A stretch of DNA of 63,869 bases, filler included, from Atractiella rhizophila (Eukaryota), in assembly GCA_021432655.1 (NCBI GenBank). It is 4 parts of 4 records of this genome, joined end to end, with 100 filler letters (N's around TTAATTAATTAA, not from the genome) between each part and the next. Parts side by side here need not be neighbours in the genome. Positions count along the whole stretch, not along the records: positions 1 to 26,048 come from MU271338.1; 3 more parts are not named here. One strand, 5' to 3'. Both the position numbers and the translations under genes were made by a program. This document shows, piece after piece, positions 1 through 63,869 of the stretch. Numbering within the stretch: position 1 is the stretch's first letter; each line of letters opens with the position of its first letter. A model generated the notes under the pieces. It saw only the letters and a list, made by a program, of their open reading frames with translations, made no database searches and was not told the origin of the DNA.

Positions 1-2575
1 AGACGCAGTTGGCTTGACCCTGTCGATCTCCCACTTCCATGTAGAGCACCTTTGCCTCTTCAAATGCCTTCAGAGCATCCTCATTCTTGCCATGGGCATA
101 AAAGCAATGGCCAAGGGACCTTGTCAGCGAACACCTTAGTCTCAACCATTCAGACTCTCTGTGACCCGGAAACAGGGGCATTCCCAGTGCCATGTTCACA
201 ACATGCGTCGCCCGTTGAAACAGTGAAGTTGAGAGCCGATGTTTCAAGCGTAGAAACTCCGATGTCTTCTCCAAATGCTGCAGGATTGGTAAAGGGTTTG
301 ACAGGCATAACATGCTCCTCAGCAGGACATGTTCAAGGTTTGGGTATTGTTTACGGAATTGAAACAGTGCGTGTTGATCCTCGTGGATCTCAAACTGTTG
401 AATATTTGTCTCAGCTTTCTGCATGAGGTGGTATGAAAGAGGCAGCAATGAGGAAGCAAGAGGTATCGAAAATGGTGATTCGGAACGGGAGACACAGTCG
501 TTGAGGTATTCACGAATAGGAGCTAGCATACGGAGAGTGTCTTGGAGACCATTGGCAAGCCCAATCTTCGAAATTACACCGACAACCTTGAAGATATCCT
601 TATGCTCATAAGAACTGGATAGGAGTGTTGACAAATCGTGGTAGGATAAACCGTCAGGCACCCACGACAGGAGGGCAAGCGCAAAAAAACCGCCCTTCCC
701 ATGCTTGCACAGAACCGGAGAATCGAGGGAGAACGATATGGAGGTTTTGAGGGTTATAGTGTCTTTGCTATCCTCATCCCATAAAATGCCAGTCTTTTTC
801 TCTTGCCACTCCCCTACCAATTCCTCGAGTGTCATGGTTGGATCCTCGTTGGCCCGTAGAGCAAATAGCTTGATGGATAAAGCATGGAAGTCCAGCTGTT
901 GAACTAGGCTTCTGACCAGCAGATGTGAGAACTCATCTTCTCGCTGATAAGAATCTGCAAACAGTTCCAGTGCACCGGCTTTCGGCAAACTTCCAACTGA
1001 GACCTTGACAAACTTCACCCACGCCTGCTCCTCCATAGGTGCGAGCTTCTTCACACCTAAAGACTCTACTTGATCTCCCCGATGGGCCACGACGAGCACT
1101 GACCCGCCTGAGTTGTTTGAAAGAAGTGTTCGGAAGAAGTCTCCTTTGTTGTCGTTGTCAGCACGTAGAGGAGTTTCAAAGTTATCCAGAACAAGAAGAC
1201 ATTTTCGACTTCCAAAGTAGGTGGCCACATTCTCCAGTGAGGTCTTGCTAGACTGAGACAGCGCGAAGATATCATTGCAAATGTGATCTGAAAGCCTGGC
1301 AAAGTTGTCAAAGTTGTCACAGCGAACCCAAAAGCGGAGATCTTCTCGAGTGCCTGCGAAGGCCTGCTTGATCTCCTCTGTGTGCAATGTGTTGAGTGCA
1401 ACAGTGGACTTTCCATTTCCAGATCCACCGACAATCGCGACGTGACGGCCGCTAAGGATAGCCTCTCTCGCAAGTTGGATTTCGGCCTCTCGCCCAAAGC
1501 AAGATCCTGGAGGCGGTAACGGAAACCTTCGACGAACTGCAATACGTTCACTGCACACTATCAGAACATCAACACAGTAACAAAACGGGAGGTGAGAGAT
1601 CATACCTTGTACGAGATGGTCAGCAGCATGACGAGCTTCATGACCCATCGCGTCCATATATGCCTTCGTACGACCGACCACGACTTGAGTTCGCTCCCAC
1701 TCTTCCCACTTGATGTCTCCCACTGTATGGACGGAGAAGCGGTGGTAGCGATGACCCAGACGGTGTTCTTGCATCATCATTTTCACCTGATTCGCAACGC
1801 GGGAGCAATCCTCGACGATGGCCTTCACAGCCCGCTCAATCTGAGCCATCGTATGGCCCAATGAGACAGCCTGAGCAAGGCCTGACCCCAAAGATACAAG
1901 ACAGGCAACTTGGCTTCTCTCTCCCCAAATCCTCTTTGACTCGTCAATCGCTAATGCAGCGGGGTTATTGTTTCCCATGGCGACATACTTCGTTTCGTCA
2001 ATGACGATAGGAGGGAAGAAGTCAGGATCAGAGGAAGTTGCTCTTGCTGCCTCCCACACTGCACATTGAGCAGCAAAGCGAGCTGCATGGCGGACGTCGT
2101 ACGTGCGCATCTCTGTCGAAACGACAGCGTCTGATTCGTATCTTGAGACAACGAAAGTTCTGCATCGATCTGCGATCTTGTCATCCTTCATAGGAAGATG
2201 GGACGACGGCACAGATGATGAAGGATGTCGAGCAATGATGTCGTGGAAGACGGCTTCGAGCATCTCCGCAGAGTACACATAGCCTCCTTTTGAGATTGGA
2301 GTTTCTTCGGAGAAGACTTGCTGCACGATCTGTTCGTACGCACGGATGCATTCTCGAACGGTCATTCCCAATCGTCCGAGCATGAGGGCAATCCATCCTC
2401 CTGTAGAAGTGCCACAGATGAGATCGAAAACATCGCAGGGTCGAACCTCTTCTCCTTCGGGAACGGCGAGGAGATCTCCAACTTGGAGCATGATGACTTC
2501 GAGCATGTAAAGCGTGGAAAAGGTACAGATGCCGCCGTTGTCAATAGCGAGGATTCGGACGCCTTGTGGGTTCAT
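1..2575 (-). pseudogene. Patatin-like phospholipase-NB-ARC(STAND)-TPR fungal NLR, frameshifted; 3' end runs off the window
   Basis: Manual minus-strand translation gives patatin (RILAIDNGGI, RPCDVFDLICGTSTGGWIALMLGRLGM, GNNNP), Walker A GGSGNGKS (~1405-1430), Walker B LLVLDNFE (~1180-1200), helical domain (SISFSLDSP..LLSWVPDGL..LRMLAPIREY) and a TPR (GKNEDALKAFEEAKVLYMEVGDRQGQANC, 1-110). Frameshifts near 2520 and 975; the DG of the catalytic DGG motif is missing. Confidence 0.88.
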
Positions 2576-5500
2576 CTTCTTGACATTCTCGGGGACTTGG
2601 AAAATCTTGACGGCTTGAGCTTGGGAGTAGGTGGGGGATGAGAAAGGTGTTGGAGTAGCAGTTCTGGGGGCAACCGGCGATGCGGTACGCGATAGGAAGC
2701 CAAACTGTGGGCCAAAAATTGTCGGTTTGGCGGTCAGGAAATGGCTGGGTTGAGAGTGCGGCTGCAGTACTGAAAGATTTTGAACTCCGACGCCTTCATC
2801 AGACGGTGGAACTTGTCGCGAACCGGCGGTGAATCCGTTGTCGTCATCAGATAAATTCCCAGGATCTTCATTGTCGCTGGGATTTAATGAAGAAGGCTTA
2901 GGCGTCTTTCCGAAGGCTGAGACGTCCATCGCCTAGAGCACGAGATGAAATCGATGACAATTGACCGAGAACTCCTCGTTGAACGTGAGATACGAAACTG
3001 AGGAAATAGGTCAGATCTGGACTAGAGCTACAAGGAGGGAGAGCAGCGAAAGGATACGTGAAACTGACTCTGAAGAAGAGGAAGAAGAAATAAGGAATAC
3101 AGTAGACAGCATTCCGATCCAAAGATCTACACGCATGGAAGAACATCCTTACGAACGTGAGGACGTAAGGATAAGAAGGGGAGGTCAACTTAGGGCAACT
3201 TGAACCATTTGTCAAATTGCAAGACCGAGGAACGAACGCTAGGAACAAGAAAGATGTCACGATGAACCAAGATCTCTTGCCTGAGAATTGCAGTTGTGGA
3301 TATGTGTTTGAGTTTGAGACAATGGAGATATGAAGGCTGCACAACTCGAATATCGAATTGGCAAGAGAGAGCACATCTCTCATCTCATCGTCGACAAGGC
3401 AAGAGTCAATAAAGACTCACTTTCTTCGACGGATCGTGTAGCAACAACCAACTGCTGGCACTTGACACTCGACGCGCAAAATCCAGGAACCAGGTTGCTC
3501 TCCCTGACAGCGTGAGAGAGGTGAGAGAGATGAGATCGATGAGAGATGCAGAGTGTTCGTTGATGGATGCAGACAAGGCTGGTTCCATTCCAGAAAGCCC
3601 TTGTTCATTCAAGTATTCAATATCATCCCACATCCTAAAGATGCATCGCCTTCAGGTTTACGTGAGCCAGAAGCCCAATGAGCAGGAGAGTTTCAGTGAT
3701 GGCGGGCGACAGCAGTGTCCAAAAATGACAACTGCAACTAGTAGAGTAGTATCCTGATAGACATCCACCAGCATTATGCATCCATGCTGATATCGCGGCT
3801 TCAAGTTAGGATGGCTTTACCTGCTGTTTATGCTTTATGCTTTAGCTTTGGAGTCAGTTGGAGCAAGTTGGAGTATCTATTTCATGCTTCTGATATAGTC
3901 GAGTTCCATGAACCCCTTTTCTCATGGCTCCTCACCGAAAGAGTGGAAAGCGGGATGCTGGGAACGTAGCCTTCATATTTAAGCCTCTCTCGTTTCCTCT
4001 CCATTTCCTTCCCTCCATCGGGCAATCTCACTAGAATAATCATTCGAACATGTTCCTCAATGCAATGGCAAGTCCACACTACGAGACCTAGTCCAGAGAG
4101 TTAGAAACCGTTACAAGCCACCTCTTTCGCGGTAACATCTGTAGGGTTGGCTGCTGTTACTGGAGAGGGAGGAGGAAAAGGAGCTAGGTTTTGAGGACTA
4201 TTCAGGGGTGGGAGGAGAGGCGAGGGGAGTTGAGCTAGAGGGAGTGAGGTAGGTAGAAGGGGCCACGGGAGGAGAGGTTTTGTGATTGTTGTCCGTCGAA
4301 GCCTAAGCATGGGAGGGAGCACAGACGGAAGCGGAAGCCATAGGAGCGTACTCTCTAGGTGTGACGTGGCAGGGATGTGGACTCGTTGTGGCGAGGAGGG
4401 GAAAAGGGCTGTTAGAGAGGGCCGCGGCACTAAGAGTGGTAGGGAAGCTTTCTCCTGCCGCTCCGAAGCTGTTATGGTGGCATCTCCTTGTCCCGCCCTG
4501 GATCGCGGAACGAGTTCTGAGGTCCAACCCTCAGCCTGCGCGCTTCGAACGCCCTCTGCCTCCTCCGCCGGAGATACTGTCCCAACTTCAGGGAAAGACG
4601 GCCAAACTCCTCCCCTGCCGACGCGTACCCAGGCAAAGGACTAGCACCTGGCCTCCTCTTACTTTTTTCTCTTCAACCTCCCTCCCTCCCTCCACACCTC
4701 TCCACGCCTCTCTCTCCCTCTCTCCACCTCTCCCTCTCTCGCGACCTCTCCCGAGATACCTACCTAACCTAGCTTACTCCCCACTACATCACGGCTATCT
4801 CTCTCCTAAACCAGAGTCAGAGCTTCCACCCGTCCCGCTTGAGCCTTCAGCGGGTCTGTCCTGGACGTAGTTTGACAGGGAAATCAGTCATGCACATGAT
4901 AGCTTCTGCCAAGCAACTTTTCAAGATAAAGCTAGCTTCTCTGCTTTCTTTCTCCCTAACTTCTGTGTGGAGAACCCGCCGGACTTTATGTCACTGAGGG
5001 GTGGTGAAGGACACGAGAAAGAAAGGTAGCGAGCGGTCTACCCTATTACGAGAGTATCCTAGGAGTTAGAGAGGCAGCAGCGGGTACTCATCGGTTAGCT
5101 CCCTCCTTCCTGGTCGTAGTGGTCCACCTGGCCCGATAAGTGTAATAGTAACCAGTCAATGCTGCATTATACTTACTTGTCCCTGACTTACTTCTTTTTT
5201 CCCTACTTTGAGTGTACGTCCTGCTCCTGCTCTACTAAGAGGGTCTACTGGAACCCTTGAGAGGACCAATTCTTACCTCGCTCATACTGCAGACCGGATC
5301 GCTCAAGCTGCCGGAGATAGTAGGAGAGAAGCGAGCAGGGTTAAAGTTGGCAGTGGACTCCTGCCTCCCAACACAAGGGATGTGAAAAGGAGGCAGTTCA
5401 ACCAACGAAAGTAGACGAGGACGAGAAGGCGACTGCCCTCCTTCCCTTCCAACCTGCCCGCCAACCTCGCTCCCTCCTCTCTTCACCTCCACTGACTCGC

Positions 5501-5960
5501 TCTCTCCCCTTCCCTCTCAGGCTGCCACCTTCATCTCGCCCTCACCCTCTCTGCCTCACTAACCGCCGCGCGTAGACGCTTCTTATAAAAGCTCAAAGCG
5601 ACACCGCAGCCACCGCTACCTCTGCCACCACTCCAGCTACAACCCTCCGACTTCTACCTCAAGACCTCCACCTACACCTCCCGACCCGCTCCCTCAACAT
5701 ACGACACTGCTCGTACTCCTTAGAACTCTCCACGAAGGAGGTACAGCCATAGGGACATAGCGATAAGCTTTACTGNNNNNNNNNNNNNNNNNNNNNNNNN
5801 NNNNNNNNNNNNNNNNNNNNNNNNNNNNNNNNNNNNNNNNNNNNNNNNNNNNNNNNNNNNNNNNNNNNNNNNNNNNNNNNNNNNNNNNNNNNNNNNNNNN
5901 NNNNNNNNNNNNNNNNNNNNNNNNNNNNNNNNNNNNNNNNNNNNNNNNNNNNNNNNNNNN

Positions 5961-8174
5961 CCCACCCTGGCCCACTTGCGTGGGAATGCCTCGGCTGGAG
6001 GAGTGGCTCTGGCGGCTGCGTGTTCGATGGTATGGATGGAGAACAGTGTAGTTTTGAATCCAAGCTACAGGTCTATGGGGTTGTACGGGAGCGAGTACCA
6101 TACCTTCAGCTATCGGGGGCGAATGGGGGGAGAGGTGAGCAAGAAGGTGTGTGTGGGATGTAAGCCGATGGGAGCGCGTGAGGCGGAACAGCTAGGGTTG
6201 GTTGATCTCGTCCTCAGCGCTGGAGAGGAGATGTGGATTCGCATCCGCACCTTAATTTCCGAAGGAGGAGGCAGGACCGGATGCGCGCCATGGGTGACGC
6301 GGGATCGAACACGCCTGGCGAGTCTGGAAGATATGGTCCTTGCCGCTAGAGAGCTAGATCCTAAGGACAGGGAGGAGGAGCTGGAACTGTTCGTTGAGGA
6401 AGAGATGAGGCAGATGCGCTTGTGCTTTTTCGCCACGGGAGAGAGGAGCGAGAGGTACCATGATCGCAGAAGGAGATTTGTGAGGAAGATCGAGGCACAG
6501 AGGACGCCTTTTAGGCTGGCTAAGCACAGGAGGAGAGCGGGCTGGGAGGAAGATTGGAAGGTTGGTTTTGTCCTGCCTTTCTATTCATTTGCTTATTTTC
6601 TGTTGCTTGGGATGCAGGAGAGAAAAGACGAAGAGGAGGATGAACATTGGTTTAACGACCCTCCAGAGGAGATCACGCGCACGTTGTCAGATACAGATCT
6701 TCCAGAGGCAGATTCCAATCGATACCTTAACGAGAATGCGATGCCGCATCTTTCATTCGAGCACGAAACCAATCATGTCGACCTGGGAGCGACGGCAGAG
6801 AGAGAACTCGAGAAGACGCCGGGATTCCAGGAAGGAGAGATCGGGTCTGTTGAGGATACCATGGAGCAGGAGAAGATTTCGTCGTCTCAGCATTCTGGAA
6901 CTCAAGTGAATGGAAAGGAGCTTCGTCTGGACGAGGAGGAGGAGAATAACCTGCAGTTCACTGTTTCACATCCGGAGCACGAGTGTAGCCATTGCGAACC
7001 TAAGGCCGCTACGGAGTCCGCTCCAGAAGAGAACGCAACTACGCCCATCGAAGAATTACCCGACTCTCCTCTGCTGAGAAGGAGACCTCCTGAGGTTTCA
7101 GAGGATATAGTGGCGCTGAAGCAAACTCTTCTCGAAAGTGCGGTGGTGACGCAGACCCCGAGCATAGGAAGAATGGATGTAACCTTACCTTCTAAACCTC
7201 TACGTCCTCGTACCCCGAAGAGCCCCACTGAACGCATCCCTGCGCCGGCTCTCATACCACTTCCCCCTTCAGCGACGCATCTCGATAGCCAACCAAGTTT
7301 CCTGGATCTCGCTGGGACACCAACAAACGATCGAATCACACTTCATCAAGGCGACTCGTTCCCTGTTCCCCCGCCTCCCAATCCTACACCCGTCAAGTGC
7401 CAGAATGGAGAAACATCAGAGCTCACTTCTAATGGACCTCAAAATCCCGACATGGTAGCAATGATAGCGAATGCGAAACCCTTGGATCCTGCCGGCGTGC
7501 TCGAAGAGAGGCATGAGAGACGAGGGAACAACCTGAGCGCCAGCGGACACTCCCAGAGGCCAACCGCCTCCTCTGGCGTCTCGATTCATTCTCCCGACAG
7601 CATTTCGCCGCCTTCCATCTCGATCCCTACTTCGCGTCCTTCAGCCAGAGACCGAAGCCCATCTCGCGTCTACATATTGCAAAATCATAATTCTAGGAAG
7701 AGAACAGTCTCGACTAGTGAGGCAACGACAACTTCGACACCGTCGCATTCGAGAAAACGATCTGGTTTCAGAACGATGATTAGAAATCTATTCCATAAAA
7801 ATTCTGGCAAATCTAGTGTCAATTCCGTTGCAGACGCGGTACCTCTTGTGCCTCCTTTACCCCATTCAAAAACTTTCGATCAGGCATCTGTCACTGTCCT
7901 CCGTAGTCCCCCTCTCCTTTCAATGGAGGAATTGGCAAAGCTCCAACCAAGCTCTTTGGCAAGAAGGAGATCATTGGACGCCAGACCTAGCAGCAGCAGG
8001 CTAGACGGCGCATCATCGGATGCAAGAACCCAGAATCGTAGAACGGTTGTGATTGTACATGACGATCCAGAATGCCCTTTAGGGGATGTTGACATCAACG
8101 AGTTAAAGGGTGGAGACAGCACTATTTGGAGGTGCTATAACTCGGCACAAGAGAATGGGAGGTATGTTGATTGA
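5961..8174 (+). CDS. HypX/HoxX-like protein (C-terminal enoyl-CoA hydratase/crotonase domain) with a long disordered C-terminal tail; 5' part in the gap
   Basis: GNASAGGVALAAAC..VVLNPSYRSMGLYGSEYHTF..PMGAREAEQLGLVD matches the HoxX/HypX signature GNAGAGG..LNPHY..MG.LYGSE. Probable in-frame 57-nt intron 6561-6617 (GT..CAG). About 500 aa of S/P/E-rich tail follows. Confidence 0.8.
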   Translation, partial: PTLAHLRGNASAGGVALAAACSMVWMENSVVLNPSYRSMGLYGSEYHTFSYRGRMGGEVSKKVCVGCKPMGAREAEQLGLVDLVLSAGEEMWIRIRTLISEGGGRTGCAPWVTRDRTRLASLEDMVLAARELDPKDREEELELFVEEEMRQMRLCFFATGERSERYHDRRRRFVRKIEAQRTPFRLAKHRRRAGWEEDWKVGFVLPFYSFAYFLLLGMQERKDEEEDEHWFNDPPEEITRTLSDTDLPEADSNRYLNENAMPHLSFEHETNHVDLGATAERELEKTPGFQEGEIGSVEDTMEQEKISSSQHSGTQVNGKELRLDEEEENNLQFTVSHPEHECSHCEPKAATESAPEENATTPIEELPDSPLLRRRPPEVSEDIVALKQTLLESAVVTQTPSIGRMDVTLPSKPLRPRTPKSPTERIPAPALIPLPPSATHLDSQPSFLDLAGTPTNDRITLHQGDSFPVPPPPNPTPVKCQNGETSELTSNGPQNPDMVAMIANAKPLDPAGVLEERHERRGNNLSASGHSQRPTASSGVSIHSPDSISPPSISIPTSRPSARDRSPSRVYILQNHNSRKRTVSTSEATTTSTPSHSRKRSGFRTMIRNLFHKNSGKSSVNSVADAVPLVPPLPHSKTFDQASVTVLRSPPLLSMEELAKLQPSSLARRRSLDARPSSSRLDGASSDARTQNRRTVVIVHDDPECPLGDVDINELKGGDSTIWRCYNSAQENGRYVD

Positions 8175-8544
8175 ATGTGTTGTAGTAATCCGTTGGAGTT
8201 TTCTGTTCCATCCATCCCCTAAAGCATTCAGCAAGCCTTAGCAATAGTTTGTCACATATTCATTGTATATAGAGAACCAAAAAGAACGATTCAAATGATA
8301 TTCTATTAGCACTAACAGACTCGTTGATTCCTTCCTGAGGGCCAGATTGTCCATACAACGATTTCAACTTGCAACTGAACACAAATAAAAATACACATCC
8401 ATGGGTATGCACATTGAATCAAAAGATGGACAGAAAGCCGAAATGAAAATTAGGAGGGTTCCTCCAGAGCGTTTTCGATGGGCTAAACTAATGGGCAGCT
8501 GGAATACAGGTGTCCATTGACAGAATACGGCGCGGAATACAACC

Positions 8545-9957
8545 TCAATAGGGGTCGTGACGATAATTTTGCGTAAGTTGATTGGCGGCATAGTAGCCAA
8601 ATGTGCTGCCATATGTTGCTGAAGGGGACGTCAGCAAGGAGCACGAGCAAACGACTAAAATCCTCACGATACACGAGTCGGGCTCGAGCCGCCGTCACAG
8701 AATCAAGGATGGGGATCATGAAACCTAAGCAGTTACTTCAGTCGCCTGAATGAATGTCAGGAGAGTGGATACTGACCTCCAATTTTCGCTCCGTTGTCTT
8801 CCATATTCTTCCAGTCTGCAATCTGCCGCACTTCCTCTCCAAGCGGATGATCCAGTTGGGCCATATCGTTGAATGTGAAGAGGCAAGGAAAGGTGGCATA
8901 AAATTTGGCTATGTTTTCGTCTTCTGCAGGATGGCGCGCATCAGTGGCCATCCATACCGGCTGGTTGAAGGGCTGGAGAAGAGGATTTGTGTGGAGAGGT
9001 GCGTGACATTCAAGCGTCGGAATGCTAATGTTTTCGGCAGGGGGTGACAGGATATCGCGACGTCGAAGTCTCTTCTCCATCGATACAGAACCAAGGAGCA
9101 TTTGGGACACATCCTGCACTACAGGCTTGACAGCTGAAGAATTTTGTTCGAAAACTGGAGTATCATCCTCCAGCGGATCCTCATACCAGCTCCAAGCCGA
9201 TTCAGTTCCTCCTAGACTCTTCCCACGCCATCTAGGGAGGAGACTGCGTTTACGATGATGCGAGAGACGTCGCTGCTTCATTAGCCGTTCTGACTCCAAT
9301 TCGCGCAGTAAAGCCATCGTTTGCTGAAATTTCGATTCATCCAAGGATTCAGAGCCGTTCGAATCGTCAAGGATTCCTCGGACCGTCCGCTCCCACAGTT
9401 CCTTCATATTCGCCACAACATTTGTTTTGAAAGACTTCACAACACTGTTTCAGGGATACTGTTTAAGATGGGTATAGAAAAAAAACCCACCCCATCTCCT
9501 ACTCGTACCAATATGCTCAAGTATCCTTTCTTCAAATTCCCAACCTTCATTCTCCAACCAGTCTCCCTTACACTTCTCGCTATCCACTTAGATATTCTGT
9601 TGATTTTTGGCTGATCGATTATGAGTCGCCCATTGTAATAAGGAGGGCGATGAGGGCCACCAATCTCAATTCGAGTGGAACCAAATATCGAGCCAAGAAG
9701 GAGAAGCTTCTGAGGCACTTCAGCCAGTGCTCTGAGATTGACGGTGCGACGAAATTTAGAGTCAACTCCTGGTGGGATGGGGGAGATGAGAGGCAGAGAA
9801 TGGTCACGAGGCAATGAGAATTGGAGATCGTATGGAAAGCCTTCATCTGCGAGAATGAACTGTTCATGGTTCTAGAGTCAGTAAAACAATAACAATATGC
9901 AAAAATTAAAATGTACAATATCCTTATTAGGATCTCCTCCACCAGCATCAAACAAAG
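8545..9957 (-). CDS. O-fucosyltransferase-like (GT-B) protein, multi-exon, 5' end in the gap
   Basis: Spliced ORFs 9437-9814, 8757-9440 and 8483-8719 give LRALAE..LLLLGSIFGSTR, YLSILVRVGDG, VWMATDA, FPCLFTFND, IPILDSVTAARA and a final exon PTYGSTFGYY..TGA (8545). These resemble the RxGD, ATD and STF motifs of the family. Confidence 0.65.
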
Positions 9958-12004
9958 NNNNNNNNNNNNNNNNNNNNNNNNNNNNNNNNNNNNNNNNNNN
10001 NNNNNNNNNNNNNNNNNNNNNNNNNNNNNNNNNNNNNNNNNNNNNNNNNNNNNNNNNNNNNNNNNNNNNNNNNNNNNNNNNNNNNNNNNNNNNNNNNNNN
10101 NNNNNNNNNNNNNNNNNNNNNNNNNNNNNNNNNNNNNNNNNNNNNNNNNNNNNNNNNNNNNNNNNNNNNNNNNNNNNNNNNNNNNNNNNNNNNNNNNNNN
10201 NNNNNNNNNNNNNNNNNNNNNNNNNNNNNNNNNNNNNNNNNNNNNNNNNNNNNNNNNNNNNNNNNNNNNNNNNNNNNNNNNNNNNNNNNNNNNNNNNNNN
10301 NNNNNNNNNNNNNNNNNNNNNNNNNNNNNNNNNNNNNNNNNNNNNNNNNNNNNNNNNNNNNNNNNNNNNNNNNNNNNNNNNNNNNNNNNNNNNNNNNNNN
10401 NNNNNNNNNNNNNNNNNNNNNNNNNNNNNNNNNNNNNNNNNNNNNNNNNNNNNNNNNNNNNNNNNNNNNNNNNNNNNNNNNNNNNNNNNNNNNNNNNNNN
10501 NNNNNNNNNNNNNNNNNNNNNNNNNNNNNNNNNNNNNNNNNNNNNNNNNNNNNNNNNNNNNNNNNNNNNNNNNNNNNNNNNNNNNNNNNNNNNNNNNNNN
10601 NNNNNNNNNNNNNNNNNNNNNNNNNNNNNNNNNNNNNNNNNNNNNNNNNNNNNNNNNNNNNNNNNNNNNNNNNNNNNNNNNNNNNNNNNNNNNNNNNNNN
10701 NNNNNNNNNNNNNNNNNNNNNNNNNNNNNNNNNNNNNNNNNNNNNNNNNNNNNNNNNNNNNNNNNNNNNNNNNNNNNNNNNNNNNNNNNNNNNNNNNNNN
10801 NNNNNNNNNNNNNNNNNNNNNNNNNNNNNNNNNNNNNNNNNNNNNNNNNNNNNNNNNNNNNNNNNNNNNNNNNNNNNNNNNNNNNNNNNNNNNNNNNNNN
10901 NNNNNNNNNNNNNNNNNNNNNNNNNNNNNNNNNNNNNNNNNNAGAGATACCAAACAATCGCTTGTGGACCTTGTAAGCTGGCCACCAAAAAAGAAACCAC
11001 TATCTTCTATTGGCGACTGTTTTGGACAAAGAAAGCGAGTTTTGTCCTGCCTAGCCAAGAAGGACAAGAGCGCCATTGAGTCAATGGCATTCCGTTTATG
11101 ATTCCTACAAGCTTTCATGCCTTCTGCAAGCTCACCCCGAGTAATCAGACACCGCGAAGGCACCAGTGTGCCAGACGTTCAGAGATGCTGGGAATGGGAA
11201 GAAGAAGAAGAAGAGAAAACATTCATTCTCGGTTCCGGCGGCACAAGGACTTTGGTATGTGTGAATGGAATGAACTCTATTCAAAAAAAATTGAAAATTG
11301 GATGCCCAGCTTGAGCGGGTCAGCAGGGAATCTGGAGGCGCTGAACACCCTTAATTATAAAGTCTGTGGGCTTATGACGTCTAGGTGAGTGTGAAGGCGA
11401 CATCGTTTGAGTTCACTTGTGAGCGAAAGCTCAGTGTTCACAACAATTTTACTCTGAAAAGTCACAACCGCTTCTATATTCTATTTTGAGTGGAACGCTC
11501 CTGATTAGTACTAGCCAAGCGCCAGATCAAATTCTCAAGTTTTCAAGCCGAATAGGTCAACAAGCATGTACATCGTACTTGTGCGGCAGGCTCATCGGGC
11601 AGGCAGGGTGGATGGGGAATATTTTACGAACCAAACCGAGTTCCCACAGCTGGCATAAACTTTTGTTACCGTTATGGTGTTGGTCCTGTGGTAGACCGGA
11701 GACGGAGACTCCACGGAGGGCATCAAGGTGTGAGAGCCCCGACCTCCCTAACACCTTTTTCTATTGTTGTCACTAGTATGCTCCGTCTTATTGCTGTAAT
11801 GCCATGTTAGAGGGTTATTTGGACTTTGAATTTAGCGCTGTGACCATCCTTCCGCGCGAAAGGACGAGCTAGATTCGTTTCAGGATTCTCTTAGGTTCTG
11901 TATATAGACAAGACAGGCCTCACATTTCCTTCCTCAACCTGATCTTCACCTCGGCTCTCCCTCAGTGAACACTCTTTTGAATACCTACAGTCATTGATTT
12001 GAAG

Positions 12005-13553
12005 ATGATATCTTCAAACAACATTCTTTTCGCCATCCTCGGCGCTGCTATCTCTGCAAATGCTCAGGGAATCGTCGATAACCGAAGAGTAGCAGGCACC
12101 TTATTCGTTCGTCTTTTCTTTTCGGCTGGTATTCCATCTCCTGTACTGACATGATGAAAAGGATCAAGCTGTGCCTTTTGATGGCAACTACAAACTCACC
12201 AATGTTGGAACCGGCAAAACCCTCGTTTGTTGCTTTCTTCCACGTCATCTCTCTGAGATCGTAACCAAGTGGGGATTGTGCAGGTTTACACGCACACGGA
12301 CCAACCAAACATGTACCCTGGTGTGTTATCTTCTTTCATATATTAAAGAGATTTTTCTCAAAATTCAACGGTGATCTCGCAGACGATGACAGTCCATCCA
12401 CCATTTTGTCCAAGATGTCCTCTTCCGTCGACCAGCCGAGGGCGGATGATGTCTTTGAGCTTCTCTCCAACCCCAACAATGATGGATCCACGAGAATCAG
12501 GAATGCTGATTCTAACAAGGCATGTCGCTATTTTTTTTGCTCACGATGGAGATTATCTAAATTACACTTTTCATGCAAGGCTCTCGCGTCGCAGTGGGAC
12601 TATGACAGTGGAACCGATAAGTTCGGTGTTGCCTACGTTTGCCAGGCAAATTCACCCTTCTATTCCATCCTTCCATTTACTCAAGTTTGATTAGGTTGGC
12701 CCCGGCTGCCAAGACGAGCATGGGCTCGGTATGATTTCAATTCTCTCTTTTCAAGCCAAACATTGGATTAATTGGTTGGACTGCAGAGCCCGACAAGCAG
12801 TGGTGGCTCTTCGTCCCTGTCGGAGAGTCAGGATCCGACTCCGACTCGTCTGAGAGAAAGGCCTCAATCAAGAGCAACGCTAAAGTCGTTAAAGAGGCGG
12901 ACGATTCCGATTCTAAGGACGATGGGAGCTCCGATGACAACAGCTCCGATGATGGTTCCTCGTCTGGTGGCAAGTGTGACAAGGTGCTCCGTATCTCCTT
13001 GTTATTCGATCCAAGCTGACTTCGGAGGGACGCAGAACCCTGACTGGATCTTCCGCCATGGCACGAAGGAGTTCTACCGCAAACACCCAGAATGCAAAGG
13101 GCTGGCGAAAGAGCCTTCTTGCCGTCACCCTGCTTCGTTCCTCAAGGCTCATCCTGAATATTTGGACGACCACCCCGAGTGCAGGAACGTCGTCAAATCA
13201 AGGCTCGCGCATAAAGTCAGGAGGTCCCACGCTGGAATGAATGCCAATGTCAACCTTATGCAGAAGAGGGGTCAACAAGCCTACGCTATCATTGTCGTTG
13301 ATCACATGTGCGTTATTCTTATTAATCTACCTCGAAAAAGCATGAGATACTGATGGGAGAACTGGTGGAATAGCCTGAACATGACCACAAGGGCCATCTC
13401 TGGAAATGAGATTGCTGCATTCGCTGATGCTCGCTCTACCCTTATGGTGGACTATGACCCCACTGACAAGGAGCAATGGTGGACGTACGTTACTCTGTCG
13501 CATCCTACGTTCCTCTATGCTAATCATTGTCTGCTAGCGTCACCGAAGCTTAA
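12005..13553 (+). CDS. Secreted protein with ricin-B/beta-trefoil-like segments; many short introns
   Basis: Signal peptide MISSNNILFAILGAAISANAQG; GNYKLTNVGTGKTL; QxW-type motifs (SQWD, KQWW, EQWW); GT-AG micro-introns; TATA (tatataga) near 11900; spliced stop TAA at 13551. Confidence 0.65.
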
Positions 13554-14148
13554 TTCGCCCACTTACATCTAATTCTGCGTCGACAGTATACCCTGCTGGT
13601 CTCCATATTTCGCTTTCTCCCGTCTGATTCGTCGAGGCACTTTGCACTTCGATGACATGAGTTTGAAACTATTTTGCAAGAATGTAGTTAGCATCACCTG
13701 CGTCCGTCCTCAGGGCCATTTGCAGCTGGCAAAAGAAGTACGCCTGCATCCACATTAGCTGCATTCACACAGTTAGAGTGACCGGTGAACAAACGAATCA
13801 GTCTTATGAAGCGACCCCTATTGTGGAGCCCTAACCATTTCGTAGTCCTTTGCCGAAATATGATGGATGCGGTAATGGGATACAATCATCAATCCAACGG
13901 ATCGGGTGGATGTTCATTAAGTCAGTGCTGCTAGATTAGGGATTACATGTGGATAACAGAGGCTAAGGCAACTTGAACAGGCACGATCAATCTCGATAAC
14001 GAGTTGGACACGGATACAAACACGGAATGCAACTACTCTGTTTAGGAACACGCCTAGAGGAGGAAGAGGTACACAGAGACAGGTAATCCATCGAGGGAAA
14101 GAACACTGTAATATGAAAAGTGGACTTGAGCAATGGAAACTCAACGTA

Positions 14149-16561
14149 TCAACATCTCAGCTGCTTCTTCTCCTTGAGCGACAATAACGCGGAATACTCC
14201 TCCTTCAATTTTTTGTTCTGCAGCTTCAGGTTATGTACTTCATACTGCCAGCTCGTGCTACCTCGCACTTCCAACTCCGCGAAGACGTCCGCGTCAGTGG
14301 CGCTGGAAAGAGCTTCTGTGTTGACAAAAGGGGGATAGTGTGGCGATGTGTGATGGGTGAAGGAGGAAGCAGGAGCTGAAGGGAGGGAGAAGACGTGATT
14401 CGAAGGGGCGGAGGCTGCCGCAGGATCGGATGGGTCGAATTCTGCAATATTGCAAAAAATGGTCCTCATCCCGTTCACCTCCCCTTCTGCTTCTGCCCCT
14501 CTTCCATTGGGAAACATGACTGAACGGACGTGAATGTCGAATCCCATCCCGGTCCTCAGGGTATGATGGACGCTTTGGACCGCCCCCAGTTTTAGTGTCC
14601 TCTCGATAGCAGAAAGAATTTCTTTATGACGCCGTGTGTCCAGTTCAGGTAAACATAGTCCGACGAATTTTTCTGCACTAGATCCAAGGAGACGTTCTGC
14701 TGCTGCAGTAGTGTATAGCACGATTCCGGTGGAAGACAATTTAACCCAGAAATCCCGGTTGTCTCTGGTAGTGGAAATTGACGAGTTGGAGCGAATGAGA
14801 GGCCAGGGCAGAGAATCCAGAGGTTTGATTCGTCCCACTAGGACAACGCACTAAAGCTCTCCTCAGTTTAAGTTGGAATTAAAACGGGTGAAGACGAACC
14901 TTCCTCCCTTTAGACTGTTCAACATCCAGCCTCCCTCTCGCCTCCATCCAAATGTACCCACTGGTCCTCTTCCTTACTCGGTACAGCAGCCTCACAGTTC
15001 CCGTATTCGTTATGTCCTTGATATCTCTCATAACTCCAACGACATCGGCTACAGCGCTCGATCAGTGCAATACTCTTTCAGACAAACAGGGAGGAAAGTC
15101 AAACCTGGATGGACATAATCTGCCCAATTCCGAGATATGAGGGAAGCCGCCTCGTATTCCACTGTAATGAACTTATCAGATTCGTTCTAATACATAAATT
15201 GAAGGACGACGAACGAAACTGCTCCGTGTTCGGGGAAACATAAAGCACCGTCCCTTTGAGCGAGAGAACATGAATGAAGTCGTCGCACTATCGCATCTGT
15301 AAGCCGCGCATTCTTTTCACGTATCAGTAGCAATCGACGCACGCAATCCAGCATCCACTCGTTCCACGCCCCTCTCTCGCTTTCATCCACTTCGATCCCT
15401 CCAGTCCCCGTTGACTCAACCGCCTGCACCGCGGAGGCCAGCATGGATTCAATATTTGAATCTTCTAGGATGGAGCGCTTCCGCTTCTTCCCACCGTTCC
15501 AGCCCATTCCTGTGGCTGCCACCCCAGAACCGATAGAAGTGAATGTATTCGACGGAGAGTCGTCTGACACTTCGTGTTCGCCGGAAGGGTGTGGTGGGAC
15601 ATTTGGGAGAAAGTCGTGTGACTGAGTTTGGGGATTGGTCTGTGACATTGCGAGCGAAACATCATAATTGAAGGTTTCAGCTTCTTCTTCTACCCACTGC
15701 GCTGCGTGTACCTCTGTTCCAAAACTCACTGTCGTCTGCTGGGCTAGAGTAGGAAACTGAGGAATGGTGGACTGTGTGACGGCATAATTGACGATGTACT
15801 ACTTTCCTTAGCAGTCATGCGCATTTAAGTGTAGGGAGGAAACTTACTGTCCCGTCCCTCATTCTTTCGACAATGCTAAACGGCTGCTCCACCAAATCAA
15901 CCTGCAATCCCACGAAATATGCAATCTCATCCGACTCCCACGATATTGGTATAATAGTCACCTGTCCAATGATACCATCAATCTCTCCTTAGAGAACAGA
16001 GCCATGACGGACAAGATTGATGAACGCTCTCCCATCCTTTTTGTAGTTCACAATAGAGGCCTGACACTCCCTTCCAGCCTTGATGAACTCCCTCAAATGA
16101 TTCACGGCTCCTTCATGGGTCCACTTTCCCCTTTCATCTCTGATACCTCCTTCTCCCATTCCCCCAGCAGAAGGCGTAATACCAGCATGAGGGACCTGTA
16201 AGAACCTACAATTCCTGCCCAGTATCTCTCCCCTCTCATACCCAGTCAACCTCTCGAACGTCTCGCTGCAATAAACGATAGGCATGTCCCACTGACGCGC
16301 ATCAACGACGGTGAAAGCGCACGACATGTCTATCGGCCCTAGGTTGATGACGGGATCCGGACGTGAAGCGACGCGGGCGAGGATGGAGAGGAGGTCGAAG
16401 CCTGAGGTAGAATAGAGGCCGGGGATATTCTCAGGTGGCGGGAGAGGGAGAGGAAAGGATGCGGCTAGAGCAGAGGTGGTTTCAGACGGCAAGCTGGGAG
16501 GAAGAAGAAAGATGGGATCAGTACGCAGGATCGGGAGTGGCAACATGGTCGTTGCAGCCAC
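14149..16561 (-). CDS. wc-1: White Collar-1 blue-light photoreceptor (LOV + two PAS domains, no GATA finger)
   Basis: GLYSTSGFDLLSILARVASRPDPVINLGPIDMSCAF..GRNCRFLQ (LOV photoactive Cys), NYKKDG.AFINL|VTIIPI..YFVGLQVD, PAS-B and PAS-C exons, C-terminal TSWQYEVHNLKLQNKKL coiled coil. Splice acceptor at 16562, so the start is either ATG 16546 or an upstream exon. Confidence 0.93.
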
Positions 16562-17189
16562 CTGAGGGGAAAAGGAGGCAAAAGATGGGAAGACACTCTA
16601 GAAAAAGCGACAACTTATGACGTCAGCAGATCCATCTTATGGCAGCATAGGACCACAAGCCACCAGGTTGTACTGAGAGCAACGAGTTTACACAGACTGT
16701 ACGCCTGATTTAGATCGAAGCACTCGTTCGATCAAAAACAAACCGGCACACAAGGAGTTATTCAATGCGACCATGAAAAATGCTTCCTTGAGATTGACCG
16801 AATTCATTTTATTCTTTTCTTCCTTTGCCACTTCTCAAAACGTACAAAATTCAATGTGTACTCTGTGAGAACTTTGAGTTGCTAAAGCACCGCATCTGAC
16901 ACAAGGAAGTCGAGGTACTGAATCTACACCATGCACACAAAGAGAACGATATTGTCAGCAGCATTTAATGTGGATGTAACTTTTACATATAATACATCCT
17001 CCTTTGCTACTTTTTCTTGTCTGCTATCCTGTCTTAGGGAGGCGAGGAGCCGACCAGTGACCCATCTCAAGCCCATCTGGAAGAATTAGAGCCAGCCCAA
17101 ACCGATCAGAAACGACGAAGGGGACCGTTGACTGTCTTCTTTCTTCCTCAATTTACACCTCAGGAGACGTCCCATAGCCGACAGCGCAT

Positions 17190-17770
17190 CGATCCGATCA
17201 GGGTAATTTTACAGTTGTGGAAGATTTCACTTCCTCCCACACAATAATTCGGCTTGCCAGTGGAAGATGCTCCACTTGGCCCATTGACGAAGGGTCGACA
17301 GCCAGGCGTTACAGATGTCAAAACTTCAGAAACACAAAAAAAGGAAGATCAGCTGAGTGAAATTAGAGAAGAAGAGAGAGGAGGCGGAGGGATTGACGTA
17401 ATGTTCCTCCTGTTCCACACTACTGCCATAGTAATTCCAAACAGAGGTCTTCTCTCGAAATTCAAAGGGAGGAAGGAGGAAGGACAGAACGAGGTTCGGA
17501 GAGTGATGCGCACCTCCATCTGATTCCCCCTCTGGCCCCTACAACGCTACATCCATAGGGAGCAAAGACTGCAGGCACTTCCTTTTCCCACAAGCCATCA
17601 GTCCCTTCCATGCTCCTTATTCTCACACCGACCCCGGAACCTGAGAGATGGCCAGAGTCTGAAGGAGGCACAGGAAGAGGTGGATACGAATGACCTGTGA
17701 GGGAGAGCGAGGGTGGGATGGCGAAGGGAACTGGATTGGCGTGTTGGTGCTGGTGATAACCCGAAGACAT
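17190..17770 (-). CDS. Possible upstream exons of wc-1 or a small separate/upstream ORF
   Basis: ORF MSSGYHQHQHANPVPFAIPP.. ends at a GTGCGC donor (17513) followed by pyrimidine tracts; the simplest splicing stops near 17228. Confidence 0.35.
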
Positions 17771-18388
17771 AGGGTCATAGATACAGTCAAGTTGTTGCTT
17801 AACGTTGAGGTCCTGAAATTGGAGTAGAGGGACCCAAGAAAAATAGCGCGAAAAAGTGAGAAAAGGGAGAAAGCGAAGGTGGTCGTTTTTTGGGATTCAT
17901 ATTACGTGGTTCCCGCTTGCAAATAAAGTTCATTTGGTCTTATCAGTGTACGTTCATCTGCATCCGTCCGTCCAATCCAACCACCATCAAGCAAAGTAGA
18001 AAGAACACAGGACAGGTATTCAACTACCCTAGGTGAGCTTCCCGTCTACCCGATCTCATGGAGAAACCCAGCTTCACTTCTGCCTATTTCCCCACCAGAA
18101 ACCGGGATCCAATGCCTGGCCTTGGGTCTCGTGTTAACTGTGACTCCTTTTCATTATGACTGTCTTATAGATAGACAATAAAAGAGTGTGCGGTATGGAT
18201 ACAATGAATCGACCGCACCGTAATCTGTCGGATCCTCACTGGTACGCTTGAATATGTGCACAGCTCACTCCTTGTTTCCTTACATTTCTCAAAAGCTTCG
18301 ACGAACAGCCGCTGATCTCTCTCATCCACAGGCGAAACGACTGATAGTATACCTCCCGAGTGCCTACTGAAGAAGAAAGAAAGAACCC

Positions 18389-19245
18389 ATGGCCTCACTC
18401 TCCACCCGTCGACTGACCAAGGAACTGAACGAGCTTCAGTCGTCAGCGCCAGAAGGCATACGGTTGTTGACCTCCGAAACATTGGCAGAGTGGACGGTGG
18501 AAGTGAAGGTCTTAGGCGAGACTGTGTATCGAGGAGGTGGGTCTTTCATCTAGACAACTTGAAGGACAGGCAGTGATCCTTCTCTCTTGCGTGCGTCTTG
18601 TGAGGTAGAGACTTTTGCTCTCAAATTCAAATTTTCACCGGTCAGTTCTTCCCATTCTCTCTCACGCGAACACGCTCTCATTCAATCGATCGTAGTGCGT
18701 TTCCTTCAGGGTTGTGTGTTGCTGGCATCTGTGTTGATGGGAAGGATTAAGACAATACCCAATCGATTCTCCACAAGTTACCTTTCTCACCACTCCGCCA
18801 TACAAGCCTCCTGTCGTCCGTCTCCTCGTTTCCGTCCGTAGTCAGATCGTATTAACGAGGGATATGGATGGATGTAGCACCCACACGTATATACGAACGG
18901 TCACATCTGCGCGAGCATATTAGGGACAGGTTGGTCGCCGGTCCTAAACACCGTCCGTTTTCCCCCAAAATCATGTCTCTTCGACCAACAAAGAGATGGA
19001 TTGGACGTCTAGATCTCGATTTGTCTTAGTTTACAGAGCATGTTGGCGAGCTGTACGAAGCAGGAATTGCCGCCGGATAACGATCGGTTCGTCCCACATA
19101 TCCTCCAGTTCCGTTCCTGGAGTATATTCGCTCCTCAAAGCTCTTCTGATGGATGGAACTTTGGATTGTGGAGAATAGATACGTGAGATACGCGCCAGAG
19201 AATCCGAAGGAAACGAGGTTCGTTTATCACGACGATACCGTCTGA
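18389..19245 (+). CDS. UBE2W: Ubiquitin-conjugating enzyme E2 W
   Basis: Spliced: MASLSTRRLTKELNEL..ETFALKFKF..YPIDSPQVTF..HPHVYTNGHICASILGTGWSPVL..SLQSMLASC..LPPDNDRYV..PKETRFVYHDDTV*. The C-terminal FxYHDD is typical of UBE2W. Confidence 0.92.
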
Positions 19246-19591
19246 TCGACCAGATTCAGTTCTACGCCTGCTCATATTGTTGTGACATCCATTTCTTCTG
19301 TAATCTCTGCAGGTACCATTTCAAATACATCATTGTCTCCTGGAGTGCTGTAATGAGTGGTCTTAAGTGAGAAATATGTGTTGTAGATGCGAGTAGAAGG
19401 GATCGGTGACACGGAGAATGTTGGGTTACTGTCATCTTTTTAGTTTAGAAGAGTGGAATGACTGCATGATTTGGAACTTTGTGCTTCGTATCCTCAATTC
19501 TGCCGACTTAAGTGTTGTTCACATAAGATTCACAGTAAGAATTCATTATACAAGCAGGGTACAAGCCTAAAAAAAGCCACTGTCGAGCAAC

Positions 19592-19695
19592 AAAAAGAGA
19601 CCTACGGGCGCAACTCGGACCCAGGACTCGTTGGGGCCCTCGAGGACTGGTGAACGGCTACCCTGATAACGTCTCTACCACTACACCAAGAACGC
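19592..19695 (-). ncRNA. tRNA-derived Pol III small RNA, copy 1 (not a canonical tRNA)
   Basis: A box TGGTGTAGTGG, B-box-like GGTCCGAGT, GTCTCTTTTT terminator, TATA about 40 nt upstream; homologous to 24065-24162. Confidence 0.65.
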
Positions 19696-21750
19696 ATAAA
19701 CGGCAATACCTATGCACTTGAAACCACGTACATATATCAAAGTTTCCTCTTGTTTACATCTATTTATTCTTGTTTGGACCGAGCATCATGTGGAGAATGT
19801 TAATGCTACGATGTCAACATGACGACCCTCCAGTGTGTACAAGTTAAAAGTTACTGTATTCTATTCGCAAACCAAACTCATCTCATGCTGTATACCAGCT
19901 ATCCGATAACATCCACAGATGAAGCTTTCATCCGCAGCATAACATGATGCTTCTTTGCAATGCATAAGTCAGCTCAACAGTCTTCTCACCTCAAATCCTC
20001 AGAGCTCGCGAGCTCGCTCTCATAATTCTCATACGGAGGAGTTGACTGTGATCCTCATGCTGAGTGCTGCTTGTTATGAAAACTTGAACGCAGCAGGAGT
20101 GCATTGACACCACGTGACTTCGGCCGCTCCCTTTTCCGGACATGCGGGTTCTTTCACTCACGCTCACACTGCATGCCTCCGACATCGACCACCGCTCCCT
20201 GCCAACTCGCTATCATACTATATATTCTATAATATCTTCTCATCTACTGGCCACATTCATGCCTGCAGACGAATGAGACCCACCCAAGGAAATGACTACC
20301 CAGACCCTTCTTACTCCGACCTCGTACACCTCCCAGTCTTCCTCACGGACGAAGCTTGTCAAGCCCTCCGCTTCTCCAGTGCCCGGTATATACCTTTTTG
20401 TCCGTTTGTGCGGTGGAAAAATAGCTGAGTATGTGTGGATGATCCAGTGGGATACACGGACTCCAAAGGAACCCTACACCACACCAAGTTGGGAGCAAAG
20501 CTTGGAACGCGGAGAGAGAGGAGGGAGAGGGAAGATGAACTCTCAAAGCCCGGGAATGTGAGAGGTGGAAGGAGGGATGTGGAGCTAGAAGGGATCGAAC
20601 ACGATCTTGAACGTATGTCCACCTTCCTTTCTGCCACCGAAGTATGGAGAGGTTTTGAGCGAAGGAAGATGTCTCTTTCAGCGGTTTACATTGCTGCTAC
20701 CTTCATCTTCCATCTTTCTTATCGAGGCGATTTCAGGCGGAGACTCAGTAGCTAAAATGCCGCTGCTTGCCAAATACAAACGTCGGATTTAGTGAACCGC
20801 CGGCGGAGAGCCAAGCCACTTCTCATCACACAATGTTTTCACTCCATATTTCTCCCTTTGGTTTTCGCATTCATTCACATTTCATTTCACAGTTAACTGC
20901 TTGCTAACGCCTCCGGGTGTTGACATTTGCTGCCCACAGTAGAGGGGCGTGTTAGAGCTGGAGCCAAGCGGCCGTTGCGTCACTGCTCGGTGGAAGCATT
21001 TGGAAGTGTGCCTCTAGATTCACTATGCGTAATACTCGTGCATAGATGCATATCGCGGGTTCTGGTGGAAGAACAATGTCTGCTTTATTCCTGTTCTTGC
21101 ATCTACCTCGAAAGTTGGTGGATGTGCTCGATGTGTTCTGTGCTGCGAGTCCGAACGCTTCACATATACGGTGCAAACGAGGCTCTATCGCATCATCTGG
21201 GCTTTGTGCTCTTAGTTACTGGATGTATTAAACTACTTACGACAAATTCTGTGCGGGAGGTGTGAACAACCTGTTACGCATCATAGAAACATTCATAATA
21301 CTCTTCAGCCTCTTCCAGAGTTGTGGATAGCAGACTTAAGTGTTTGATCCCTGCCGCAAGGTAGGATCAGGTCTGCCAGTGGCCAACAAACAAGAAGTGA
21401 TAGAGAGTGCAAGTGCGGCGTTCTAGCCTTAGTTAGGTATGCGCTGATTAGACGAGCGGAAACGTTTGACCGGAAAGCTTTATATGAGATGTCCCATTCC
21501 TTCACCAATAAAGCTAAAGTCGTATCATTGAGCGGATGTGAGTTCGCGAGCCATGAAGCTTCGTTGAACGGTTCATGAAACAGTGTAACCTAGCAAACGA
21601 TCCAGCTACAAAACATGATGATGGCAGCCAGGAGCCCCTTGAATGTGCGTGACGTGTTTCACTGCATGGTTTGTTATATGACAGAGTTGCGAAGGTTTCT
21701 ACATTTAGTACAGAGGAGAGCTCACATTCCAAGCCTCTCTCTTCTTATAC

Positions 21751-23433
21751 ATGAGCGTTCCTGATTACGCGGATGCTTTTGCGAAGAGCATTTGTTCACT
21801 ACACAGTTGCTGACCAAATTCACAGATACACAGTTTCGTGGAGCGACCCCAAATCTCCCACGACGCAACTCGAAACGAACCACATCCGACTCAGAATCTG
21901 TTGCATCTTCAGCCTCATCTTCCTCCTCTGGCGAAAGATTCCCGGCTGTAATGAACCACAGGAAGAATTCATACACTTCAACATTAGGGAATGGCAGCGG
22001 TTCCTTCAACTCGGCACCTCGGAGGGGCAGTCCGAAGTCGATTCGCGATCGTCAAGCGGAGAGGGAAGAAAGGGAACGATTACGAGAACAACGCCAGCGC
22101 GAGCGCCTGGAGCGAATGAGTGGACGACATTATGGTGGTAGTGGATACGAGTCAAAGAACCGCGTCGCATCGGACAATGCACCTCCCCTCTCACGTTACG
22201 CCTCCGGGGTGTCATCTTCCTCTACCACCTTCGGTGGAGGGCGGGGTCGACTTGCCTCCGAGACCATGAAGTCACCACTTTTATCCGGAGGAAATGGTGG
22301 AGGTTTCCAAGGAGGTCTGCTTCGAGCGGCCAGCATATCATCCTCATCTTATACCCCTCAGCTCGTTGTCCCCGTTGCACCAAGAACTGTAGGAAAGGAC
22401 CTACGCTTTGAGAAACTGGTCCCCACTGCCCCTTCCTATCGTCCGAAGAACGTCACAGATACAAGTGCTGGAAATCGGCTATGGGGTAAGCACACCTTGA
22501 CTAGTGCAATATGAATTGCTGAGCAAAGGGCAGGGAACACAAAAAGCGATGCTCGAAATGACCTACTACGTGTCGATCCCAATCGCGGAAATTCCGTGAA
22601 GTCGTCCCTCATGGAAGCTACTATTCGAAAAGAAAAGCGTCAATCGATCCTCAATCCCAATGCTCAACGGAAGACTTCCATATCCACCGGCGACGGAGAC
22701 AACCCCTCCCTTCCGTCAACCTCTTCGACGTCCCCGTCGAAACTGGACAAACGATCCGTATATGCCTCCTTGGGCGTCGGAAGCGTCTCTTCCGTACCGT
22801 CGCGAATGCATGTCGGTTCTCGAATCGATGATTCTGATGTCGAACGAGCTCAACGAGCCTCCATGGATCTCAGCCGGTTAGAGGAGACTGCGAAGGACGG
22901 GGGAAGGTGGCGTAGTCGTTCGTCTGCGATGGCAATTGGAGCGTATCGTGGTGATGACGGCCTTCTAAGCCGGGCTCCGCTAGAGGAGGAAGAGTACGAT
23001 AGGAGAGACTTCAACAACGACACCGCAGGGGGTTATGACGTTGGCCGCGACGACGACAGTGACGATTCTCTGCCGCCGCCGGTGCTCGAAAGCAACTTCC
23101 TTGGGAAGAAGGGAGAAACTGCTGTTAGTACACCGTCGAAGCAATCAGTGGACCTGTATGGCATTCCAGAAGAGGGTCATGACTTCGATCCGTCGGGTGG
23201 CGAGAAGGGTCATAGTCAAAGCACCAGAGGAGGTGGGAAGAAGCCAAAGACAAAGAGGAAGAAGAGTACCGATCCTGCCGGTATGATACGGAGCGCCACA
23301 GAAAATAACGAGCTCCGAGGGACTGGATCCCTCAGTGAGGGATTCAAGGACATGAATTACGGCTTGAGAAGAAGTCATTGTTTAACTATTTTACTGGTTA
23401 ACTGAGCTGACAAGTTGGAGCAGGTCTCGATAG
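21751..23433 (+). CDS. Hypothetical low-complexity (S/G/R-rich, charged) protein, multi-exon
   Basis: Long ORFs 21792-22514 and 22596-23405 are linked by an intron (GTAAGC at 22486 to CAG at ~22533). Start and end are uncertain. Confidence 0.6.
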
Positions 23434-24064
23434 CTTCAAGGTTGGTGCAAAGTTTGAAGTCTTTCGAGCAAAGAAGAAAATCGGCAGGGCCCTCCTTGGA
23501 TAACGCAACCGCTTCTGGCTTCCTGTGTACCATGCTCCATGATATTCTTACAATTCCCGACAATCTTCCTAGCTATTTAAATCTTGGTCGATCGAATTCA
23601 ACATGGATTGGTCTGTTGTTCAAATATAATCTCTCTAAGCTTCAAACTTGTCTATAGGATTGGATATTCCCCACTGTTTCTGAGATCAGTGCACTGATTT
23701 GGAATTGTATACAAAACCTTACAAGTCAAAAAGCGTTTCATCTCATTCTGCGTTCTCTCGCTTTTTCCTCAACTCCCATCCCCCTTCATTTAGTTTCGTT
23801 TCTCTCTTCATACTAGAGTACCATGTAACAGTGATACTATGGATTTCACTTCAATGCACTCTCCCAGGAACTTGCCTGCCCCGGCCCATAATGTTCAATT
23901 CTTCCTTTCAGAAACGGAATATCCTGAATGTTGACATTCGGCAAGGTGCAAAAAGGCGGCAGTTTTCGCAAGGAGTGCTTCAGATGGAACGCAACAAAGA
24001 GCAAAGCAGTTACAGGAAGTAACAAAGGAGATGGGACTTTGTTTGGTTGTAGTTGTCAGAGGTG

Positions 24065-24162
24065 AAAAAAGAGACGAGACGGTGCTCCGAACCCAGGACT
24101 CGTTGGGGCCCCCGAGGACTGGCGAACGGCTTCCGAGTCGTCTACCACTGAGCCAAGAACGC
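24065..24162 (-). ncRNA. tRNA-derived Pol III small RNA, copy 2
   Basis: A box TGGCTCAGTGG, B box GGTTCGGAGC, GTCTCTTTTTT terminator, TATATATA about 40 nt upstream. Confidence 0.68.
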
Positions 24163-24688
24163 AGAATGGTGCATCGTGTAAAATATACTGCAGAACCATC
24201 TATATATACCATAAAATTGGTTTATTTGTGTCTGTTTACAGTGGCTTAAAGATTGCCAAGTTAATCTTCCGAAGTCAACCATCGCCCAGGTGCTAAAAGC
24301 TTGTGGATAAATAGACTGTAGTAAATCCCTGATGAACAGAAGCTGTGTAAACGGAAAGAGCAGCCGGACTGGCCAAGGTGCGTTGTATATTCGTTATGCT
24401 AGGTACAGAGATTGGGAAATACATTTACTTGCTCTTTTGGTAGATGATGCTGTGGGTGGTTTTACTGCATAGTATGCAGAATTTTCTGCGCTGCCATCTA
24501 GTAATGGAAGAGCAATGCCCCATTGAATCAACCAGAACGACCCAAGCAGGATCCTAGAGACGCTCAGTTGTTCTCTCCATTCTATGTTGTGACATGAGGA
24601 AACTTGCCCTTCTACGTGTGTCGTTTGCATGTCGTTGGGGATCAAATGGACAACCCGTCCCCTGTAAAATCATTGAGAGCTCTCGCCA

Positions 24689-24800
24689 AAATGTAGCACC
24701 TTCGTTTGCACTTTCGAAATGTAGCACCTTCGTTTGCACTTTCGAAATGTAGCACCTTCGTTTGCACTTTCGAAATGTAGCACCTTCGTTTGCACTTTCG
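24689..24800. repeat. Perfect tandem repeat, 4 x 28 bp (AAATGTAGCACCTTCGTTTGCACTTTCG)
   Basis: Read directly from the sequence. Confidence 0.95.
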
Positions 24801-25245
24801 TTGTGTGCAAACAGCTACGCCTCCGCATTCTTTACGTTTTGCTCAAATGTCCCCCGGAGCGAAGGCTTTGTTGAAACGCATCCTCCTGTTCATGTCAAAT
24901 CCACCTCCCAATTCGCAAGCACATTCATCCTCATGCCTCCAGTTCTACCATCTAATTATTTCATTTCATACGGCATCCCATCTGACCTCCCTTGCCAGTG
25001 AAAGTCAGACCTTTGGTGATTGCCAGATCGAAAGCACACTGCTTGTTGTCGTGCTATCGTTTGCAAGTCGAGCAAGAGTCTATCCATTCCGTGAGCAAAC
25101 ACGTTGAACCTCGACCCTTCGGTAACGGAAAGACGCGCGGTTTCCATTTTCCCTCAGGCGGAAGTCCACCTGCAGACGAAGCTGACAAAGCTTCCGCATC
25201 ATCCTTCTAGATCGTTTCAGCATTTCAACTAGATCTAGCTACAAC

Positions 25246-25829
25246 TAGCGGTGTCCAAAATATCGCTGGCTTTTGGAAAGGGAGCAAAAGGTCGACTTTG
25301 GCCGCGCGAATACCACGTTCCCGCAGTCTGAAGTGCCTGTAAATAGCAACCGCGGAATCTAAAAGTCGAAAGTGCGAAAGTGCCACGAAAGGCCCGCGAG
25401 CGGGCCTCTGGCTCGACTTTCGCACTTTCGACTTTTGAAAACACGTGTGAACCATGCAAATCTCACGTCTACAATCCTCACAGTTCTTGTACTCCTCTCC
25501 ATTTCCACAGCCATGAGCACATCAGCTCTCTATTATCAACAAGCTGAGGCTATGATGAGCACTGCAGCTCTTCAGTTTACAAGGTGATCAACATGTCTGA
25601 CATTTTTATTGACCAGAACGTTGTAGAAAAGTGAGATGGACAGAGTTGGGCTGTTAAATCGCAAACTCCGTGGTCCCCGCGTGTGTGCAACTCGTAGTAC
25701 CATTTTGGTCCCTCCAGCTGAGTGAGGTAGCCTCTTCGGACTATCCCAAGCGCCGTCCAATATATCACGCTCTTTTGACTTTTACATTTTCGGGACTCTC
25801 AAAAGCCAGCGATATTTTGGACACCGCTA
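25246..25829. mobile_element. MITE / non-autonomous TIR element (~584 bp)
   Basis: 30-bp TIR TAGCGGTGTCCAAAATATCGCTGGCTTTTG with its reverse complement at 25800-25829; no coding capacity; internal 21-bp perfect inverted repeat at 25361-25436. Confidence 0.85.
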
Positions 25830-26048
25830 CTAGTGTCCCAGCTGGTGGAGCTGATTTAAGGCGTTGTGCACAGGAATGTTTGTACAAGAGATAACAGCTT
25901 TGCAATTACAGCATCCCTCATCTGCGTTAATTGCTTCATTCGTCCTTCTCTTGCCCTACTGCTCGTTCTCCCTTCTATGTCAATATGAAATGCACTCTTC
26001 CAATTGCACGTATTGAACACGCTGCCGCTGAAAATGTGACGAATCTGC

Positions 26049-26148
26049 NNNNNNNNNNNNNNNNNNNNNNNNNNNNNNNNNNNNNNNNNNNNTTAATTAA
26101 TTAANNNNNNNNNNNNNNNNNNNNNNNNNNNNNNNNNNNNNNNNNNNN
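26049..26148. other. Artificial contig spacer (N-TTAATTAATTAA-N); same at 57323-57422 and 62283-62382
   Basis: Identical 100-nt N block with a six-frame stop linker occurs three times. Confidence 0.95.
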
Positions 26149-27240
26149 GAAGGATGTCAGTGGTCAATAAGTTCTTCTCTCCCCTGCATCCCTGCATAAC
26201 ATCTTTCACCGCTCCTCTATCTCCTTTCCCCAAGACCTCGAAATCCTGCAACCTCTCCCTCTGCCCCGAACTTCCTCCCTCTCTTCTCGACCCTCATCCC
26301 TGAATCTAAGGAACTAGCGCTCAAAGAGTACAATAAGATTGCCCAAAACCAAACCGATCTCCATTTGTTTACTGATGGCTCCAGGAAAGAGGAGGGGGTA
26401 GGGGCTGCCGCCGTGGAAGTACAATCAGACTGGAGCGCTTACGTGAGGCTAGGTGACATGAGAAGGAGCTCCATCTTCGAAGCGGAACTAACTTGGATAA
26501 GAATCGCTTTGGGATGCGTCATATGCCTAAACGATCCCCCTCCTACTGCAGTCATCCTTTCTGAAAGCCAAAGCGTCATACTCTCCCTATCGAAACGCCC
26601 AAAAGCCAGACCAGGTCAACATATCACCCTTGACATACACTCCTGCCTTCACAACTCACCCGCATGCATCCTAACATCAGAGTCCGACTGCAATGGGCGC
26701 CGGGACACATGGATCTAGATGGAAACGAAAAAGCCGATGCCCTTGCCAACAGTGCAGCAGAGGACGAGGATGCCACTACACCGTACCCCTTTCCGTTCAG
26801 CCCCACTTGTTTCGCCCAGGCAATCCGCGAATACTCCCCCACTCCACCAGAAACTGATCAACCTCAGTGAAACACCACCTCAAGGCCAGAGGCAACCTTT
26901 CCTCCTCGAAGACCTTTGAAATGCTCGCGAGCCTTCCCTGCCCAGTGGCGTCAATCATGGTGCAATGAGATCCCGGGCATATAGGACTTGGGGACTACCT
27001 GCACAGCAAAACAGTGCAGGAGTCCTGACTCTGTGAGTTTTGCAATTCTCGTGAGACTGTCAAGCACTACATTCAGTTCTACGGAAGGTATAGGAGACAT
27101 CGCTCCGATCTCAAGAACCAACGTGCGAAATCGGTATTAGCCTAACGAGCAATGCATCGGTCCTTTCTGCACCCGAAGCCCTCCCTCTTCTTTGGAAATT
27201 CATCTGAGCCACCAAACGATTCTCATTCTACACACGCTCC
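26149..27240 (+). mobile_element. Non-LTR retrotransposon (LINE, Tad1/I-like) 3' remnant: RNase H and C-terminal zinc-finger region, degenerate
   Basis: FTDGSRKEEGVGAAAV, IFEAEL, QWAPGHMDLDGNEKADALA, then GHIGLGDYLH..CEFCNSRETVKHY; frameshift near 26660 and in-frame stops. Confidence 0.88.
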
Positions 27241-28109
27241 ACGGAGAGAATTCTGAGACACAAAAAGAAAAAGCATGAGGAGGCCCAAACTAATATGGCT
27301 CGAGCAGGAGTAGCCAAAAACTCTACTCCGTTCGAAAACTGAGTAGCCCAACCATTTCGACCACTTTATACCATTCCGTGTGGCAACCCCTTTTCTTTTC
27401 CCAAACCATTCACGCTTCACTTCTTGCCCTTTACATATTTCTTCCCCCCTTGCTTTTATCTTATAAAGTCCTTTTCTACTCATTCAGCATGCTCTAATCA
27501 CCTCATTGGCAGACAAATCTAAGCATCACGTCAAACACCTTCCGCCTTTGGGAGCTTTGACCCTCACTCAGCCATCTCTTATGTCAGGCTTACACGAATG
27601 TCACCACACGATTACAAGGCAATCGAGGACCAGTAACAGATAGGATAGGAGTAGGATGGTCACACATTACAAGTTCTCAAAAGCCTGTAACTACCAATCA
27701 TTGGAGAAGAGCTTCATGACCGCTATAGTCGCAGAAAGCTCTATGATATTGATCTCATCATCATCATCATCATCCTGGTTCTTGCTGGCTCACCGATGTT
27801 AAAACTCGCCTTTACAGAGGTTCAATCCTCCTTCAGCTCAAATGGCGAATCATTTCCATTAGCTTGCACTCCTTTCCCCTTTCCATCAAGTCCAAGAGCA
27901 TGATCCATGGGGTGCCCTACTAACCTGTCAACAAGCTCTTCTGAACTGTTTTCGAGGTTGTAAATGTGCAGCAGATTTCAGAGGTCATTGCGGTTGTCCC
28001 GAGAGAATGATTTAATGATTTCTTTATTGTGGAGCAACTCGGTGGAATAGAGTGGAGACGGATTAATCTATATTCTCCTGCTGTATATTTACCAAGTTTC
28101 ACAGTCAAC

Positions 28110-29305
28110 CTATAGGTCGAGGAACAAGATGCTTCGAGGCTTACGACCCCGAACACAAACGCCTCGTCCTCCTCAAAGACACCTGGCAACGATCTGAATA
28201 CCTCTCTGCAGGTTAAATCTACGCCGAGCTGCACCGAGACAAGGTTCCAAATATCCTCCAAGTTGTTACTGAGGGCGAGGTTGGGGGCAAATTCCAACGC
28301 GCCAAGCTATCGATGGCCGAAAGAGACGAACCTGAGCTGGTACACTATCGAATTGTTTGGGACAAGGTCGGACGGCCGCTCAGCACATCCAGAACTAGTT
28401 ACGAGCTCGTGAAGGGATTTTTAGACGCTTTTGAGGGTGAGATGCTCCTGTCTTCCCCGGAAATGAATATGATGCCTCATAGTTAGTACACAGCTCACTA
28501 TGCAGCATAAAGAAACCTCAAAATGCTGCATCGTGATGTCCCTTTCGGGAACATCCTTCTTGGCCCAATTGAAGATGGGCTAAAGGGATATTTGATTGAT
28601 TGGGAGTTTGCGAAGAAAACAAGCGAGCCCCCTACTTCCCGAGAGCGAACAGTACGCGTTTTCTCGATACTCTCGTTCATCCGGTGACTGTGCGACAGGG
28701 CACTTATGAGTTCATGTCTCGTCGACTCTTAGACGAATCCTCTCAGAGGAGGATGTCCCCCACGAGCCCGAAGACGACATTGAGTCGTTCATTTACGTTC
28801 TGACCTGGATGGTTATATCACATGCACAAAATGAGTTGACCGATGCTGAACATAACCGTCTTCTTTCGCCTCTTCAACAGGACGCATAGTGACGTTCGGT
28901 CAACGGTTGCCGGTCGACAGGGTATCATAATGGGTGGTGCTGACCACCTCAAGTCACTACTAACGAGCTTCAGCAGCTACTGGGGAAGATCTTCCGAAGT
29001 CTTTCTGACCGTTTGGCGGTCGCAAAGATCTTGTTGATCAAATCCTTGATGACTTGCAGGACTATGAAGCGCCATAGAATATAACGGAGGTGGCTAATGA
29101 GAGGGCCGACCGGAGGATTGCTCGAATGAGTACTCACAAGTTTATGTCGAAAGTTTTACTGGAGGCTCCTAAGGACAAGAAGGGAACGTGGCGAAGTCGG
29201 ACAGACGAAGCAGTTTCTCGGGACAATGTTCTTTCGAGTAGCAAGAGGAAATCGGTGGCCATGGAAGCAGATGGAAACAAGACGCTGAGGAGTTCTAATG
29301 CTTGA
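28110..29305 (+). pseudogene. Fungal-type protein kinase (FunK1) pseudogene
   Basis: GRGTRCFEAYD..VLLKDTW, HYRIVWDKVGRPL, MLHRDVPFGNILL, GYLIDWEFAK, GTYEFMSRRLL, HEPEDDIESFIYVL; in-frame TAA stops (~28214, ~28508). Confidence 0.85.
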
Positions 29306-31570
29306 TAGTGTCCAGGTTGTAAATTCCATCGATGTCGAATGTATTTATATGCACTTAAGTGAATACATTACCTGTAGAGTGTGAAACCAATTAAGTAAAT
29401 AAGCAATGGGTCTCGTACTTGCAGGACAGTTTATTTTTATATAATTAATAAAGCTGAGTAATAAAGAAGCACAATCAGAAATAAACAAGCTTTAAGCACG
29501 CACTACACGTCAAGAAAGGGGGGAGACGGAACAGCTCCTGTGATGTCGTCAGACCCAGTCTGAGCGCCGTGACATGCGACTCAATCACCCAGCCACCATG
29601 CATTTTCACGAGGCAGAGCTCCAAGTTGGAGCGCACACAAATCGCCCAATGGATCGACAGTCAACTTGTAGCGTTTTTCGCACAACGCAAAATGCTAATT
29701 GCTCCAAATAATCAACAAAATATGAAAATTGTCTGTCAATATTTTGCCTCTCGTGCGAAAATCATTAGAAAGTACTCACTGCGCGTTTCTCGGATGGGCT
29801 TTTGTTGTTAAATTGAAACGCACACCCTGCAACACATTGTTGGAAACCGACAAAGTCGTTGGTTGTGTCATCCGGGTCACAAATTCTTCCCCTGACTACA
29901 CTTGTATCAGAAACAATACACTTGGTCCGATCAGACTGACCAGATCGAACATAAGATCCTTTCAAGAAAATGAGAGGAGTGTCGAAATGCTGAAGTCAGG
30001 TCAATTTGTGTGCACCAAAAGGAAAAACACGAACAGAAACATCTTCCCCTGCATCTCGCCATGCTATCAAGGTGTGGACAGAATGGACCACACGATGCCG
30101 TGAACTCCAAAAAAAAACTTGTTCACAGTCATTAAGTTCTGAATCAACAAGCCAATATTTATGCGTTGTAGCAATGGAAAGGAGAAAACTTACCCATGGT
30201 GTGCTATATAACAGCTCTACGACAATAAATGGTCGAGAAAGAAATAGGGAGCTTGTGAGACATGAATGCAGCTTCCCAGTATTAATAATCTGCCCACACA
30301 TAGAAATAACCAACACCTGATCTGCCTTTACATTCTTTCATTAGCATCAGCACCTTTACGGGTTCGCCCGTGGGTAGCACAGACAGATCTATGCCTGACC
30401 TCGTGATCGTAAGCTCCATTCTTCTGATCTCCAAGGCTTCCCAACCAGAAGCCAGCGCTGCGAACGTCAACACGGGTGAACCCGTACATTTCACGGACGA
30501 ACCCGCGCGAGAAGGAAGGCACCACCTAGTTTCATAGCGATCATCGATTCTCAGAGATACAACTTTTCCATCAGAGGCTTGGGAGTGGAAAAGACTATCG
30601 ATTGCGGTGGTACTTTTCACTACATTCTTTCTTAGTTGGAGTTTCGATAATAAACAGTTTCCGATAAAGTTTCATTTCGTCTATGGCTATGGCGGAATCA
30701 TTTTTGGTTCATCTTTTGGCAATGTCGATTAAAGTCCGAATCGTTCATTTTAATTAACTAAAATCCAGTCGAAACCTTTGTCAGTCGGCTCTGTTTCGTG
30801 CTTTCTGAACATGCTAAAACCTTGCTGACTCAGGCTATTCATACATAACCGTCCTCTGCTCGTTTCACAGGTTTCAGAATCTTACCAACCGTTTTTACGA
30901 TAGAAGGAGAATGCCATAAGGAACCGGTAAAACCGTGACACCCTTTCTAACGCTAGCCCTTGATTCATGGTGCACGGAACCCATTGACGGCATGTACAGC
31001 TGTCTCTTCCACGTCGAGTGGCTTTTTACAGCATAGGAGCGGACGGGATGCTCACTTTGTTGCCTTCGCCTAGGGCAAGCAGTCTTCCCTTTAAGATTGA
31101 ATCCGCTGACGGAACGGTGGATCAAGGTCCTGGCCTGATTGCGGTGCAAACATTTGGACCTGTCGCTGATTGCGATCCTAAATATGGTTGGGAACGTTGG
31201 AATAGTTGGCGGGTATGAAAAGCCGCCTAGCTGCCTAGATAATTTTGCTTTCTACAAATTGATATTCTTCCTGAGGTTATTGGTACATGTGCTTTGCAGC
31301 CTTTCGACGATATTCTTTGATCATTCTCTTGATCGCCCGAGAAGAGATCCGTTTGGCTTGTCTTTCTTCTCAGTTAGAAGCGATGGACATCAGTATCATC
31401 AGTATAATTAAGCTCGATATATTGAAGCAATCAAGGCAAGGGACGGATTGTGGTCAGGCTTCCGTATCCCCCACTTTCACAGGTGTACCCGTGCTACCAC
31501 GGGTGAACCCGAAAAAGGTGTTCTAGGTATATTTCTCAAATAAATCGACATTGACTGATACACTCTCGAG

Positions 31571-31730
31571 CGCGCATAGTTCATTCGTATTACTTAGCAA
31601 CTTTTCTAGAGACAAGTGCGTCATCAGCCTTCGTCCCTCAGGCCCCCCACCCCACTTGCAAGGGGCATGGCCCCTTGAACCCTACTATGACCGTTGTAAG
31701 GGTTCGAGTCCAGTACAAAACACAATTTTC
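31571..31730 (+). ncRNA. Possible tRNA-derived Pol III unit / SINE head
   Basis: A-box-like TAGTTCATTCG (31577), perfect B box GGTTCGAGTCC (31701), internal hairpin CAAGGGGC..GCCCCTTG; no acceptor stem. Confidence 0.35.
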
Positions 31731-32578
31731 AACCCTTTCAGAATAAATTTCCTTGCAGGTTCAGAAAGGGGCAAGCATATGGGATATGATGGTATAATAA
31801 ATTTCATTCTATTGTGTATGGTGAGGGAGGTGTGAGAGCTCAAAAGTGTGTCTTATGACTCATGCCAAGAACTGATGAATCTTAGAGTATAGGATGAAGG
31901 GTTCTTGTAGCTGACAACGCATCGAGTTCTTCGTCCCATCCCCTTCGTCTGCTGCTCGTTTCCATTACTCCATGAGTTTGACTTAGCCACTGATGCCACA
32001 AATCACCAGTTATTTGTGGTGCATCTGTCACACATTGTAGGCTTGCCACGTTGATGTTCTTAGGAAGAGAGATTCAAAACGAGTCACCCTGTGGACTTTT
32101 GTTCTTCTTGTTGTTGCCATTTTTTCTTTCTGCACCCAGTGCTGGACACCCTTCCATCAGTCACCTTTCGATCCAAACTATTCGAGCTAACTTTGAGGAT
32201 CTGTGGATAGTGCCTCAATCAGTTTATCTGGTCTGTCTTCTCTCTATTTTGGTGGAGCGGCAAACCAGAGTTGAAGGTGAACACTGCGTCCCTTCTGCAA
32301 CTCTCAGTACATTTCCTGTTTTCGAAGGAGCAGGGTAATGACGTGAGCGTAGGTACTTCCCTAGATCTTGATGGGTCGACAGTGGCAGATTGTATTCTCT
32401 ATATTGTCTTGGTCATGCTGCACAAGCAGGTCAGACGATCTCACTCAATCTCTTCTGCACTGACACATCCATGCCAGGAAGCAGCGTCCGACGTGACCGC
32501 CTCCCATCTCACTATGTATCGATGGGATAAACTAACGATGATCGACCCAGCCGATTCACTTCGCCAGGCAGACTTGAG

Positions 32579-35500
32579 TAGGGACTCGCGTGAATGTGAA
32601 TAATTCATGAACAGTCACCATATCATTCGCCAAAAAGTCATGAATAAGGCGTTCATGAACTGGTGAACTGGTGACTGTGACTGTGACATGAACTGTGAAC
32701 GTCAGGCCAGAGAAATTCTTGAGTCATGACTAGTCATGAATAAGTCACCAGGCACAACTCATGTCGGCCGAAGTTATAGCCATCGTGATTTCCACAAGCC
32801 TCGTCTTCACTTCGTGATCAACATTCACGGATTCGGCTTCAGCCCTTGCTGGACCGGCTGAGGTTTTGAGGTGGGCTTTTCCTATCAACCAGCGAGAAGA
32901 AGAGGCTAAATGACTGCTCTGACTGCTCAGGAGGGCACTGACACTGGTCACCCAATCACAATTGACGAGGCTCTGACCAGCAACCGGTCAAGGGGGGACT
33001 CCATCTCTGGTAAGCTTTTTCTGCTGTATTTCCAACTTTCTCATACAACAACAGAACCTGTCATTGCTCCGAAGCAAAAGCGACTCCATGTCAAGAAGGA
33101 TAAGTCGCATTTGGACGAAGAGGCACGCTTGTAAGTACCTTGACTCTCCATTTGCTTCTCTGAACATAGATCAGGGAAGCCGATATCAAAATCTTGGAAA
33201 TCCTCTGTCTACGCCTATCATGATGCTCTGATGATTGTCAAGAAGGAAGAAGTGGAGGGAAGTGAAAAGAAGGAGGTTATTTATTATCGGTTTACTTGTA
33301 AGGTGTTTAAAGATCAGGAAGTCGACCGGAAAAGGTATGGGTTTGCAAGTGGGGCTGCAGCGACGTCACAACTTTTGGCAGGCGTTAAGGCATGTGAGGC
33401 AAAGCATGTGAAGTCCGGTGAGCGTTCAACAACACTGAATGAATTTGGGTATGCCTTCGGGGACAAGAGTGATGGAAAGAAGGATTCTGGAGATGGAAAG
33501 AAGAGTGGCATTCCGTGCTTCCCTTACTCCCCTCAATGCTTCCGATTCTGGCTCGCTCTCCTCTGTGCTCGATGTGAACGGCTGTTCAATATTGTCAAGG
33601 ATTACGAGCTCTGTGTCATCTTCAAGATGCTTCGACCTGATGTGCACCTTGTTAGCGCTGACCAACTCTCGAAGGATCTCTGGAACATCTAGAGTTCGTT
33701 CGGTACAGTGTTAGAACCCTGCTGTGTCCTGTATGCTGAGCTTCCCCACAGGCTGAGTGATTTGCACATGGGGAGATATTTGGCCAGAGAGATTGCAAAG
33801 GTGTTGGAGCAGTATGGTATTGACAGAAAGGTCAGTCTTGCTTGTCCTTTGCCGTGTCCATCAAATTGAACATGGAAATTAGTTGATGGGACTGGTGAGC
33901 GATAGTGCGTCAAACAACGACACAATGGTTTCGGAACTCAAGCTCTTGCTCCCCTCCTTTAAGGAGCAAGAATACCAAATCCGGAGCCTCAATCATGTCC
34001 TCAACCTGGTTGCAAAGGTATGTCCCTTAGTTTCTAATCACGTTTCTTACCTGACATCCTTTTAGGCTCTGATCTTGCCCTTCATGAAAGAGAAGAAAAG
34101 AAGGAAGAAGGGTGAAGAAACTGAGAGATTTGAAGATGATGGAGCTGTAAATATCAGCAAGGAAGAGGCTGCCACAATCGATAAGATAGTGGCAAGCCAT
34201 GATGCAGCACAGGAAGCTATGGATGATGAGATTATTGAAGAGATATCCGATGAAGTGTTGAAGGAACTGGAACAGGAGGATCTATTGAGAGCTGATGATA
34301 AGAGACTGAACATCAAGTTCAGTACGGAGGAGCACCAAGCTGTTCGTGGATGTGTTCAAAAGGTCCGTATAGCTTGATCATGTATTCTTTGCTTAAGACA
34401 TTGCAGATTCGGGAACTGTCTCACAAGATCGTTAATGGTAGCTTGATGAACACGGAATTTCAGCGTCTTGTGGAGCGATTTTACAAGAACCTTACAGATG
34501 CACGACTTCCAATCCGAGATGTTGTCACCTGTGGAACAGTCTCTTCCTCTGCCTCGAACGAGCCCTCCTGCTCCGACAAGCTTTCAATGGTCTTACAGAA
34601 CAGAGCTCATTCAAACTTGAGAAGTATGAGGTGATGGAACCCGAATGGAAAGTCTTAGGTGAATTGTGGGATGTTCTCAAGGTTTATCAATTGCTTCGAT
34701 TTAATCTGTGCAAGATCTGAGCCTGGTCTGCAGCCTTTCTATCGAGCTACGGTCAAGCTATCTACCAAGAAACAGGTGCTCCTTACTGACATAATCCCTT
34801 ATCTCGATAAGTTTGACCATAACCTTCGCAACATCAAGCTTAACCGAAATGTAAATCCGTTTATTCGGTTGGGTGCTTGTCGCATGATTGCGGTTCTTAA
34901 TAAATATTATTCAAAAGCTTGTCAGGAGACAAGCATGTATAAGTTGGCAATGGGTTCATCTCTCTTGGTTATTGTTACTGAGCTGATATGAACTTCTAGT
35001 ACTCCACCCTTATCACAAACTTAAGTACTATGAACACACAGGGTGGCTCACCTCCTGGATTCAAGATATTCGGACATTGCTACATGAGGAGTTCAAGACC
35101 TACCATCCTACTCCTTCCGCAGAGACCATAGTTGCAACTGATCTGCCGGATGAGGAGGACTCTGATGCAGAGGAACAGTTTCCATATCGAAAAGATTACC
35201 AGCAGACAGTTGAGACGGAATATGATGAGATCAGGCGGTACGTAGAAGATGACCTGGAGAAGACACGCAAGGACTTCAATGTACTGGCTTGGTGGAATGG
35301 GGAACGGGAAGGAAGCCGTTATCCTAAGCTTGTGAAGCTAGCAATAGCTGTGCTCTCCTGCCCTGGTGTGTACCATTTCCTTACTCCTTGCCTTCTGGTG
35401 ACCCTTCCTTAGTGACCGGTACCGATGCGGAACATGCTGTCAGCGTGGGAGGACTTCAGATCACCGGCCTCCAGCACAATCTATCACAACATTCATTCCG

Positions 35501-35795
35501 TGCTGCTATGGCTTTTGGCTCTTGGTATGATGCTGGATTGCTGTCTGGGATAGACAAAGAGCTTTTTGATTACTTTAAGACAAAGTAGACACATACACAC
35601 ATACAAATCAGAACTACTCTTTCCCACCCTGCTTCATGACTGAATCATGAAGTGTCATGAATAATCAACTGAGAATCATGACTTGTCATGAATGTAATGT
35701 ATGATCCGTGACATGACCGATGAATTGAAATTTTGGTTGAAAAAGTCATGACTAGCCGTCATGAACTTATCATAAACTTGTCACGCGAGTCCCTA
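32579..35795 (+). mobile_element. hAT DNA transposon with degenerate, intron-containing transposase (~32910-35588)
   Basis: 15-bp TIR TAGGGACTCGCGTGA / TCACGCGAGTCCCTA; imperfect 8-bp TSD GACTTGAG/GCTCTGAG; dense TCATGA/CATGAC subterminal repeats; motifs SDSASNN, NHVLNLVAK, RDVVT-(R)WNS (frameshifted), VLAWW..YPKL..VLSCP dimerisation domain. Confidence 0.92.
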
Positions 35796-35939
35796 GCTCT
35801 GAGTCAGATCGGAGGGGAACAAGTACAGTAGGTTAAACTTGGAAGTCACTCGAAAGGATATGGCGGACCTCCTTTTTATTTTCCCACCACTGCAGGTACT
35901 GACCATCTGTGATGTAGGTTTTCTTTAGCAAGACCCGAA

Positions 35940-36330
35940 TGAACCTCTCCCTCAGGATCTCTTGGCATTCTGCAGTGGTATTTGGAGGAAGTATGATTTC
36001 ATTGAGGCTCTTGGAATGTCCGCAGCTCTCTTTCTTGCTATGTCATCTCATATTTACTTCATTGTGACAGGGATTCTTTTGGGAAGGTATGTCGCGTGAT
36101 CGAGCGTGGGACGAGCAATGTACGAGCCGTGAAGCACATCAAGAAGTCGAGACTGAAGTCTGAAACGACCAAAGGAATGTTTGAGAAAGAGATAGCGATC
36201 CTAAACAAGATTAACCATCCAAACGTCGTCAAGCTTATCGAATGCATTGGCGATGACAATGACCTTTGCCTGCTCCTTGAATACGTCAACGGTGCATGTC
36301 ACCGCAGGGTCCTCCAAAGCCACCGGCTGC
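35940..36330 (+). pseudogene. Truncated Ser/Thr protein kinase N-lobe (3' part of a gene interrupted by the hAT)
   Basis: YDFIEALG|..FGKVCRV..AVKHIKK..FEKEIAILNKINHPNVVKL..LLLEYVNG; no HRD/DFG region follows. Confidence 0.75.
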
Positions 36331-37149
36331 TAGTGGGAAAAGAAAAAGTTTTGTGCATTGATTTTGGGCACATTTGCTGCGCAAAATATTTTTTCAACCA
36401 TTTTTGGACCAGATTTTAACGCCGACCGACGCCGACTCTCTTATGACTACTGATGCTACCGCATTCCAGCAGGTGCAGCACAAATGGTTGTTGTTTGACA
36501 ACGTTCCACCGAGATTATGAAACAAAAAGCATCCTGACGCAAGCGATGACTAGGAAATGGTGGAGTTTAGAAGATTCAGTGTGTTAGTGGGAGCGGATAA
36601 ATTTGACGGTTGGTTGTAGGATCAGGTGGGTCGCGTTTTTGTTGCATTTCTCCTGCATAAATGATTTAAGGTATCAAGACCCTATATTAACACTGTAGCG
36701 ATGTGACGAATTGACGTTGGATCCTATTCACCATCTGCTCATCTGAATCTTCCTACTCTGACAATGCAGCTGACAATGGCAGTGGATGTTGATCGGGCTT
36801 CCTTTCTTCCGCTTCTGCTACAGCCTGATCAACATCCACTGCCATTGTCAGCTGCATTGTCAAAGCCATGTCGGTGCAATGTCGGTGCAGGTACTGGTGT
36901 CGTCTTATCCATCTCCTTCTGTAAACCAATCAATTGTTCTAAAAAGTTTGATTTTGTAAACCCAATCAATTATTCTAAAAAGTTTGACTAGGAAGATCAA
37001 CATTAGGAAATCGTTGTTTATAAAACGTATAAAACGTATCAAAGCGGCTCCTCTCTTCTCCTCGTACTCTACTGTAAGGAAAATTGGCGAACGGACGAAA
37101 GAGAGACCCGATTTGGCGTTGTGCTCACGTCGAGTCTTCAAAAAGATAA

Positions 37150-38600
37150 AGCCAAAATTATAGCCTTTGGAAGGATAAAGAGGTATCGACAATGTTGAGG
37201 AGCTGTTCCCTCTAAATTATGTTCCATATTCTCGAAGTACTTCTCCTTCTGGATACTTGACCCCTCGCTCTGCCCGATATAGCGCTCGCAAGGAAGTTGG
37301 GGATTAAGATTGAAGGTCCATGGTTCCTTGTGTTGATGGGAAGGTGACGAATAGAGTGAAAGCTCACCGTCGTGCGATCAATGTTCTCAGTAACGTCTCG
37401 AACGTATAAGCGCTCGAGCAAATAAGTCTGCGTTCGACCTCATCATCAGAACATTCATGCTGCCAGACCAGCCGGAAATCCTGAATGAAGTTGTCCCAGT
37501 TTTGAAGGACCGCCTCATACGCTGCGAGATGGACGGGCAGGGGAAGAGAGTACTAGTCTTCCCATTCATTCATCTTGTAATGAGTATTCTTGTATTCGTG
37601 AATGCTTCGAGGAGCAGTCGCGCAGAGGAGAATATGGAGATCAGCTCCAGCGCGTTGCACCATCCCACCTATCGATACCTGATGCTTTGTTGTGAGAAGC
37701 AGCGGCTCGCCCTCGACATCTTTTGCCTTCATGATTCCTGTCCAGATCTTGAATATGAAGGCGATAATGTCCGCAATTGTGAGGTGAGAGATATCAAGGG
37801 GATGAAAAGTGGAGATGTCGATGAAGGGGTTGGGAGGATGGCGCGGCCGGAGGTTCGTTTGATACTTGTGCTCTTGTACACTTTGTTTTCTCATCGCCCC
37901 CGAAGTTGCTCATTGATAGCTCGAGAGCCTCATATTAGTCCTCCGGCGGCTGAAGAAGGTTCTCGTCGTAATGGTTATACCGCTCTGGACACTTGTCGTT
38001 GACTAGAAGGTGTCAGTTGCTGTCATCGTCGATCCAAGGGAAGTAATGTGGCACTGTCCCCGTTGTACCTAGTAGCTGACCTTGTAGCTTACAGAAACGG
38101 CATCCGCATGCCACAATATGACCTGTCCCACCATTGGAGTACACCGATCCAGGAAGATCTCCCACTTTCCCAATAACCACGACTTCCATGCCTGATCGAA
38201 TAGCCAGTGACTTGACGACGCAACAGTAACCTCGTGAAAGAATTGGTGGAAGAATGTGACAATCCGTTTAGGATTGTTAGGGCCAGGGTAATGCACAGGA
38301 GGAAACTATGTTCCTTGCGATAGCGGGTTTTGGGATGTTAACAAGATGCTGTAAGGCCAAAGACCTCGGCGTTATTTTCCGCTCTACGAAACTGGAGAAA
38401 TGCCTTCGCTTGACGCATAAAAGGCGGTCTCACGAGGATCCTCAGAGACCTTCAAAATCCAATTTGTGGAGGCGGTGAAGGCATTCACTGTCGTACCAGT
38501 CTCGATATTGTCTTTGTGCCTTGTCAATTACCTCGACGCTCTATCTTTCCAAAGTCCCGCACAGTGCCGCTGTCTTTTCATGTTCAAATAGAGCTCGCAT
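37150..38600 (-). mobile_element. CACTA/EnSpm-like transposase remnant
   Basis: YPGPNNPKRIVTFFHQF (Tnp2-type PGP..PK motif) and LERLYVR..SFHSIRHLPINTRNHGP..F/PCERYIG (DUF4218-type H..H..GP..FP.ER motif); many stops and frameshifts. Confidence 0.65.
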
Positions 38601-40744
38601 TTGAGGAAGGAAGCCGAGATATGCAAAACGACGTCTAGGAACCCTTGAACCGGGGATTGGCATGCCTGTCCGGCGCTCCTTCCCAATCGATTTCGATTTC
38701 GATTTGATTAATTGATTACGATTTGCGATTTGCAGAGCATTTCATTCACGCGGCAGCTGTGACAGCTAAACACTCGACCTACTACGCCTGCAACACCACC
38801 AGCCTTAATTAAACCCTATTCCGTACCACTGCGTTTTTCCAGGGTCTGATGAGCATCGCTGAATTGGCTGCATAAAACACCAAAACTTTATGTCTTCAAA
38901 GGCGGCTGATAAATTTCACGCCGAAATCCTGCAGTTTTCAGCAGCGAAAAGAAAAGCCAGTGGAGCGAATGAATAAACTTGAATAGATTCTACTCAGAAT
39001 CCGAGCATTTCCCGCTCATTCGACCAAAACGTGATTGAAGACAGGATTGAAGAACTGGTGTTCTTAGGATGACAGTGAATAAAACTTATTTCCTCACAAT
39101 ATTTAACTCTATATCTGGTACAGCTGTAGAGCACGGTTACATTTGTTGTTCTTGATCACAGCATCGCACCAATTGATCGTGGCTTCATTGCTCCTCAAAT
39201 TCGATACAACAGCTGCACACCACGGACAGCATCAGACAGCAAGGATACACGTTAGATGGGACAGCTCACGTAGGGTTCCCCTTTAAACGTAAACGCCATG
39301 CGCGTTCCTGGTTCTATACCCAAAAATGCTGATCAACACATCACTAACGGATCCGCTTAACTACTTACCCCAAGTTACATGGCCCCTACGAACTGGGCCA
39401 ATTATGATTTGCCACGGCCGCTTGTCCTGGTCCTGTTTGTTGAGACATTCGAGAAGTGCAGCCACTGTCTTAAATGTAAAGTAAAGCTCGAAATCAATCC
39501 AACTTGCTGAGATAATTTGACCGACTCACATCTTTTTCTGGTTCCAAGCTCTGTAACATGTTGACAATGGCTTTCTGTTTTTCCTCGCTCATATCTGAAA
39601 AACTTATCTTCTACTTGTAATGACAGATCAGAGACAGATTGACCCATCCATCGTATTGAGAACTCACCACGAGAGACATTACTGCAATAATGACTGTTTT
39701 GCACAATCTCGTTGTCAATCGTCCTGAATCAGATCAAGATGTATTGATTTGAAATTGCCATCTCCGCCTGCATTCCAAAAATGCTTCCGGGTGGACGGGC
39801 CAGGACGGCACTGTCCTACTGCCTTATTCTCTTCTTCCAAATGACTCTGCTAGACACCTGGCTAGACACCACCTTCTTCTATCAGTCTTACGCATTTTCC
39901 CACCTCATTCAACCTTCCATTTGCTGACATAACTCGCACGTGCCTGCAACATCCCGTAACTCCTGAATAAACCTTTCTTCTGGAAATGTTAGGCAAACCA
40001 CAAATTTCCCATCATTCCCCATCAGTCTACACGCAGGTTAAGGCATGCAGTTTAAATGGACAAACAATATGAGATTCTTAAAGCCACAAAGAGATCACCA
40101 GTTACAGTATCACTTAAAAGTGTATATCCTTAGACCCATCTTTAGGCGCAGGTTGGCGTTGAGGACGGAGTTGCAGGTTGAGACGGAATCGAGCAGACTA
40201 TTTGGAGACTAGGAGACATCGAAGCCAGTACTACTTTATTCGGTTGCAAGAATAGCAAAGAAGATAACTTGGAGCTCGCTTGGAGACAAAAAGGGCTGGA
40301 GATGTGAATTTATTTGTCAGACATTGCGAGAAACAGGCATAAAGCGAAGAGAAGTGATCGAGATAAAGTAGACAGCCTTGTCGAGAACGTCAACGGATGA
40401 GAGAAATAAAAGAAGGGGAAGAAAAGTGGCATTGTTCGGGTGGACGAAGTAGAGTTTTGTTTTTGAGAATTCAAACCATCTTTAAAAATAATACGAAGTT
40501 TACTATAACTCAAAAAAACAGAAGGAATACCAAAATTTCCGAACAGTAATCAGTTACCCAAGGGAAAAGAGCAGCCAACAGGCATCACCTTTTTGGACAC
40601 CATCGATGACCTGTGGGTTTACATTGACATACGCATAATTAGGGAACAACTTGGTGCTGAGGTGTAACCTATCCACGATAGTGTTCGACAACGCCGGGCA
40701 TTGGGTCTATTTGAATAAGGAAGCAACGTTGTTGGCATCCAGAG

Positions 40745-41345
40745 GACAGTGGCAATCGCGTATTTAGGAGGAGGGCTTAGGGAATGGCCAAAAACTCTCG
40801 TCCGATGTGTCAAACGGATGGAGACTTGCCACTGGGAGCGCGTAGCTGGAGGCGTTGACACTCGGAAGATGGTGGGAATCGCGCATTTGGTAGGAGGAGG
40901 CATTAGGGAATGGCCAAAAACTCTCGTTCGACGTATCAAACGGATGGAGGCTTGCCACTGGGAGCGTGTAGCTGGAGGCGTTGACACTCGGAAGACGGTG
41001 GGAATCGCGCATTTGGTAGGAGGAGGCATTAGGGAATGGCCAAAAACTCTCGTTCGACGTATCAAACGGATGGAGGCTTGCCGCTGGGAGCGTGTAGCTG
41101 GAGGCGTTGACACTCGGAAGACGGTGGGAATCGCGCATTTGGTAGGAGGAGGCATTAGGGAATGGCCAAAAACTCTCGTTCGACGTATCAAGCGGATGGA
41201 GGCTTGCCACTGGGAGCGTGTAACCGGAGGCGTTGACACTCGGAAGACGGTGGGAATCGCGCATTTGGTAGGAGGAGGCATTAGGGAATGGCCAAAAACT
41301 CTCGTTCGACGTATCAAGCGGATGGATGCTGGCTGCTGGGAGGAC
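40745..41345. repeat. 120-bp coding minisatellite, about 5 copies
   Basis: Near-identical 120-bp units; overlapping long ORFs on both strands repeat every 40 aa. Confidence 0.95.
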
Positions 41346-42162
41346 GTAGTTGGAGGCGACGTTGACGAAAGCATCGTTGATACTCGGATGAGTAGGGTCT
41401 AGCTGTGATTCCATCCCCGTCGAGGGATCTGAGGTAGCGACGAAGATGTGGTCGCGAGGCTCTGACATAGGATGAGGGGGCGATTGAGGATCCGCCTCCA
41501 CAGGGATGCATGACGGATGTGATGGGACGATAGATTGTAATGTGGATTGCCATGCCTGTTCGACTATTTCCGTGGCAGCAGGACTGAACTGGGAATCTTT
41601 GGATGTCGGAAGGTCGAGGACATCTTGTCTGAGATTGTGTGCAGAGCAGGACAACGAACTAGCAGGTGCTTTATGTTGGTTGATTTCGACCTGATTGGCA
41701 CGCTCCGCTGCCCTTGCAAGCTTACGTAACAGAGCGCTGTTCTCCTTCCGCAATCGTTCATTTTCTTTTTCCAAATCCTTGAGCCTCTCCTCCATGCTGC
41801 GATAGTCTGCATAATTGATCAGCGAGATTATGGAATGGATTGTGAATACCAGAAGAGGACAGGTAGACAAATCCTTCACGAAGGATGCAACTCTCCTGTA
41901 ACCCTTTCCTGCAGCGCTTCTCAAAACAGATCTGTACGAAATGATCCACCTACTTTGTACAGAAATCACACGGGAAGCGTGTTCCTCTTCGCCTCACACA
42001 CTTGATCTTCCTTTGTTCGCATAACTACGCTATCCATTTAGTAACAGTCTCACCAGTCGCTGCACGAACCAAACAGCTGTTACCAGGAATTAATCATGCA
42101 AATCGATAGGTGAAAAGGAAATAGCACCTGAATTTGGGCTTTTTGGGCGGGGGGTTCGGCAT
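40764..42162 (-). CDS. Zn(II)2Cys6 transcription factor with coiled coil and 40-aa tandem repeats
   Basis: Spliced micro-exons give MPNPPPKKPKF-SCLLCEQRKIKCVRRRGTRFPCDFCTKKGLQESC (C-x2-C-x6-C-x9-C-x2-C-x8-C), then MEERLKDLEKENERLRKEN and repeats containing SNESFWPFPNAS. Confidence 0.75.
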
Positions 42163-42539
42163 GCGGGAAGGACCTGGAATATAGACGGACTCTTGATGCT
42201 TGTCTCTTGTCCCTGACGTTGTCTCAATCTGAAAACGAACAGAGAACGGAATATAGGTGAGAAGAAGCTAAGGAGCTTGAAGAGGTGTAGAGACAAGACT
42301 GAAATGAAGACGTCCTTGAGGGGCTTCTGCTAGATTGGTCGTCTTCGGATGACGGACCATCACGCGGATATAATTAACTCCGCGGCCGGGAATTTCGGGC
42401 CTCGGAGTTAATGATAATCACGGTAAGAAGTGTGACGATTTGACTTAAAACCCGATTTGTTGATACACTCTGCCACTGCAATTACGATGAGCAGGAGTTC
42501 TCGAAATTTTGATTGTTGCTGATACTCATATTTGCCGAC

Positions 42540-44845
42540 CTAGACTACAAAATAGAGCTGGGCGGATGAAATCAGGGGTACATCTACTCTTCTCACAAAG
42601 AAAGGGTCAAAGGAGACACTCGATGTAGTAAGCACCAAGCACGGCTGGGGCGGTATGCAACAGGCACGGAGATGGCAGAGAGGTTGCTCAAGAAACAGAA
42701 ATTCGAGACTGAGCTCCAAGCACGTCGAGTTCGAGCATTGGAGTGCTTCTTCAACCTCATGAAGACTGGCAGGTATACCCGTCTCAAGACATCGCAAACA
42801 GCAGCCGCAGCTCATCGTTTCGGGATGTCTTACGGAGCGAAGAACATCCGAAGCTGGGCGGACCGGTTTGAAACTGAGCAAGGAGCACTCCCTATGTCTA
42901 ACCGTGGTCTGTCTTCCTGTGCTAACCTTTGGACATTGCAAGCTGATGATCTGCAAGACCAACATGCGAAAACCTTCTCTCTGTTGAATGATCCAGAGCA
43001 TTGTGAGATGCTGAGAGCTTGGGTTCGGCAGGAAAAGGAGAACATGGATCCAGCCAAATTGGCGGCCTATTCTCAGAATGTATTGATCCCATCTCAACTT
43101 GAGAAATCAGTGAAAGAGGAGTTGCACACTGAGATGCCAATGAGGCTGAAGGGCTATCTGGAGGAGACTTTCTTTCCAATGCTGGGTGGAAACCGAAACG
43201 GGGGATTTCGTTACGGACTGCAAGGAAATGGTTGGGGCGTGAAGGGTTTCGATGGACAGAATATAAAAAGGGACTATATTATGAGTACATCATTACTTTC
43301 ACATATGCATAATGTGCTGATTGGAGTTGAGCAGTGGCCATGAGCGACCTGATGTTGTTGAATATCATCAGAAGGTTTTCGTACCAACCTTCCAAAGCTT
43401 CCTGCCTCGACTGCGCAAATGGTCTTCTGAGGACGTTAACCTTGAAGTGAAGAAACCACTGCCCCCCGAAACTCAGCCTATCGTCCTTGTCGCGCATGAT
43501 GAGTCGACGTGTACTGCCAATGACGGAAAGAAACACTGCTGGATTCTGGATGGTCAAGCAAAGCTACGGAAGAAGGGGCAGGGCCGAGGGATACATCGTT
43601 CAGATTTTATTTGCTCAACATACGGTTGGTTGGAAGAGTGTGGAGAACAGTTGGAGTATGGTAAGAACCATGAAGGGTTCTGGACTGGAGAGAAAATGCT
43701 TAAGCAGGTACGTCATGGGAGACTATCAGAACTTCACTAAAATTGTATAGGTTACGGAAAAGTTTATTCCTGTTTTTGAACGGCTCCATCCCAATCAAAA
43801 GGCGCTGGTGTTGATTGATAATTCCCAAGGTCATAATCATTTTGCAGCAGATGCACTAAGAGCATCTGACATGAATTTGAGACCCGGTAGGCCACTCCTA
43901 TTCCTCTGTGGCACCCACCGTTAACATCCAGTCCAGGTGGGAAAAATGCTCGGATTATGCGGGATGGATGGTTCATGAGGGATGGGCAGAGGATTGGACA
44001 GTCAATGATATGCCCCCCCGATCACCCTGACGCTGGAAAACCGAAGGGAATGGAGCTGGTGTTGAAGGAACGAGGCTTGTGGCTGGAGAAGGGTCTGAAA
44101 GGTCGATGCAAGCAAGCAACTGACCATCAAGCAGACCATACATGTTGTGCTGGTGAGTAACATCTTACATTCCACCATCTAATACTCATTTCATGGCACA
44201 GAGCGTTTACTTGCATCACAGCCTGACTTCCGTGCCCAAAAAGGAGCAGTGGTCGAAGCAATTGAAGCAGCTGGGCCTATGCCTTAATGCTTCCGAAGTT
44301 TCATTGTGAGCTTAATTTCATTGAGTTTTTTTGGGGAAGAATGAAGTACTACCTTAGAGGTTTGCAGCTTCTCCGGATGTTGACAAGTTACTGATTACTT
44401 CAACAGAAAACTGCCGGTACACCTTTGAAGGATTGAAGGAGAACATGCATGCGGCTCTCAAGTCTGTGCAACTGTCCACTATCAGAAAGTTTGAGAGAAG
44501 AACTCACAGATGGATCCAAGCTTATGCCGAGGGCAAGGATGTCATGCAAGCTGGATTCCAAGTGCACAAGTATTCATCACACCGACGTGTTCCAGAAGTA
44601 GCTGCTGCAACAGGGGAGCAGGAGGTTTAGGCTTGAGGGTTTGTACATATACTAGGGTTTCCATTTAATACTATGAACAGTCTGAATACATTAATGCATT
44701 TCACTGTGGGCAGCTCACACATATGCATGTGAGGAGCCAGGACTTCAGAAGCAGGATGACAGGAAAAATTTTCTGAGATTTGGGACCTGTGAGTCATGGT
44801 GACTCATGCTGTAGCCTCTGATGTGGGACTAGCGGACCTGCACCA
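42540..44845 (+). mobile_element. Tc1/IS630-like DDE transposon, 3' half with right TIR (44800-44845) followed by TA
   Basis: GHERPDVVEY, VAHDESTCTAND, KKGQGRGIHRSDF, GKNHEGFW, DNSQGH, PKGMELVLKERGL, QPDF, LPKFHCELNFIEFFWG; frameshifts near 43190 and 44275. Confidence 0.85.
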
Positions 44846-44847
44846 TA

Positions 44848-45334
44848 GGAAACACATGCTGAAAACTGGGAAATACGTTTGGAAACATGGAAAGACATTT
44901 TGGAAAGCTAGGAAATACATTCTGAAAACTTGGTAATATGTTTGGAAACATGGGAAACACATTCGGAACACTGTTAGCAGACGCTGTCGTCCATGTCGAC
45001 CCATGGTTCTAGTGCAGGAACAGGTGTAACTGTGGGAAAGCTGGGAAACACGTTTACAAACCTGGTAAACACGTTTGGAAACATGGGAAACACATTTGCA
45101 AAACTGGGAGCAGACGCTGTCGCCAATGTGGACCCATGGGTCTAGTGCAGGAACGGTTGTAACTGTGGGAAAGCTGGGAAACACGTTTACAAACCTGGTA
45201 AACACATTTGGAAGCATGGAAAACACATTTTTGGAAAGCTAGGAAACACATTCTGAAAACTGCAAAACACGTTTGGAAACATGGAAAGACATTTTGGAAA
45301 GCTAGGAAACACATTCTGAAAACTTGGTAATACG
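44848..45334 (-). repeat. 21-bp-period satellite (consensus-like TGTTTCCCATGTTTCCAAACG), inverted block
   Basis: Repeating GGAAAC motifs with a higher-order unit containing CCATGG/GTCGAC. Confidence 0.9.
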
Positions 45335-45666
45335 TTTAAGCGGTGCGAGGACTTTTCCTCTTCTTTTCATTGCAAAACTAATATGCTTTCTGCTTTATAT
45401 CGAGTATACATTGTACGAATTTGGTGGGAGATTCTCTGGATGTGGTGGGAGCGTCAAGAGACAGCTGCCCAGGTGGAAGTGTTAGTTATAGTGTGTAGTT
45501 TTGGTCATCTGCCTCTTATGACTCATATGAGTTATCACTATGTAGTTTAGTTTTGCCTAGGAGTGTTGATGCTCATTATTGACCAACTACTCCTAGGTAT
45601 GTCTCTCTATACTTCATCAATGCCTCATTATTGACCACCAACTACTCCTAGCCTTAGATCCTTGCA
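45335..45666 (+). mobile_element. Copia 3' fragment: 3' internal tail plus LTR (45480-45666, with 55-nt insert)
   Basis: Near-identical to 56492-56826; TG..CA termini. Confidence 0.88.
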
Positions 45667-46544
45667 CAAATGTGTTTCCCAGTTTTCCAAATGTCTTTCC
45701 CATGTTTCCAAACGTGTTTCCCTGCTTTCCCACAGTTACAACCGTTCCTGCACTGGAACCATGGGCCGACATTGACGACAGCATCCGCTCCCAGTTTTCT
45801 GAATGTGTTTCCCATGTTTCCAAACATGTTTCCCGGTTCGTAAACGCAGCTTTCCCATAGTTACAAACGTTCCTGCACTAGAACCATAGGTCGACATTGG
45901 CGTCTGCTCTCAGTTTTCCAGATGTGTTTCCCATGTTTCCAAACACGTTTCCCAGCTTTCCCACAGTTACAACCGTTCCTGCACTGGAACCATGGGTCGA
46001 CATTGACGACAGCGTCTGTGCCCAGTTTTCCGAAAGTGTTTCCCATGTTTCCAAACGTGTTGCCCAGGTTTGTAAATGTGTTTCCCAGCTTTCCCGCAGT
46101 TATGTTTCCAACCATGTTTCCTGTAAAGATCTAAGGCTAGGAGTAGTTGGTGGTCAATAATAAGCACCAACACTCCTAGGCAAAACTAAACTACATAGTG
46201 ATGACTCATAAGAGTCATAAGAGGCAGATGACCAAAACTACACACTACAACTAACATTTCCTAGTTTTCCAAATGTCTTTCCCATGTTTCCAAACATGTT
46301 TCCCAGTTTTCCCACGGTTACAAATGTTCCTACACTGGATGCTGGATTAACCACTGAGCTAAAATGACTAGTCATTTACTAACAGTGCAGATTAACCCTT
46401 TGTACCCAAGTTCAACACTGGAACCATGCGTCAACAATGACAACACCGTCTGTTCCCAGTTTTGTAAACATGTTTGCTGGTTTTGCAAATGTGTTTCCCA
46501 CGCTTGCAAATGTGTTTCCCAGGTTTTGAAACGTGCTTCCCAGG
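45667..46544 (+). repeat. 21-bp-period satellite with higher-order unit, interrupted by a solo LTR
   Basis: TGTTTCCC repeats plus a recurring GTTACAACCGTTCCTGCACTGGAACCATGGGTCGACATTGACGACAGC block. Confidence 0.9.
46122..46256 (-). mobile_element. Solo copia LTR (135 bp, insert-less) with 5-bp TSD TTTCC
   Basis: Reverse complement of the LTR at 52528; flanked by TTTCC at 46117-46121 and 46257-46261. Confidence 0.92.
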
Positions 46545-49315
46545 TAGGGTGCAGGGTAATACCTTACCGTTCTGCCATTCAGGTATTGCTAAAGGTATCG
46601 CCAATGTTCTGTCACAGCGACTTTTTTGTTCTGCCATTGTTCTGCCCGGTGGCCACATCGGTTAGCTGCCATGCCGTTTTGGGATCTTAATTTTGCGTGT
46701 AACTTTGAAATTTTTTTGATGTGCTCTATTTTTATTGTAATTGTTTTGTCTTGTGTTGTTCTTTTCAAATCGACCCCGTTACGAGAATGCCAAAACAAGA
46801 GTATCCACTCACTGCAAAATATTTCCTTCGTGTTAGCCAGAATCCTAAGAACAATTGATGTGAGTTACCGCAGAACTTTGGTAATAGAATGGAATGTAAC
46901 CTTGAGTTTCCTGTAGACCGCGTCAAGTGTAAAGCATGCAACAAAGAATTCGAGAGTCAGACAAGCATTGTCAAAGAACACCTGGCCAACAGTTGTTTGA
47001 AGATCAGCCCAGAAGATTGAGAGTATTGTGTCAACTTCATTACGATGCATGGCGCTGGAGATGCGACTCTGGATTTGGATCCTGACATTATCGAAATTAC
47101 TCTGGCCCCAGTTTCCAAGACTCACAACAAATTTCAGGTGGGAGTTCTACCTCTTCTAGCTTTGCCAGATTCTGCACAGCAAGTTTCTTCAAAGGGATCT
47201 CAATCAAAGTCATCCTGTTCACTTTCTAAAAAGCAAAAGACACTCCTTCTGTTCGGGATAGCCTGCCTTCTTGTCATTGACCCCTTTCCAAAATCTGTTG
47301 CCCAGATGCATGATAAGAGACTGCTCCTTGCAATGATAGACAATTCAGTATCATTTTCACTTGTTAATAACCCATTCTTTCACCGATGGGTGAACGGTAT
47401 TCAACCAAACTATAGTGTGCTTGAAGAAACAGCATTCAGAACAGATCTGTTAACAGAATTCTATGCTGACATTCAAAAGAAAAACATAGAGATTCTAAAG
47501 ACAGCCGACAACATCAGTCTTGGCCCGACGGATGGGAGGATCAGCAGAAGAGATCCATTTACCTATTGCTTGCAATGGTAAAAGGGCATGATCCTATTAT
47601 CCTCGAGCTCCAAGATCTCAGTGATGTCCGTCATACTGCTTTCTGTCTGCAACAGTTTGTCAATGAATCAATTGTTAGAGCTGGAGTTAGTTGGGACGCT
47701 GTTTCTTCTCTGTTTATGGATTCACCTTCTACAATGATAAAGTTATGGGCAGATCTTGAGAAAGAACATTCTTCATTGCTTATTGGGCCATGTTCTCTGC
47801 ATCACTTCACTCTTTTGATCCATGATATTTGTAGTTTTGTCGAAGCTTCTGCACTTATTAAAGAAAATTCTGCTATTATTCGCTTTTTACAACTTCTCAT
47901 ATTTGGAAAGCCAGATTAGGTGACATACGCAAGCTTGAGAATGTTACCCGTAGCTTGAGAAGTGAAGTCGCAACAAGATGGTACTATATTGGACATCTCC
48001 CTGTGCTCTTATTGGTCACAAGTATGATGTGTTAGATTAACCATTGAGCTAAAATGACTAGTTATTTACCAACAGTGCAGATTAACCCTTTGTACCCAAG
48101 TTCAACATGATGTCTATCTTTTCACTTACTCACAGATCCACTAATGTAAATGTTGGTATTAGGTCTGCTTTCAGAAAGATTAGCACACATTCAGAGGCAA
48201 CAAAGCACTTCGATCAAATGGATTTGGAGCAAGAGAAAGACCCCGATATCGGCTGGGAGAACTTAGTCGTCGAGTATGCAGTTTCGTGTTTCAAGAACTG
48301 GTTCCACGCCATCGATTCCGACCTCCTTTTCGTCGCCCTTTACCTTCATCAATGTGCTGTGGAATCGCCGTTTCCTGATACATAGTGAACTCTCGCAACC
48401 TCACCAATGTCAAATCCTTCTTATTTCAACGTGCGGAGCGCTGGAATCTTTCCAGCAAAGCCTCTGCCCTTCTTTGGGACAATGTCGACGGGTATCATAA
48501 CTCTTACAGTCTTCAAGCGCAAGCAATTGGTCGTGATCAAGCAATGGACCACTTACAACAAGAGAGAGAAAGGAGAAGGGAAAGAATTTCAACGGAGAAA
48601 AGGTGGAAGACAAGACAAGTTGGAGGCACAACCATCGAGGAGATTGAAGGTTTGTTTTTTCCAATTTCTTGACGATCTTGCAAGCTATTCACATTAATAC
48701 TGTAGATTACAACGAGCTGGAAATCATTGGAGACCTTGAGGAAGTTGTATCTGCCGATGAGGATCTTGTAACTTACAGCAGGAGTTGAAGAAGGCAAAGG
48801 AGGAAATAGCCGAAGTGACACAACTTGGACAAGAGCACCTTCCCCGACCCTCTGGCCGCTACAATCTCATCGCTTATGATGCGATGCTTTAGAATGGAAC
48901 AGCAGCTAAGACGACGAGACCGTCGTTGTCGGAACATCAAGGCACCGCAGATTCGTCGCCTGGAATGCAAGCGAAATTCTTTAAGTGAATCTCGCGAAGT
49001 CTCAGCAGCGACATGGCAACGAAGAGCGCTTCTCAAGGAGTGAAGGAGGGTCATCTTCTGTGGTATGCATTCCTGCAGCTTTCCCGATGGTTCTAAGAGC
49101 AGAAGATTCACGATCAGATGTCGCGAGCAAGTGTGCCTGTCTCAATTGACCATTTGAGCCGTGGGAATCCCTTTATTATATGCTTCTTTGAAATAAATGA
49201 TATTGCCTGACTGCTAGATATGCCCACAATCCTCTGAAACTGCAATTTAGCGTTCTGCCCTTCTGCCATGGCAATACCTTATGTTCTGCCACGCCCCAAA
49301 ATCGTATTGTCCCTA
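46545..49315 (+). mobile_element. hAT transposon (BED finger + DUF659-type transposase), degenerate, inserted in the satellite
   Basis: VKCKACNKEF..VKEHLANSC (BED), VSFSLVNNPFF, DGWED, RHTA, CSLHHFTL, VATRW; imperfect TAGGG/CCCTA ends and GTTCTGCC subterminal repeats; frameshifts. Confidence 0.8.
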
Positions 49316-49498
49316 AGGCTATTCCCAGGTTTCCAAACATGTTTCCCAGGCTTACAAACGTGTTTCCCAGGTTTCCAAACGTGCTCTCCAGGTTTCCAAA
49401 TACGTTTCCCAGTTTTCCCACATTTATAAATGTTCCTGCACTGGAACCATAGGTCAACAATCGACAGCGTCTGTTCCCTGTTTAGCCAAAGTGTTTCC
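49316..49498 (+). repeat. 21-bp-period satellite block
   Basis: TGTTTCCCAGGTTTCCAAAC units. Confidence 0.85.
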
Positions 49499-49785
49499 TG
49501 TAAGGATCTAAGGCTAGGAGTAGTTGATGGTCAATAATGAGCACCAACAGTCCCCGGCAGAACTAAACTACAGGCAAGTGATGACTCATACCAGTCAGAA
49601 GATGCAGATGACCAAAACGACACGCTCCAACTAACAATTCCACCTGGGCAGCTGTCTCTTGGCGCTCCCACCAAATCCAGAGAATCTCCCACCGAATTCA
49701 TACAATGTATGCCCAACATAAAGAACAAAGTATATTAGTTTTGCAATGAAAGGAAGAGGAAAAGTCCTCATACCGCTTAAAGCGG
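49499..49785 (-). mobile_element. Copia 3' fragment: LTR (49499-49636, insert-less) plus 3' internal tail
   Basis: Diverged reverse complement of 56488-56826 lacking the 55-nt insert; TTTCC flank. Confidence 0.85.
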
Positions 49786-49954
49786 GAATGACGAACCTAT
49801 GCACTTTATATCTCTCGGCGCGTTATCACTGTTCATTGTGCATTGTGAGTCCAATCGAAGGCGTGGCACTACGAGCATCATTAGATCATAATCCTTGCAT
49901 GAGCAAGTAATGTACATATCAGGCTTGTTGGCGTTCCCAAACTTATCTGATGAA

Positions 49955-51505
49955 CTAAGCAACAAAGAATGAATGTGTAATCAGAACAAATAAAGGCAAA
50001 AAAAAGCTCACTATCCTGACAGCAATCCATAAGATTGCTACCCAGAGGACATCCCCTGATGGATTATGCTGAATCTGTGATGCTGATTTTAGCCTTGAGG
50101 TTTTGTTGTGACAGCCGCTCAAACGCTTCGCTTTGCACATATCGCTGTCGTTGTCTCTTGCGTGGGGAGGGAGAGAGGGATCAGAAGGGGAGGCAGGGTT
50201 GGTGTTGCAGTGTCCGAAAGGTGGTTTCTGTGGTCGCCTCTCGTCGGAATCAGTTTCATCGTCATCAGGTGAGTCTTCATTCTCATCGGCTGATGAAATG
50301 ATAAACGTCTGAATATTGAATGGATCATCGAGAGGAGAAGGAGGTGAGGTTGCAAGGGTAGGTGCCGTACTGTGCTGGCCATCGTCTTCGTGAGCCACTG
50401 GGACGTCACGAGTGGTATGGGGAATGGAGTAAGGCGGTGGAAGAGGCCGGTTGTCGATAAGGAAGGTTTTGAGCGGCTAGCATGTCTTTGCTTCCCTGAA
50501 AAACCAATCAGCGCCAGCTTCGGTGCTCAAAGAGATTGAGAAAGGAGAGAGGAAAATAAAAATACAAACTGTTCCAGCAATTCTTGCTTTTTCTTACGGT
50601 TGTGGCGGTTTGCTTTGGCACCTTCGTACCAATGTTGTATCCTGAAGAGCGGCCCAATGCCTTTTCTCCCTTCTTCTGATTCAACTCTCGCCCTCCCTCA
50701 GACATCAACTCAGCAAAAATGCCTGGAAGTTGTGCTTTAGCTTCTGCAATGAGTATCTATCCTTCAGCAGTTTCAGGAGCAAGCTCATTGGCACTCTCTT
50801 CTGATGCAGATTCACCCTCAGAGTCAGAACTTTGCTCTGATGAAGCCCAACTTGCATCATCAAAGGTTTCGAAGCAATTCAAAGTCTCTTCATGCTTGCT
50901 GCAAGAAGAGATCTCAAAAGGTTCAGGCAATGGAGCATCTGCTAATGCGAGGATCTCACTTTCTTCATCAGAAGAATCTGAGAAAAGTAACCAGGGGTCT
51001 GTCACAGATCCTCCAAGTATCTTCAGACCTTATCGCTGCTGACTCTTCGCAGCTTTAGCTGCCCTTGCTGTGACAAGCTTTTGGTCACGAGCTTTCATGC
51101 TCTTTGAGCGTCTCCCCATGCTGCTGAAAGATTTGGCAAAGGGGGAAATGGAAAAGAAAGAAGGGAAACGTCGATGTTGCAGACAATTGGAACCTGAGGA
51201 CTTGTGTTTGTGGCGCTAATGCAGCACCGGAACCGAAATCGACCGTTCGGAGCCGAACGCCGACATCGGAACTAACTTTGCCAAAGTACACTGGAGATGT
51301 ACAACGGCCTGTCCCAATCGCAAGATCTTTGAAAATAAAACCTTTTCTGGAAGTCAACCAATAAAAAATCTGTCTTACAAAACTCTTCTAAATACACCAA
51401 ATAAGCTATATGTAAGACAGATTGTTGAAATGTTCACTCTGGGAGTCACGATTTTGGAATGACTCATGCTGCAGCCTCTGATGCGGGACTAGCGGACCTG
51501 CACCA
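49955..51505 (-). mobile_element. Tc1/IS630-like transposon, 5' half with left TIR (51460-51505) followed by TA
   Basis: 46-bp TIR matches 44800-44845 with 2 mismatches; degenerate N-terminal ORF MGRRSKSMKARDQK.. is acidic/basic and contains KKGEKALGRSSGYN. Confidence 0.7.
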
Positions 51506-51507
51506 TA

Positions 51508-52527
51508 GCTTTCCAAGATGTGTTTCCCATGTTTCCAAACGTGTTTCGCAGTTTTCAGAATGTGTTTCCTAGCTTTCCAAAATGTGTTTCCCACATTTCC
51601 AAACGTGTTTCCCAGCTTTCCAAGACGTGTTTCCCATGTTTCCAAATGTCCTTCCCAGTTTTCAGAATGTGTTTCCTAGCTTTCCAAGATGTGTTTCCCA
51701 TGTTTCCAAACGTGTTTCCCAGTTTTCACAATGTGTTTCCTATCTTTCCAAAATGTGTTTCCCACGTTTCCAAACGTATTACCAAGTTTTCAGAATGTGT
51801 TTACCAGTTTTCCAAATGTGTTTCCTAGCTTTCCAAGATGTGTTTCCCATGTTTCCAAACGTATTTCCTAGCTTTTCCAAGATGTGTTTCCCATGTTTCC
51901 AAACGTGTTTCCCAGTTATCAGAATGTATTTCCTAGCTTTCCAAAATATGTTTCCCATGTTTCCAAACGTGTTTACCAGTTTCAGAATGTGTTTCCTAGC
52001 TTTCCAAAATGTGTGTCCCATGTTTCCAAATGTGTTTACTGAGAGAATCTGATGCTGGATGGAGCTAGGGCACAGAGATTGGTGGTCAAAGATGATGACC
52101 CGCCTGAACTGCCCCCTAGGGGGCTAAAACTCTGAAATGAAGCAAACACAACAAAGGTGGCTGACCACACAACACAAGACCACAAAATATAACACCTAAT
52201 CCGACATTTACCAGGTTTGTAAACATGTTTCCCAGCTTTCCCACAGTTACAAGACTAGAACCATGGGTCGACATGGATGAGAGCGTCTGCTAACAGTGTT
52301 CCGAATGTTTTTCCCATGTTTCTAAACATCCTTCCCAGTTTTCAGAATGTGTTTCCTAGCTTTCCAAAATGTGTTTCCCATGTTTACAAACGTGTTTCCC
52401 ATGTTTCCAAACGTGTTTCCCAGCTTTCCAAGACATGTTTCCCATGTTTCCAAACGTGTTTCCCAGCTTTCCAAGACGTGTTTCCCATGTTTGCAAACGT
52501 GTTTCCCAGTTTTCAGAATGTGTTTCC
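51508..52527 (+). repeat. 21-bp-period satellite (interrupted by a unique ~170-bp insert near 52040-52205)
   Basis: Read directly from the sequence. Confidence 0.9.
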
Positions 52528-55500
52528 TGTTAGTTGTAGTGTGTTGTTTTGGTCATCTGCCTCTTATGACTCTTATGACTCGTATGAGTCATCACTATGT
52601 AGTTTAGTTCTGCCTAGGAGTGTTGGTGCTCATTATTGACCACCAACCACTCCTAGCCTTAGATCCTTACATGGTAGCGAGAGCTAGTAGCTAAGATTAC
52701 ATTTGGTCACACCTATCACCTCCCCCCTCCTCCAGACCACAATTTTCACCCTCCTACACTCAAATTTCGCTCAATTTCGATGATCAGAACAGATTTGTGA
52801 TCCTCAAACATTCCTTTACCACCTTAGAAGGTTTCTGCCTACTCAGGAATCAAGAAATATAGAAATCTATCACCTTACCACCCATCACCTGCCTCAAAAC
52901 GCACTTTGCTGCCCTGGACTCAAACTTTGACGAATTTGGACGTTATAGGGCTTATTTTGATCGTGAAACACTGCGCTACAACTTTACTAAGAACCATCTT
53001 GGTCACAATAAGCGAAAATTTCGAGATAGCCACTCCATCACCTCCTTCATACCCCCAAAACATATTTTTCGACTTTTTGAAGTCAGATCTGGTCTGATCT
53101 GAACAATTTTATCGCCATTGGATTCACAATAGGCTATTCTACTATCCTACAACAGATCACCTTGATCAGAAGACTCAAAATTTCGAAATTTGCCACCATC
53201 ACATCATCATCACATCAGCCTCTATCACCCTTTCTGCATCACATCAGGGGATCTTAGGACTCAACCACACGGTCTAGGAAGATGTTTGGGATGGAAATGG
53301 CTCTTAATGGGTTGGAATTTGCTGGACTGAACAGTCTTGCTGCAGCAAATGATGTCACTATGCCTCAAGCAAGCCTTGACTGGATAGCAGACACTGGTGC
53401 AACTTCCCACATGTCTCCCCATCGTCATTGGTTCAGAACCTATCAGAAGAAGGTTATCCCTATCAGGGTAGCAAGTGGAGAAGTGATTTGGAGTGCTGGG
53501 ATTGGGAGCTTGATCTTTGAAGCCAAGTTGGAGGAGAAGAAGACCACTGCCATTACCATCTCAGATGTCCTACATGTCCCCAAGCTCTGGAACAACCTCC
53601 TGTCAGTCTTCAGGCTCACCATCTACAAGGGAATGAGGGTCTCCATCAAGCACAACAAGGTTCTCTTCTTCCAGCATCAAAAACTCTGCCTTACTGCCAC
53701 TGTGGACTACAAGAATGGAAGCATGGCTGGGATACTTGATGGGAACACCCTTCCTGCTCCAGAATTTGCTGGGAATGCTTCTACACTGCCTATGGATGCC
53801 TCTCTGTGGCACAGAAGACTTGGACATCTTAATTATGAGGACATCAAGCGTCTGAAGAGGAAATTGCTTCAGCGGTCGTCCACATTCGCAACAGATCTCC
53901 CTCAGCTTCGATCAACCATGCTATTCCCCACACAAAACTCACTGAACTTACTCCAACCATCTCAAGATTCAGAATTATTGGATGCACTGCTTACGTTCAA
54001 GTTCAGAAGGATGAAAGGCCACACAGCTTAGGATCTCACACTCGAAAATGCGCATTTATAGGCTATTCCCTTGCAGCGAAAGGGTGGGAGTTCTGGGATC
54101 CTGTTGGAAAGAAGGTCTACGTTCGAGACGTTGCCAGATTTGATGAGAGAGAGATGCTCTGCAAGGTCAGGAAGGAGAAGATTATGTTGGAAGAGCCACA
54201 GGGACCACTTGATGAGTGGAAGAAGCGTCAGGATCAGGTGGGAGATAGACAGAATAGTGCTCCAGCTGCTCCTCCAGCCAGGATTTCACTAGACGACGAT
54301 GACGAAGAAGAAGATGGATGGATTCAACAGCCAGGAGCACCAACAGCCAGGAGCACCTCTTACACCTCAGGAACAACCCAGACCGCTTGGAATACAGTCT
54401 CCAAATCGATTTCAGCCCCTTCAGGTCGAAGAAGAAGAAGAAGAAGAAGAAAGAGAGCCGTCTCCAGACCCACTACAGCTTCTGCCTGAACGCCCTAGGA
54501 CACCACCTCGTCAGTACACCATGCAGAGAGATCCTTGGACAGGAGTTCACATGCCTAGATTCTCAGAGTCTCCAGATCCACTCCAGATCCCCCGACAACA
54601 CCAGATCGACCTCCTCCAGCAGCTTCGACACCTCCCCCTGTCAACAGGCCTTCAAGAATTTATATTCTACGAGTAGAGGACGACCTGTAGACAGATTTAG
54701 GACCCCAGAAGCATCTAAAAGCAATGAAGAAGGATCAGCAGACGAGCTTGGGATGTTGGTAAAGGAATGTGACATCCTCACTGAGCCAGAGGCGATGGAA
54801 TATGGCTATATGCTTGTCACAGAGCATGCCATGAGTGCAGCAACAGGAGTAGAGGTCCCTCAGTCATATTCAAGAGCGATGGCAAGCCCTAATGCGAAGG
54901 AATGGCATGAAGCGACAGTAAAGGAAATTCAATCCCACTTGGACAACAAGAGTTGGATTCTGGTCAAGCCGCCTAAAGGAGCAAAAATCGTTGGTTCTCG
55001 ATGGGTGTTTGCGGTTAAGAAGAAGTCGGATGGTTCTATTGAGCGCTTCAAGGCCAGATTCGTCATCAAGGGGTTCTCTCAACGCCCTGGATTTGACTAC
55101 TTTGACACTTTCGCATCAACGGTCAAATGGGCGACACTTAGGACGATCCTTTCGCTCGCTTATGTCTTGGACATGGAGTTGGAGTCAGTAGATATCTCTA
55201 CGGCATTCCTCAACGGCGATATGGATGCAGAAGTCTATGCACAACAACCAGAAGGTCATCCGCAGGGTCCTCCAGAGTACGTTCTGAAGCTAATCAAGGC
55301 CATCTATGGCACAAGGCAAGAAGGGCGTCAATGGCAGAAGAAACTCGATAAGGAACTTGTCGATATGGGATTTAAGAAGATCAAGAGCGACTCTAGTCTG
55401 TGGATTTACTCGAAGGGGGACATCAAAGTACTTGTCCCGGTCTTTGTGGATGATATTACGATCGCTAGCACATCAAAGGGTGCTGTGGAGGACTTCAAGA

Positions 55501-56826
55501 GGGAGTTAGGGAAGCGATTCAAACTCAGAGACCTTGGACCAACGGAATTCCTACTTGGGGTTCGTATTAGGAGGGATAGAAAGCGAAGAATTATGTGGTT
55601 GGATCAAGAACAGTATGTTAAGGACCTTCTAGAACGCCAACAGATGGATGACTGCAACCCTGTCCTCACTCCTCTCAACGTTGGACACGGTCTCACCAAG
55701 CAGGACTGCCCCCAGACAAAGGAAGAACAGGAAGAAATGCGTACAATCCCTTACAGCAACATTGTTGGCTCCATGATGTACTTGGCCATCTCCACTCGTC
55801 CAGATATCGCTCACGCAGTCTCTGTACTTGGAAAATACCTCTCTAATCCTGGAAAGAAGCACTGGGAAGCGGCCAAGCATCTTCTACGATACCTCAAAGG
55901 CACTCAGAACTTAGGAATTGAGTATTCTGCAACTGGTTTTGACCTCAAGCAACCTTTTCACGCTTTCTGCGATGCAGATTTTGCTGGGTGCAAGGATACT
56001 GGACGTCCTACAGGAGGCTATCTCCTCAAGATAGGCAATGGAGCGGTCAGTTGGAGCAGCAAACTACAATCCCTCGTTGCCCTTTCCACAACCCAAGCAG
56101 AATATGTCTCAGGAGTCTCAGCTGGCCAAGAAGTCGTCTGGCTAAGGAGTCTTTTAGAAGAAATTGGCTTCGCTCCTCAAGGTCCTACTCCCTTCTTCAC
56201 AGACAGTAGCAGTGCTCTCCAGGTATCCAAGAACCCTGAGCACCATGGTCGAATGAAACACCTGGACCTTCGCTTTTATTGGCTCAGAGATGTTGTTGAG
56301 ATGGGCAAGATCAGTCCAGTCTTCTGTCCGGGGTTCAACATGCCAGCAGACCTCCTTACCAAGGCACTTCCAGTCGCCAGCGTGGACAAGTTTCGAGTTA
56401 TGATGGGTTTGCGCCCCTACCCAAGTGTCTGGGGCAGTTATGGGGCGCAATAAAAATTCCTTTCCTCCTCTGTGGGGTTTTAAGACGCCGCTTTAAGCGG
56501 TGCGAGGACTTTCCCTCTTCTTTTCATTGCAAAACTAATACGCTTTCTGCTTTATATGGAGTATACATTGTACGAATTTGGTGGGAGATTCTCTGGATGT
56601 GGTGGGAGCGTCAAGAGACAGCTGCCCAGGTGTGAGTATTAGTTGTAGTGTGTTGTTTTGGTCATCTGCCTCTTATGACTCATATGAGTCATCACTATGT
56701 AGTTTAGTTTTGCCTGGGAGTGTTGGTGCTCATTATTGACCACCAACTACTCCTAGGTATGTCTCTCTATACTTCATCAATGCCTCATTATTGACCACCA
56801 ACTACGCCTAGCCTTAGATCCTTACA
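52528..56826 (+). mobile_element. Ty1/copia LTR retrotransposon, internally deleted (no visible gag, no integrase core); RT/RNase H intact
   Basis: 5' LTR 52528-52671 (TG..CA), PBS TGGTAGCG at 52672 (initiator tRNA-Met type), protease WIADTGATSHM, pre-integrase LWHRRLGHLN, 3' LTR 56637-56826. Flanks TTTCC/AAAAC do not match. Confidence 0.93.
54318..56453 (+). CDS. Copia reverse transcriptase-RNase H ORF
   Basis: RFKARFVIKGFSQRPGFDY, DISTAFLNG, KAIYGTRQ, VFVDD, CDADFAG, DSSSAL, HLDLRFYWLRD, ADLLTK. Confidence 0.95.
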   Translation: MDSTARSTNSQEHLLHLRNNPDRLEYSLQIDFSPFRSKKKKKKKKESRLQTHYSFCLNALGHHLVSTPCREILGQEFTCLDSQSLQIHSRSPDNTRSTSSSSFDTSPCQQAFKNLYSTSRGRPVDRFRTPEASKSNEEGSADELGMLVKECDILTEPEAMEYGYMLVTEHAMSAATGVEVPQSYSRAMASPNAKEWHEATVKEIQSHLDNKSWILVKPPKGAKIVGSRWVFAVKKKSDGSIERFKARFVIKGFSQRPGFDYFDTFASTVKWATLRTILSLAYVLDMELESVDISTAFLNGDMDAEVYAQQPEGHPQGPPEYVLKLIKAIYGTRQEGRQWQKKLDKELVDMGFKKIKSDSSLWIYSKGDIKVLVPVFVDDITIASTSKGAVEDFKRELGKRFKLRDLGPTEFLLGVRIRRDRKRRIMWLDQEQYVKDLLERQQMDDCNPVLTPLNVGHGLTKQDCPQTKEEQEEMRTIPYSNIVGSMMYLAISTRPDIAHAVSVLGKYLSNPGKKHWEAAKHLLRYLKGTQNLGIEYSATGFDLKQPFHAFCDADFAGCKDTGRPTGGYLLKIGNGAVSWSSKLQSLVALSTTQAEYVSGVSAGQEVVWLRSLLEEIGFAPQGPTPFFTDSSSALQVSKNPEHHGRMKHLDLRFYWLRDVVEMGKISPVFCPGFNMPADLLTKALPVASVDKFRVMMGLRPYPSVWGSYGAQ

Positions 56827-57322
56827 AAAACAAGTTCCCGAAGTTTGCAAACATTTTTCCCAACTTTGCAAATTGCAAACATGTTTCCCATGTTTCAGAG
56901 GTATTCAAACGTGTTTCCCAGGCATCCAAACGTGTTTCCCAGGATTGCAAACATGTTCCCGAAGTTTGCAAACATGTTTCCCATGTTTCCCCGGTATCCA
57001 AACATGTTTCCCAGGAAATCAAACATGTTTCCGAAGTTTGCAAACATGTTTCCGAAGTTTGCAAACATGTTCCCAGGTATCCAAACGTGTTTCCCATGAT
57101 ATCAAACATGTTTTCGAAGTTTGCAAACATGTTTCCGAAGTTTGCAAACATGTTCCCAGGTATCCAAACGTGTTTCCCAGGATTGCAAACATGTTCCCGA
57201 AGTTTGCAAACATGTTCCCAGGTATCCAAACGTGTTTCTCAGGATTGCAAACATGTTTCCGAAGTTTGCAAACATGTTACCAGGTATCCAAACGTGTTTC
57301 CCAGGATTGCAAACATGTTTCC
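56827..57322 (+). repeat. Satellite variant (20/21-bp units, TTTGCAAACATGTTCCCGAAG / GTATCCAAACGTGTTTCCCAG) running into the contig end
   Basis: Read directly from the sequence. Confidence 0.9.
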
Positions 57323-57424
57323 NNNNNNNNNNNNNNNNNNNNNNNNNNNNNNNNNNNNNNNNNNNNTTAATTAATTAANNNNNNNNNNNNNNNNNNNNNN
57401 NNNNNNNNNNNNNNNNNNNNNNAC

Positions 57425-58611
57425 CTTAAGTACGCTATCCCAACTTCCCGTACAAAGTGCCATTCCATCCGCCGACACGCCCAAGCACGACACCCTATTC
57501 TCATGACCGGCCAGAACACCGACACGTTCACCCTTCAAGGTATCCCACACATTACAATTGAAGTCATCATAACCAGCAAAGAGGATCCTTCCAGAAGCCG
57601 AGAAGGCAACCGAGGTGATACCACAGAGCACGTTATCGTGGGTGTACTGGTTAAGTTCCCGATCTGCTCGGAGGTCGAAGAGGCGACAAGAGGCGTCGTC
57701 TGAGCCGGTGGCGAAGGCGTCGCCAGATGGGAAGAATTGGACGGCGTTGATGTCGCTCTCGTGGCCGACGAAAGTCTGAACCGCCTTGCCCGTACGGATG
57801 TCCCAGACTTTGGCGGTGGCGTCACAGGCACCGGAGACGAAAATGTTTTGGTTCGTTCCTAGCGACAATCTGTCCATCCATCCATCTATCAGAACAATCC
57901 AAGCTCTCCCGGCCCTGTGGAGATAGAAGAGAGGAGAACGTACGACATCACATCGCCTGTGTGGTCGTTGAACTCCATAATCCTCACTCCGGCATCCACA
58001 TCCCACATCATACAGGTCATATCACCAGAACTAGTGAGAATCTGACGGTCGTTGAGGAATCGACAGCAGCTGAGATAACCGGTATGTGCGGACAATTCCC
58101 TCGCAACCTTGACGGTTCCGCCTCCAGCGGCACCTTCCCTTCCTCTGAGGTTGTAGACGGAACAAATGTTGTCCAATCCACCACAAGCGACGAAATTTCC
58201 GCTCGGAGAGTAAGCGCAGGTCATGACCCAAGAAGAGCGTAAGGGGATAGCGTGGACTTTGTTAGTGGTGTAGGCATCCCAAACGATAAGTTTTCCGTCC
58301 TGGGAAGCAGAGACCAAATGACGCTTATCCGTCGACCAATGCATAGCGTAAATCTTGGCCAGATGACCGCGAAGGGTACGACGAGGTCGCATCATGATTC
58401 GTGGCAATCCATCGATCTCGTTTGCCATTGCCCTCACTGTCCCACCCCCCTTTCATCAACTCCCCATCCTCTACCGAAAGCGAGAGGAAGGAAGGGACGA
58501 ACGAGATGTGTCAGCCAATTGGTCCCGTTTAGCTCGGATCTTCTCTTTCAGCGTCTCCGCCTCTCGACGGGCGGCCGCGATTTTCTCTTGGATGTCGGTT
58601 TGGGAGGACAT
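57425..58611 (-). CDS. gpb1: Heterotrimeric G-protein beta subunit (last exon lost at contig end)
   Basis: [85 protein letters not shown]; seven WD40 repeats, two introns. Confidence 0.97.
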
Positions 58612-61487
58612 GGCGGGATACTCTGTGTTGGAAAATCTGTTGAGAGGTTCGTGGTCAGTTTAGTTCGTGGATGCAATGAGTACGTGTGGCGTAGGAAAGA
58701 AGCACGAGTGAATGAATGAGCTTCCGGCAGCAGGACAACGGAAAATGGTAGGTGGAGGAACGAACAAGGCGCCTTGTTCTGTTCTCTTAGAAAGAGAAAA
58801 CATGTGATCACCTATTCATCATCTCTTCCCTGCTGTTAGAAGGAGAATTGATCTCTTCCTTGTTGACTGACAGATTGACAGATGACAGAGAAGAGGAAAC
58901 AGACACAAAGGACGGACACGTTTGAGAGGGTCGGTAGGGAAAGATGGTTCGGAATGTGTAAATACCGCCCACTTTCCACTTGTCCTGAAAAGAGAAGATT
59001 TCAGGAACCCAGTTGAGGAAAAGATTGACAAGTGAGTGGAGCGAAGGAGATCTAGAATGCTTAAGCGGCGGTGGATAAGCGGGAGAAATGCAACTGGAAG
59101 GAGGGACCTTTTGTCCCTTCTCCGCCCAGCTTCCACTGCATCGCGCCATCCCTTCTCCCATCAANNNNNNNNNNNNNNNNNNNNNNNNNNNNNNNNNNNN
59201 NNNNNNNNNNNNNNNNNNNNNNNNNNNNNNNNNNNNNNNNNNNNNNNNNNNNNNNNNNNNNNNNNNNNNNNNNNNNNNNNNNNNNNNNNNNNNNNNNNNN
59301 NNNNNNNNNNNNNNNNNNNNNNNNNNNNNNNNNNNNNNNNNNNNNNNNNNNNNNNNNNNNNNNNNNNNNNNNNNNNNNNNNNNNNNNNNNNNNNNNNNNN
59401 NNNNNNNNNNNNNNNNNNNNNNNNNNNNNNNNNNNNNNNNNNNNNNNNNNNNNNNNNNNNNNNNNNNNNNNNNNNNNNNNNNNNNNNNNNNNNNNNNNNN
59501 NGAGTGGGAAAGAAAGAAACGAAGGTGTAACTCCTGGTCAGAAACAAGGTTCCGGAAGAAGGCTGAGCACGAGGTGTGATTTCCTTTATGAGCTTTCTTC
59601 TTCCGAGGTCTTTTCCAACTTTATATCCTGTTTGTCTCACTATTTGCTCTTATTTTATTATTCTGTGTGTTGAATCAGCTACGTAGTAATGTTACTGCTT
59701 ATCTCACTTGGTGTCATTCGTGTTGGTAATAAGTCGCTGGAACTGATTAAGCAGCTCTTTCATTTTGCATAGGAGATAAATACGTGGCTACCGTCCAGAC
59801 TCTGCGTCTCACTTCCTTCTAGTACTTACTTACCATCGCGACTGCGCGAGAATTCAAGTGGCTTACAGAACCGAGTGTAGTTGTTCACGTCCCGAATAGT
59901 TTGCTTCAACTAACTGTTGTGGTGAGCTCGATCGTAACGCTTGCACAAGTATTCTCCTAGAGTAGGTTGCTCGAGAAGACTAGCTACATCTTTACTGGCT
60001 ACATCTCTTTCGTTTGTTCTGTATAATTTCACGAGTCCAATTCCATGAATATCATTGTGAATTCGATCACTGCTCTATACCTAGCGCCGACATTCCTCAT
60101 CCCAATCGCAAGGCCGCTACTTCGGACTTGATAAAAGTGGAACTCTACCCTTCAACGCGTCTACCACCATCCACTGTATCCACGTTTCAGCTCGAATGTA
60201 GGAAGAACCAAGAGGAGTGCAATTGCAGCACCTTAGCTGGAACTTGATTTGATATTAATCACTCCTTAGCACATTTACAGCTGAGATTCGCGCTTTCGCA
60301 AACGTTTTCCGTACCATAGCAGCAGGCTACCTTGAAATCAATGAAATATTGGTGTCAGATTTCTTGTTTGAAAGTATTGACGGGAACTTCACACTTATGG
60401 TTGGCACAAAACACGCTTCTCCGTCTGTTTTACTCCTGTTACTTGCCAGGAATACGATCCATGAACATTCTTCTTCTATCTCGAAGGCAGACAGAGGTCA
60501 AGGATTCAAGATTCCTTTCCTTCTAGCTACACTCATTTGGGCATATCAGTCTTCTCTCCACAACTCCTACTAAGCGCGTCCAACTCGAACCAAACTTTAG
60601 TAAATCAAGTTCACCCCGACATCGTCTGCGTCAAACCAAACTCGCCGCCTCCTTTGCCGCGAAGAGGAGAGAAAAGGGGCGGGCAAGGTGGAAGAATCGA
60701 GGCTAAATTCTCCGCCTGTCCGGCGTGCCCAGTTAGTTCTGGATTTGGCCAACAGCATTGTGCGGACATTGTCAAGTTCCATTTCAGCCTCAGCGCTCAG
60801 CTCGCCCAGCTGCCTTTCCTCCGTGCTCCGTGCCGTGCAACATGCAATGCATAATGTGAAAGCATAAAAGGGCAGGAGGGACGTCCCACCCCGACCGAAA
60901 TTGAACCTCCAATACCGTTTCGATCGACTTGGAGATTGTACCAGTTCTCTTTCTCTTTCTTTCTTATCATAAAGGTAGCGCTGATGACTTCGATGCAGAA
61001 GAATCATTAATTGGACGGTTTTCAAAGTCGACAAACCAATGGTCCCTTCCATCCTCTCCATCGCGTCGCTGGAGCCTCCAGCTCCACCTCCTCCGCCGCC
61101 TCCTCCATCTTCAACACAGGACGGTCCGATGATGATTTATTGAGTTTCGATCTCAGTATGCAGAAAAGTGAGTACTTGTTCTCGTCGATTGAGAGGAAAC
61201 TGATATATACCCCCTTCACAAACAGGCAAGAGTTCGGAAACCCGATGCAACCGGGATAATATGCAGGACATCCATAAATGAAAACGAGTCAATGACCTTG
61301 AAGTGAAGTTGGCCCAATTCTGTACCCAAACATGCAACTTGAAACTGTCCAATTGTCCCAATCATCGTTGAAGCGGATCCGAAACCTTAAGCCCGAGAGT
61401 ATAAATGCGCAGCGGCACTGACGCAGCCTATCAGACGACCAGCTCCTATCTTGTTTGATTGTCTACCCAACGAATCCCAACGACACA

Positions 61488-62282
61488 ATGCTGCCCCTTC
61501 TCCTCCTCCCCGCGCTCGCCGCGTCATCGCCCCTGCGTTCGACGCCCTCAACGTCAAGCGGCAAACTCGCCCCGCTCTATGTCCCTCCCCCGCCGTCCGT
61601 TGGGGGCTTCTCGCACGGCGAAATCGCGCTGTTTGCCAATGCGCACTCGAACTCGACGTCTCATTTGGTCCCCAATGGGTACATTGTCAAGTTGGCAAAG
61701 GGCGCTTGTCCCCATAAACATAGGCAGTTGTTGGGGATGATTAGGGCGGAAGAGAAGAATTGGATGGGCCATCTCGCTTCTCAGGGAGTGCTTTCTTTCG
61801 AGAACGAGTTGGAGGGTCTGGAGAAGGTCGTTAATGTTGGAAAGAAGTGGGTGGGATTGACGGGAAAGTGGTCCGATAGGGAATTGGAGAAGATTCGCGC
61901 GCTTGAGGGTGTGGAGTATGTCGAGAGGGACTCCATCGTCGTCACGAGGGAGGTGGATAGTGACCTCGACGACAAGTATAAGAGGGACCAACAGAAGTTT
62001 GCTACTTGGGTATGTGTTCTTACACCATCATAAACGGCATTGCCTGACTCGAACCATTCGGAATACGTAGGGTCTTCACCGAATTTCGCACCGTGCCAAA
62101 ATTGGCTTCCAGACCTTCATCTACGGCTTCTTCTCCACCCCGACCCCGAGTGGAGTGAACGCCTACATCATCGACACCGGAGTCAACATTGACCACGTCG
62201 AGCTCGAAGGAAGGGCGGAATGGGGAAAGACTATGCCTAAGAACGACGTAGACCAGGATGCGAACGGACACGGATCTCATGT
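61488..62282 (+). CDS. Subtilisin-like S8 protease (proteinase B/K type) with signal peptide and I9 propeptide, truncated at contig end
   Basis: MLPLLLLPALAA.., VPNGYIVKL, VEYVERDSIV, ATW|GLHRISH, AYIIDTGV (catalytic Asp), DANGHGSHV (catalytic His). Confidence 0.93.
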
Positions 62283-62398
62283 NNNNNNNNNNNNNNNNNN
62301 NNNNNNNNNNNNNNNNNNNNNNNNNNTTAATTAATTAANNNNNNNNNNNNNNNNNNNNNNNNNNNNNNNNNNNNNNNNNNNNGGCAGAGAATAACAAA

Positions 62399-63491
62399 CC
62401 GATGCTTTGTCGGATCAGAAATGAACTTAGCGTTTGATTTAATGTTGCCTTGAGAGCGCATAGATTCGAGTTGCCTGTTCCATTGATATGACAGTTAGCA
62501 AGGAAGACTAGAGAGCAAATCGATCCAAGTTCGAAGTGCGATACTCCAATGCGATGACAAGTAATAACCCCGTTCTCCGAGCGAATAACGACAACGAATG
62601 AGAGGTAAACAGGAGGAGAGGATATTAGTATCTCTCCAATCAATGCCTACAAACAGGACGTGAAATCAGAGTTCCCAGTTCCTCCACAGGACATCCAGAA
62701 TCACTTGTTACATTTAACATCATCATGGCTCAGCGGTAAGGGAACGGCGAGAACGGGAAGTCTTGAGACTAGAGTGAAAGAATGAAGGCTAAGAGTAAAT
62801 GTTGATGGTATCTCTCTTCTCATAGCGTATCTGCGGTTCTTTCCTTCAATTCTATGCTTTCAGCCTATCCTTCATTTTTTGATTGGGGACAATGAATTCT
62901 CCCACCACATGACAGCATCGAGCTTCGTTGGAGCGTTACCATTCAGGAACAAGGAAAAGCGACCGTACGGTCAAATCATCACATAAAATGATGACCAGCT
63001 CAACCACCCCCGCTTCGCTTATGCTTGACAAGACGAAACGACGCACTCTTTGGTCCATTGATCCAACGTTAAGCTCTTTACCTTACTGATATCTATCGAA
63101 CCCCAAGAGAAAAGCACATTTCAACTCCTCCCTCTTCCCTCTCCAAACATTCAAGAGACTCACGCGTTCCCAACGAGCGATGACATTGTGCGCACTACAC
63201 CAAAACACCTCATCAACAACAGATCCATACTCCTCTTCATAGAATAACAGCTAACAAGGAGAGGAAGAAACGGACCTTGACACATAAGAATATGCCCAGA
63301 TCCCAGCTCGCCCATCGAGGATTCGACGCGCCACAATCCGCACAGGAGTCGTTTCCTGGCACGGAAAGGAGCGAGAGGAGCTGACGCTGTTTTTCATCAT
63401 CTCTGTGTCAGAGAAACATGCCCTTCCGGTGCGGATGACAGGGGAGGGACATTACTTGGTGTCGATCAGCCGTGGCTTTGGAGAGCGACAT
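62399..63491 (-). CDS. ArfGAP-domain protein (SMAP/Age2-like), 5' exons
   Basis: MSLSKATADRHQ|RQLLSLLSVPGNDSCADCGASNPRWASWDLGIFLCVK|CAQCHRSLGT|HISKVKSLTLDQWTKE|QLESMRSQGNIKSN; C-x2-C-x16-C-x2-C-x4-R-type zinc finger. Confidence 0.9.
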
Positions 63492-63869
63492 GGATGGGTA
63501 TTTTTGGTGATGTTACCGTGTCGATGTTGAGAGGCTCGGAGTAAGATATTTGGCAGATATTTGGGAAACGCTGAAGATGGAATTTGGCGGGGACCCGGGC
63601 TAATGAGGCTGATGGTCAAACTGAGATTGACATTAATGGCATTACGATTGTGTGGCGGGAAGGCTCCTTTATCGTGATAAGTTATCAGTTTGACGTCCAA
63701 CATCAGTGTCTCAGTTTCATTGGATATTCCTTGGATAAATAACTATTATATTATGATACCCAAACGGATTTACTCGACCCACGCTCCGCTTCCCCCCCAG
63801 TTCACCTTCATCGCCCCCCCGTCGCCCACTCTCTCCCTCGGCCCATCGATACATCCCATCCATCGACTG

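Follow-up and report, generated by a model that had tools for sequence, protein, structure and literature searches.

The last two exons of a putative fungal-type HypX gene beside an assembly gap in Atractiella rhizophila

Gene structure at the edge of an assembly gap

The window, which is the whole 63,869-nucleotide stretch of Atractiella rhizophila DNA that was analysed (assembly GCA_021432655.1), contains a reading frame that begins directly at the downstream edge of an assembly gap (Table 1). A single frame is open from position 5961 to a TGA stop codon at 8172–8174. The probability that the 518-codon open frame of its last exon arose by chance is approximately 2e-9, given the stop-codon frequency of the window itself. 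Together with the match of the encoded protein to a solved HypX structure (phmmer against PDB, E 1.1e-18), this excludes a chance origin of the match and the frame. The initial annotation had read the interval 5961–8174 as coding along its whole length. The frame is indeed open throughout, but it reads through an in-frame intron.

Contigs from four sequencing runs were used as evidence: X1, which is DNA, X4 and X6, which include RNA contigs, and X3. Record 26 of X6 (RNA) joins position 6557 to 6617, and record 10 of X3 skips 57 nt with GT..AG ends. The GC content of the intron is 40%, as opposed to 58% in the preceding exon. RNA contigs of X4 and X6 cover positions 6920–8269. The gene is thus transcribed and spliced.

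The public gene call P0003 is 715 residues long and starts at an internal methionine at position 6027. The 22 residues ahead of this methionine closely match the family (RGNAxAGGVALAAAC), and therefore the coding sequence extends at least to 5961. The public gene call is truncated by the under-sized gap.

The attribution of the gene to a fungus in the initial annotation agrees with a neighbouring G-beta gene, the best named matches of which are in fungi, and with the short spliceosomal introns and the NLR-like patatin-NACHT gene that the window also holds. The G-beta neighbour is highly conserved, with 89–90% identity to proteins of Tulasnella, Rhizoctonia, and chytrids, among others, and 93% to a partial protein of Puccinia. 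No Pfam family of hyp or hydrogenase proteins was found among the scanned open reading frames of at least 110 residues in the window (approximately 62 of 90).

Table 1. Features of the HypX-type locus, in positions of the window
Feature	Position	Strand	Evidence
Assembly gap, 185 N, cutting the gene in the middle of the crotonase domain; under-sized	5776–5960		N run
Partial exon: second half of HypX-type crotonase domain (CoA-binding, putative formyl-CoA decarbonylase) and C-terminal helices to HRR	5961–6560	+	Pfam, PDB, tblastn
Tyr codon, equivalent of HypX Tyr416	6066–6068	+	Alignment to 6J0P; invariant in 52 of 52 aligned relatives
Glu codon, equivalent of HypX Glu426	6093–6095	+	Alignment to 6J0P; invariant in 52 of 52 aligned relatives
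GT..AG intron, 57 nt, in frame, stop-free	6561–6617	+	Spliced contigs
Last exon: 518-codon S/P/E/T-rich low-complexity tail and stop codon	6618–8174	+	Open frame, composition, strain differences, RNA contigs
Acidic motif DEEEDEHWFND, counterpart of DEEExDxFD in fungal-type relatives	6627–6659	+	Motif comparison by eye
C-terminal motif TIWRCYNS, counterpart of (F/Y/W)xCYY in fungal-type relatives; last Tyr replaced by Asn	8121–8144	+	Motif comparison
Possible 3' end of transcript (weak hint)	8261–8269	+	RNA contigs of X6 and X4 end at 8261 and 8269; DNA run X1 continues

The crotonase domain, its relatives, and the C-terminal tail

Residues 1–91 of the frame match positions 90–179 of the 251-position Pfam profile ECH_1 (E 7.9e-11; 42.2 bits against a cut-off of 27). 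Since the match begins in the middle of the profile, the domain is interrupted by the gap. The ECH_1 match establishes membership of the superfamily and is not proof of hydratase function. Residues 33–45 of the frame, NPSYRSMGLYGSE, contain the sequences NPSY and YGSE. Their tyrosine and glutamate align with Tyr436 and Glu446 of the chain of PDB 6J0P, which are Tyr416 and Glu426 in the numbering of the paper, as anticipated in the initial annotation from the pattern NPxY..MG.YGSE. A role of these two residues of HypX in the decarbonylation of formyl-CoA has been proposed in the published study (PMC6802093).

The best solved relative of the encoded protein is HypX from Aquifex (PDB 6J0P, E 1.1e-18), whereas the best enoyl-CoA hydratase in the PDB reaches an E-value of 2e-5. 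The match covers residues 402–487 and 527–577 of the 6J0P chain, and the second stretch is the HypX C-terminal helix. In the window, this helix ends in HRR and contains FVRK aligned with FVRR, so that Arg542 is replaced by lysine, as is also the case in the fungal relative P0005. The catalytic stretch is near the family consensus. A protein search returned 309 matches, nearly all of which were two-domain proteins of the HypX type. The comparisons indicate that the domain encoded in the window is a crotonase domain of the HypX/HoxX family and not an ordinary enoyl-CoA hydratase.

The phylogenetic tree, which has 63 rows, places the window and 21 long fungal-type rows on one side of a branch with SH-aLRT support of 99, and the 41 other rows, including all 39 of the bacterial type, on the opposite side. 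The HypX homology that the initial annotation had proposed is thus borne out by both the structural match and the tree. The window is sister to the 21 fungal-type rows (support 93) and sits on the connecting branch toward the bacteria. Across the 52 relatives that were aligned, fungal-type as well as bacterial, His74, Asp80, Asp109, Tyr416, and Glu426 are invariant. Over its whole length, the fungal relative P0005 matches 6J0P (E 2.3e-87), and it retains Gln15, Arg131, Ser194, Gln195, and Asn306. Among the relatives with names are proteins of Venturia, Pseudovirgaria, and Tilletiaria, and eukaryotes, mainly Ascomycota, account for 97% of the 206 members of an Atlas cluster. As the initial annotation had stated, related fungal proteins exist in number, and our literature search found no paper on fungal HypX or assigning a function to them. 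The name hypX used in the literature for a gene of Penicillium marneffei belongs to an unrelated gene.

The domain is followed by a long tail, 518 residues of which, encoded by the last exon, include 63 serines, 55 prolines, 47 glutamates, and 39 threonines. The tail differs between strains predominantly at synonymous positions: 16 of the 25 listed differences are synonymous and nine non-synonymous (p 2e-5 against an expected 24%, and 0.003 against 35%). Three indels were seen in the tail, of 9, 3, and 6 nt. In total, 34 differences were classified among those listed, and 57 more exist. The long tail is coding, under some constraint, and part of the protein.

The initial annotation had described the protein as fused to a long disordered tail, and the family comparison does not uphold a fusion particular to this gene. 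The acidic motif DEEExDxFD was found by eye 5–30 residues past HRR in 21 of the 23 relatives that have the HRR landmark, and in 22 of the 23 a Cys-aromatic motif is located 5–35 residues from the C-terminus. The acidic motif of the window starts 12 residues after HRR, and it is altered, with the spacing off by two residues. In the C-terminal motif of the window, WRCYN, the cysteine is 13 residues from the end, and the cysteine and the first tyrosine are retained. A CaaX-type lipid anchor was considered for the cysteine motif and rejected because of the distance of the cysteine, 5 to 35 residues, from the end. The window has 527 residues after HRR, the longest such extension seen, in comparison with 57–392 in the 23 relatives. 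Outside the motifs, blastp detected no similarity of the tail to other tails (E above 4). Judged by the motifs, the tail is an expanded form of the C-terminal extension whose two short motifs are common to the fungal-type family, and not a chance fusion. The sequences RKRTVS, RKRS, and RRRS within the tail are candidate sites identified by pattern match only.

Probable function and alternative explanations

HypX is a two-domain enzyme that transfers the formyl group of N10-formyl-tetrahydrofolate to a tightly bound CoA, giving formyl-CoA, which it then cleaves to CO and CoA. To our knowledge, HypX has been described only as the supplier of the CO ligand for O2-tolerant [NiFe]-hydrogenases in bacteria, and we know of no such hydrogenases in fungi. 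We consider it probable that a fungal-type HypX gene, the front of which lies in the gap, has its last two exons at positions 5961–8174, and that the protein would use HypX chemistry in the service of a non-hydrogenase client. The visible exons encode the second half of the crotonase (decarbonylase) domain, including its catalytic tyrosine and glutamate, together with the C-terminal helix in contact with CoA. The protein may form formyl-CoA on the enzyme and probably release free CO, and its client would be other than [NiFe]-hydrogenase. The tail would most likely be a flexible tether bearing short docking or phosphorylation sites.

The same sequence evidence would fit a true fungal HypX-type enzyme of which CO is not the physiological product, and which makes or consumes formyl-CoA in one-carbon metabolism. 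Such an enzyme could exchange formyl groups between tetrahydrofolate and formyl-CoA derived from the cleavage of oxalyl-CoA or 2-hydroxyacyl-CoA, or it could dispose of formyl-CoA. Fungi form formyl-CoA in oxalate and alpha-oxidation pathways, and we are not aware of a fungal need for a CO ligand; the lack of hyp and hydrogenase families among the scanned reading frames also accords with this explanation. We nevertheless regard it as unlikely, because the fungal-type relatives, too, invariably have the tyrosine and glutamate linked to decarbonylation, and the CoA of HypX is described in PMC6802093 as a prosthetic group that is constitutively bound rather than a substrate that exchanges, which argues against work on free formyl-CoA.

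The preferred explanation and the second alternative differ over the missing front of the gene. The initial annotation had noted that the N-terminal formyltransferase domain is not visible and that the gap, if sized correctly, is too short for it. In agreement with this, tblastn with eight full-length relatives matched only positions 5964–6554 (E 1e-21 to 1e-32), from approximately residues 457–523 of the relatives onward, and found nothing of their N-terminal 460 or so residues anywhere in the window. Contigs from two runs extend upstream of 5961, by 343 nt (X1 record 1) and 286 nt (X3 record 9), and these extensions match nothing on the upstream flank of the window at 5000–5776. The contigs thus run at least 343 nt into the gap, and the true gap is longer than 185 nt. 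The concern about the size of the gap was therefore justified, but the missing half itself was not found. The interval 5000–5846 is bare of contigs from all four runs, although such a hole proves nothing by itself. Scanning of metagenome contigs for close relatives that span the gap yielded only three loci, with identities of 32%, 32%, and 67% (18 residues); one (L001) is an intron-less bacterial-type HypX, and another (L002) is a fungal-type fragment with introns. Among proteins of 110–352 residues searched for fragments from the same species, none exceeded 69% across a quarter of the query. We infer that the under-sized gap hides the formyltransferase half together with the first half of the crotonase domain, which in relatives take up approximately 460 codons.

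Alternatively, the gene could be a truncated or decaying copy that has lost both of these parts and now encodes a non-enzymatic remnant starting at the methionine at 6027 and followed by the disordered tail, as the start of the public gene call would have it. Several observations were counted against the preferred explanation. The 30 nt directly upstream of 5961 in the contigs are CT-rich, like the promoter-like flank, share the 9-mer CTCGTACTC with it at 5710–5718, and could be non-coding. The window forms the longest branch in its clade (0.89) and has at most 47% identity to any relative. The tail motifs are altered, and the last tyrosine of CYY, retained in all 22 relatives that have the motif, is replaced in the CYN of the window. 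Run X1 holds a second copy of approximately 91% identity in which 1 nt is deleted at 6060, and a related RNA contig of X4 contains insertions of 1 nt at two positions, 6289 and 6309. Where the listed variants cover the domain exon, six of nine differences alter the residue. Against decay stand the family-like residues preceding the methionine at 6027, a catalytic stretch close to the consensus, the excess of synonymous differences in the tail, and expression and splicing in several runs. Furthermore, the 30 nt upstream of 5961 contain no in-frame ATG, and they are stop-free in the frame of the gene, which is weak evidence for the preferred explanation, as all frames are stop-free there. We consider a decaying copy still more doubtful than an enzyme of formyl-CoA metabolism.

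That the locus encodes an enoyl-CoA hydratase/isomerase of the ordinary kind, serving fatty-acid metabolism and followed by a disordered tail, is highly improbable: Pfam names only ECH_1, NCBIfam gives only generic hydratase models, all far under their cut-offs, and an Atlas search with a 201-residue fragment returned only generic ECH clusters, but NCBIfam has no HypX model and gives bacterial HypX likewise only fmt and ECH matches, so that library names carry no weight, and the explanation is contradicted by HypX outscoring every hydratase in the PDB by 13 orders of magnitude, by the two-domain proteins that dominate the protein matches, and by the placement of the window with fungal-type HypX in the tree.

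For the window, the preferred explanation of a fungal-type HypX gene has a narrow message: the gene is real and expressed, its public call is truncated, and its long tail belongs to the protein. The fungal clade with the full catalytic set matters since HypX is otherwise tied to bacterial hydrogenases, and the conservation of all catalytic residues across a large clade suggests that eukaryotes put the enzymatic formation of CO or formyl-CoA to a second use. We tentatively speculate that Dikarya may carry a dedicated CO synthase independent of haem oxygenase, derived from HypX, which would convert N10-formyl-tetrahydrofolate to CO for a non-hydrogenase client, whether as a signal, as a ligand of a metal centre, or as a weapon against neighbours. 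The acidic and Cys-Tyr-Tyr motifs of the tail might direct or gate the enzyme, and the gene in the window, expressed in root-associated communities, would then be its most divergent member and have a tether of 500 residues.

Comparison with known systems

Bacterial HypX (HoxX), represented by the proteins of Aquifex aeolicus (6J0P), Cupriavidus necator, and Rhizobium leguminosarum, resembles the protein encoded in the window in the crotonase-fold C-terminal domain with its Tyr/Glu pair and in the C-terminal helix YH..R..FVR(R/K)...TP...HRR. Full-length fungal relatives align with bacterial HypX end to end, with the His-Asp-Asp triad and the contacts to CoA conserved, but fungal-type relatives have a 20-residue insert in the N-terminal domain. 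The gene in the window differs from bacterial HypX in being a eukaryotic gene with an intron and in having no hyp or hydrogenase gene nearby among the scanned reading frames. The 102 bacterial-type proteins that were sorted have at most 170 residues after YGSE and so continue little past HRR, whereas the protein of the window has 527 residues there.

10-Formyltetrahydrofolate dehydrogenase (FDH, ALDH1L1) converts the formyl group to CO2 by oxidation, with no release of CO. The triad of its N-terminal hydrolase/formyltransferase domain is similar to that of HypX's N-terminal domain, and this likeness concerns the half that is absent from the window. According to PMC6802093, the FDH-type triad of HypX passes the formyl group from N10-formyl-tetrahydrofolate to the pantetheine thiol.

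The closest counterparts are fungal proteins annotated as "ClpP/crotonase" or "formyl transferase C-terminal domain", such as those of Venturia effusa (FKW77_008537), Pseudovirgaria hyperparasitica, and Tilletiaria anomala (K437DRAFT_266020), which belong to the same clade as the window. The window differs from them in its low identity, the longest linker between the motifs, and CYN in place of CYY. It has counterparts of both tail motifs of these proteins, the acidic one past HRR and the Cys-aromatic one close to the C-terminus, and shares APW(V)T and MRLxFF with the subgroup that contains Tilletiaria.

The crotonase half-domain and the gap

An open plus-strand reading frame starts directly after a run of 185 Ns (5776–5960) and extends from 5961 to a TGA at 8172–8174. 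Pfam ECH_1 matches the first 201 residues only along profile positions 90–179 of 251 (E 7.9e-11, 42 bits, cut-off 27), and therefore the crotonase fold is split in mid-domain by the gap. Residues 33–45 read NPSYRSMGLYGSE, including the tyrosine and glutamate, as given in the initial annotation. The assignment of the gene to HypX/HoxX made there is borne out by the PDB: among all PDB sequences, Aquifex aeolicus HypX scores best (6J0P with its variants, E 1.1e-18), compared with E 2e-5 for the best ordinary enoyl-CoA hydratase, and an additional matched stretch covers the C-terminal helix of HypX as far as its closing landmark, HRR. The chain numbering of 6J0P is that of the paper plus 20, so the window tyrosine (6066–6068) and glutamate (6093–6095) correspond to Tyr416 and Glu426, which were proposed for formyl-CoA decarbonylation (Muraki et al. 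2019, PMC6802093). NCBIfam contains no HypX model, and a bacterial HypX matches only fmt and generic ECH models there, under their cut-offs. Therefore, generic library names carry nothing against HypX.

The N-terminal formyltransferase domain, noted as not visible in the initial annotation, was not found elsewhere in the window by tblastn with eight full-length relatives, which matched only 5964–6554 (their residues from approximately 457–523 onward); all other matches had E >= 0.1. The public gene call of the locus (P0003, 715 aa) begins at an internal methionine at 6027 and translates through the intron. The 22 residues ahead of this methionine stay close to the consensus of the family, so the coding region extends to the gap edge or beyond it. 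Contigs from public sequencing runs extend past this edge. The first record (523 nt) of DNA run X1 aligns with its last 180 nt to 5961–6140, and its first 343 nt match nothing in 5000–5776; record 9 of run X3 carries 286 nt upstream of 5961, and the two agree on the final 30 nt before 5961. Either the true distance therefore exceeds 185 nt or a misjoin affects the left flank. This partly answers the point in the initial annotation that the gap, if sized correctly, is too short for the missing domain. The shared 30 nt are CT-rich and stop-free in the frame of the gene, but also in every other frame. One 9-mer of them recurs at 5710–5718, 58 nt ahead of the gap (twice in the window versus 0.24 expected). 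Coding at the edge and a crotonase fold unable to start there favour the presence of the approximately 460 missing codons behind the gap. TATAAAA at 5584–5590, within a CT-rich stretch, lies 186 nt before the gap, and no ATG occurs between the two.

Transcripts, variation and surroundings

Parts of the window occur in 21 public runs, four of which were aligned to 5000–8600. A 57-nt stretch with GT..AG ends is absent from an X3 contig and from record 26 of X6, an RNA contig of a root metatranscriptome, which places an intron at 6561–6617. The kind of run X3 is unrecorded; its coverage of 5961–8161 only and the spliced form point to a transcriptome. Most of 6920–8269 is also represented in RNA contigs, from X4 and X6, at 90–99% identity. 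The locus encodes an expressed, spliced HypX-type decarbonylase half-domain with the catalytic pair.

Variant classes rest on the 34 coding single-letter differences listed (57 further ones exist). In the tail, 16 of the 25 listed differences are synonymous versus approximately 24% expected at random (binomial p 2e-5; 0.003 against a generous 35%), compared with only three of nine in the covered part of the domain exon; three tail indels of 9, 3 and 6 nt were seen. Evidence against smooth conservation comes from a second X1 copy, approximately 91% identical (5976–6140), with a 1-nt deletion at 6060, from an X4 RNA contig with two 1-nt insertions at 6289 and 6309, and from 6264–6365, where the copies are too divergent for contigs to align. 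Other letters stand at about half depth at several tail positions. The second copy, the divergent segment and the tail depth suggest two diverged haplotypes or nuclei. A 461-nt X4 RNA contig matches the window at 5988–6019 (32 nt) only; its in-frame flanks resemble a diverged homologue with HRK in place of the conserved RGN.

Approximately 62 of the 90 window ORFs of at least 110 aa were scanned with Pfam, the remainder mostly overlapping these on the opposite strand. Among the scanned ORFs, no hyp or hydrogenase family was found, and nothing points to the HypX-like gene lying in a gene cluster. The three minus-strand ORFs, of which the last has PAS_9, are probably exons of one gene approximately 6 kb downstream of the HypX-like gene. 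The best named matches of the G-beta exon are in fungi (89–93% identity), which, together with the 57-nt intron, supports a fungal, perhaps basidiomycete, origin. Six runs of exactly 44 Ns form three pairs, with 12 non-N bases within each pair (26049–26148, 57323–57422 and 62283–62382, where the parts of the window are joined), and look like a scaffolder artefact; the remaining gaps are of 185, 985 and 337 Ns.

Features of the HypX-like tail and of the remaining window
Feature	Position	Strand	Basis
Acidic motif DEEEDEHWFND	6627-6659	+	Counterpart of fungal-type DEEExDxFD-like motif
C-terminal motif TIWRCYNS	8121-8144	+	Counterpart of fungal-type CYY motif; final Tyr to Asn
Patatin-like phospholipase, then NACHT/STAND NTPase; fungal NLR-like	2-2932	-	Pfam; long ORF running past window start
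Three ORFs, last with PAS_9 (E 1.7e-12)	14149-16597	-	Pfam
hAT dimerisation and DUF659 remnants	34987-35409, 47470-47916		Pfam
Copia-type retroelement: gag-pre-integrase, Pol beta-barrel, RVT_2 (E 1.9e-59)	53258-56453	+	Pfam
Protein kinase exon			Pfam
G-protein beta subunit			Pfam
Subtilisin propeptide			Pfam

The fungal HypX-like family

When residues 1–201 were searched against 5.8 billion proteins by word index (7,999 candidates scored), 309 proteins reached E <= 0.001. Of the 120 matches listed among these 309, nearly all combine ECH_1 with formyltransferase domains, and HypX/HoxX is the source name of many. The top non-self matches are 700–770 residues long with 39–43% identity, and the fungal-named proteins among the matches listed come from Venturia effusa, Pseudovirgaria hyperparasitica and Tilletiaria anomala. 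Among 1.84 billion cluster representatives, searched exhaustively, 504 matched at E <= 0.001 and 214 at <= 1e-10; only the window's own protein reached E <= 1e-30, so close relatives are not yet recorded. The Atlas cluster reached with the fungal relative P0006 has 206 members, 97% from Eukaryota and mainly Ascomycota, with ECH_1 and Formyl_trans_C. No paper treating a fungal HypX was found in the literature searched for HypX/HoxX with fungi or eukaryotes, where coverage of subscription journals is thin; the matches came from work on bacterial hydrogenases, from entries in reference lists or from an unrelated gene name. The earlier statement that fungal HoxX-like proteins exist with no assigned function agrees with these results.

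Relatives with the NPxY...YGSE motif were sorted by length criteria that we set. In 102 bacterial-type proteins, the motif lies before residue 470 with at most 170 residues behind it; in 23 fungal-type proteins, it lies past residue 480 with 185–591 residues behind it. The phylogeny against bacterial HypX proposed in the initial annotation was calculated from 63 rows: the first 215 spliced residues of the window, the 23 fungal-type proteins and 39 of the 102 bacterial-type proteins (those with names, those representing clusters and one in four of the others), using quick IQ-TREE with LG+C20 and 577 columns. A branch with SH-aLRT 99 separates the window and 21 fungal-type rows from the remaining rows, and the window is sister to these 21 (support 93, end branch 0.89). 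P0176 and P0184, fungal-type by length alone, place among bacteria. The tree is unrooted and poorly resolved at its base, and therefore names no bacterial donor. Within the variable domain segment, the window and the subgroup with the basidiomycete Tilletiaria have APW(V)T and MRLxFF in common.

When 25 fungal-type sequences are aligned with 27 bacterial ones, the equivalents of His74, Asp80, Asp109, Tyr416 and Glu426 are invariant, and by its catalytic residues the fungal-type family appears to be intact HypX. The window gene belongs to this fungal clade, in which all catalytic and CoA-contact residues are conserved in full-length members. A metagenome contig (L002, 1–1378) carries a fungal-type fragment in three blocks with 49%, 29% and 32% identity to P0006; their different frames indicate short introns. 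Within an uncharacterised fungal HypX variant, the window gene is a divergent representative, with its own front half lost in an under-sized assembly gap.

The tail, proposed working and comparison with HypX

Bacterial HypX proteins end a few residues past HRR, whereas fungal-type proteins continue. Among 35 relatives examined, the landmark patterns failed in 12, and the tail counts rest on 23, with extensions of 57–392 residues. An acidic DEEExDxFD-like motif, judged by eye, follows HRR within 30 residues (5–30) in 21 of the 23, and (F/Y/W)xC(Y/A)Y, almost always CYY, lies 5–35 residues from the C-terminus in 22. The window tail has counterparts of both, separated by the longest linker observed, and runs 527 residues past HRR. 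It contains no Pfam domain and has no likeness to other tails beyond the two motifs (blastp E > 4). Ser, Pro, Glu and Thr make up 204 of 518 tail residues, and hydrophobic residues 17–28% per 60-residue block versus 32–35% in the domain. Three patterns of basophilic-kinase type occur (RKRTVS, RKRS and RRRS, by pattern match only). The observation in the initial annotation was confirmed, and its interpretation was supported in part, for the HypX-type domain and the fungal relatives; the tail, read there as a fusion, contains motifs that recur in the family, and from its sequence is probably a family feature much lengthened in this lineage rather than an independent fusion.

In relatives P0004–P0164, the acidic motif mostly ends F-D-x-(V/L/I) after an Asp/Glu run, which is the core pattern of Atg8-interacting (LIR/AIM) motifs; WFND of the window departs from it. 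An Atg8-interacting role in the relatives is an idea that this pattern raises.

Fungi are not known to have [NiFe]-hydrogenases. The abstract of a 2025 review (PMC12134894) treats these enzymes in bacteria and archaea only, and the review gives the HypX reaction as the formation of CO from N10-formyl-THF via formyl-CoA. Muraki et al. (2019, PMC6802093) proposed His74-Asp80-Asp109 of the N-domain for formyl transfer and described CoA as a constitutively bound group. The gene is presumably full-length behind the gap. Its product may transfer formyl from N10-formyl-THF to bound CoA and then release CO, while the tail would serve as a flexible tether with putative docking or phosphorylation sites. 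The fungal HypX-like family merits experiment; the window by itself is a truncated view of it. The alignment of the fungal relative P0005 to 6J0P spans the entire chain (E 2.3e-87). Like Aquifex HypX, P0005 keeps Gln15, Arg131, Ser194, Gln195 and Asn306; unlike Aquifex HypX, it has Lys in place of Arg542 and a 20-residue insert in the N-domain.

Follow-up and report, generated by a model that had tools for sequence, protein, structure and literature searches.

What are the two short, diverged repeats that lie on either side of a spliced gene in Atractiella rhizophila (GCA_021432655.1)? A sequence-only reading of 63,869 nt of this genome (the window, filler included) had proposed a family of small Pol III RNAs that is maintained and possibly undescribed. 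The fungus is a root endophyte, and one protein encoded in the window is 100% identical to an A. rhizophila protein. To our knowledge, few fungal Pol III transcripts are known beyond tRNA, 5S, U6, 7SL and the RNase P/MRP RNAs, and hardly any molecular-level study has been made of the Atractiellomycetes. The answer we favor, with a probability of about 0.4, is that the two elements are paralogous Pol III transcription units derived from tRNA genes, or more exactly from tRNA promoters, in a Pucciniomycotina basidiomycete. We infer Pol III transcription, the RNA ends, the fold and any function alike.

Two related units with a Pol III-type layout

Two diverged minus-strand copies had been described, and their coordinates and strand were confirmed:

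19592..19695, minus strand: copy 1, a 104-nt tRNA-promoter-like unit, from GCGTTCTTGG to GTCTC-T5
24065..24162, minus strand: copy 2, a 98-nt unit, from GCGTTCTTGG to GTCTC-T6

The copies are 4.47 kb apart and in the same orientation. As claimed, both contain the common start GCGTTCTTGG and both end in GTCTC and a T run (T5 in copy 1, T6 in copy 2). The conserved core was also found as described: its 43 nt are exact in both copies, with R, R and Y at three variable sites. In a MAFFT alignment, 72/104 columns are identical between copy 1 and copy 2. A 30-nt core pattern, searched with up to three mismatches, matched the window exactly twice, at the two copies, and matched 0/100 dinucleotide shuffles. 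Neither nhmmer nor blastn (word 7) detected a third copy in the window (1771 N; about 62 kb readable). Beyond this genome, 21 nt of the core gave 0 exact matches in metagenome contigs and 0 matches in prokaryote genomes and in viral contigs. A gapped three-block pattern retrieved seven metagenome loci, all of which (7/7) were rejected as unrelated, GC-rich, bacterial-looking and coding-like. The open-access literature searched held no description of an RNA of this kind, either for Atractiella or for any other member of the Pucciniomycotina. Low GC at 10–12 kb of the window is an artefact of the N run at 9958–10942.

The promoter-like and terminator-like motifs were compared with the A-box consensus TRGCNNAGTGG and the B-box consensus GGTTCGANNCC:

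19678..19688, minus strand: A-box-like motif of copy 1, TGGTGTAGTGG, 1 mismatch
24145..24155, minus strand: A-box-like motif of copy 2, TGGCTCAGTGG, 0 mismatches
19611..19621, minus strand: weak B-box-like motif of copy 1, GGTCCGAGTTG, 3 mismatches, alone at chance level
24083..24093, minus strand: weak B-box-like motif of copy 2, GGTTCGGAGCA, 2 mismatches, alone at chance level
19733..19736, minus strand: TATA of copy 1, starting at –41
24201..24208, minus strand: TATA of copy 2, TATATATA, starting at –46
19592..19596, minus strand: T5 run of copy 1, candidate Pol III terminator
24065..24070, minus strand: T6 run of copy 2, candidate Pol III terminator

The A box that had been claimed is thus present in both copies, with 0 (copy 2) or 1 (copy 1) mismatches. 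In type 2 Pol III genes this box is expected about 8–19 nt into the unit; here it occupies RNA positions 8–18 in both copies, which is its position in tRNA genes. Three differences between the copies, at RNA positions 11–13, affect the sites where the consensus has C and NN. As a motif the A box is not rare, since the window holds 32 matches at up to one mismatch, versus 19.9 expected. The B box, which a type 2 gene would have 30–60 nt downstream of its A box, proved weaker than stated. Candidates exist, but they are at chance level, because the window contains 144 matches at up to two mismatches, versus 156 expected, and copy 1 needs three. By eye, at most three stretches of the core, GTTCRCCAGTCC, AACGAGTCC and GGTYCGR, look like remnants of a B box. 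Other perfect matches in the window, to the A box at 18483, 18790 and 46351 and to the B box at 31701, are isolated and lack the remaining layout.

A TATA about 40 nt upstream, also part of the original description, was found in both copies, with starts at –41 in copy 1 and at –46, –44, –42 and –25 in copy 2. A TATA starting within –60 to –25 is seen at 5.8–6% of random window positions, so the placement at –41 to –46 in both copies is set against a background of 6% per site. The T5 and T6 runs directly follow the conserved GTCTC, and neither copy has an internal T4. A second T run (T7) lies about 20 nt beyond the T5 of copy 1.

Could the A box, TATA and T run be coincidental? They would be so if there were no Pol III unit here at all, and the copies were instead an old local duplication of intergenic or UTR sequence, its blocks kept alike by patchy gene conversion or by a regulatory role of the plus strand or the DNA. 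Matches to the A and B boxes do often arise by chance. But an A box at tRNA position 8–18, a TATA, and T5/T6 exactly at the end of the similarity add up to a Pol III layout that is coherent, and finding a TATA twice, each time at about –41 to –46, has a chance probability of about 0.06 squared (a post hoc figure). We consider this reading improbable.

Mosaic divergence and the predicted fold

Divergence between the copies is a mosaic, with near-identical blocks alternating with blocks as unlike as the unrelated flanks. By our own count from the alignment, blocks 1–22, 37–80 and 96–104 of copy 1 hold six differences in all, while segments 23–36 and 81–95 of copy 1, plus both flanks, are essentially randomized between the copies. 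The alignment of copy 1 with copy 2 comprises 24 runs of matches and mismatches, and 0/20000 permutations gave so few, that is, were as clustered. Because the clustering exceeds that of every permutation, the pattern argues for constraint, on either a host gene or a mobile-element lineage; it is not what neutral decay of a duplicate gives. Two other sources are possible besides a host function, selection within a mobile-element lineage and patchy gene conversion. For conversion, the common orientation and the short distance between the copies are favorable to ectopic exchange, but three conserved blocks split by randomized segments would require several short conversion tracts. The flanks are otherwise unrelated, as had been said: the local alignment of the 100 nt downstream was reached by 916/1000 shuffles and that of the 100 nt upstream by 197/1000, so upstream similarity beyond the TATA is not significant.

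Part of each unit is predicted to fold into a hairpin:

19621..19650, minus strand: core hairpin of copy 1, conserved 30 nt, CCAG/CUGG and CUCG/CGAG stems, 10-nt loop
24093..24122, minus strand: core hairpin of copy 2, conserved 30 nt, pair probabilities about 1.0

The arms of the copy 1 hairpin are, by eye, also 8/10 direct repeats. A closed rod had been proposed for the whole RNA, and this idea held up in part. The pairings on which it was based, AGAGAC with GTCTCT and AGACGA with TCGTCT, do occur in the predicted folds, but stability equals that of shuffles and RNAalifold gives another fold. In the predicted folds, the two randomized segments pair with one another in each copy, and the first 16–19 nt are unpaired with the 3' end. 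The closing stem has 6 bp, of which three pairs differ between the copies, on both sides. Duplex energies of this stem are –14.1 and –13.5 kcal/mol for the cognate partners versus –12.2 and –9.0 kcal/mol for swapped ones; 139/2000 and 141/2000 shuffles reached the closing-stem energies (about 7% per copy), which is modest support. In copy 2 the rod is the dominant fold of the ensemble (pair probabilities 0.85–1.0), and in copy 1 it makes up about half. Folding energies are no better than those of shuffles (z 0.22 and 0.11), an unremarkable stability that a duplication with no Pol III unit would share. RNAalifold favors a different fold with a compensatory pair of its own, 11:45, and apparent covariation is cheap when the alignment is two sequences.

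If the units are transcribed by Pol III, TFIIIC would bind the internal A box (RNA positions 8–18) and one degenerate B-box-like motif, and TFIIIB/TBP would bind the TATA about 41–46 nt upstream. Transcription would begin upstream of GCGTTC, at a distance of between a few and about 15 nt, and would stop at the T5/T6 run. The product would be an RNA of roughly 100–115 nt with an oligo-U end, incapable of tRNA folding. Most likely, about 19 nt at its 5' end would stay single-stranded as a tail, and the rest would form an imperfect rod, closed by the 6-bp stem beside the U-tail and capped by the invariant 30-nt hairpin. The likeliest function would be that of a La-bound small RNP scaffold, with a possible added effect, at the DNA level, of bound Pol III factors on neighboring genes.

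Gene neighborhood and mobile elements

One gene lies between the copies:

20146..23911, plus strand: spliced gene, introns 20385–20446, 20613–21825, 22485–22532 and 23374–23423

Its two large open frames have no Pfam match; the gene is context, not part of the candidate RNA. Both copies are in intergenic gaps between plus-strand genes and antisense to those genes. A poly(A) end at 19476 precedes copy 1 by about 116 nt, and the first covered base of the next gene follows this copy at about 450 nt; copy 2 is about 150 nt past 23911. The pair brackets exactly this gene, and no other gene in the window is bracketed.

RNA contigs were taken from four runs (X1, X5, X22 and X2) of 24 listed, of which 7 are recorded as RNA, 14 are guessed to be RNA and 3 have no kind given. 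In these contigs, which cannot show strand, ends or level, copy 1 has no cover in the four runs and copy 2 is covered in X22 only, by an inferred span of 24037–24166 joined to 23911. Because it is joined to the 3' part of the neighboring mRNA, the X22 contig may represent the UTR of that mRNA, read in antisense to copy 2. A contig that spans copy 2 together with the 3' part of a plus-strand mRNA is in keeping with a duplicated UTR and no Pol III unit, but copy 1 lies past the poly(A) end of its upstream gene.

The arrangement also raises the question of whether the elements act mainly as DNA, serving as TFIIIC/TFIIIB platforms in the manner of tRNA genes, tRNA-pseudogene ETC sites and B-box clusters. 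They would then block Pol II read-through and insulate the well-expressed bracketed gene from its tandem neighbors, with RNA as a by-product. There is precedent in S. cerevisiae, where tDNAs and a tRNA-pseudogene ETC site are described as stopping upstream transcripts and preventing 5'- and 3'-extended mRNAs (PMC4228148). The intergenic, antisense position of both copies between plus-strand genes fits such a role, as do the bracketing of exactly one gene and the B-box-like remnants, up to three by eye, in the core. An ETC site proper would hold TFIIIC through a B box, with little or no Pol III. Yet every one of the B-box-like motifs here is degenerate and singly at chance level, and one gene alone is bracketed among the genes of the window. 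A DNA platform would also leave unexplained the invariant first 10 nt, the GTCTC-T-run end and the pairing of the variable segments. A role mainly as DNA is, in our judgment, quite unlikely.

A further alternative is that the copies are relics or active members of a Pol III-driven mobile element, in two subfamilies: a tRNA-related SINE, or TRIM solo LTRs of the Helenus/TRIMp3 type. In that case the blocks would owe their conservation to the promoter and cis-signals of the element, on which selection would act, and not to a host RNA function, and mosaic conservation would be expected from a comparison of subfamilies. We regard this as possible but doubtful.

The precedent comes from Pucciniales, in the same subphylum, where Helenus is reported to be abundant and apparently mobilized by Copia elements (PMC10886601). 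As described there, Helenus LTRs contain tRNA-like sequences whose conservation centers on boxes A and B, whose folds do not support tRNA function, and which tRNAscan-SE calls as tRNA (pseudo)genes; Helenus/TRIMp3 elements consist of two LTRs with a PBS and a PPT between them, TG..CA ends and 5-bp TSDs (PMC10886601). Compared by description, our units share with them a tRNA-like Pol III promoter, the lack of a functional tRNA fold and promoter-box conservation. Helenus is found in rusts, which are Pucciniomycotina, and here a Copia-type element is nearby, within the same window. Unrelated flanks of both copies are as separate insertions predict. By eye, similarity runs from near a TG (TGRTATAT) to near a GACA that lies about 16 nt beyond the T run; candidate TG..CA units with these limits would be 158–159 nt long.

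Against this, a TG..CA boundary with a 5-bp TSD was found in 0/143 combinations for copy 1, 0/120 for copy 2 and 0/110 under a two-LTR model, although old solo LTRs with lost TSDs are possible. There is no LTR pair with PBS and PPT: a tRNA-complementary PBS just downstream of copy 2 was not evident by eye, and the 4.3 kb between the copies is a spliced, expressed, host-like plus-strand gene rather than a TRIM interior. ARAGORN and Rfam were negative (see below), whereas the tRNA-like parts of Helenus are called by tRNAscan-SE; moreover, no Helenus is reported in those Pucciniomycotina genera outside Pucciniales that the source names, Atractiella not being among them (PMC10886601). Only two copies are present in about 62 kb of readable sequence.

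For a SINE, a kind of element with many dispersed copies, the claim that TSDs and a LINE-like tail are lacking was borne out at both copies. Neither has an exact direct repeat of at least 6 nt between the 40 nt upstream and the 80 nt downstream, and neither has an A-rich or simple-repeat tail, the unit ending in a T run. The units do look like a simple tRNA-related SINE in their 5' A-box/B-box head, their length near 100 nt and their dispersed copies with unrelated flanks. They differ in having no A-rich or LINE-derived tail, no TSD, a T-run terminator of their own where similarity ends, and a TATA at a fixed upstream distance, which retroposition would not carry along.

That the units are a maintained ncRNA and not a SINE is consistent with their not being tRNAs, with the lack of Rfam matches and of SINE or LTR marks, and with the mosaic divergence. 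But a mobile-element relic fits too, because copies from two subfamilies of a Pol III-driven element would give the same mosaic. If the units are relics, retroelements with Pol III promoters would occur in more fungi than the rusts and few Agaricomycetes for which they are described (PMC10886601).

Known RNA classes and related systems

A tRNA would show a cloverleaf with an acceptor stem of 7 bp, an anticodon arm and a T arm. In line with the claim that a cloverleaf is lacking, ARAGORN reported 0 tRNA genes in the window, whether introns were disallowed or allowed. An intron-containing tRNA can be set aside: with introns permitted, neither of the two 500-nt regions nor the window as a whole yielded a single call, and lowered thresholds gave only mutually inconsistent ones. 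By eye, neither copy contains a complement of GCGTTCT. No full match to Rfam had been expected, and across the Rfam 15 families none reached the gathering score in the window. At E≤10 there was noise only (sR43, E = 8, elsewhere in the window; Ms_AS-4, E = 7.6). Queried singly as 146–151 nt at E≤10, the copies had no match to the tRNA models; nor did the covariance models of the remaining families, those for vault, Y and VA RNAs included, give a match beyond this noise. Three further candidates were dropped: a ribozyme-bearing retroelement (no Rfam ribozyme match), a C/D or H/ACA snoRNA (box motifs not seen by eye), and a microRNA-like or shRNA-like hairpin, judged unlikely by eye and from the folds, given the many internal loops of the rod and its z-score near 0.

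In a bolder version of the Pol III reading, the pair would be the first to come to light of a fungal family, as yet undescribed, of tRNA-promoter-derived small RNAs. These RNAs would be about 100 nt long, with a 5' tail left free, a closing stem that co-varies and a 30-nt hairpin that does not change. They would be selected as a small RNP component and be the counterpart, in layout, of vault, Y and BC1 RNAs, and their genes might also serve as Pol III roadblocks on either side of a highly expressed gene. We think this version unlikely. Should the units nonetheless prove to encode a Pol III RNA that descends from a tRNA gene, is not a tRNA and is under selection, fungal biology would gain a small RNA specific to one lineage and an example of tRNA-promoter recycling. 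The present weight of the claim is modest, because two copies underlie it.

Among known systems, vault RNA (presumably Rfam RF00006), which associates with the major vault protein, is about 100 nt long; its middle is variable, it ends in a T run, and its gene has A- and B-box-like motifs inside and a TATA upstream. A resemblance to vault or VA RNAs had been proposed, and it holds for layout: length, box-like motifs, upstream TATA and T-run end are common to our units and vault RNA. It does not extend to an Rfam match or to the fold. Here the middle is conserved and the stem-forming segments vary, and the terminal stem that pairs the 5' and 3' ends of those RNAs is absent from the predicted folds of both copies, the first 19 nt being unpaired with the 3' end. 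Another parallel is rodent BC1, a lineage-specific, tRNA-derived Pol III small RNA with a 5' tRNA-type promoter, no cloverleaf and a T-run end. In S. cerevisiae, the tRNA pseudogene ETC9 is described as recruiting both TFIIIC and TFIIIB (PMC4228148). With BC1 and ETC9 the units share a 5' tRNA-type internal promoter, a lost cloverleaf, small size, a T-run end and a restricted taxonomic range. They have no sequence relation to either, and differ in being two diverged paralogues with a common 43-nt core that is not tRNA.

Two related units and the distribution of their differences

The sequence-only reading had placed two minus-strand copies of an unrecognised family of tRNA-derived Pol III RNAs at 19592-19695 and 24065-24162, and the coordinates, common start, core and 3' ends that it described are all borne out. 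The units and the gene between them are:

19695..19592, minus strand: copy 1, 104 nt
24162..24065, minus strand: copy 2, 98 nt
20146-23911, plus strand: spliced gene with four introns, the only gene between the copies (the bracketed gene)

Both copies start with GCGTTCTTGG, carry the 43-nt core letter for letter as that reading gave it, and end in GTCTC plus a T run, T5 in copy 1 and T6 in copy 2. When aligned with MAFFT, they are identical at 72 of 104 columns. A 30-nt core pattern, allowing up to three mismatches, matched these two places only in the window, and 0 of 100 shuffles contained a match. No third copy was found by nhmmer or blastn (word size 7) in the window, which includes 1771 N in nine runs, and repeat finding over 17-27 kb revealed no larger duplication around the copies. 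The N runs lie at 5776-5960, 9958-10942, 26049-26092, 26105-26148, 57323-57366, 57379-57422, 59165-59501, 62283-62326 and 62339-62382; a layout of 44 N, 12 bases and 44 N is common to three places. The 985-N run explains, as artefacts, an apparent low-GC island at 10-12 kb and the ORFs open there in all six frames.

Where the copies differ, the differences cluster strongly. Their alignment contains 24 match/mismatch runs, and as few were seen in 0/20000 permutations. Matches number 41 in its best 44-column window and 2 in its worst 15-column one, each extreme being equalled in 2/20000 permutations and the two jointly in 0/20000. A hand count on the same alignment gives only six differences in copy 1 blocks 1-22, 37-80 and 96-104 taken together; segments 23-36 and 81-95 have diverged as much as the flanks. 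Such clustered divergence is not what neutral decay yields in a duplicate. The earlier proposal of a maintained ncRNA instead of a decaying SINE thus holds in excluding neutral decay, but selection within a mobile-element lineage can give the same pattern. The pattern can arise by purifying selection on a host gene, by selection on mobile-element master copies, or by several short gene-conversion tracts. Our leading reading, held tentatively at a probability of roughly 40%, is that the copies are two paralogous Pol III units, derived from a tRNA gene, whose RNA is kept by selection. A duplicate independent of Pol III and shaped by gene conversion would fit the clustering, and we consider it improbable.

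With ARAGORN and Rfam 15, no curated family, whether tRNA, vault, Y, VA or another, could be assigned to either copy. ARAGORN found no tRNA in the window; allowing introns still gave none, both across the whole window and in a 500-nt region about each copy, and at lowered thresholds it gave only mutually inconsistent tRNA calls. Rfam 15 had no match in the window at gathering score, and searches at E<=10 returned noise alone, for the 5-kb region and for each copy singly. This absence of any full tRNA or Rfam match had been expected. If real, the units would be an addition to the lineage-specific tRNA-derived Pol III RNAs, not a new category.

A 21-nt core was absent from metagenome contigs, prokaryote genome contigs and viral contigs, and gapped-pattern matches led to unrelated loci in 7 of 7 cases. 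This lack of relatives says little, because the lineage of Atractiella rhizophila (Atractiellomycetes, Pucciniomycotina; PMC7225582) is poorly sampled and the contigs searched were metagenomic, prokaryotic and viral.

Promoter-like elements and predicted fold

The A-box consensus is TRGCNNAGTGG, located at positions 8-18 in tRNA genes. At RNA positions 8-18, copy 2 matches it without mismatch and copy 1 with one. The motif alone is weak evidence, because the window contains 32 such matches at up to one mismatch versus 19.9 expected. From the B-box consensus, GGTTCGANNCC, copy 2 departs at two positions and copy 1 at three, and matches at up to two mismatches number 144 in the window versus 156 expected. 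Both boxes had been claimed for both copies; the A box stands, whereas the B box is weaker than implied. Up to three B-box-like remnants, possible sites for TFIIIC, can be picked out by eye in the core. A TATA about 40 nt upstream, also claimed, is present in each case; its start positions are -41 for copy 1 and -46, -44, -42 and -25 for copy 2. TATA starts between -60 and -25 at 5.8-6% of random positions, and the chance of finding it at both copies is ∼0.004, a post hoc figure. The flanks are otherwise unrelated, as proposed: alignment scores were equalled by 197/1000 shuffles for the upstream flanks beyond TATA and by 916/1000 for the downstream flanks. TATA motifs upstream of tRNA genes have been reported in plants and S. 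cerevisiae (PMC3082873).

If the Pol III reading is correct, each unit would give rise to a non-tRNA RNA of ∼100-115 nt with an oligo-U end, in which a free 5' tail leads into a rod that ends in an invariant hairpin. The minimum-energy fold is a rod in both copies, with ∼19 nt unpaired at the 5' end and the hairpin (CCAG/CUGG plus CUCG/CGAG) as its cap. Beside the U-tail the rod is closed by a 6-bp stem, AGAGAC/GUCUCU in copy 1 and AGACGA/UCGUCU in copy 2. Between the copies, three of the six closing pairs are changed on both sides. Pair probabilities in the rod are 0.85-1.0 for copy 2; the copy 1 ensemble is divided about equally between the rod and a fold using the 5' end. Duplexes of the variable segments have energies of -14.1 and -13.5 kcal/mol (shuffle means -9.6 and -8.8), equalled by 139/2000 and 141/2000 shuffles, or ∼7% each; with the partners swapped, the energies are -12.2 and -9.0. 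The closing pairing noted from sequence is thus recovered in the predicted folds, but against the rod, overall stability is that of shuffles (z 0.22 and 0.11), the register of the stem with the T run shifts by 2 nt from one copy to the other, and RNAalifold, run on the MAFFT alignment, favours an alternative that pairs 7-11 with 45-49 and has its own compensatory pair (U11-A45 to C11-G45). With two sequences to compare, the rod is no more than plausible.

The bracketed gene, its RNA contigs and other features

The two large open frames of the bracketed gene matched no family in Pfam, and one exon reads as a Ser-, Asp- and Lys-rich, disordered-looking protein. The window is fungal, eukaryotic DNA, with short introns (GT..AG, 48-62 nt), a Copia-type element and a white-collar-1-like gene; the intron at 20613-21825 (plus strand) of this gene, at 1213 nt, is unusually long for the genome. 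Four of 24 runs from one run search were examined for expression, all as assembled contigs, which carry neither strand nor ends; the best run sources include root and soil metatranscriptomes. Copy 1 is covered by no contig of these four runs. In one run, X22, a contig joined to the 3' part of the bracketed-gene mRNA at 23911 appears, from the joint table and bin depths, to span 24037-24166, which takes in all of copy 2 and reaches 4 nt past its 5' end. The contig could come from an mRNA 3' UTR that extends across copy 2, or include a merged transcript of the minus strand. The join skips 125 nt (23912-24036) with non-canonical AA..GA ends, for which an allele with an indel or an effect of assembly could be responsible. 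A separate X22 contig over 20583-21500, with 19 differences and a depth of 19 versus 320-530, might reflect intron retention, an allele or a transcript nested in the gene.

Copy 1 lies ∼116 nt past the poly(A) loose end (19476) of the preceding plus-strand transcript. The copies might act mainly at the DNA level, shielding the bracketed gene as a roadblock or insulator made of TFIIIC/TFIIIB. A precedent comes from the tDNAs and the ETC9 tRNA pseudogene of S. cerevisiae, which are described as blocking Pol II read-through (PMC4228148); we nonetheless give this explanation little credence.

Several other features were seen in the window. A perfect tandem repeat (24689-24828; 28-nt unit AAATGTAGCACCTTCGTTTGCACTTTCG), reported as four overlapping 56-nt copies at 28-nt spacing, occupies part of the next intergenic stretch, ∼530 nt away from copy 2. 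At 14149-16597 (minus strand) is a gene for a white-collar-1-like blue-light receptor with LOV/PAS_9 and PAS_4 exons; where it matched, one exon translation is 100% identical to an Atractiella rhizophila protein. A long exon (5724-8174, plus strand) encodes a crotonase-fold (ECH_1) protein with fungal and actinobacterial relatives, HoxX/HypX-like enoyl-CoA hydratase/formyltransferases of 30-44% identity over ∼1/4 of the query. Short blastn matches spaced at exactly 126 nt (40854-41246, inside minus-strand ORF 40764-41969) indicate a 126-nt (42-codon) tandem repeat within a coiled-coil-like frame.

Comparison with mobile elements

As had been claimed, neither copy shows a TSD. Boundary pairs of TG..CA with a 5-bp TSD, sought up to 150 nt either side, occurred in 0/143 combinations for copy 1 and 0/120 for copy 2, and in 0/110 when the copies were treated as a single element's two LTRs. 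Exact direct repeats of 6 nt or longer are absent from the flanks of both copies, and neither has an A-rich tail. Old solo LTRs or SINE relics whose TSDs have been lost are possible, and selection on master copies would account for the clustered differences; overall, a relic of a Pol III-driven mobile element seems unlikely, though less so than the roadblock or gene-conversion readings.

Elsewhere in the window, a Copia-type retrotransposon (53258-56453, plus strand) is split over several frames, with gag-pre-integrase, Pol beta-barrel and then RVT_2 reverse transcriptase (E 1.9e-59). Downstream of it, GTTTGGATRCC occurs six times at 56921-57293, at ∼62-83 nt intervals. A 35-nt inverted repeat pair (25241-25275/25800-25834; 524 nt apart and 94% complementary), together with a near-palindrome of 37 nt close by (25361-25436), hints at a small foldback or MITE-like element.

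Among known mobile elements, those nearest to the copies, judged from published description, are Helenus/TRIMp3. These are described as miniature LTR retrotransposons, abundant in rust fungi, with tRNA-like sequences inside their LTRs; conservation is reported around boxes A and B, the tRNA-like parts are not foldable as functional tRNAs, TSDs are 5-bp, and Copia elements appear to mobilise them (PMC10886601). Unlike Helenus/TRIMp3 as so described, copies 1 and 2 are wholly unrecognised by tRNA finders, have no LTR partner, PBS or TSD, and have a spliced, host-like gene between them.
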